Below, in pieces: positions 1 to 64,000 of a stretch of DNA of 64,000 nt. The notes beneath the pieces were generated by a model that ran no database searches, was not told the origin of the DNA, and saw only the letters and a program-made list of their open reading frames with translations. How positions within the stretch are numbered: the stretch's first letter is position 1; every line of letters begins with the position of its first letter. The position numbers and the translations under genes were made by a program. Location: NCBI GenBank assembly GCA_043228905.1, contig JBHGNT010000040.1, forward strand, positions 1 to 64,000, in the 5' to 3' direction. This stretch comes from Azolla caroliniana. Taxonomy: Eukaryota; Plantae; Polypodiophyta.

Positions 1-12699: not shown

Positions 12700-15600
12700 C
12701 TAATTTACTAATTTCTTCATGTCTCTCGACCTGAGTTTCAAAATCTTGATTTTTTAACTCCATATCATAGCTAGTGTTGTTAGCTTCGAGTCGCATGATA
12801 GAACTCTAAAATCGGATATCACACGAGCCAGGTATGAACATTTTAATTTACTCACGCGCTCTTCTCAACTCCCTCCTCAAATTTACTAATTTCTTCATGT
12901 CTCTCGACCTGAGTTTCAAAATCTTGATTTTCTAATTTCATATCATAGCTAGTGTTGTCAGCTTCGATTCGCATGTTTGAACACAAAAATACGCTATCAC
13001 ACGAGCCAGGTATGACAATTTTCATTTACTCCCGCGCTCTTCTCAACTCCCTCCTCTAATTTAGTAATTTCTTCATGTCTCTCGACCTGAGTTTCAAAAT
13101 GTTGATTTTTTAATTCCATATCATACCTAGTGTTGTTAGCTTCAATTCGGAGGATGGAACACTAAAATCGGATATCACACGAGCCAGGTATGACCATTTT
13201 AATTTACTCACGCGCTCTTCTCAACTCCCTCCTCAAATTTTGTAATTTCTTCATGTCTCTCGACCTGAGTTTCAAAATCTTGATTTTCTAATTCCATATC
13301 ATAGGTAGTGTTGTTAGCTTCGATTCGCATCTTTGAACAGTAAAATCCGATATCACACGAGCCAGGTATGACAACTTTAATTTACTCACGCACTCTTCTC
13401 AACTCCCTCCTTTAATTTACTAATTTCTTCATGTCTCTCGACCTGAGTTTCAAAATCTTGATTTTTTAATTCGATATCATAGCTAGTGTTATTAGCTTCG
13501 ATTCGCATGATGGAACACGAAAATCGGATATCACACCAGCCAGGTATGAACATTTGAATTTACTCACTTGCTCTTCTCAACTCCCTCCTCAAATTTGGTA
13601 ATTTCTTCATGTCTCTCGACCTGAGTTTCAAATTCTTGATTTTCTAATTCCATATAATAGGTAGTGTTGTTAGCTTCGATTCGCATGTTTGAACACTAAA
13701 ATCCGATATCACACGAGCCAGGTATGACCATTTTAATTTACTCACGCGCTCTTCTCAACTCCCTCCTCTAATTTACTAATTTCTTCATGTCTCTCGACCT
13801 GAGTTTCAAAATGTTGATTTTCTAATTCCATATCATAGGTAGTGTTGTTAGCTTCGATTCGCATCTTTGAACAGTAAAATCCGATATCACACGAGCCAGG
13901 TATGACAATGTTAATTTCCTCACGCGATCTTCTCAACTCCCTCCTCTAATTTACTAATTTCTTCATGTCTCTCGACCTGAGTTTCAAAATCTTGATTTTT
14001 TAACTCCATATCATAGCTAGTGTTGTTAGCTTCGAGTCGCATGATAGAACACTAAAATCGGATATCACACGAGCCAGGTATGAACATTTTAATTTACTCA
14101 CGCGCTCTTCTCAACTCCCTCCTCAAATTTACTAATTTCTTCATGTCTCTCGACCTGAGTTTCAAAATCTTGATTTTCTAATTTCATATCATAGCTAGTG
14201 TTGTCAGCTTCGATTCGCATGTTTGAACACAGAAATACGCTATCACACGAGCCAGGTATGACAATTTTCATTTACTCACGCGCTCTTCTCAACTCCCTCC
14301 TCTAATTTACTAATTTCTTCATGTCTCTCGACCTGAGTTTCAAAATGTTGATTTTTTAATTCCATATCATACCTAGTGTTGTTAGCTTCGATTCGGAGGA
14401 TGGAACACTAAAATCGGATATCACACGAGCCAAGTATGAACATTTTAATTTACTCACGCTCCCTTCTCAGATCCCTCCTCAAATTTTGTAATTTCTTCAT
14501 GTCTCTCGACCTGAGTTTCAAAATCTTGATTTTCTAATTCCATATCATAGGTAGTGTTGTTAGCTTCGATTCGCATCTTTGAACAGTAAAATCCGATATC
14601 ACACGAGCCAGGTATGACAACTTTAATTTACTCACGCACTCTTCTCAACTCCCTCCTCTAATTTACTAATTTCTTCATGTCTCTCGACCTGAGTTTCAAA
14701 ATCTTGCTTTTTTAATTCGATATCATAGCTAGTGTTATTAGCTTCGATACGCATGATGGAACACGAAAATCGGATATCACACCAGCCAGGTATGAACATT
14801 TTAATTTACTCACTTGCTCTTCTCAACTCCCTCCTCAAATTTACTAATTTCTTCATGTCTCTCGACCTGAGTTTCAAAATCTTGATTTTCTAATTTCATA
14901 TCATAGCTAGTGTTGTCAGCTTCGATTCGCATGTTTGAACACAAAAATACGCTATCACACGAGCCAGGTATGACAATTTTCATTTACTCACGCGCTCTTC
15001 TCAACTCCCTCCTCTAATTTACTAATTTCTTCATGTCTCCCGATCTGAGTTTCAAAATGTTGATTTTCTAATTCCATATCATACCTAGTGTTGTTAGCTT
15101 CGATTCGGAGGATGGAACACTAAAATCGGATATCACACGAGCCAGGTATGAACATTTTAATTTACTCACGCTCTCTTCTCAGATCCCTCCTCAAATTTTG
15201 TAATTTCTTCATGTCTCTCGACCTGAGTTTCAAAATCTTGATTTTCTAATTCCATATCATAGCTAGTGTTGTTAGCTTCGATTCGCATGTTGTATGAACA
15301 TTTTAATTTACTCACGCGCTGTTGTCAGCTCCCTCCTGTAATTTACTAATTTTTTCATGTCTCGCGACCTGAGTTTCAAAATCTTGATTTTCTAATTCCA
15401 TATCATAGGTAGTGTTGTTAGCTTTGATTCGCATGTTTCAACACAAAAATCCGATATCACACGAGCCAGGTATGACAATTTTAATTTCCTCACGCGATCT
15501 TCTCAACTCCCTCCTCTAATTTACTAATTTCTTCATGTCTCTCGACCTGAGTTTCAAAATCTTGATTTTTTAACTCCATATCATAGCTAGTGTTGTTAGC

Positions 15601-18600
15601 TTCGAGTCGCATGATAGAACTCTAAAATCGGATATCACACGAGCCAGGTATGAACATTTTAATTTACTCACGCGCTCTTCTCAACTCCCTCCTCAAATTT
15701 ACTAATTTCTTCATGTCTCTCGACCTGAGTTTCAAAATCTTGATTTTCTAATTTCATATCATAGCTAGTGTTGTCAGCTTCGATTCGCATGTTTGAACAC
15801 AAAAATACGCTATCACACGAGCCAGGTATGACAATTTTCATTTACTCACGCGCTCTTCTCAACTCCCTCCTCTAATTTACTAATTTCTTCCTGTCTCTCG
15901 ACCTGAGTTTCAAAATGTTGATTTTTTAATTCCATATCATACCTAGTGTTGTTAGCTTCAATTCGGAGGATGGAACACTAAAATCGGATATCACACGAGC
16001 TAGGTATGAACATTTTAATTTACTCACCCTCTATTCTCAGATCCCTCCTCAAATTTTGTAATTTCTTCATGTCTCTCGACCTGAGTTTCAAAATCTTGAT
16101 TTTCTAATTCCATATCATAGCTAGTGTTGTTAGCTTCGATTCGCATCTTTGAACAGTAAAATCCGATATCACACGAGCCAGGTATGACAACTTTAATTTA
16201 CTCACGCACTCTTCTCAACTCCCTCCTTTAATTTACTAATTTCTTCATGTCTCTCGACCTGAGTTTCAAAATCTTGATTTTTTAATTCGATATCATAGCT
16301 AGTGTTATTAGGTTCGATTCGCATGATGGAACACGAAAATCGGATATCACACCAGCCAGGTATGAACATTTTAATTTACTCACTTGCTCTTCTCAACTCC
16401 CTCCTCAAATTTGGTAATTTCTTCATGTCTCTCGACCTGAGTTTCAAATTCTTGATTTTCTAATTCCATATAATAGGTAGTGTTGTTAGCTTCGATTCGC
16501 ATGTTTGAACACTAAAATCCGATATCACACGAGCCAGGTATGACCATTTTAATTTACTCACGCGCTCTTCTCAACTCCCTCCTGTAATTTACTAATTTCT
16601 TCATGTCTCTTGACCTGAGTTTCAAAATCTTGATTTTCTAATTCCATATCATAGGTAGTGTTGTTAGCTTCGATTCGCATCTTTGAACAGTAAAATCCGA
16701 TATCACACGAGCCAGGTATGACAACTTTAATTTACTCACGCACTCTTCTCAACTCCCTCCTCTAATTTACTAATTTCTTCATGTCTCTCGACCTGAGTTT
16801 CAAAATCTTGATTTTTTAACTCCATATCATAGCTAGTGTTGTTAGCTTCGAGTCGCATGATAGAACTCTAAAATCGGATATCACACGAGCCAGGTATGAA
16901 CATTTTAATTTACTCACGCGCTCTTCTCAACTCCCTCCTCAAATTTACTAATTTCTTCATGTCTCTCGACCTGAGTTTCAAAATCTTGATTTTCTAATTT
17001 CATATCATAGCTAGTGTTGTCAGCTTCGATTCGCATGTTTGAACACAAAAATACGCTATCACACGAGCCAGGTATGACAATTTTCATTTACTCACGCGCT
17101 CTTCTCAACTCCCTCCTCTAATTTAGTAATTTCTTCATGTCTCTCGACCTGAGTTTCAAAATGTTGATTTTCTAATTTCATATCATAGCTAGTGTTGTCA
17201 GCTTCGATTCGCATGTTTGAACACAAAAATACGCTATCACACGAGCCAGGTATGACAATTTTCATTTACTCACGCGCTCTTCTCAACTCCCTCCTCTAAT
17301 TTACTAATTTCTTCATGTCTCTCGACCTGAGTTTCAAAATCTTGATTTTCTAATTTCATATCATAGCTAGTGTTGTCAGCTTCGATTCGCATGTTTGAAC
17401 ACAAAAATCCGATATCACACGAGCCAGGTATGACCATTTTAATTTACTCACGCGCTCTTCTCAACTCCCTCCTCTACTTTACCAATTTCTTCATGTCTCT
17501 CGACCTGAGTTTCAAAATCTTGATTTTCTAATTTCATATCATAGGTAGTGTTGTCAGCTTCGATTCGCATGTTTGAACACAAAAATACGCTATCACACGA
17601 GCCAGGTATGACAATTTTCATTTACTCACGCGCTCTTCTCAACTCCCTCCTCTAATTTACTAATTTCTTCATGTCTCTCGACCTGAGTTTCAAAATCTTG
17701 ATTTTTTAACTCCATATCATAGCTAGTGTTGTTAGCTTCGAGTCGCATGATAGAACTCTAAAATCGGATATCACACGAGCCAGGTATGAACATTTTAATT
17801 TACTCACGCGCTCTTCTCAACTCCCTCCTCAAATTTACTAATTTCTTCATGTCTCTCGACCTGAGTTTCAAAATCTTGATTTTCTAATTTCATATCATAG
17901 CTAGTGTTGTCAGCTTCGATTCGCATGTTTGAACACAAAAATACGCTATCACACGAGCCAGGTATGACAATTTTCATTTACTCACGCGCTCTTCTCAACT
18001 CCCTCCTCTAATTTAGTAATTTCTTCGTGTCTCTCGACCTGAGTTTCAAAATGTTGATTTTCTAATTCCATATCATACCTAGTGTTGTTAGCTTCAATTC
18101 GGAGGATGGAACACTAAAATCGGATATCACACGAGCCAGGTATGAACATTTTAATTTACTCACGCTCTCTTCTCAGATCCCTCCTCAAATTTGGTAATTT
18201 CTTCATGTCTCTCGACCTGAGTTTCAAAATCTTGATTTTCTAATTCCATATCATAGCTAGTGTTGTTAGCTTCGATTCGCATCTTTGAACAGTAAAATCC
18301 GATATCACACGAGCCAGGTATGACAACTTTAATTTACTCACGCACTCTTCTCAACTCCCTCCTCTAATTTACTAATTTCTTCATGTCTCTCGACCTGAGT
18401 TTCAAAATCTTGATTTTTTAACTCCATATCATAGCTAGTGTTGTTAGCTTCGAGTCGCATGATAGAACTCTAAAATCGGATATCACACGAGCCAGGTATG
18501 AACATTTTAATTTACTCACGCGCTCTTCTCAACTCCCTCCTCAAATTTACTAATTTCTTCATGTCTCTCGACCTGAGTTTCAAAATCTTGATTTTCTAAT

Positions 18601-21600
18601 TTCATATCATAGCTAGTGTTGTCAGCTTCGATTCGCATGTTTGAACACAAAAATACGCTATCACACGAGCCAGGTATGACAATTTTCATTTACTCCCGCG
18701 CTCTTCTCAACTCCCTCCTCTAATTTAGTAATTTCTTCATGTCTCTCGACCTGAGTTTCAAAATGTTGATTTTTTAATTCCATATCATACCTAGTGTTGT
18801 TAGCTTCAATTCGGAGGATGGAACACTAAAATCGGATATCACACGAGCCAGGTATGACCATTTTAATTTACTCACGCGCTCTTCTCAACTCCCTCCTCAA
18901 ATTTTGTAATTTCTTCATGTCTCTCGACCTGAGTTTCAAAATCTTGATTTTCTAATTCCATATCATAGGTAGTGTTGTTAGCTTCGATTCGCATCTTTGA
19001 ACAGTAAAATCCGATATCACACGAGCCAGGTATGACAACTTTAATTTACTCACGCACTCTTCTCAACTCCCTCCTTTAATTTACTAATTTCTTCATGTCT
19101 CTCGACCTGAGTTTCAAAATCTTGATTTTTTAATTCGATATCATAGCTAGTGTTATTAGCTTCGATTCGCATGATGGAACACGAAAATCGGATATCACAC
19201 CAGCCAGGTATGAACATTTGAATTTACTCACTTGCTCTTCTCAACTCCCTCCTCAAATTTGGTAATTTCTTCATGTCTCTCGACCTGAGTTTCAAATTCT
19301 TGATTTTCTAATTCCATATAATAGGTAGTGTTGTTAGCTTCGATTCGCATGTTTGAACACTAAAATCCGATATCACACGAGCCAGGTATGACCATTTTAA
19401 TTTACTCACGCGCTCTTCTCAACTCCCTCCTCTAATTTACTAATTTCTTCATGTCTCTCGACCTGAGTTTCAAAATGTTGATTTTCTAATTCCATATCAT
19501 AGGTAGTGTTGTTAGCTTCGATTCGCATCTTTGAACAGTAAAATCCGATATCACACGAGCCAGGTATGACAATGTTAATTTCCTCACGCGATCTTCTCAA
19601 CTCCCTCCTCTAATTTACTAATTTCTTCATGTCTCTCGACCTGAGTTTCAAAATCTTGATTTTTTAACTCCATATCATAGCTAGTGTTGTTAGCTTCGAG
19701 TCGCATGATAGAACACTAAAATCGGATATCACACGAGCCAGGTATGAACATTTTAATTTACTCACGCGCTCTTCTCAACTCCCTCCTCAAATTTACTAAT
19801 TTCTTCATGTCTCTCGACCTGAGTTTCAAAATCTTGATTTTCTAATTTCATATCATAGCTAGTGTTGTCAGCTTCGATTCGCATGTTTGAACACAGAAAT
19901 ACGCTATCACACGAGCCAGGTATGACAATTTTCATTTACTCACGCGCTCTTCTCAACTCCCTCCTCTAATTTACTAATTTCTTCATGTCTCTCGACCTGA
20001 GTTTCAAAATGTTGATTTTTTAATTCCATATCATACCTAGTGTTGTTAGCTTCGATTCGGAGGATGGAACACTAAAATCGGATATCACACGAGCCAAGTA
20101 TGAACATTTTAATTTACTCACGCTCCCTTCTCAGATCCCTCCTCAAATTTTGTAATTTCTTCATGTCTCTCGACCTGAGTTTCAAAATCTTGATTTTCTA
20201 ATTCCATATCATAGGTAGTGTTGTTAGCTTCGATTCGCATCTTTGAACAGTAAAATCCGATATCACACGAGCCAGGTATGACAACTTTAATTTACTCACG
20301 CACTCTTCTCAACTCCCTCCTCTAATTTACTAATTTCTTCATGTCTCTCGACCTGAGTTTCAAAATCTTGCTTTTCTAATTCGATATCATAGCTAGTGTT
20401 ATTAGCTTCGATACGCATGATGGAACACGAAAATCGGATATCACACCAGCCAGGTATGAACATTTTAATTTACTCACTTGCTCTTCTCAACTCCCTCCTC
20501 AAATTTACTAATTTCTTCATGTCTCTCGACCTGAGTTTCAAAATCTTGATTTTCTAATTTCATATCATAGCTAGTGTTGTCAGCTTCGATTCGCATGTTT
20601 GAACACAAAAATACGCTATCACACGAGCCAGGTATGACAATTTTCATTTACTCACGCGCTCTTCTCAACTCCCTCCTCTAATTTACTAATTTCTTCATGT
20701 CTCCCGATCTGAGTTTCAAAATGTTGATTTTCTAATTCCATATCATACCTAGTGTTGTTAGCTTCGATTCGGAGGATGGAACACTAAAATCGGATATCAC
20801 ACGAGCCAGGTATGAACATTTTAATTTACTCACGCTCTCTTCTCAGATCCCTCCTCAAATTTTGTAATTTCTTCATGTCTCTCGACCTGAGTTTCAAAAT
20901 CTTGATTTTCTAATTCCATATCATAGCTAGTGTTGTTAGCTTCGATTCGCATGTTGTATGAACATTTTAATTTACTCACGCGCTGTTGTCAGCTCCCTCC
21001 TGTAATTTACTAATTTTTTCATGTCTCGCGACCTGAGTTTCAAAATCTTGATTTTCTAATTCCATATCATAGGTAGTGTTGTTAGCTTTGATTCGCATGT
21101 TTCAACACAAAAATCCGATATCACACGAGCCAGGTATGACAATTTTAATTTCCTCACGCGATCTTCTCAACTCCCTCCTCTAATTTACTAATTTCTTCAT
21201 GTCTCTCGACCTGAGTTTCAAAATCTTGATTTTTTAACTCCATATCATAGCTAGTGTTGTTAGCTTCGAGTCGCATGATAGAACTCTAAAATCGGATATC
21301 ACACGAGCCAGGTATGAACATTTTAATTTACTCACGCGCTCTTCTCAACTCCCTCCTCAAATTTACTAATTTCTTCATGTCTCTCGACCTGAGTTTCAAA
21401 ATCTTGATTTTCTAATTTCATATCATAGCTAGTGTTGTCAGCTTCGATTCGCATGTTTGAACACAAAAATACGCTATCACACGAGCCAGGTATGACAATT
21501 TTCATTTACTCACGCGCTCTTCTCAACTCCCTCCTCTAATTTACTAATTTCTTCATGTCTCTCGACCTGAGTTTCAAAATGTTGATTTTTTAATTCCATA

Positions 21601-22830
21601 TCATACCTAGTGTTGTTAGCTTCAATTCGGAGGATGGAACACTAAAATCGGATATCACACGAGCCAGGTATGAACATTTTAATTTACTCACCCTCTATTC
21701 TCAGATCCCTCCTCAAATTTTGTAATTTCTTCATGTCTCTCGACCTGAGTTTCAAAATCTTGATTTTCTAATTCCATATCATAGCTAGTGTTGTTAGCTT
21801 CGATTCGCATCTTTGAACAGTAAAATCCGATATCACACGAGCCAGGTATGACAACTTTAATTTACTCACGCACTCTTCTCAACTCCCTCCTTTAATTTAC
21901 TAATTTCTTCATGTCTCTCGACCTGAGTTTCAAAATCTTGATTTTTTAATTCGATATCATAGCTAGTGTTATTAGGTTCGATTCGCATGATGGAACACGA
22001 AAATCGGATATCACACCAGCCAGGTATGAACATTTTAATTTACTCACTTGCTCTTCTCAACTCCCTCCTCAAATTTGGTAATTTCTTCATGTCTCTCGAC
22101 CTGAGTTTCAAATTCTTGATTTTCTAATTCCATATAATAGGTAGTGTTGTTAGCTTCGATTCGCATGTTTGAACACTAAAATCCGATATCACACGAGCCA
22201 GGTATGACCATTTTAATTTACTCACGCGCTCTTCTCAACTCCCTCCTGTAATTTACTAATTTCTTCATGTCTCTTGACCTGAGTTTCAAAATCTTGATTT
22301 TCTAATTCCATATCATAGGTAGTGTTGTTAGCTTCGATTCGCATCTTTGAACAGTAAAATCCGATATCACACGAGCCAGGTATGACAACTTTAATTTACT
22401 CACGCACTCTTCTCAACTCCCTCCTCTAATTTACTAATTTCTTCATGTCTCTCGACCTGAGTTTCAAAATCTTGATTTTTTAACTCCATATCATAGCTAG
22501 TGTTGTTAGCTTCGAGTCGCATGATAGAACTCTAAAATCGGATATCACACGAGCCAGGTATGAACATTTTAATTTACTCACGCGCTCTTCTCAACTCCCT
22601 CCTCAAATTTACTAATTTCTTCATGTCTCTCGACCTGAGTTTCAAAATCTTGATTTTCTAATTTCATATCATAGCTAGTGTTGTCAGCTTCGATTCGCAT
22701 GTTTGAACACAAAAATACGCTATCACACGAGCCAGGTATGACAATTTTCATTTACTCACGCGCTCTTCTCAACTCCCTCCTCTAATTTAGTAATTTCTTC
22801 ATGTCTCTCGACCTGAGTTTCAAAATGTTG
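12700..22830 (+). repeat. Duplicated satellite block, offset 5664 bp (32 monomers including one 146-bp monomer); boundaries approximate
   Basis: Private variants recur at +5664: CCCGCG at 13031/18695, TAGTAAT at 17124/22788, and identical ORF-track translations at 13742/19406. 32x178-32=5664. Confidence 0.8.
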
Positions 22831-25800
22831 ATTTTTTAATTCCATATCATACCTAGTGTTGTTAGCTTCAATTCGGAGGATGGAACACTAAAATCGGATA
22901 TCACACGAGCCAGGTATGAACATTTTAATTTACTCACGCTCTCTTCTCAGATCCCTCCTAAAATTTTGTAATTTCTTCATGTCTCTCGACCTGAGTTTCA
23001 AAATCTTGATTTTCTAATTCCATATCATAGGTAGTGTTGTTAGCTTCGATTCGCATCTTTGAACAGTAAAATCCGATATCACACGAGCCAGGTATGACAA
23101 CTTTAATTTACTCACGCACTCTTCTCAACTCCCTCCTTTAATTTACTAATTTCTTCATGTCTCTCGACCTGAGTTTCAAAATCTTGATTTTTTAATTCGA
23201 TATCATAGCTAGTGTTATTAGGTTCGATTCGCATGATGGAACACGAAAATCGGATATCACACCAGCCAGGTATGAACATTTTAATTTACTCACTTGCTCT
23301 TCTCAACTCCCTCCTCAAATTTGGTAATTTCTTCATGTCTCTCGACCTGAGTTTCAAATTCTTGATTTTCTACTTCCATATAATAGGTAGTGTTGTTAGC
23401 TTCGATTCGCATGTTTGAACACTAAAATCCGATATCACACGAGCCAGGTATGACCATTTTAATTTACTCACGCGCTCTTCTCAACTCCCTCCTCTAATTT
23501 ACTAATTTCTTCATGTCTCTTGACCTGAGTTTCAAAATCTTGATTTTCTAATTCCATATCATAGGTAGTGTTGTTAGCTTCGATTCGCATCTTTGAACAG
23601 TAAAATCCGATATCACACGAGCCAGGTATGACAACTTTAATTTACTCACGCACTCTTGTCAACTCCCTCCTCTAATTTACTAATTTCTTCATGTCTCTCG
23701 ACCTGAGTTTCAAAATCTTGCTTTTTTAATTCGATAACATAGCTAGTGTTATTAGCTTCGATTCGCATGATGGAACACGAAAATCGGATATCACACCAGC
23801 CAGGTATGAACATTTGAATTTACTCACTTGCTCTTCTCAACTCCCTCCTCAAATTTGGTAATTTCTTCATGTCTCTCGACCTGAGTTTCAAAATCTTGAT
23901 TTTCTAATTCCATATCATAGGTAGTGTTGTTAGCTTCGATTCGCATCTTTGAACAGTAAAATCCGATATCACACGAGCCAGGTATGACAACTTTAATTTA
24001 CTCACACACTCTTCTCAACTCCCTCCTCTAATTTACTAATTTCTTCATGTCTCTCGACCTGAGTTTCAAAATCTTGCTTTTTTAATTCGATATCATAGCT
24101 AGTGTTATTAGCTTCGATACGCATGATGGAACACGAAAATCGGATATCACACCAGCCAGGTATGAACATTTTAATTTACTCACTTGCTCTTCTCAACTCC
24201 CTCCTCAAATTTACTAATTTCTTCATGTCTCTCGACCTGAGTTTCAAAATCTTGATTTTCTAATTTCATATCATAGCTAGTGTTGTCAGCTTCGATTCGC
24301 ATGTTTGAACACAAAAATACGCTATCACACGAGCCAGGTATGACAATTTTCATTTACTCACGCGTTCTTCTCAACTCCCTCCTCTAATTTACTAATTTCT
24401 TCATGTCTCCCGATCTGAGTTTCAAAATGTTGATTTTCTAATTCCATATCATACCTAGTGTTGTTAGCTTCGATTCGGAGGATGGAACACTAAAATCGGA
24501 TATCACACGAGCCAGGTATGAACATTTTAATTTACTCACGCTCTCTTCTCAGATCCCTCCTCAAATTTTGTAATTTCTTCATGTCTCTCGACCTGAGTTT
24601 CAAAATCTTGATTTTCTAATTCCATATCATAGCTAGTGTTGTTAGCTTCGATTCGCATGTTGTATGAACATTTGAATTTACTCACTTGCTCTTCTCAACT
24701 CCCTCCTCAAATTTGGTAATTTCTTCATGTCTCTCGACCTGAGTTTCAAAATCTTGATTTTCTAATTCCATATCATAGGTAGTGTTGTTAGCTTCGATTC
24801 GCATCTTTGAACAGTAAAATCCGATATCACACGAGCCAGGTATGACAACTTTAATTTACTCACACACTCTTCTCAACTCCCTCCTCTAATTTACTAATTT
24901 CTTCATGTCTCTCGACCTGAGTTTCAAAATCTTGATTTTTTAACTCCATATCATAGCTAGTGTTGTTAGCTTCGAGTCGCATGATAGAACTCTAAAATCG
25001 GATATCACACGAGCCAGGTATGAACATTTTAATTTACTCACGCGCTCTTCTCAACTCCCTCCTCAAATTTACTAATTTCTTCATGTCTCTCGACCTGAGT
25101 TTCAAAATCTTGATTTTCTAATTTCATATCATAGCTAGTGTTGTCAGCTTCGATTCGCATGTTAGAACACAGAAATACGCTATCACACGAGCCAGGTATG
25201 ACAATTTTCATTTACTCACGCGCTCTTCTCAACTCCCTCCTCTAATTTACTAATTTCTTCATGTCTCTCGACCTGAGTTTCAAAATGTTGATTTTTTAAT
25301 TCCATATCATAGGTAGTGTTATTAGCTTCAATTCGGAGGATGGAACACTAAAATCGGATATCACACGAGCCAGGTATGAACATTTTAATTTACTCACCCT
25401 CTATTCTCAGATCCCTCCTCAAATTTTGTAATTTCTTCATGTCTCTCGACCTGAGTTTCAAAATCTTGATTTTTTAACTCCATATCATAGCTAGTGTTGT
25501 TAGCTTCGAGTCGCATGATAGAACACTAAAATCGGATATCACACGAGCGAGGTATGAACATTTTAATTTACTCACGCGCTCTTCTCAACTCCCTCCTCAA
25601 ATTTACTAATTTCTTCATGTCTCTCGACCTGAGTTTCAAAATCTTGATTTTCTAATTTCATATCATAGCTAGTGTTGTCAGCTTCGATTCGCATGTTTGA
25701 ACACAAAAATACGCTATCACACGAGCCAGGTATGACAATTTTCATTTACTCACGCGCTCTTCTCAACTCCCTCCTCTAATTTACTAATTTCTTCATGTCT

Positions 25801-27599
25801 CTCGACCTGAGTTTCAAAATGTTGATTTTTTAATTCCATATCATACCTAGTGTTGTTAGCTTCAATTCGGAGGATGGAACACTAAAATCGGATATCACAC
25901 GAGCCAGGTATGAACATTTTAATTTACTCACGCTCTCTTCTCAGATCCCTCCTCAAATTTTGTAATTTCTTCATGTCTCTCGACCTGAGTTTCAAAATCT
26001 TGATTTTCTAATTCCATATCATAGCTAGTGTTGTCAGCTTCGATTCGCATCTTTGAACAGTAAAATCCGATATCACACGAGCCAGGTATGACAACTTTAA
26101 TTTACTCACGCACTCTTCTCAACTCCCTCCTCTAATTTACTAATTTCTTCATGTCTCTCGACCTGAGTTTCAAAATCTTGCTTTTTTAATTCGATATCAT
26201 AGCTAGTGTTATTAGCTTCGATACGCATGATGGAACACGAAAATCGGATATCACACCAGCCAGGTATGAACATTTTAATTTACTCACTTGCTCTTCTCAA
26301 CTCCCTCCTCAAATTTACTAATTTCTTCATGTCTCTCGACCTGAGTTTCAAAATCTTGATTTTCTAATTTCATATCATAGCTAGTGTTGTCAGCTTCGAT
26401 TCGCATGTTTGAACACAAAAATACGCTATCACACGAGCCAGATATGACAATTTTCATTTACTCACGCGCTCTTCTCAACTCCCTCCTCTAATTTACTAAT
26501 TTCTTCATGTCTCCCGATCTGAGTTTCAAAATGTTGATTTTTTAATTCCATATCATACCTAGTGTTGTTAGCTTCAATTCGGAGGATGGAACACTAAAAT
26601 CGGATATCACACGAGCCAGGTATGAACATTTTAATTTACTCACGCTCTCTTCTCAGATCCCTCCTCAAATTTTGTAATTTCTTCATGTCTCTCGACCTGA
26701 GTTTCAAAATCTTGATTTTCTAATTCCATATCATAGCTAGTGTTGTTAGCTTCGATTCGCATGTTGTATGACCATTTTAATTTACTCACGCGCTGTTGTC
26801 AGCTCCCTCCTGTAATTTACTAATTTTTTCATGTCTCTCGACCTGAGTTTCAAAATCTTGATTTTCTAATTCCATATCATAGGTAGTGTTGTTAGCTTCG
26901 ATTCGCATCTTTGAACAGTAAAATCCGATATCACACGAGCCAGGTATGACAATTTTAATTTCCTCACGCGATCTTCTCAACTCCCTCCTCTAATTTACTA
27001 ATTTCTTCATGTCTCTCGACCTGAGTTTCAAAATCTTGATTTTTTAACTCCATATCATAGCTAGTGTTGTTAGCTTCGAGTCGCATGATAGAACTCTAAA
27101 ATCGGATATCACACGAGCCAGGTATGAACATTTTAATTTACTCACGCGCTCTTCTCAACTCCCTCCTCAAATTTACTAATTTCTTCATGTCTCTCGACCT
27201 GAGTTTCAAAATCTTGATTTTCTAATTTCATATCATAGCTAGTGTTGTCAGCTTCGATTCGCATGTTTGAACACAAAAATACGCTATCACACGAGCCAGG
27301 TATGACAATTTTCATTTCCTCACGCGCTCTTCTCAACTCCCTCCTCTAATTTACTAATTTCTTCATGTCTCTCGACCTGAGTTTCAAAATGTTGATTTTT
27401 TAATTCCATATCATACCTAGTGTTGTTAGCTTCAATTCGGAGGATGGAACACTATAATCGGATATCACACGAGCCAGGTATGAACATTTTAATTTACTCA
27501 CGCTCTCTTCTCAGATCCCTCCTCAAATTTTGTAATTTCTTCATGTCTCTCGACCTGAGTTTCAAAATCTTGATTTTCTAATTCCATATCATAGCTAGT

Positions 27600-30500
27600 G
27601 TTGTTAGCTTCGATTCGCATCTTTGAACAGTAAAATCCGATATCACACGAGCCAGGTATGACAACTTTAATTTACTCACGCACTCTTCTCAACTCCCTCC
27701 TCTAATTTACTAATTTCTTCATGTCTCTCGACCTGAGTTTCAAAATCTTGCTTTTTTAATTCGATATCATAGCTAGTGTTATTAGCTTCGATACGCAAGA
27801 TGGAACACGAAAATCGGATATCACACCAGCCAGGTATGAACATTTTAATTTACTCACTTGCTCTTCTCAACTCCCTCCTCAAATTTACTAATTTCTTCAT
27901 GTCTCTCGACCTGAGTTTCAAAATCTTGATTTTCTAATTTCATATCATAGCTAGTGTTGTCAGCTTCGATTCGCATGTTTGAACACAAAAATACGCTATC
28001 ACACGAGCCAGGTATGACAATTTTCATTTACTCACGCACTCTTCTCAACTCCCTCCTTTAATTTACTAATTTCTTCATGTCTCTCGACCTGAGTTTCAAA
28101 ATCTTGATTTTTTAATTCGATATCATAGCTAGTGTTATTAGGTTCGATTCGCATGATGGAACACGAAAATCGGATATCACACCAGCCAGGTATGAACATT
28201 TTAATTTACTCACTTGCTCTTGTCAACTCCCTCCTCAAATTTGGTAATTTCTTCATGTCTCTCGACCTGAGTTTCAAATTCTTGATTTTCTAATTCCATA
28301 TAATAGGTAGTGTTGTTAGCTTCGATTCGCATGTTTGAACACTAAAATCCGATATCACACGAGCCAGGTATGACCATTTTAATTTACTCACGCGCTCTTC
28401 TCAACTCCCTCCTCTAATTTACTAATTTCTTCATGTCTCTTGACCTGAGTTTCAAAATCTTGATTTTCTAATTCCATATCATAGGTAGTGTTGTTAGCTT
28501 CGATTCGCATCTTTGAACAGTAAAATCCGATATCACACGAGCCAGGTATGACAACTTTAATTTACTCACGCACTCTTCTCAACTCCCTCCTCTAAACTAC
28601 TAATTTCTTCATGTCTCTCGACCTGAGTTTCAAAATCTTGCTTTTTTAATTCGATAACATAGCTAGTGTTATTAGCTTCGATTCGCATGATGGAACACGA
28701 AAATCGGATATCACACCAGCCAGGTATGAACATTTTAATTTACTCACTTGCTCTTCTCAACTCCCTCCTCAAATTTGGTAATTTCTTCATGTCTCTCGAC
28801 CTGAGTTTCAAATTCTTGATTTTCTAATTCCATATAATAGGTAGTGTTGTTAGCTTCGATTCGCATGTTTGAACACTAAAATCCGATATCACACGACCCA
28901 GGTATGACCATTTTAATTTACTCACGCGCTCTTCTCAACTCCCTCCTCTAATTTACTAATTTCTTCATGTCTCTTGACCTGAGTTTCAAAATCTTGATTT
29001 TCTAATTCCATATCATAGGTAGTGTTGTTAGCTTCGATTCGCATCTTTGAACAGTAAAATCCGATATCACACGAGCCAGGTATGACAACTTTAATTTACT
29101 CACGCACTCTTCTCAACTCCCTCCTCTAATTTACTAATTTCTTCATGTCTCTCGACCTGAGTTTCAAAATCTTGCTTTTTTAATTCGATAACATAGCTAG
29201 TGTTATTAGGTTCGATTCGCATGATGGAACACGAAAATCGGATATCACACCAGCCAGGTATGAACATTTTAATTTACTCACTTGCTCTTCTCAACTCCCT
29301 CCTCAAATTTGGTAATTTCTTCATGTCTCTCGACCTGAGTTTCAAATTCTTGATTTTCTAATTCCATATAATAGGTAGTGTTGTTAGCTTCGATTCGCAT
29401 GTTTGAACACTAAAATCCGATATCACACGACCCAGGTATGACCATTTTAATTTACTCACGCGCTCTTCTCAACTCCCTCCTCTAATTTACTAATTTCTTC
29501 ATGTCTCTTGACCTGAGTTTCAAAATCTTGATTTTCTAATTCCATATCATAGGTAGTGTTGTTAGCTTCGATTCGCATCTTTGAACAGTAAAATCCGATA
29601 TCACACGAGCCAGGTATGACAACTTTAATTTACTCACGCACTCTTCTCAACTCCCTCCTCTAATTTACTAATTTCTTCATGTCTCTCGACCTGAGTTTCA
29701 AAATCTTGCTTTTTTAACTCCATATCATAGCTAGTGTTGTTAGCTTCGAGTCGCATGATAGAACACTAAAATCGGATATCACACGAGCCAGGTATGAACA
29801 TTTTAATTTACTCACGCGCTCTTCTCAACTCCCTCCTCAAATTTACTAATTTCTTCATGTCTCTCGACCTGAGTTTCAAAATCTTGATTTTCTAATTTCA
29901 TATCATAGCTAGTGTTGTCAGCTTCGATTCGCATGTTTGAACACAAAAATACGCTATCACACGAGCCAGGTATGACAATTTTCATTTACTCACGCGCTCT
30001 TCTCAACTCCCTCCTCTAATTTACTAATTTCTTCATGTCTCTCGACCTGAGTTTCAAAATGTTGATTTTTTAATTCCATATCATACCTAGTGTTGTTAGC
30101 TTCAATTCGGAGGATGGAACACTAAAATCGGATATCACACGAGCCAGGTATGAACATTTTAATTTACTCACGCTCTCTTCTCAGATCCCTCCTCAAATTT
30201 TGTAATTTCTTCATGTCTCTCGACCTGAGTTTCAAAATCTTGATTTTCTAATTCCATATCATAGCTAGTGTTGTCAGCTTCGATTCGCATCTTTGAACAG
30301 TAAAATCCGATATCACACGAGCCAGGTATGACAACTTTAATTTACTCACGCACTCTTCTCAACTCCCTCCTCTAATTTACTAATTTCTTCATGTCTCTCG
30401 ACCTGAGTTTCAAAATCTTGCTTTTTTAATTCGATATCATAGCTAGTGTTATTAGCTTCGATACGCATGATGGAACACGAAAATCGGATATCACACCAGC

Positions 30501-33500
30501 CAGGTATGAACATTTTAATTTACTCACTTGCTCTTCTCAACTCCCTCCTCAAATTTTCTAATTTCTTCATGTCTCTCGACCTGAGTTTCAAAATCTTGAT
30601 TTTCTAATTTCATATCATAGCTAGTGTTGTCAGCTTCGATTCGCATGTTTGAACACAAAAATACGCTATCACACGAGCCAGATATGACAATTTTCATTTA
30701 CTCACGCGCTCTTCTCAACTCCCTCCTCTAATTTACTAATTTCTTCATGTCTCCCGATCTGAGTTTCAAAATGTTGATTTTTTAATTCCATATCATACCT
30801 AGTGTTGTTAGCTTCAATTCGGAGGATGGAACACTAAAATCGGATATCACACGAGCCAGGTATGAACATTTGAATTTACTCACTTGCTCTTCTCAACTCC
30901 CTCCTCAAATTTGGTAATTTCTTCATGTCTCTCGACCTGAGTTTCAAAATCTTGATTTTCTAATTCCATATCATAGGTAGTGTTGTTAGCTTCGATTCGC
31001 ATCTTTGAACAGTAAAATCCGATATCACACGAGCCAGGTATGACAACTTTAATTTACTCACGCACTCTTCTCAACTCCCTCCTCTAATTTACTAATTTCT
31101 TCATGTCTCTCGACCTGAGTTTCAAAATCTTGCTTTTTTAATTCGATATCATAGCTAGTGTTATTAGCTTCGATACGCAAGATGGAACACGAAAATCGGA
31201 TATCACACCAGCCAGGTATGAACATTTTAATTTACTCACTTGCTCTTCTCAACTCCCTCCTCAAATTTACTAATTTCTTCATGTCTCTCGACCTGAGTTT
31301 CAAAATCTTGATTTTCTAATTTCATATCATAGCTAGTGTTGTCAGCTTCGATTCGCATGTTTGAACACAAAAATACGCTATCACACGAGCCAGGTATGAC
31401 AATTTTCATTTACTCACGCACTCTTCTCAACTCCCTCCTTTAATTTACTAATTTCTTCATGTCTCTCGACCTGAGTTTCAAAATCTTGATTTTTTAATTC
31501 GATATCATAGCTAGTGTTATTAGGTTCGATTCGCATGATGGAACACGAAAATCGGATATCACACCAGCCAGGTATGAACATTTTAATTTACTCACTTGCT
31601 CTTGTCAACTCCCTCCTCAAATTTGGTAATTTCTTCATGTCTCTCGACCTGAGTTTCAAATTCTTGATTTTCTAATTCCATATAATAGGTAGTGTTGTTA
31701 GCTTCGATTCGCATGTTTGAACACTAAAATCCGATATCACACGAGCCAGGTATGACCATTTTAATTTACTCACGCGCTCTTCTCAACTCCCTCCTCTAAT
31801 TTACTAATTTCTTCATGTCTCTTGACCTGAGTTTCAAAATCTTGATTTTCTAATTCCATATCATAGGTAGTGTTGTTAGCTTCGATTCGCATCTTTGAAC
31901 AGTAAAATCCGATATCACACGAGCCAGGTATGACAACTTTAATTTACTCACGCACTCTTCTCAACTCCCTCCTCTAAACTACTAATTTCTTCATGTCTCT
32001 CGACCTGAGTTTCAAAATCTTGCTTTTTTAATTCGATAACATAGCTAGTGTTATTAGCTTCGATTCGCATGATGGAACACGAAAATCGGATATCACACCA
32101 GCCAGGTATGAACATTTTAATTTACTCACTTGCTCTTCTCAACTCCCTCCTCAAATTTGGTAATTTCTTCATGTCTCTCGACCTGAGTTTCAAATTCTTG
32201 ATTTTCTAATTCCATATAATAGGTAGTGTTGTTAGCTTCGATTCGCATGTTTGAACACTAAAATCCGATATCACACGACCCAGGTATGACCATTTTAATT
32301 TACTCACGCGCTCTTCTCAACTCCCTCCTCTAATTTACTAATTTCTTCATGTCTCTTGACCTGAGTTTCAAAATCTTGATTTTCTAATTCCATATCATAG
32401 GTAGTGTTGTTAGCTTCGATTCGCATCTTTGAACAGTAAAATCCGATATCACACGAGCCAGGTATGACAACTTTAATTTACTCACGCACTCTTCTCAACT
32501 CCCTCCTCTAATTTACTAATTTCTTCATGTCTCTCGACCTGAGTTTCAAAATCTTGCTTTTTTAATTCGATAACATAGCTAGTGTTATTAGGTTCGATTC
32601 GCATGATGGAACACGAAAATCGGATATCACACCAGCCAGGTATGAACATTTTAATTTACTCACTTGCTCTTCTCAACTCCCTCCTCAAATTTGGTAATTT
32701 CTTCATGTCTCTCGACCTGAGTTTCAAATTCTTGATTTTCTAATTCCATATAATAGGTAGTGTTGTTAGCTTCGATTCGCATGTTTGAACACTAAAATCC
32801 GATATCACACGACCCAGGTATGACCATTTTAATTTACTCACGCGCTCTTCTCAACTCCCTCCTCTAATTTACTAATTTCTTCATGTCTCTTGACCTGAGT
32901 TTCAAAATCTTGATTTTCTAATTCCATATCATAGGTAGTGTTGTTAGCTTCGATTCGCATCTTTGAACAGTAAAATCCGATATCACACGAGCCAGGTATG
33001 ACAACTTTAATTTACTCACGCACTCTTCTCAACTCCCTCCTCTAATTTACTAATTTCTTCATGTCTCTCGACCTGAGTTTCAAAATCTTGCTTTTTTAAC
33101 TCCATATCATAGCTAGTGTTGTTAGCTTCGAGTCGCATGATAGAACACTAAAATCGGATATCACACGAGCCAGGTATGAACATTTTAATTTACTCACGCG
33201 CTCTTCTCAACTCCCTCCTCAAATTTACTAATTTCTTCATGTCTCTCGACCTGAGTTTCAAAATCTTGATTTTCTAATTTCATATCATAGCTAGTGTTGT
33301 CAGCTTCGATTCGCATGTTTGAACACAAAAATACGCTATCACACGAGCCAGGTATGACAATTTTCATTTACTCACGCGCTCTTCTCAACTCCCTCCTCTA
33401 ATTTACTAATTTCTTCATGTCTCTCGACCTGAGTTTCAAAATGTTGATTTTTTAATTCCATATCATACCTAGTGTTGTTAGCTTCAATTCGGAGGATGGA

Positions 33501-36500
33501 ACACTAAAATCGGATATCACACGAGCCAGGTATGAACATTTTAATTTACTCACGCTCTCTTCTCAGATCCCTCCTCAAATTTTGTAATTTCTTCATGTCT
33601 CTCGACCTGAGTTTCAAAATCTTGATTTTCTAATTCCATATCATAGCTAGTGTTGTCAGCTTCGATTCGCATCTTTGAACAGTAAAATCCGATATCACAC
33701 GAGCCAGGTATGACAACTTTAATTTACTCACGCACTCTTCTCAACTCCCTCCTCTAATTTACTAATTTCTTCATGTCTCTCGACCTGAGTTTCAAAATCT
33801 TGCTTTTTTAATTCGATATCATAGCTAGTGTTATTAGCTTCGATACGCATGATGGAACACGAAAATCGGATATCACACCAGCCAGGTATGAACATTTTAA
33901 TTTACTCACTTGCTCTTCTCAACTCCCTCCTCAAATTTTCTAATTTCTTCATGTCTCTCGACCTGAGTTTCAAAATCTTGATTTTCTAATTTCATATCAT
34001 AGCTAGTGTTGTCAGCTTCGATTCGCATGTTTGAACACAAAAATACGCTATCACACGAGCCAGATATGACAATTTTCATTTACTCACGCGCTCTTCTCAA
34101 CTCCCTCCTCTAATTTACTAATTTCTTCATGTCTCCCGATCTGAGTTTCAAAATGTTGATTTTTTAATTCCATATCATACCTAGTGTTGTTAGCTTCAAT
34201 TCGGAGGATGGAACACTAAAATCGGATATCACACGAGCCAGGTATGAACATTTGAATTTACTCACTTGCTCTTCTCAACTCCCTCCTCAAATTTGGTAAT
34301 TTCTTCATGTCTCTCGACCTGAGTTTCAAAATCTTGATTTTCTAATTCCATATCATAGGTAGTGTTGTTAGCTTCGATTCGCATCTTTGAACAGTAAAAT
34401 CCGATATCACACGAGCCAGGTATGACAACTTTAATTTACTCACGCACTCTTCTCAACTCCCTCCTCTAATTTACTAATTTCTTCATGTCTCTCGACCTGA
34501 GTTTCAAAATCTTGCTTTTTTAATTCGATATCATAGCTAGTGTTATTAGCTTCGATACGCAAGATGGAACACGAAAATCGGATATCACACCAGCCAGGTA
34601 TGAACATTTTAATTTACTCACTTGCTCTTCTCAACTCCCTCCTCAAATTTACTAATTTCTTCATGTCTCTCGACCTGAGTTTCAAAATCTTGATTTTCTA
34701 ATTTCATATCATAGCTAGTGTTGTCAGCTTCGATTCGCATGTTTGAACACAAAAATACGCTATCACACGAGCCAGGTATGACAATTTTCATTTACTCACG
34801 CACTCTTCTCAACTCCCTCCTTTAATTTACTAATTTCTTCATGTCTCTCGACCTGAGTTTCAAAATCTTGATTTTTTAATTCGATATCATAGCTAGTGTT
34901 ATTAGGTTCGATTCGCATGATGGAACACGAAAATCGGATATCACACCAGCCAGGTATGAACATTTTAATTTACTCACTTGCTCTTGTCAACTCCCTCCTC
35001 AAATTTGGTAATTTCTTCATGTCTCTCGACCTGAGTTTCAAATTCTTGATTTTCTAATTCCATATAATAGGTAGTGTTGTTAGCTTCGATTCGCATGTTT
35101 GAACACTAAAATCCGATATCACACGAGCCAGGTATGACCATTTTAATTTACTCACGCGCTCTTCTCAACTCCCTCCTCGAATTTACTAATTTCTTCATGT
35201 CTCTTGACCTGAGTTTCAAAATCTTGATTTTCTAATTCCATATCATAGGTAGTGTTGTTAGCTTCGATTCGCATCTTTGAACAGTAAAATCCGATATCAC
35301 ACGAGCCACGTATGACAACTTTAATTTACTCACGCACTCTTCTCAACTCCCTCCTCTAAACTACTAATTTCTTCATGTCTCTCGACCTGAGTTTCAAAAT
35401 CTTGCTTTTTTAATTCGATAACATAGCTAGTGTTATTAGCTTCGATTCGCATGATGGAACACGAAAATCGGATATCACACCAGCCAGGTATGAACATTTT
35501 AATTTACTCACTTGCTCTTCTCAACTCCCTCCTCAAATTTGGTAATTTCTTCATGTCTCTCGACCTGAGTTTCAAATTCTTGATTTTCTAATTCCATATA
35601 ATAGGTAGTGTTGTTAGCTTCGATTCGCATGTTTGAACACTAAAATCCGATATCACACGACCCAGGTATGACCATTTTAATTTACTCACGCGCTCTTCTC
35701 AACTCCCTCCTCTAATTTACTAATTTCTTCATGTCTCTTGACCTGAGTTTCAAAATCTTGATTTTCTAATTCCATATCATAGGTAGTGTTGTTAGCTTCG
35801 ATTCGCATCTTTGAACAGTAAAATCCGATATCACACGAGCCAGGTATGACAACTTTAATTTACTCACGCACTCTTCTCAACTCCCTCCTCTAATTTACTA
35901 ATTTCTTCATGTCTCTCGACCTGAGTTTCAAAATCTTGCTTTTTTAATTCGATAACATAGCTAGTGTTATTAGGTTCGATTCGCATGATGGAACACGAAA
36001 ATCGGATATCACACCAGCCAGGTATGAACATTTTAATTTACTCACTTGCTCTTCTCAACTCCCTCCTCAAATTTGGTAATTTCTTCATGTCTCTCGACCT
36101 GAGTTTCAAATTCTTGATTTTCTAATTCCATATAATAGGTAGTGTTGTTAGCTTCGATTCGCATGTTTGAACACTAAAATCCGATATCACACGACCCAGG
36201 TATGACCATTTTAATTTACTCACGCGCTCTTCTCAACTCCCTCCTCTAATTTACTAATTTCTTCATGTCTCTTGACCTGAGTTTCAAAATCTTGATTTTC
36301 TAATTCCATATCATAGGTAGTGTTGTTAGCTTCGATTCGCATCTTTGAACAGTAAAATCCGATATCACACGAGCCAGGTATGACAACTTTAATTTACTCA
36401 CGCACTCTTCTCAACTCCCTCCTCTAATTTACTAATTTCTTCATGTCTCTCGACCTGAGTTTCAAAATCTTGCTTTTTTAACTCCATATCATAGCTAGTG

Positions 36501-37600
36501 TTGTTAGCTTCGAGTCGCATGATAGAACACTAAAATCGGATATCACACGAGCCAGGTATGAACATTTTAATTTACTCACGCGCTCTTCTCAACTCCCTCC
36601 TCAAATTTACTAATTTCTTCATGTCTCTCGACCTGAGTTTCAAAATCTTGATTTTCTAATTTCATATCATAGCTAGTGTTGTCAGCTTCGATTCGCATGT
36701 TTGAACACAAAAATACGCTATCACACGAGCCAGGTATGACAATTTTCATTTACTCACGCGCTCTTCTCAACTCCCTCCTCTAATTTACTAATTTCTTCAT
36801 GTCTCTCGACCTGAGTTTCAAAATGTTGATTTTTTAATTCCATATCATACCTAGTGTTGTTAGCTTCAATTCGGAGGATGGAACACTAAAATCGGATATC
36901 ACACGAGCCAGGTATGAACATTTTAATTTACTCACGCTCTCTTCTCAGATCCCTCCTCAAATTTTGTAATTTCTTCATGTCTCTCGACCTGAGTTTCAAA
37001 ATCTTGATTTTCTAATTCCATATCATAGCTAGTGTTGTCAGCTTCGATTCGCATCTTTGAACAGTAAAATCCGATATCACACGAGCCAGGTATGACAACT
37101 TTAATTTACTCACGCACTCTTCTCAACTCCCTCCTCTAATTTACTAATTTCTTCATGTCTCTCGACCTGAGTTTCAAAATCTTGCTTTTTTAATTCGATA
37201 TCATAGCTAGTGTTATTAGCTTCGATACGCATGATGGAACACGAAAATCGGATATCACACCAGCCAGGTATGAACATTTTAATTTACTCACTTGCTCTTC
37301 TCAACTCCCTCCTCAAATTTTCTAATTTCTTCATGTCTCTCGACCTGAGTTTCAAAATCTTGATTTTCTAATTTCATATCATAGCTAGTGTTGTCAGCTT
37401 CGATTCGCATGTTTGAACACAAAAATACGCTATCACACGAGCCAGATATGACAATTTTCATTTACTCACGCGCTCTTCTCAACTCCCTCCCCTAATTTAC
37501 TAATTTCTTCATGTCTCCCGATCTGAGTTTCAAAATGTTGATTTTTTAATTCCATATCATACCTAGTGTTGTTAGCTTCAATTCGGAGGATGGAACACTA
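27600..37600 (+). repeat. 19-monomer (3382-bp) higher-order repeat, about 3 tandem copies; boundaries approximate
   Basis: Private variants ATACGCAAGA at 27791/31173/34555 and TCTAAACTAC at 28591/31973/35355 are spaced exactly 3382 = 19x178. Confidence 0.88.
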
Positions 37601-40600
37601 AAATCGGATATCACACGAGCCAGGTATGAACATTTTAATTTACACACGCTCTCTTCTCAGATCCCTCCTCAAATTTTGTAATTTCTTCATGTCTCTCGAC
37701 CTGAGTTTCAAAATCTTGATTTTCTAATTCCATATCATAGCTAGTGTTGTTAGCTTCGATTCGCATGTTGTATGACCATTTTAATTTACTCACGCGCTGT
37801 TGTCAGCTCCCTCCTGTAATTTACTAATTTTTTCATGTCTCTCGACCTGAGTTTCAAAATCTTGATTTTCTAATTCCATATCATAGGTAGTGTTGTTAGC
37901 TTCGATTCGCATCTTTGAACAGTAAAATCCGATATCACACGAGCCAGGTATGACAATTTTAATTTCCTCACGCGATCTTCTCAACTCCCTCCTCTAATTT
38001 ACTAATTTCTTCATGTCTCTCGACCTGAGTTTCAAAATCTTGATTTTTTAACTCCATATCATAGCTAGTGTTGTTAGCTTCGAGTCGCATGATAGAACTC
38101 TAAAATCGGATATCACACGAGCCAGGTATGAACATTTTAATTTACTCACGCGCTCTTCTCAACTCCCTCCTCAAATTTACTAATTTCTTCATGTCTCTCG
38201 ACCTGAGTTTCAAAATCTTGATTTTCTAATTCCATATCATAGGTAGTGTTGTTAGCTTCGATTCGCATCTTTGAACAGTAAAATCCGATATCACACGAGC
38301 CAGGTATGACAACTTTAATTTACTCACGCACTCTTCTCAACTCCCTCCTCTAATTTACTAATTTCTTCATGTCTCTCGACCTGAGTTTCAAAATCTTGCT
38401 TTTTTAATTCGATATCATAGCTAGTGTTATTAGCTTCGATACGCAAGATGGAACACGAAAATCGGATATCACACCAGCCAGGTATGAACATTTTAATTTA
38501 CTCACTTGCTCTTCTCAACTCCCACCTCAAATTTACTAATTTCTTCATGTCTCTCGACCTGAGTTTCAAAATCTTGATTTTCTAATTCCATATCATAGCT
38601 AGTGTTGTCAGCTTCGATTCGCATCTTTGAACAGTAAAATCCGATATCACACGAGCCAGGTATGACAATTTTCATTTACTCACGCACTCTTCTCAACTCC
38701 CTCCTTTAATTTACTAATTTCTTCATGTCTCTCGACCTGAGTTTCAAAATCTTGATTTTTTAATTCGATATCATAGCTAGTGTTATTAGGTTCGATTCGC
38801 ATGATGGAACACGAAAATCGGATATCACACCAGCCAGGTATGAACATTTTAATTTACTCACTTGCTCTTCTCAACTCCCTCCTCAAATTTGGTAATTTCT
38901 TCATGTCTCTCGACCTGAGTTTCAAATTCTTGATTTTCTAATTCCATATAATAGGTAGTGTTGTTAGCTTCGATTCGCATGTTTGAACACTAAAATCCGA
39001 TATCACACGAGCCAGGTATGACCATTTTAATTTACTCACGCGCTCTTCTCAACTCCCTCCTCTAATTTACTAATTTCTTCATGTCTCTTGACCTGAGTTT
39101 CAAAATCTTGATTTTCTAATTCCATATCATAGGTAGTGTTGTTAGCTTCGAATCGCATCTTTGAACAGTAAAATCCGATATCACACGAGCCAGGTATGAC
39201 AACTTTAATTTACTCACGCACTCTTCTCAACTCCCTCCTCTAATTTATTAATTTCTTCATGTCTCTCGACCTGAGTTTCAAAATCTTGCTTTTTTAATTC
39301 GATAACATAGCTAGTGTTATTAGCTTCGATTCGCATGATGGAACACGAAAATCGGATATCACACCAGCCAGGTATGAACATTTTAATTTACTCACTTGCT
39401 CTTCTCAACTCCCTCCTCAAATTTGGTAATTTCTTCATGTCTCTCGACCTGAGTTTCAAATTCTTGATTTTCTAATTCCATATAATAGCTAGTGTTGTTA
39501 GCTTCGATTCGCATGTTTGAACACTAAAATCCGATATCACACGACCCAGGTATGACCATTTTAATTTACTCACGCGCTCTTCTCAACTCCCTCCTCTAAT
39601 TTACTAATTTCTTCATGTCTCTCGACCTGAGTTTCAAAATCTTGATTTTCTAATTCCATATCATAGGTAGTGTTGTTAGCTTCGATTCGCATCTTTGAAC
39701 AGTAAAATCCGATATCACACGAGCCAGGTATGACAATGTTAATTTCCTCACGCGATCTTCTCAGATCCCTCCTCTAATTTACTAATTTCTTCATGTCTCT
39801 CGACCTGAGTTTCAAAATCTTGATTTTCTAATTCCATATCATAGCTAGTGTTGTTAGCTTCGATTCGCATGTTGTATGAACATTTTAATTTACTCACGCG
39901 CTGTTGTCAGCTCCCTCCTGTAATTTACTAATTTTTACATGTCTCGCGACCTGAGTTTCAAAATCTTGATTTTCTAATTCCATATCATAGGTAGTGTTGT
40001 TAGCTTCGATTCGCATGTTTCAACACAAAAATCCGATATCACACGAGCCAGGTATGACAATTTTAATTTCCTCACGCGATCTTCTCAACTCCCTCCTCTA
40101 ATTTACTAATTTCTTCATGTCTCTCGACCTGAGTTTCAAAATCTTGATTTTTTAACTCCATATCATAGCTAGTGTCGTTAGCTTCGAGTCGCATGATAGA
40201 ACTCTAAAATCGGATATCACACGAGCCAGGTATGAACATTTTAATTTACTCACGCGCTCTTCTCAACTCCCTCCTCAAATTTACTAATTTCTTCATGTCT
40301 CTCGACCTGAGTTTCAAAATCTTGATTTTCTAATTTCATATCATAGCTAGTGTTGTCAGCTTCGATTCGCATGTTTGAACACAAAAATACGCTATCACAC
40401 GAGCCAGGTATGACAATTTTCATTTACTCACGCGCTCTTCTCAACTCCCTCCTCTAATTTACTAATTTCTTCATGTCTCTCGACCTGAGTTTCAAAATCT
40501 TGATTTTTTAACTCCATATCATAGCTAGTGTTGTTAGCTTCGAGTCGCATGATAGAACACTAAAATCGGATATCACACGAGCCAGGTATGAACATTTTAA

Positions 40601-40845
40601 TTTACTCACGCGCTCTTCTCAACTCCCTCCTCAAATTTACTAATTTCTTCATGTCTCTCGACCTGAGTTTCAAAATCTTGATTTTCTAATTTCATATCAT
40701 AGCTAGTGTTGTCAGCTTCGATTCGCATGTTTGAACACAAAAATACGCTATCACACGAGCCAGGTATGACAATTTTCATTTACTCACGCGCTCTTCTCAA
40801 CTCCCTCCTCTAATTTACTAATTTCTTCATGTCTCTCGACCTAAG

Positions 40846-40887
40846 TTTAGGGTTTAGGGTAGGGTTTAGGGTTTAGGGTTTAGGGTT
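40846..40887 (+). repeat. Interstitial telomeric tract, inverted relative to the terminal telomere (copy 1)
   Basis: (TTTAGGG)2 TAGGG (TTTAGGG)3 TT lies inside a monomer. About 40 new bp replace about 52 bp of satellite between CTAAGTTT and TCGCATCTTTG. Confidence 0.95.
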
Positions 40888-43800
40888 CTCGCATCTTTGA
40901 ACAGTAAAATCCGATATCACACGAGCCAGGTATGACAATGTTAATTTCCTCACGCGATCTTCTCAACTCCCTCCTCTAATTTACTAATTTATTCATGTCT
41001 CTCGACCTGAGTTTCAAAATATTGATTATTTAATTCCATATCATACCTAGTGTTGTTAGCTTCAATTCGGAGGATGGAACACTAAAATCGGATATCACAC
41101 GAGCCAGGTATGAAGATTTTAATTTACTCACGCTCTCTTCTCAGATCCCTCCTCAAATTTTGTAATTTCTTCATGTCTCTCGACCTGAGTTTCAAAATCT
41201 TGATTTTCTAATTCCATATCATAGGTAGTGTTGTTAGCTTCGATTCGCATCTTTGAACAGTAAAATCCGATATCACACGAGCCAGGTATGACTACTTTAA
41301 TTTACTCACGCACTCTTCTCAACTCCCTCCTCTAATTTACTAATTTCTTCATGTCTCTCGACCTGAGTTTCAAAATCTTGATTTTTTAATTTGATATCAT
41401 AGCTAGTGTTATTAGCTTCGATTCGCATGATGGAACACGAAAATCGGATATCACACCAGCCAGGTATGAACATTTTAATTTACTCACTTGCTCTTCTCAA
41501 CTCCCTCCTCAAATTTGGTAATTTCTTCATGTCTCTCGACCTGAGTTTCAAAATCTTGATTTTCTAATTCCATATAATAGGTAGTGTTGTTAGCTTCGAT
41601 TCGCATGTTTGAACACTAAAATCCGATATCACACGACCCAGGTATGACCATTTTAATTTACTCACGCGCTCTTCTCAACTCCCTCCTCTAATTTACTAAT
41701 TTCTTCATGTCTCTTGACCTGAGTTTCAAAATCTTGATTTTCTAATTCCATATCATAGGTAGTGTTATTAGCTTCGATTCGCATCTTTGAACAGTAAAAT
41801 CCGATATCACACGAGCCAGGTATGACAATGTTAATTTCCTCACGCGATCTTCTCAACTCCCTCCTCTAATTTACTAATTTCTTCATGTCTCTCGACCTGA
41901 GTTTCAAAATCTTGATTTTTTAACTCCATATCATAGCTAGTGTTGTTAGCTTCGAGTCGCATGATAGAACACTAAAATCGGATATCACACGAGCCAGGTA
42001 TGAACATTTTAATTTACTCACGAGCTCTTCTCAACTCCCTCCTCAAATTTACTAATTTCTTCATGTCTCTCGACCTGAGTTTCAAAATCTTGATTTTCTA
42101 ATTTCATATCATAGCTAGTGTTGTCAGCTTCGATTCGCATGTTTGAACACAAGAATACGCTATCACACGAGCCAGGTATGACAATTTTCATTTACTCACG
42201 CGCTCTTCTCAACTCCCTCCTCTAATTTACTAATTTCTTCATGTCTCTCGACCTGAGTTTCAAAATGTTGATTTTTTAATTCCATATCATACCTAGTGTT
42301 GTTAGCTTCAATTCGGAGGATGGAACACTAAAATCGGATATCACACGAGCCAGGTATGAACATTTTAATTTACTCACACTCTCTTCTCAGATCCCTCCTC
42401 AAATTTTGTAATTTCTTCATGTCTCTCGACCTGAGTTTCAAAATCTTGATTTTCTAATTCCATATCATAGGTAGTGTTGTTAGCTTCGATTCGCATCTTT
42501 GAACAGTAAAATCCGATATCACACGAGCCAGGTATGACAACTTTAATTTACTCACGCACTCTTCTCAACTCCCTCCTCTAATTTACTAATTTCTTCATGT
42601 CTCTCGACCTGAGTTTCAAAATCTTGATTTTTTAATTCGATATCATAGCTAGTGTTATTAGCTTCGATTCGCATGATGGAACACGAAAATCGGATATCAC
42701 ACCAGCCAGGTATGAACATTTTAATTTACTCACTTGCTCTTCTCAACTCCCTCCTCAAATTTGGTAATTTCTTCATGTCTCTCGACCTGAGTTTCAAATT
42801 CTTGATTTTCTAATTCCATATAATAGCTAGTGTTATTAGCTTCGATTCGCATGGTGGAACACTAAAATCGAATATCACACGACCCAGGTATGAACATTTT
42901 AATTTACTCACGTGCTCTTCTCAACTCCCTCCTCTAATTTATTAATTTATTCATGTCTCGCGACCTGAGTTTCAAAATCTTGATTTTCTAATTCCATATC
43001 ATAGCTAGTGTTGTTAGCATCGATTCGCATGATGGAACACTAAAATCGGATATCCACGAGCCAGGTATGAACATTTTAATTTACTCACGCGCTCTTCTCA
43101 ACTCCCTCCTCAAATTTACTAATTTCTTCATGTCTCTCGACCTGAGTTTCAAAATCTTGATTTTTTAATTCCATATCATAGCTAGTGTTATGAGCTTCGA
43201 TTCGCATGATTGGAACACTAAAATCGGATATCACACGAGCCAGTTATGAACATTTTAATTTACTCACGCGCTCTTCTCAACTCCCTCCTCTAATTTGCTA
43301 ATTTCTTCATGTCTCTCGACCTGAGTTTCAAAATCTTGATTTTCTAATTCCATATCATAGCTAGTGTTGTTAGCTTCGATTCGCATGTTGTATGAACATT
43401 TTAATTTACTCACGCGCTGTTGTCAGCTCCCTCCTGTAATTTACTAATTTTTTCATGTCTCGCGACCTGAGTTTCAAAATCTTGATTTTCTAATTCCATA
43501 TCATAGGTAGTGTTGTTAGCTTCGATTCGCATGTTTCAACACAAAAATCCGATATCACACGAGCCAGGTATGACAATTTTAATTTCCTCACGCGATCTTC
43601 TCAACTCCCTCCTCTAATTTACTAATTTCTTCATGTCTCTCGACCTGAGTTTCAAAATCTTGATTTTTTAACTCCATATCATAGCTAGTGTTGTTAGCTT
43701 CGAGTCGCATGATAGAACTCTAAAATCGGATATCACACGAGCCAGGTATGAACATTTTAATTTACTCACGCGCTCTTCTCAACTCCCTCCTCAAATTTAC

Positions 43801-44005
43801 TAATTTCTTCATGTCTCTCGACCTGAGTTTCAAAATCTTGATTTTCTAATTTCATATCATAGCTAGTGTTGTCAGCTTCGATTCGCATGTTTGAACACAA
43901 AAATACGCTATCACACGAGCCAGGTATGACAATTTTCATTTACTCACGCGCTCTTCTCAACTCCCTCCTCTAATTTACTAATTTCTTCATGTCTCTCGAC
44001 CTAAG

Positions 44006-44047
44006 TTTAGGGTTTAGGGTAGGGTTTAGGGTTTAGGGTTTAGGGTT
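44006..44047 (+). repeat. Interstitial telomeric tract, inverted (copy 2, identical to copy 1)
   Basis: Same tract, same internal TAGGG variant and same two junctions, 3160 bp downstream of copy 1. Confidence 0.95.
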
Positions 44048-47000
44048 CTCGCATCTTTGAACAGTAAAATCCGATATCACACGAGCCAGGTATGACAATG
44101 TTAATTTCCTCACGCGATCTTCTCAACTCCCTCCTCAAATTTTGTAATTTCTTCATGTCTCTCGACCTGAGTTTCAAAATGTTGATTATTTAATTCCATA
44201 TCATACCTAGTGTTGTTAGCTTCAATTCGGAGGATGGAACACTAAAATCGGATATCACACGAGCCAGGTATGAACATTTTAATTTACTCACGCTCTCTTC
44301 TCAGATCCCTCCTCAAATTTTGTAATTTCTTCATGTCTCTCGACCTGAGTTTCAAAATCTTGATTTTTTAACTCCATATCATAGCTAGTGTTGTCAGCTT
44401 CGATTCGCATCTTTGAACAGTAAAATCCGATATCACACGAGCCAGGTATGACAACTTTAATTTACTCACGCACTCTTCTCAACTCCCTCCTCTAATTTAC
44501 TAATTTCTTCATGTCTCTCGACCTGAGTTTCAAAATCTTGCTTTTTTAATTCGATATCATAGCTAGTGTTATTAGCTTCGATACGCATGATGGAACACGA
44601 AAATCGGATATCACACCAGCCAGGTATGAACATTTTAATTTACTCACGAGCTCTTCTCAACTCCCTCCTCAAATTTACTAATTTCTTCATGTCTCTCGAC
44701 CTGAGTTTCAAAATCTTGATTTTCTAATTTCATATCATAGCTAGTGTTGTCAGCTTCGATTCGCATGTTTGAACACAAAAATACGCTATCACACGAGCCA
44801 GGTATGACAATTTTCATTTACTCACGCGCTCTTCTCAACTCCCTCCTCTAATTTACTAATTTCTTCATGTCTCTCGACCTGAGTTTCAAAATGTTGATTT
44901 TTTAATTCCATATCATACCTAGTGTTGTTAGCTTCAATTCGGAGGATGGAACACTAAAATCGGATATCACACGAGCCAGGTATGAACATTTTAATTTACT
45001 CACGCTCTCTTCTCAGATCCCTCCTCAAATTTGCTAATTTCTTCATGTCTCTCGACCTGAGTTTCAAAATCTTCATTTTCTAATTCCATATCATAGCTAG
45101 TGTTGTTAGCTTCGATTCGCATCTTTGAACACTAAAATCCGATATCACATGAGCCAGGTATGAACACTTTAATTTACTCACGCGCTCTTCTCAACTCCCT
45201 CCTCTAATTTGCTAATTTGTTCATGTCTCTCGACCTGAGTTTCAAAATCTTGATTTTCTAATTCCATATCATAGGTAGTGTTGTTAGCTTCGATTCGCAT
45301 CTTTGAACAGTAAAATCCGATATCACACGAGCCAGGTATGACAACTTTAATTTACTCACGCACTCTTCTCAACCCCCTCCTCTAATTTACTAATTTCTTC
45401 ATGTCTCTCGACCTGAGTTTCAAAATCTTGCTTTTTTAATTCGATATCATAGCTAGTGTTATTAGCTTCGATTCGCATGATGGAACACGAAAATCGGATA
45501 TCACACCAGCCAGGTATGAACATTTTAATTTACTCACTTGCTCTTCTCAACTCCCTCCTCAAATTTGGTAATTTCTTCATGTCTCTCGACCTGAGTTTCA
45601 AATTCTTGATTTTCTAATTCCATATAATAGGTAGTGTTGTTAGCTTCGATTTGCATGTTTGAACACTAAAATCCGATATCACACGAGCCAGGTATGACCA
45701 TTTTAATTTACTCACGCGCTCTTCTCAACTCCCTCCTCTACTTTACTAATTTCATCATGTCTCTTGACCTGAGTTTCAAAATCTTGATTTTCTAATTCCA
45801 TATCATAGGTAGTGTTGTTAGCTTCGATTCGCATCTTTGAACAGTAAAATCCGATATCACACGAGCCAGGTATGACAACTTTAATTTACTCACGCACTCT
45901 TCTCAACTCCCTCCTCTAATTTACTAATTTCTTCATGTCTCTCGACCTGAGTTTCAAAATCATGCTTTTTTAATTCGATATCATAGCTAGTGTTATTAGC
46001 TTCGATTCGCATGATGGAACACGAAAATCGGATATCACACCAGCCAGGTATGAACATTTTAATTTACTCACTTGCTCTTCTCAACTCCCTCCTCAAATTT
46101 GGTAATTTCTTCATGTCTCTCGACCTGAGTTTCAAAATCTTGATTTTCTAATTCCATATCATAGCTAGTGTTGTTAGCTTCGATTCGCATGTTTGAACAC
46201 TAAAATCCGATATCACACGACCCAGGTATGACCATTTTAATTTACTCACGCGCTCTTCTCAACTCCCTCCTCTAATTTCCTAATTTCTTCATGTCTCTTG
46301 ACCTGAGTTTCAAAATCTTGATTTTCTAATTCCATATCATAGGTAGTGTTATTAGTTTCGATTCGCATCTTTGAACAGTAAAATCCGATATCACACGAGC
46401 CAGGTATGACAATGTTAATTTCCTCACGCGATCTTCTCAACTCCCTCCTCTAATTTACTAATTTCTTCATGTCTCTCGACCTGAGTTTCAAAATCTTGAT
46501 TTTTTAACTCCATATCATAGCTAGTGTTGTTAGCTTCGAGTCGCATGATAGAACACTAAAATCGGATATCACACGAGCCAGGTATGAACATTTTAATTTA
46601 CTCACGAGCTCTTCTCAACTCCCTCCTCAAATTTACTAATTTCTTCATGTCTCTCGACCTGAGTTTCAAAATCTTGATTTTCTAATTTCATATCATAGCT
46701 AGTGTTGTCAGCTTCGATTCGCATGTTTGAACACAAAAATACGCTATCACACGAGCCAGGTATGACAATTTTCATTTACTCACGCGCTCTTCTCAACTCC
46801 CTCCTCTAATTTACTAATTTCTTCATGTCTCTCGACCTGAGTTTCAAAATGTTGATTTTTTAATTCCATATCATACCTAGTGTTGTTAGCTTCAATTCGG
46901 AGGATGGAACACTAAAATCGGATATCACACGAGCCAGGTATGAACATTTTAATTTACTCACGCTCTCTTCTCAGATCCCTCCTCAAATTTTGTAATTTCT

Positions 47001-49756
47001 TCATGTCTCTCGACCTGAGTTTCAAAATCTTGATTTTCTAATTCCATATCATAGGTAGTGTTGTTAGCTTCGATTCGCATCTTTGAACAGTAAAATCCGA
47101 TATCACACGACCCAGGTATGAACATTTTAATTTACTCACGTGCTCTTCTCAACTCCCTCCTCTAATTTATTAATTTATTCATGTCTCGCGACCTGAGTTT
47201 CAAAATCTTGATTTTCTAATTCCATATCATAGCTAGTGTTGTTAGCATCGATTCGCATGATGGAACACTAAAATCGGATATCACACGAGCCAGGTATGAA
47301 CATTTTAATTTACTCACGCGCTCTTCTCAACTCCCTCCTCAAATTTACTAATTTCTTCATGTCTCTCGACCTGAGTTTCAAAATCTTGATTTTCTAATTC
47401 CATATCATAGCTAGTGTTGTTAGCTTCGATTCGCATCTTTGGACACTAAAATCTGATATCACACGAGCCAGGTACGAACATTTTAATTTACTCACGCGCC
47501 CTTCTCAACTCCCTCCTCTAATTTGCTAATTTCTTCATGTCTCTCGACCTGAGTGTCAAAATCTTGATTTTCTAATTCCATATCATAGGTAGTGTTGTTA
47601 GCTTCGATTCGCATGTTTGAACACAAAAATCCGATATCACACGAGCCAGGTATGACAATTTTAATTACTCACGCAATCTTCTCAACTCCCTCCTCTGATT
47701 TACTAATTTCATCATGTCTCTCGACCTGAGTTTCAAAATCTTGATTTTCTAATTCCATATCATAGCTAGTGTTATTAGTTTCGATTCGCATGATGGAACA
47801 CTAAAATCGAATATCACACATCCCAGGTATGAACATTTTAATTTACTCACGTGCTCTTCTCAACACCCTCCTCTTATTTACTAATTTATTCATGTCTTGC
47901 GACCTGAGTTTCAAAATCTTGACTTTTTAATTCCATATCATAGCTAGTGTTATTAGCTGCGATTCGCATGATTTGAACACTAAAATCGAATATCACACGA
48001 CCCAGGTATGAACATTTTAATTTACTCACGTGCTCTTCTCAACTCCCTCCTCTAATTTATTAATTTATTCATGTCTCACTACCTGAGTTTCAAAATCTTG
48101 ATTTTCTAATTCCATATCATAGCTAGTGTTGTTAGCATCGATTCGCATGGTGGAACACTAAAATCGGATATCACACGAGCCAGGTATAAACATTTTAATT
48201 TACTCACGCGCTCTTCTGAACTCCCTCCTCAAATTTACTAATTTCTTCATGTCTCTCGACCTGAGTTTCGAAATCTTGATTTTCTAATTCCATATCATAG
48301 CTAGTGTTGTTAGCTTCGATTCGCATCTTTGAACACTAAAATCGGATATCACACGAGCCAGTTACGAACATTTTAATTTACTCACGCGCTCTTCTCAACT
48401 CCCTCCTCTAATTTACTAATTTCTTTTTAATTTACTCACGCGCTCTTCTCAACTCCCTCCTCTGATTTACTAATTTTATCATGTCTCTCGACCTGAGTTT
48501 CAAAATCTTGATTTTCTAATTCCATATTATAGCTAGTGTTGTTAGCTTCGATTTGCATCTTTGAACACTAAAATCCGATATAACACGAGCCAGGTACGAA
48601 CATTTTAATTTACTCACGCGCTCTTCTCAAATCCCTCCTCTAATTTGCTAATTTCTTCATGTCTCTCGACCTGAGTGTCAAAATCTTGATTTTTTAATTC
48701 CATATTATAGCTAGTGTTGTTAGCTTCGATTCGCATGTTTGAACACTAAAATCCGATATCACACAAGCCAGGTATGACAATTTTAATTTACTCACGCGCT
48801 CTTCTTAACTCCCTCCTCTAATTTACTAATTTCTTCATGTCTCTCGACCTGAGTTTCAAAATCTTGATTTTCTAATTCCATATCATTGCTAGTGTTGTTA
48901 GCTTCGATTCGCATCTTTGAACACTAAAATCCGATATCACACGAGCCAGTTATGAACATTTTAATTTACTCACGCGCTCTTCTCAACTCCCTCCTCTAAT
49001 TTGCTAATTTCTTCATGTCTCTCGACCTGAGTTTCAAAATCTTGATTTTCTAATTCCATATCATAGCTAGTGTTGTTAGCTTCGATTCGCATGTTTGAAC
49101 ACTAAAATCCGATATCACACAAGCCAGGTATGACAATTTTAATTTACTCACGCGCTCTTCTTAACTCCCTCCTCTAATTTACTAATTTCTTCATGTCTCT
49201 TGACCTGAGTTTCAAAATCTTGATTTTCTAATTCCATATCATTGCTAGTGTTGTTAGCTTCGATTCACATCTTTGAACACTAGAATCCGATATCACACGA
49301 GCCAGGTATGACAACTTTAATTTACTCACGCGCTCTTCTCAACTCCCTTCTCAAATTTGGTAATTTCTTCATGTCTCTCGACCTGAGTTTCAAAATCTTG
49401 ATTTTCTAATTCCATATCATAGCTAGTGTTGTTAGCTTCGATTCGCATGTTTGAACACTAAAGTCCGATATCACACAAGCCAGGTATGACAATTTTAATT
49501 TACTCACGCGCTCTTCTCAACTCCCTCCTCTAATTTACTTATTTCTTCATGTCTCTCGACCTGAGTTTCAAAATCTTTATTTTCTAATTCCATATCATAG
49601 CTAGTGTTGTTAGCTTCGATTCGCATCTTTGAACACTAAAAGCCGGTATCACACGAGCCAGGTATGACAACTTTAATTTACTCACGCGCTCTTCTCAACT
49701 CCCTCCTCAAATTTGGTAATTTCTTCATGTCTCTCGACCTGAGTTTCAAAATCTGG

Positions 49757-51082
49757 CCCTCCCCTCCCCACCCACCATCCAACCTCGCCCTCATAGGAAC
49801 TTTAGAACTGCACTACACAATCTCAAAAAAAATGAAGACATAGTTATTAAACCCGCGGATAAAAATCTAGGCACGTGCATTCTCTCTAAGGATTGGTACC
49901 TTAACGAATGCCTTAGACAGCTCAACGACAAAAACACTTATACCCCCGTCAAAGACGTCCCCCTAGAAACTCTCCACAGTCGACTTGAACACCTATGTCT
50001 GTAAGCTTCCCCCCACCTCTCCAATGAGGAAATTAGATTCCTCCTTCAGAAACCCAAACATGGTTTCAGGATATGTTGTTTCTACATCATCCCCAAAATC
50101 CACAAGCCCATTGTTGTAGGACGCCCTATTTGCGCCTACAACAATTATGTTTTCGAAAGAGCCTCTAAATGGCTACACCATCTACTACATCCTGTCTTAT
50201 TGTCTAAAAAACAACACCTCAAAGACTCCTTAACACTTGTTAAGGACCTAGCACACCACACCTTCCCCAAAACTTGCACGTTGTTTTCTTTTGACGTAGT
50301 GTCACTATATCCCAGTATACCTACCACGGAAGGTCTATTGGTTTTTAAAAAATCTATTTCACATCATTTCCCACCACACAAAACCAAAATCATTATGAGT
50401 GTTGCCGAACTAATACTTAGAAACAATTTTCTCTCCTTTAATAATGCTTTTTGGTTACAAATTAAAGGCACCGCGATGGGTAGTAATTTTGCGGTTGTTT
50501 ACGCTTGCTTGTTTCTTTCGCAGCTAGAGGACGACAACCTAGCTTTCCAAACACCGCAACTACTCTACTACAAACGCTACATTGATGATGCCATAGGAGT
50601 TTGGGAAGGTTCCCCCGATACACTTCACACCTTCTTACACCAATACGGCGTGCCTCTACAACAACACATCCGTATTGAATCAACAACCTCCCCTAAAGAG
50701 ATCACCATCCTGGACGTCGTCTTCTTCAAAGGCCCATACTTTAACGAATTCGGCATCCTCGACACCACATGCCACCAAAAACCTCTCAATGCCTACATGT
50801 ACCTCCCGTGGAAATCCTCGCACCCCATAGCACACAAAAAGGGCTTCATCACGGGCGAACTAAAACGGTATGCTATTCGGGAGAGCTCGGAAAATGGCTA
50901 CATGGAACTACGCAAAAAGTTCTACGACCGCCTAAGAGCTAGGGGCTACCCATCGAAGTTCCTACTCAAGTGTTTTTCGACCGTCCCCTACTCCATACGA
51001 AACCAACTACTCTCTAACCAACCCAACAACAAAAAACCTCCACCCATTGTTTTTAAGCTTCGATACTCCCCTTGTATCAAAA
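49757..51082 (+). mobile_element. Penelope-like retroelement (PLE) fragment, truncated at both ends, embedded in the satellite
   Basis: Non-satellite 1326-bp segment consisting entirely of RT reading frame. Left junction CAAAATCTGG|CCCTCCCC, right junction TATCAAAA|AACTCCCTCCTC. No terminal repeats, target-site duplication or endonuclease domain seen. Confidence 0.85.
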
Positions 51083-51105
51083 AACTCCCTCCTCTAATTT
51101 ACTAA
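49759..51105 (+). pseudogene. PLE-type reverse transcriptase, disrupted (includes ORF-track 50200..51105)
   Basis: One frame carries ALHNLKKNEDIVIKPADKNLG (PLE N-terminal DKG-like motif), FYIIPKIHK..GRPI (motifs 1/2), FSFDVVSLYPSIP (A), QIKGTAMGSNFA (B'), YYKRYIDD (C), ITILDV (E), and the thumb region QKPLNAYMYLPWKSSHP..GFITGELKRY..RLRARGYP. There is an in-frame TAA at 50002-50004 and no native start. The last codons and the stop come from satellite. Confidence 0.88.
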
Positions 51106-54100
51106 TTTCTTCATGTCTCGCGACCTGGGTTTCAAAATCTTGATTTTCTAATTCCATATTATAGCTAGTGTTATTAGCTTCTATTCGCATGATGTAACAC
51201 TAAAATCGGATATCACACGAGCCAGGTATGATAATTTTAATTTACTCACTTGCTCTTCTCAACTCCCTCCTCAAATTTACTAATTTCTCCATGTCTCTCG
51301 ACCTGAGTTTCAAAAACTTGATTTTTTAATTCCATATCATAGCTAGTGTTGTTAGCTTCGATTCGCATCTTTGAACACTAAAATCCGATATCACACGAGC
51401 CAGGTATGACAACTTTAATTTACTCACGCGCTCTACTCAACTCCCTTCTCTAATTTACTAATTTCTTCATGTCTCTCGACCTGAGTTTCAAAATCTGGAT
51501 TATTTAATTCCATATCATAGCTAGTGTTATTAGCTTCGATTCGCATGATGGAACACTAAAATCGGATATCACACGAGCCAGTTATGAACATTTTAATTTA
51601 CTCACGCGCTCTTCTCAACTCCCTCCTCTAATTTACTAATTTCTTCATGTCTCTCGACCTGAGTTTCAAAATCTGGATTTTTTAATTCCATATCATAGCT
51701 AGTGTTGTTAGCTTCGATTCGCATGTTTGAACACTAAAATCCGATATCACTCGAGCCAGGTATGACAATTTTAATTTACTCACGCGCTCTTCTCAACTCC
51801 CTCCTCTAATTTACTACTTTCTTCATGTCTCTCGACCTGAGTTTCAAAATCTTGATTTTTTAATTCCATATCATAGCTAGTGTTATTAGCTGCGATTCGC
51901 ATGATTGGAACACTAAAATCCGATATCACACGAGCCAGTTATGAACATTTTAATTTACTCACGCGCTCTTCTCAACTCCCTCCTCAAATTTGCTAATTTC
52001 TTCATGTCTCTCGACCTGAGTTTCAAAATCTTGATTTTTTAATTCCATATCATAGCTAGTGTTATTAGCTTCGATTCACATGATGGAACACTAAAATCGG
52101 ATATCACACGAGGCAGTTATGAACATTTTAATTTACTCACGCGCTCTTCTCAACTCCCTCCTCTAATTTACTAATTTCTTCATGTCTCTCGACCTAAGTT
52201 TCAAAATCTTGATTTTTTAACTCCATATCATAGCTAGTGTTGTTAGCTTCGATTCGCATGTTTGAACACTAAAATCCGATATCACTCGAGCTAGGTATGA
52301 CAATTTGAATTTACTCACGCGCTCTTCTCAACTCCCTCCTCTAATTTACTAATTTCTTCATGTCTCTCGACCTGAGTTTCAAAATCTTGATTTTTTAAAT
52401 CCATATCATAGCTAGTGTTATTAGCTGCGATTCGCACGAGTTGAACACTAAAATCCGAGATCACACCAGCCAGTTATGAACATTTTAATTTACTCACGCG
52501 CTCTTCTCAACTCCCTCCTCAAATTTGGTAATTTCTTCATGTCTCTCGACCTGAGTTTCAAAATCTTGATTATTTAATTCCATATCAGAGCTAGTGTTGT
52601 TAGCTTCGATTCGCATCTTTGAACACTAAAATCCGATATCACACGAGCCAGGTATGACAACTTTAATTTACTCACGCGCTCTTCTCAACTCCCTCCTCAA
52701 ATTTGGTAATTTCTTCATGTCTCTCGACCTAAGTTTAAAAATCTGGATTATTTAATTCCATATCAGAGCTAGTGTTGTTAGCTTCGATTCGCATCTTTGA
52801 ACACTAAAATCCGATATCACACGAGCCAGGTATGACAACTTTAATTTACTCACGCGCTCTTCTCAACTCCCTCCTCAAATTTGGTAATTTCTTCATGTCT
52901 CTCGACCTAAGTTTAAAAATCTGGATTTTTTAATTCCATATCATAGCTAGTGTTATTAGCTGCGATTCGCATGATTTGAACACTAAAATCCGATATCACA
53001 CGAGCCAGTTATGAACATTTTAATTTACTCACGCGCTCTTCTCAACTCCCTCCTCTAATTTACTAATTTCTTCATGTCTCTCGACCTAAGTTTCAAAATC
53101 TTGATTTTTTAACTCCATATCATAGCTAGTGTTGTTAGCTTCGATTCGCATGTTTGAACACTAAAATCCGATATCACTCGAGCTAGGTATGACAATTTGA
53201 ATTTACTCACGCGCTCTTCTCAACTCCCTCCTCTAATTTACTAATTTCTTCATGTCTCTCGACCTGAGTTTCAAAATCTTGATTTTTTAAATCCATATCA
53301 TAGCTAGTGTTATTAGCTGCGATTCGCACGAGTTGAACACTAAAATCCGATATCACACCAGCCAGTTATGAACATTTTAATTTACTCACGCGCTCTTCTC
53401 AACTCCCTCCTCAAATTTGGTAATTTCTTCATGTCTCTCGACCTGAGTTTCAAAATCTTGATTTTTTAATTCCATATCAGAGCTAGTGTTGTTAGCTTCG
53501 ATTCGCATGTTTGAACACAAAAATTGGATATCACACGAGCCAGGTATGACAATTTTAATTTACTCACGCGATCTTCTCAACTCCCTCGTCTGATTTACTA
53601 ATTTCTTCATGTCTCTTGACCTGAGTTTCAAATTCTTGATTTTCTAATTCCATATCAAAGCTAGTGTTGTTAGCTTCGATTCGCATCTTTGAACACTAAA
53701 ATCCGATATCACACGAGCCAGGTATGACAACTTTAATTTACTCACGCGCTCTTCTCAACTCCCTCCTCAAATTTGGTAATTTCTTCATGTCTCTCGACCT
53801 AAGTTTAAAAATCTGGATTTTTTAATTCCATATCATAGCTAGTGTTATTAGCTGCGATTCGCATGATTTGAACACTAAAATCCGATATCACACGAGCCAG
53901 TTATGAACATTTTAATTTACTCACGCGCTCTTCTCCACTCCCTCCTCAAATTTGGTAATTTCTTCATGTCTCTCGACCTGAGTTTTAAAATCTTGATTTT
54001 CTAATTCCATATCATAGCTAGTGTTGTTAGCTTTGATTCGCATGTTTGAACACAACAATCCCATATCACACGAGCCAGGTACGAACATTTTAATTTACTC

Positions 54101-56199
54101 ACGCGCTCTTCTCAACTCCCTCCTCAAATTTGGTAATTTCTTCATGTCTCTCGACCTGAGTTTCAAAATCTAGATTTTTTAATTCCATATCATAGCTAGT
54201 GTTGTTAGCTTCGATTCGCATGTTTGAACACTAAATTCCAATATCACTCGAGCCAGGTATGACAATTTGAATTTACTCACGCGCTCTTCTCAACTCCCTC
54301 CTCTAATTTACTAATTTCTTCATGTCTCTCGACCTGAGTTTCAAAATCTTGATTGTTTAAATCCATATCATAGCTAGTGTTATTAGCTGCGATTCGCACG
54401 AGTTGAACACTAAAATCCGATATCACACCAGCCAGTTATGAACATTTTAATTTACTCACGCGCTCTTCTCAACTCCCTCCTCAAATTTGGTAATTTCTTC
54501 ATGTCTCTCGACCTGAGTTTCAAAATCTTGATTATTTAATTCCATATCAGAGCTAGTGTTGTTAGCTTCGATTCGCATCTTTGAACACTAAAATCCGATA
54601 TCACACGAGCCAGGTATGACAACTTTAATTTACTCACGCGCTCTTCTCAACTCCCTCCTCAAATTTGGTAATTTCTTCATGTCTCTCGACCTAAGTTTAA
54701 AAATCTGGATTTTTTAATTCCATATCATAGCTAGTGTTATTAGCTTCGATTCGCATGATTTGAACACTAAAATCCGATATCACACGAGCCAGGTATGACA
54801 ACTTTAATTTACTCACGCGCTCTTCTCAACTCCCTCCTCAAATTTGGTAATTTCTTCATGTCTCTCGACCTAAGTTTAAAAATCTGGATTTTTTAATTCC
54901 ATATCATAGCTAGTGTTATTAGCTGCGATTCGCATGATTTGAACACTAAAATCCGATATCACACGAGCCAGTTATGAACATTTTAATTTACTCACGCGCT
55001 CTTCTCAACTCCCTCCTCTAATTTACTAATTTCTTCATGTCTCTCGACCTGAGTTTCAAAATCTTGATTTTTTAAATCCATATCATAGCTAGTGTTATTA
55101 GCTGCGATTCGCACGAGTTGAACACTAAAATCCGATATCACACCAGCCAGTTATGAACATTTTAATTTACTCACGCGCTCTTCTCAACTCCCTCCTCAAA
55201 TTTGGTAATTTCTTCATGTCTCTCGACCTGAGTTTCAAAATCTTGATTTTTTAATTCCATATCAGAGCTAGTGTTGTTAGCTTCGATTCGCATGTTTGAA
55301 CACAAAAATTGGATATCACACGAGCCAGGTATGACAATTTTAATTTACTCACGGGATCTTCTCAACTCCCTCGTCTGATTTACTAATTTCTTCATGTCTC
55401 TTGACCTGAGTTTCAAAATCTTGATTTTCTAATTCCATATCAAAGCTAGTGTTGTTAGCTTCGATTCGCATCTTTGAACACTAAAATCCGATATCACACG
55501 AGCCAGGTATGACAACTTTAATTTACTCACGCGCTCTTCTCAACTCCCTCCTCAAATTTGGTAATTTCTTCATGTCTCTCGACCTAAGTTTAAAAATCTG
55601 GATTTTTTAATTCCATATCATAGCTAGTGTTATTAGCTGCGATTCGCATGATTTGAACACTAAAATCCGATATCACACGAGCCAGTTATGAACATTTTAA
55701 TTTACTCACGCGCTCTTCTCCACTCCCTCCTCAAATTTGGTAATTTCTTCATGTCTCTCGACCTGAGTTTCAAAATCTTGATTTTCTAATTCCATATCAT
55801 AGCTAGTGTTGTTAGCTTTGATTCGCATGTTTGAACACAACAATCCCATATCACACGAGCCAGGTACGAACATTTTAATTTACTCACGCGCTCTTCTCAA
55901 CTCCCTCCTCAAATTTGGTAATTTCTTCATGTCTCTCGACCTGAGTTTCAAAATCTGGATTTTTTAATTCCATATCATAGCTAGTGTTGTTAGCTTCGAT
56001 TCGCATGTTTGAACACTAAATTCCAATATCACTCGAGCCAGGTATGACAATTTTAATTTACTCACGCGCTCTTCTCAACTCCCTCCTCTAATTTGCTAAT
56101 TTCTTCATGTCTCTCGATCTGAGTTTCAAAATCTTGATTTTTTAATTCCATATCATAGCTAGTGTTGTTATCTTTGATTCGCATGATGGAACCCTAAAA

Positions 56200-59100
56200 T
56201 CGGATATCACACGAGCCAGGTATGACAATTTTAATTTACTCACGCGATCTTTTCAAATCCCTCCTCTGATTTACTAATTTCATCATGTCTCTCGACCTGA
56301 GTTTCAAAATCTTGATTTTCTAATTCCATATCATAGCTAGTGTTGTTAGCTTCGATTCACATGTTTGAACACAACAATCTCATATCACACGAGCCAGGTA
56401 CGAACATTTTAATTTACTCACGCGCTCTTCTCAACTCCCTCCTCTAATTTGCTAATTTCTTCATGTCTCTCGACCTGAGTTTCAAAATCTTGATTTTTTA
56501 ATTCCATATCATAGCTAGTGTTGTTAGCTGCGATTCGCATGTTTGAACACAACAATCCCATATCACACGAGCCAGGTACGAACATTTTAATTTACTCACG
56601 CGGTCTTCTCAACTCCCTCCTCTAATTTGGTAATTTCTTTATGTCTCCCGACCTGAGTTTCAAAATCTTAATTTTTTAATTCCATATCATAGCTAGTGTT
56701 GTTAGCTTCGATTCGCATGTTTGAACACAAAAATAGGATATCACACGAGCCAGGTATGACAATTTTAATTTACTGACGCGATCTTCTCAACTCCCTCCTC
56801 TGATTTACTAATTGCATCATGTCTCTCGACCTGAGTTTCAAAATCTTGATTTTCTAATTCCATATCATAGCTATTGTTAATAGCTTCGATTCGCATGTTT
56901 GAACACAACAATCCCATATCACACGAGCCAGGTACGAACATTTTAATTTACTCACGCGCTCTTCTCAACTCCCTCCTCTAATTTGCTAATTTCTTCATGT
57001 CTCTCGACCTGAGTTTCAAAACCTTGATTTTTTAATTCCATATCATAGCTAGTGTTGTTAGCTTCGATTCGCATCTTTGAACATTAAAATCCGATATCAC
57101 ACGACAATTTTAATTTACTCACCTGCTCTTCTCAACTCCCTCCTCAAATTTGGTAATTTCTTCATGTCTCTCGACCTGAGTTTCAAAATTTTGATTTTTT
57201 AATTGCATATCATAGCTAGTGTTATTAGCTTCGATTCGCATGATGGAACACTAAAATCGAATATCACACATCCCAGGTATGAACATTTTAATTTACTCAC
57301 GTGCTCTTCTCAACACCCTCCTCTAATTTACTAATTTCTTCATGTCTCTCGACCTGAGTTTCAAAATCTTGACTTTTTAAATCCATATCATAGCTAGTGT
57401 TATTAGCTGCGATTCGCATGATTTGAACACTAAAATCCGATATCACACGAGCTAGTTATGAACATTTTAATTTACTCACGCGCTCTTCTCCACTCCCTCC
57501 TCAAATTTGGTAATTTCTTCATGTCTCTCGACCTGAGTTTCAAAATCTTGATTTTTTAATTCCATATCAGAGCTAGTGTTGTTAGCTTCGATTCGCATGT
57601 TTGAACACAAAAATCGGATATCACACGAGCCAGGTATGACAATTTTAATTTACTCACGCGATCTTCTCAACTCCCTCGTCTGATTTACTAATTTCTTCAT
57701 GTCTCTTGACCTGAGTTTCAAAATCTTGATTTTCTAATTCCATATCAAAGCTAGTGTTGTTAGCTTCGATTCGCATCTTTGAACACTAAAATCCGATATC
57801 ACACGAGCCAGGTATGACAACTTTAATTTACTCACGCGCTCTTCTCAACTCCCTCCTCAAATTTGGTAATTTCTTCATGTCTCTCGACCTAAGTTTAAAA
57901 ATCTGGATTTTTTAATTCCATATCATAGCTAGTGTTATTAGCTGCGATTCGCATGATTTGAACACTAAAATCCGATATCACACGAGCCAGTTATGAACAT
58001 TTTAATTTACTCACGCGCTCTTCTCCACTCCCTCCTCAAATTTGGTAATTTCTTCATGTCTCTCGACCTGAGTTTCAAAATCTTGATTTTTTAATACCAT
58101 ATCATAGCTAGTGTTGTTACCTTCGATTCGCATGTTTGAACACAAAACTCGGATATCACACGAGCCAGGTATGACAATTTTAATTTACTCACGCGATCTT
58201 TTCAAATCCCTCCTCTGATTTACTAATTTCATCATGTCTCTCGACCTGAGTTTCAAAATCTTGATTTTCTAATTCCATATCATAGCTAGTGTTGTTAGCT
58301 TCGATTCACATGTTTGAACACAACAATCTCATATCACACGAGCCAGGTACGAACATTTTAATTTACTCACGCGCTCTTCTCAACTCCCTCCTCTAATTTG
58401 CTAATTTCTTCATGTCTCTCGACCTGAGTTTCAAAATCTTGATTTTTTAATTCCATATCATAGCTAGTGTTGTTAGCTGCGATTCGCATGTTTGAACACA
58501 ACAATCCCATATCACACGAGCCAGGTACGAACATTTTAATTTACTCACGCGGTCTTCTCAACTCCCTCCTCTAATTTGGTAATTTCTTTATGTCTCCCGA
58601 CCTGAGTTTCAAAATCTTAATTTTTTAATTCCATATCATAGCTAGTGTTGTTAGCTTCGATTCGCATGTTTGAACACAAAAATAGGATATCACACGAGCC
58701 AGGTATGACAATTTTAATTTACTGACGCGATCTTCTCAACTCCCTCCTCTGATTTACTAATTGCATCATGTCTCTCGACCTGAGTTTCAAAATCTTGATT
58801 TTCTAATTCCATATCATAGCTATTGTTAATAGCTTCGATTCGCATGTTTGAACACAACAATCCCATATCACACGAGCCAGGTACGAACATTTTAATTTAC
58901 TCACGCGCTCTTCTCAACTCCCTCCTCTAATTTGCTAATTTCTTCATGTCTCTCGACCTGAGTTTCAAAATCTTGATTTTTTAATTCCATATCATAGCTA
59001 GTGTTGTTAGCTTCGATTCGCATCTTTGAACATTAAAATCCGATATCACACGACAATTTTAATTTACTCACCTGCTCTTCTCAACTCCCTCCTCAAATTT

Positions 59101-60700
59101 GGTAATTTCTTCATGTCTCTCGACCTGAGTTTCAAAATTTTGATTTTTTAATTGCATATCATAGCTAGTGTTATTAGCTTCGATTCGCATGATGGAACAC
59201 TAAAATCGAATATCACACATCCCAGGTATGAACATTTTATTTTACTCACGTGCTCTTCTCAACACCCTCCTCTAATTTACTAATTTCTTCATGTCTCTCG
59301 ACCTGAGTTTCAAAATCTTGACTTTTTAAATCCATATCATAGCTAGTGTTATTAGCTGCGATTCGCATGATTTGAACACTAAAATCCGATATCATACGAG
59401 CTAGTTATGAACATTTTAATTTACTCACGCGCTCTTCTCCACTCCCTCCTCAAATTTGGTAATTTCTTCATGTCTCTCGACCTGAGTTTCAAAATCTTGA
59501 TTTTTTAATTCCATATCAGAGCTAGTGTTGTTAGCTTCGATTCGCATGTTTGAACACAAAAATCGGATATCACACGAGCCAGGTATGACAATTTTAATTT
59601 ACTCACGCGATCTTCTCAACTCCCTCGTCTGATTTACTAATTTCTTCATGTCTCTTGACCTGAGTTTCAAAATCTTGATTTTCTAATTCCATATCAAAGC
59701 TAGTGTTGTTAGCTTCGATTCGCATCTTTGAACACTAAAATCCGATATCACACGAGCCAGGTATGACAACTTTAATTTACTCACGCGCTCTTCTCAACTC
59801 CCTCCTCAAATTTGGTAATTTCTTCATGTCTCTCGACCTAAGTTTAAAAATCTGGATTTTTTAATTCCATATCATAGCTAGTGTTATTAGCTGCGATTCG
59901 CATGATTTGAACACTAAAATCCGATATCACACGAGCCAGTTATGAACATTTTAATTTACTCACGCGCTCTTCTCCACTCCCTCCTCAAATTTGGTAATTT
60001 CTTCATGTCTCTCGACCTGAGTTTCAAAATCTTGATTTTTTAATACCATATCATAGCTAGTGTTGTTACCTTCGATTCGCATGTTTGAACACAAAAATCG
60101 GATATCACACGAGCCAGGTATGACAATTTTAATTTACTCACGCGATCTTTTCAAATCCCTCCTCTGATTTACTAATTTCATCATGTCTCTCGACCTGAGT
60201 TTCAAAATCTTGATTTTTTAATTCCATTTCATAGCTAGTGTTGTTAGCTTCGATTCACATGTTTGAACACAACAATCTTATATCACACGAGCCAGGTACG
60301 AACATTTTAATTTACTCACGCGCTCTTCTCAACTCCCTCCTCTAATTTGCTAATTTCTTCATGTCTCTCGACCTGAGTTTCAAAATCTTGATTTTTTAAT
60401 TCCATATCATAGCTAGTGTTGTTAGCTTCGATTCGCATCTTTGAACATTAAAATCCGATATCACACGACAATTTTAATTTACTCACCTGTTCTTCTCAAC
60501 TCCCTCCTCAAATTTGGTAATTTCTTCATGTTTCTCGACCTGAGTTTCAAAATTTTGATTTTATAATTGCATATCATAGCTAGTGTTATTAGCTTCGATT
60601 CGCATGATGGAACACTAAAATCGAATATCACACATCCCAGGTATGAACATTTTAATTTACTCACGTGCTCTTCTCAACACCCTCCTCTTATTTACTAATT
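56200..60700 (+). repeat. 11-monomer (1949-bp) duplication plus a shortened third copy in the inner array; boundaries approximate
   Basis: A monomer with an 11-bp deletion (CACACGA^CAATTTT) occurs at 57098, 59047 and 60462. Spacings are 1949 (11x178-11+2) and 1415 (8x178-11+2). Confidence 0.8.
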
Positions 60701-62339
60701 TATTCATGTCTTGCGACCTGAGTTTCAAAATCTTGACTTTTTAATTCCATATCATAGCTAGTGTTATTAGCTGCGATTCGCATGATTTGAACACTAAAGT
60801 CCGATATCACACGAGCTAGTTATGAACATTTTAATTTACTCACGCGCTCTTCTCCACTCCCTCCTCAAATTTGGTAATTTCTTCATGTCTCTCGACCTGA
60901 GTTTCAAAATCTTGATTTTTTAATTCCATATCATAGCTAGTGTTGTTAGCTTCGATTCGCATGTTTGAACACAAAAATCGGATATCACACGAGCCAGGTA
61001 TGACAATTTTAATTTACTCACGCGATCTTCTCAACTCCCTCCTCTGATTTACTAATATCATCATGTCTCTCGACCTGAGTTTCAAAATCTTTATTTTCTA
61101 ATTCCATATCATAGCTAGTGTTGTTAGCTTCGATTCGCATGCTTGAACACAACAATCCCATATCACACGAGCCAGGTACGAACATTTTAATTTACTCACG
61201 CGCTCTTCTCAACTCCCTCCTCTAATTTGGTAATTTCTTCATGTCTCTCGACCTGAGTTTCAAAATCTTGATTTTTTAATTCCATATCATAGCTAGTGTT
61301 GTTAGCTGCGATTCGCATGTTTGAACACAACAATCCCATATCACAGAAGCCAGGTACGAACATTTTAATTTACTCACGCGGTCTTCTCAACTCCCTCCTC
61401 TAATTTGGTAATTTCTTTATGTCTCCCGACCTGAGTTTCAAAATCTTAATTTTTTAATTCCATATCATAGCTAGTGTTGTTAGCTTCGATTCGCATGTTT
61501 GAACACAAAAATAGGATATCACACGAGCCAGGTATGACAATTTTAATTTACTGACGCGATCTTCTCAACTCCCTCCTCTGATTTACTAATTGCATCATGT
61601 CTCTCGACCTGAGTTTCAAAATCTTGATTTTCTAATTCCATATCATAGCTATTGTTAATAGCTTCGATTCGCATGTTTGAACACAACAATCCCATATCAC
61701 ACGAGCCAGGTACGAACATTTTAATTTACTCACGCGCTCTTCTCAACTCCCTCCTCTAATTTGCTAATTTCTTCATGTCTCTCGACCTGAGTTTCAAAAT
61801 CTTGATTTTTTAATTCCATATCAATGCTAGTGTTGTTAGCTTTGATTTGCATGTTTAAACACTAAAATCGGATATCACACGAGCCAGGTATGACAATTTT
61901 AATTTACTCACCTGCTCTTCTCAACTCCCTCCTCAAATTTGGTAATTTCTTCATGTCTCTCGACCTGAGTTTCAAAATCTTGATTTTTTAATTCCATATC
62001 ATAGCTAGTGTTATTAGCTTTGATTTGCATGATGGAACACTAAAATCGAATATCACACGTCCCAGGTATGAACATTTTAATTTACTCACGTGCTCTTCTC
62101 AACACCCTCCTGTTATTTACTAATTTATTCATGTCTTGCGACCTGAGTTTCAAAATCTTGATTTTTTAATTCCATATCATAGCTAGTGTTATTAGCTGCT
62201 ATTCGCATGATTTGAAAACTAAAATCCGATATCACACGAGCTAGTTATGAACATTTTAATTTACTCACGCGCTCTTCTCCACTCCCTCCTCAAATTTGGT
62301 AATTTCTTCATGTCTCTCGACCTGAGTTTCAAAATCTGG

Positions 62340-62479
62340 CCCTCCCCTCCCCACCCACCATCCAACCTCGCCCTCATAGGAACTTTAGAACTGCACTACA
62401 CAATCTCAAAAAAAATCAAGACATAGTTATTAAACCCGCGGATAAAAATCTAGGCACGTGCATTCTCTCTAAGGATTGG
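62340..62479 (+). mobile_element. 140-bp second copy of the 5' end of the PLE fragment
   Basis: Matches 49757-49896 with one substitution seen (G49834 vs C62417). The left junction CAAAATCTGG|CCCTCCCC is identical. It returns to satellite at CATAGTTGTTAGC. Confidence 0.93.
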
Positions 62480-64000
62480 CATAGTTGTTAGCTTCGATTC
62501 GCATGTTTGAACACTAAAATCCGATATCACTCGAGCCAGGTATGACAATTTTAATTTACTCACGCGCTCTTCTCAACTCCCTCCTCTAATTTACTAATTT
62601 CTTCATGTCTCTCGACCTGAGTTTCAAAATCTTGATTTTTTAAATCCATATCATAGCTAGTGTTATTAGCTGCGATTCGCACGAGTTGAACACTAAAATC
62701 CGATATCACACGAGCCAGTTATGAACATTTTAATTTACTCACGCGCTCTTCTCAACTCCCTCCTCAAATTTGGTAATTTCTTCATGTCTCTCGACCTGAG
62801 TTTCAAAATCTTGATTTTCTAATTCCATATCATAGCTAGTGTTGTTAGCTTCGATTCGCATGTTTGAACACAAAAATCGGATATCACACGAGTCAGGTAT
62901 GACAATTTTAATTTACTCACGCGATCTTCTCAACTCCCTCGTCTGATTTACTAATTTCTTCATGTCTCTTGACCTGAGTTTCAAAATCTTGATTTTCTAA
63001 TTCCATATCAAAGCTAGTGTTGTTAGCTTCGATTCGCATCTTTGAACACTAAAATCCGATATCACACGAGCCAGGTATGACAACTTTAAGTTACTCACGC
63101 GCTCTTCTCAACTCCCTCCTCAAATTTGGTAATTTCTTCATGTCTCTCGACCTAAGTTTCAAAATCTGGATTTTTTAATTCCATATCATAGCTAGTGTTA
63201 TTAGTTGCGATTCGCATGATTTGAACACTAAAATGCGATATCACACGAGCCAGTTATGAACATTTTAATTTACTCACGCGCTCTTCTCCACTCCCTCCTC
63301 AAATTTGGTAATTTCTTCATGTCTCTCGACCTGAGTTTCAAAATCTTGATTTTTTAATTCCATATCATAGCTAGTGTTGTTAGCTTCGATTCGCATGTTT
63401 GAACACAAAAATCGGATATCACACGAGCCAGGTATGACAATTTTAATTTACTCACGCGATCTTCTCAACTCCCTCCTCTGATTTACTAATATCATCATGT
63501 CTCTCGACCTGAGTTTCAAAATCTTTATTTTCTAATTCCATATCATAGCTAGTGTTGTTAGCTTCGATTCGCATGCTTGAACACAACAATCCCATATCAC
63601 ACGAGCCAGGTACGAACATTTTAATTTACTCACGCGCTCTTCTCAACTCCCTCCTCTAATTTGGTAATTTCTTCATGTCTCTCGACCTGAGTTTCAAAAT
63701 CTTGATTTTTTAATTCCATATCATAGCTAGTGTTGTTAGCTGCGATTCGCATGTTTGAACACAACAATCCCATATCACAGAAGCCAGGTACGAACATTTT
63801 AATTTACTCACGCGGTCTTCTCAACTCCCTCCTCTAATTTGGTAATTTCTTTATGTCTCCCGACCTGAGTTTCAAAATCTTAATTTTTTAATTCCATATC
63901 ATAGCTAGTGTTGTTAGCTTCGATTCGCATGTTTGAACACAAAAATAGGATATCACACGAGCCAGGTATGACAATTTTAATTTACTGACGCGATCTTCTC

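What the first reader, a model, noticed from the sequence alone, without database searches (positions are those of the whole stretch)
49757..51082. Penelope-like RT fragment in a telomere-linked satellite, oriented as if added to a chromosome end
Seen: about 440 codons of PLE-type RT (ADKNLG, YIDD, thumb) with one stop and no frameshift, no endonuclease in the fragment, and no TSD. The sense strand is +, so its 5' end faces the telomere, and it is visibly A/C-rich like the telomeric strand. Established: endonuclease-lacking PLEs (Athena, Coprina and relatives) are related to telomerase RT and attach to chromosome ends in this orientation; Naiad/Chlamys PLEs carry an N-terminal GIY-YIG that would lie outside such a fragment. 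Inference: this may be a recently active, possibly undescribed PLE family that patches breaks in the terminal satellite. Orientation alone is a 50% coincidence.
Basis: partly seen in the sequence, partly recalled or inferred. Interest (0 to 1): 0.8.

Follow-up and report, generated by a model that had tools for sequence, protein, structure and literature searches.

The report
Cutter-less Penelope elements spread genome-wide
The insert is a broken-off middle piece of a young plant jumping gene that has no DNA-cutting enzyme yet is scattered over all chromosomes in both directions, likely because its telomerase-like copying enzyme starts at existing DNA breaks, so the telomere-facing direction of this one piece is likely chance.

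Summary
Observation confirmed: 49757-51082 is 1,326 bp of Penelope-like (PLE) RT, one stop, in a 178-bp satellite 47 kb from a (CCCTAAA)n end. It is an internal fragment, cut at both ends, of a 5.2-kb family (ORF1, RT, hammerhead, pseudo-LTR, no GIY-YIG), and one insertion copied four times within the array. The telomere reading fails: 47 copies on long contigs lie uniformly, 20 face the nearer end and 27 do not; none of 27 telomere arrays carries a PLE in the Athena/Coprina orientation. The RT groups with Selaginella, Ginkgo and Cryptomeria endonuclease-less PLEs. The interesting part is how the family moves: fixed 3' end, 2-9 nt microhomology to unrelated targets, duplications to ~670 bp or deletions to ~2.6 kb, telomere repeats at 2 of 39 5' joints. 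This fits priming at existing breaks (inferred). Sister families with telomere-like 3' tracts are enriched in the satellite (12 of 23 junctions; satellite ~2% of the genome), mostly 3' toward the telomere. The scan noted this PLE kind before on other DNA of this genome. New variant of a known kind.

The parts
1..2327 (+). Terminal telomere array (CCCTAAA)n, chromosome end to the left
   Evidence: 333 copies, 98% match
2325..49756 (+). 178-bp subtelomeric satellite, distal block
49757..51082 (+). Internal fragment of the RT ORF of a dispersed endonuclease-less PLE family (family F0), cut at both ends; matches positions 2668-4000 of a 5,250-bp unit
49855..49872 (+). ADKNLG (DKN) motif of PLE RTs
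50002..50004 (+). Nonsense codon TAA, shared with the copy at C40:76205; AAA in the other 15 of 16 copies compared
50578..50589 (+). YIDD catalytic motif
51083..51088 (+). 6-nt microhomology AACTCC shared by element and satellite at the right joint
51083..62339 (+). 178-bp satellite, resumes with 118 (+178n) bp missing
62340..62483 (+). 141-bp deletion derivative of the same insertion (same left joint), copied with the satellite
40845..40887 (-). Short telomere tract (TTTAGGG on +, inverted relative to the terminal array) replacing part of a monomer; likely a healed break
44005..44047 (-). Duplicate of the inverted telomere tract, same context

Best explanation
The insert is an internal piece of a young, endonuclease-less Penelope-like element that was likely captured once at a break in the satellite through short microhomology and then likely copied by satellite recombination, and its family is dispersed over all chromosomes, likely by priming reverse transcription at existing DNA breaks. 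Shown: unit anatomy (5' UTR, ORF1 of 655 aa, overlapping RT ORF without GIY-YIG, 1.1-kb 3' UTR with a hammerhead core, pseudo-LTR), a 3' end fixed to within about 5 nt, 2-9 nt identity between that end and unrelated targets, target duplications or deletions of no modal size, uniform positions and both orientations. Inferred mechanism: the RT holds its RNA near a conserved CGCAC motif 27-43 nt before the 3' end, anneals the last few bases to any free 3'-OH at a break or gap, copies the RNA, and host end-joining or synthesis-dependent repair closes the 5' side, sometimes after telomerase has added repeats. Whether the window piece came from RNA primed internally or from a DNA copy cannot be told.
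For: Both ends of the insert continue as element sequence in the dispersed copies shown; four C40 copies share one left joint. No GIY-YIG in full-length copies or in the 95 best-scoring of 120 listed relatives; the only GIY-YIG match in the genome, 1 of 9 candidates, reads as a host SLX1-type exon (label recalled) with no RT nearby. Positions: 20 of 47 face the nearer end (p=0.38), KS against uniform p=0.23, 3 within 1 Mb of an end against 4.5 expected. 32 of 36 host 3' junctions end 5-10 nt after CAATCTT. Where the target is known the overlap is AG, AGC, CGT, CGT or 9 nt, with no shared target sequence. 16 of 45 non-C40 insertions were informative: 9 duplications of about 2, 13, 15-20, 130, 140, 146, 200, 240, 670 bp and 7 deletions of about 26, 43, 44, 530-560, 530-570, 740, 2,640 bp. 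Telomere repeats sit at 2 of 39 5' joints against 3 of 5,944 flank windows (p=2e-4). Four sister families show the same fixed ends and dispersal. Hammerhead core invariant with compensatory changes in 12 sequences. Model folds closest to TERT.
Against: No biochemistry. Deletion sizes rest on paralogous empty sites 69-94% alike and could be later events; three of the long duplications lie in tandem repeats; 29 of 45 insertions gave no target information. Two sites (13 and 15-20 bp duplications, one at an A run) look like nick-primed insertions, and LINE endonucleases exist in the genome (an AP-endonuclease-like frame flanks one copy). Genome searches score only the best candidates (40 of 91; 111 of 494; 9), so a divergent nuclease-bearing partner is not excluded. 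ORF1 has no informative homologue, so a cryptic nuclease in it is not excluded. Contigs are not all telomere-to-telomere, so 'nearer end' is approximate.
Confidence: 0.68

Rival explanations
1. Telomere-attachment model: the family adds itself to chromosome ends or terminal-satellite breaks with its 5' end outward, as Athena and Coprina do, and the window piece is such an addition later buried.
For: Orientation in the window is the canonical one and the right joint has 6 nt of microhomology on the strand that would prime. The clade can do this: metagenome contig L140 has a relative's 3' end joined to (CCCTAAA)n, and a diverged subfamily copy 182 kb from the C19 end is followed by two such repeats. 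The 5' UTR holds about 2 CCCTAAA repeats. One sister copy lies in canonical orientation 2 kb inside the C294 telomere.
Against: The piece lacks the element's 3' end. 0 of 36 family 3' junctions are in satellite; 1 satellite locus among about 52 is what 2-4% of the genome would give. No orientation bias. Of 27 telomere arrays examined none has a PLE attached 5'-outward; the one PLE directly at a telomere (C7) is reversed. Sister-family junctions in the satellite are 13 reversed to 4 canonical.
Confidence: 0.07
2. The family is mobilised in trans at nicks made by another element's endonuclease (LINE AP endonuclease or an undetected GIY-YIG PLE); the odd flanks are later rearrangements.
For: Fixed 3' ends with A-rich termini and 5' truncation are LINE-like; two short duplications; LINE-like endonuclease frames occur in the genome.
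Against: The A run is templated (it continues into the next unit in tandem copies); targets share no consensus; 7 of 16 informative sites are deletions and 6 are duplications over 100 bp, some 99-100% identical; no PLE-type GIY-YIG found.
Confidence: 0.15
3. The family primes at replication intermediates (nascent-strand 3' ends or stalled forks) rather than at double-strand breaks; long duplications come from template switching.
For: Near-identical duplications of 130-670 bp; several targets are tandem repeats, a tRNA array or satellite; 13 of 17 satellite junctions would be primed by the C-rich strand, which is the lagging strand of a fork moving to the telomere (p=0.049 against 50%).
Against: The strand bias is explained by A-rich microhomology on the A-richer strand (p=0.32 at 62%). 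Telomere repeats at 5' joints and large deletions point to free broken ends.
Confidence: 0.1

Closest known systems
Endonuclease-less Coprina-group PLEs of Selaginella moellendorffii (Sm1/Sm2) and EN(-) PLEs of conifers (known to me through PMC8557442, PMC4209133, PMC9033089, PMC13159263; primary papers not held)
   Same: RT clade with Selaginella, Ginkgo and Cryptomeria proteins (35 rows, SH-aLRT 99); no GIY-YIG; type I hammerhead with palindromic loop; pseudo-LTR; 5' truncation; two ORFs as in Coprina-1_Alen.
   Different: Described as at or near telomeres and attaching to G-rich overhangs through complementary repeats. This family has no telomere tract near its 3' end, is dispersed, and joins unrelated targets through 2-9 nt.
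PLE-X families of Chara braunii and Selaginella (EN-less members of the Chlamys clade; PMC8557442 passages)
   Same: No endonuclease, canonical hammerhead, genome-wide in Chara; the authors leave open how they insert.
   Different: PLE-X carry CxC and belong to Naiad/Chlamys; this RT has no CxC before DKN and no insertion in fingers (motif A to B' 58 aa, as in C-terminal EN+ relatives).
Endonuclease-independent L1 insertion at DNA breaks (recalled, no call)
   Same: No target consensus, target deletions, microhomology, untemplated filler.
   Different: There a minor route of an EN+ element, often with lost 3' ends; here it would be the main route of an element without any EN, with a sharply defined 3' start.
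Telomerase healing of breaks
   Same: Closest fold is TERT; priming on a few bases at a free 3' end from a fixed place in the RNA (inferred); telomere repeats co-occur at some joints.
   Different: Copies kilobases of its own RNA once rather than a short repeat many times.

Membership tests
Penelope-like elements (PLE) | RT with DKG/DKN motif, motifs 1-7 and thumb, related to TERT | tested here: met
   Motifs; model pLDDT 88.9 with TERT as ranks 1-2 in PDB; relatives include GIY-YIG PLE proteins
Penelope-like elements (PLE) | Pseudo-LTR or partial tandem structure, 5' truncation and inversion | tested here: met
   165-327 bp of the 3' end repeated at the 5' side in L031, L032, L042; inverted 5' piece in L034; graded 5' truncation
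Penelope-like elements (PLE) | Hammerhead ribozyme motif in the 3' region | tested here: met
   Core invariant, 4 of 9 pairs with compensatory change in 12 sequences; Rfam did not report it; cleavage not tested
Penelope-like elements (PLE) | Placement in a tree with named PLE clades and TERT | tested here: inconclusive
   Tree of 123 rows has no named Athena, Coprina, Neptune or TERT reference and no root
Telomeric EN- PLEs (Coprina/Athena type) | No GIY-YIG endonuclease in the full element | tested here: met
Telomeric EN- PLEs (Coprina/Athena type) | RT groups with the Selaginella EN- element | tested here: met
   Clade with LOC112343723, 41% identity; that this protein is Sm1 or Sm2 was not tested
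Telomeric EN- PLEs (Coprina/Athena type) | Reverse-complement telomere repeats near the RNA 3' end | tested here: not met
   2 scattered motifs in the last 500 nt of this family, about 2 repeats in the 5' UTR; met in sister families F2 (12) and F4 (14)
Telomeric EN- PLEs (Coprina/Athena type) | Located at chromosome ends, 5' end outward, 3' end on telomere repeats | tested here: not met
   met only by a relative on metagenome contig L140
Naiad/Chlamys (N-terminal EN) and PLE-X | N-terminal GIY-YIG | tested here: not met
   Upstream ORF1 has no Pfam match below E 0.05 and no GIY-YIG
Naiad/Chlamys (N-terminal EN) and PLE-X | CxC motif before the RT and insertion in fingers | tested here: not met
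   No CxC; A-to-B' spacing 58 aa
C-terminal EN+ PLEs (Penelope/Poseidon, Neptune, Nematis, Hydra) | C-terminal GIY-YIG after the thumb | tested here: not met
   ORF ends about 50 aa after the fragment, at the same place in the copies translated; the 9 GIY-YIG rows fall outside the plant clade

The most novel reading that the evidence does not exclude
Land-plant Coprina-clade PLEs are not telomere specialists but true genome-wide retrotransposons without any nuclease: a telomerase-like RT starts at a fixed RNA signal and heals ordinary DNA breaks with its own sequence, and families whose 3' UTR carries a long telomere-complementary tract are steered to subtelomeric satellite (12 of 23 junctions against 5 of 88) without needing to prime on telomere repeats.
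Probability: 0.45. Interest if true: 0.75.

Novelty: new variant of a known kind. Interest (0 to 1): 0.52.

Why it matters
Current reviews hold that the GIY-YIG endonuclease is what lets PLEs spread inside chromosomes, and that EN-less PLEs stay at or near telomeres; for the one genome-wide EN-less group (Chara PLE-X) the route is stated to be open (PMC8557442). Five young EN-less families with hundreds of candidate copies, readable junctions and open RT frames in one plant genome make that question directly testable, and give a living model for an RT midway between telomerase and retrotransposons. The window insert itself is ordinary debris of this process.

Tried and rejected
TSD at the window insert: rejected (5 of 58 mismatches). 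A/C richness as a telomere sign: rejected (clade trait). Fixed 1,326-bp non-autonomous unit: rejected, the equal match lengths were the query's. Pfam found nothing in the fragment or the full RT; PDB sequence search 0 hits; Rfam gave only flanking tRNAs. ORF1: 3 homologues, all close kin, no domain; Atlas best score 0.76, a lead only. RT search of 40 ends of the 20 longest contigs (6 kb each): 0 hits, though the non-RT part of a sister element lies at the C7 end. A DNA donor for the window piece: none of 28 dispersed copies carries the two changes unique to the C40 pair. Sequencing runs: no RNA holder listed; contigs of 4 runs listed no piece bridging the satellite-element joints, most pieces not shown, so presence in other individuals is open. 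Lagging-strand explanation of the reversed orientation in satellite: not needed. Papers not held: Gladyshev and Arkhipova 2007, Lin et al. 2016, Arkhipova et al. 2017.

Full report
Observation. The window is the first 64 kb of a 260-kb contig (C40) of a 523-Mb assembly. It starts with 2.3 kb of CCCTAAA and continues as a 178-bp satellite in one orientation to the contig end. The stretch 49757-51082 carries one + frame of PLE-type RT with a single TAA. The host is a plant by its telomere repeat and its relatives; I did not test which group.

The insert is a fragment. A search of the genome gave 41 matches among 40 scored of 91 candidates, most 93-100% identical. In the dispersed copies the element runs on at both sides of the window's borders. 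The right joint shares AACTCC with the satellite, the left joint about one base. The satellite resumes out of register, and the apparent 60-bp repeat differs at 5 of 58 sites, so 118 (+178n) bp is missing rather than duplicated. The same left joint recurs at 62340, C40:64774 (141-bp derivatives) and C40:76205 (full 1,326 bp): one event, amplified with the array. The two long copies differ at 4 sites and share the stop; the nearest dispersed copies differ at 7 of 1,326. None of 28 dispersed copies has the two changes unique to the C40 pair, so no DNA donor is identified.

The whole element. Twelve 10-kb loci give a unit of about 5.2 kb: 5' UTR with about two CCCTAAA, ORF1 (655 aa, proline-rich, no known domain), an overlapping RT frame that ends about 50 residues after the window fragment, a 1.1-kb 3' UTR, and in three loci a 165-327 bp copy of the 3' end in front (pseudo-LTR); one locus has an inverted 5' piece. 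A metagenome contig holds the unit at 5,171 bp. Nine of 30 loci keep the RT frame open. There is no GIY-YIG at either side. In the protein search the 95 best of 120 listed relatives lack PF01541, and the genome's only PF01541 match, 1 of 9 candidates, reads as a host SLX1-type exon (label recalled). A type I hammerhead core lies 170 nt after the stop; over 12 family members and relatives it is invariant, with compensatory changes in 4 of 9 pairs. The AlphaFold model (pLDDT 88.9) matches TERT first. In a 123-row tree (2 short hits and the 3 ORF1 proteins left out; unrooted, no named references) the RT lies in a 35-row clade (SH-aLRT 99) with Selaginella, Ginkgo, Cryptomeria and four sister families of the same genome; all 9 GIY-YIG rows lie outside. 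It has no CxC and no insertion in fingers.

Where the family lies. Merging searches gives 48 loci on long contigs, 47 of known contig length (small contigs left out). Twenty have the 5' end toward the nearer end and 27 do not (p=0.38); positions fit a uniform spread (p=0.23); 3 lie within 1 Mb of an end against 4.5 expected. None of 36 host 3' junctions is in the satellite. The satellite is about 2% of the assembly (41,579 exact word matches), so one satellite locus among about 52 is expected by chance. Of 27 telomere arrays examined, satellite follows in 24, other DNA in 2, and at C7 a sister element abuts the telomere in the reverse of the Athena orientation.

How it inserts. Thirty-two of 36 host junctions end 5-10 nt after CAATCTT, and those bases are templated, since tandem copies continue the same way. 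Where the target is known the overlap is 2-3 nt, once 9, with no common target. Sixteen of 45 insertions outside C40 could be compared with a duplicated flank or a paralogous empty site: 9 duplications (about 2 to 670 bp) and 7 deletions (about 26 to 2,640 bp); the deletions rest on paralogues 69-94% alike and three duplications lie in tandem repeats. Telomere repeats stand at 2 of 39 5' joints, once on each strand (p=2e-4). The window's satellite also holds a duplicated, inverted telomere tract replacing part of a monomer. I infer priming on free 3' ends at existing breaks, with host repair finishing the 5' side. This is inference; a helper nuclease or fork priming remain possible.

Sister families. 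A protein search scored 111 of 494 candidates and showed about 70 copies at 45-47% identity. Four families (F1-F4) were followed by their 3' ends (30, 26, 30 and 18 loci read). All have fixed ends 33-43 nt after a shared CGCAC motif (27 nt in the window's family) and are dispersed. After removing tandem continuations, partial matches and duplicates, satellite junctions number 2 of 22, 10 of 17, 3 of 30 and 2 of 6. F2 and F4, which carry 12-14 telomere-like motifs in the last 500 nt, give 12 of 23 against 5 of 88 for the other three families (Fisher p=1e-6; only five families, and the youngest copies were sampled). Of the 17 satellite junctions, 13 have the element's 3' end toward the telomere side and 4 the canonical way; A-rich microhomology on the A-richer strand can account for this, and the satellite is inverted on a few contigs. 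A relative on metagenome contig L140 is joined to telomere repeats in the canonical way, so the clade keeps that ability.

Comparison with print. PMC8557442 (abstract, Introduction, first part of Discussion, passages) states that EN- PLEs are generally restricted to termini, and that for genome-wide EN-less PLE-X in Chara the route remains to be seen. PMC4209133 (passages) reports canonical type I hammerheads in Selaginella PLEs. PMC9033089 and PMC12477314 (passages) list EN- PLEs in Selaginella and conifers. PMC13159263 (passages) describes a two-ORF Coprina at chromosome ends and mentions scattered PLE matches in two other isolates. bioRxiv 10.64898/2026.07.22.740005 (passages) adds nothing here. 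The primary papers of 2007, 2016 and 2017 were not held, and I did not read the supplements of PMC8557442; any of these may already note internal copies of plant EN- PLEs. Ten searches found no description of a dispersed Coprina-clade plant family or of its junctions. Endonuclease-independent L1 insertion is recalled, from no call.

Earlier scan notes. Two notes on other DNA of this genome already report EN-less PLEs with hammerheads. One suggests a second RNA signal near the copying start, which my CGCAC result agrees with, and attachment to chromosome tips, which my data do not show for these families in this assembly. The other suggests patching of a break, which agrees. They are leads, not support.

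Verdict. The feature is real. The insert is inert debris and its orientation carries no weight. It is a PLE of the land-plant EN-less clade, but fails the telomere-attachment test, so I do not file it as a telomeric Coprina. The family-level behaviour, genome-wide spread without a nuclease, is a new variant of a known kind and makes an open question testable. Interest 0.52.

Noticed in passing
window 40845-40887 and 44005-44047: Identical inverted telomere tracts replace part of a satellite monomer; likely telomerase acted on the distal side of a break that was then rejoined, and the block was duplicated.
   Followed up: partly
G000:C7:3713-7880 (L116, L263): A sister PLE (F4) partial tandem sits between the terminal telomere and the satellite with its 3' side toward the telomere, the reverse of Athena/Coprina.
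   Followed up: partly
G000:C60:145440-149850 and C46:5760-9600 (L239, L238): F2 copies under 1 kb from terminal telomeres, reversed; at C60 the 3' end joins 11 G-rich telomere repeats directly.
   Followed up: partly
G000:C400, C29:86-100 kb, C22:8.945-8.968 Mb, C20:9.47-9.48 Mb: Head-to-tail arrays of 3-5 whole PLE units (5.6 or 4.7 kb period), suggesting tandem or circular RNA templates.
   Followed up: no
L134, L136, L138, L272, L298, L357: just after the 3' end in tandem copies: A conserved TATGGAGG...TCGGAG stretch at the start of the next unit could pair with the CGCACTCCT motif before the 3' end in F1, F2, F4 and relatives.
   Followed up: no
L038:6400-6560 (G000:C261): ORF1 stops inside the open RT frame and no ATG precedes the first conserved RT block; a frameshift or an intron may join the two frames.
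   Followed up: no
L038:57-4200 and 9451-9523 (G000:C261): Tandem array of tRNA genes and pseudogenes (TTC anticodon); the PLE insertion duplicated one whole tRNA gene (130-140 bp).
   Followed up: partly
G000:C102, C178, C8 left, C13 left, C17 right, C20 right, C51: The satellite is inverted or of mixed orientation relative to the contig end or telomere.
   Followed up: no
P0044, P0062 and 21 related rows: A clade of about 580-aa RTs without GIY-YIG on long contigs, one named from a coral, may be another dispersed EN-less PLE group.
   Followed up: no
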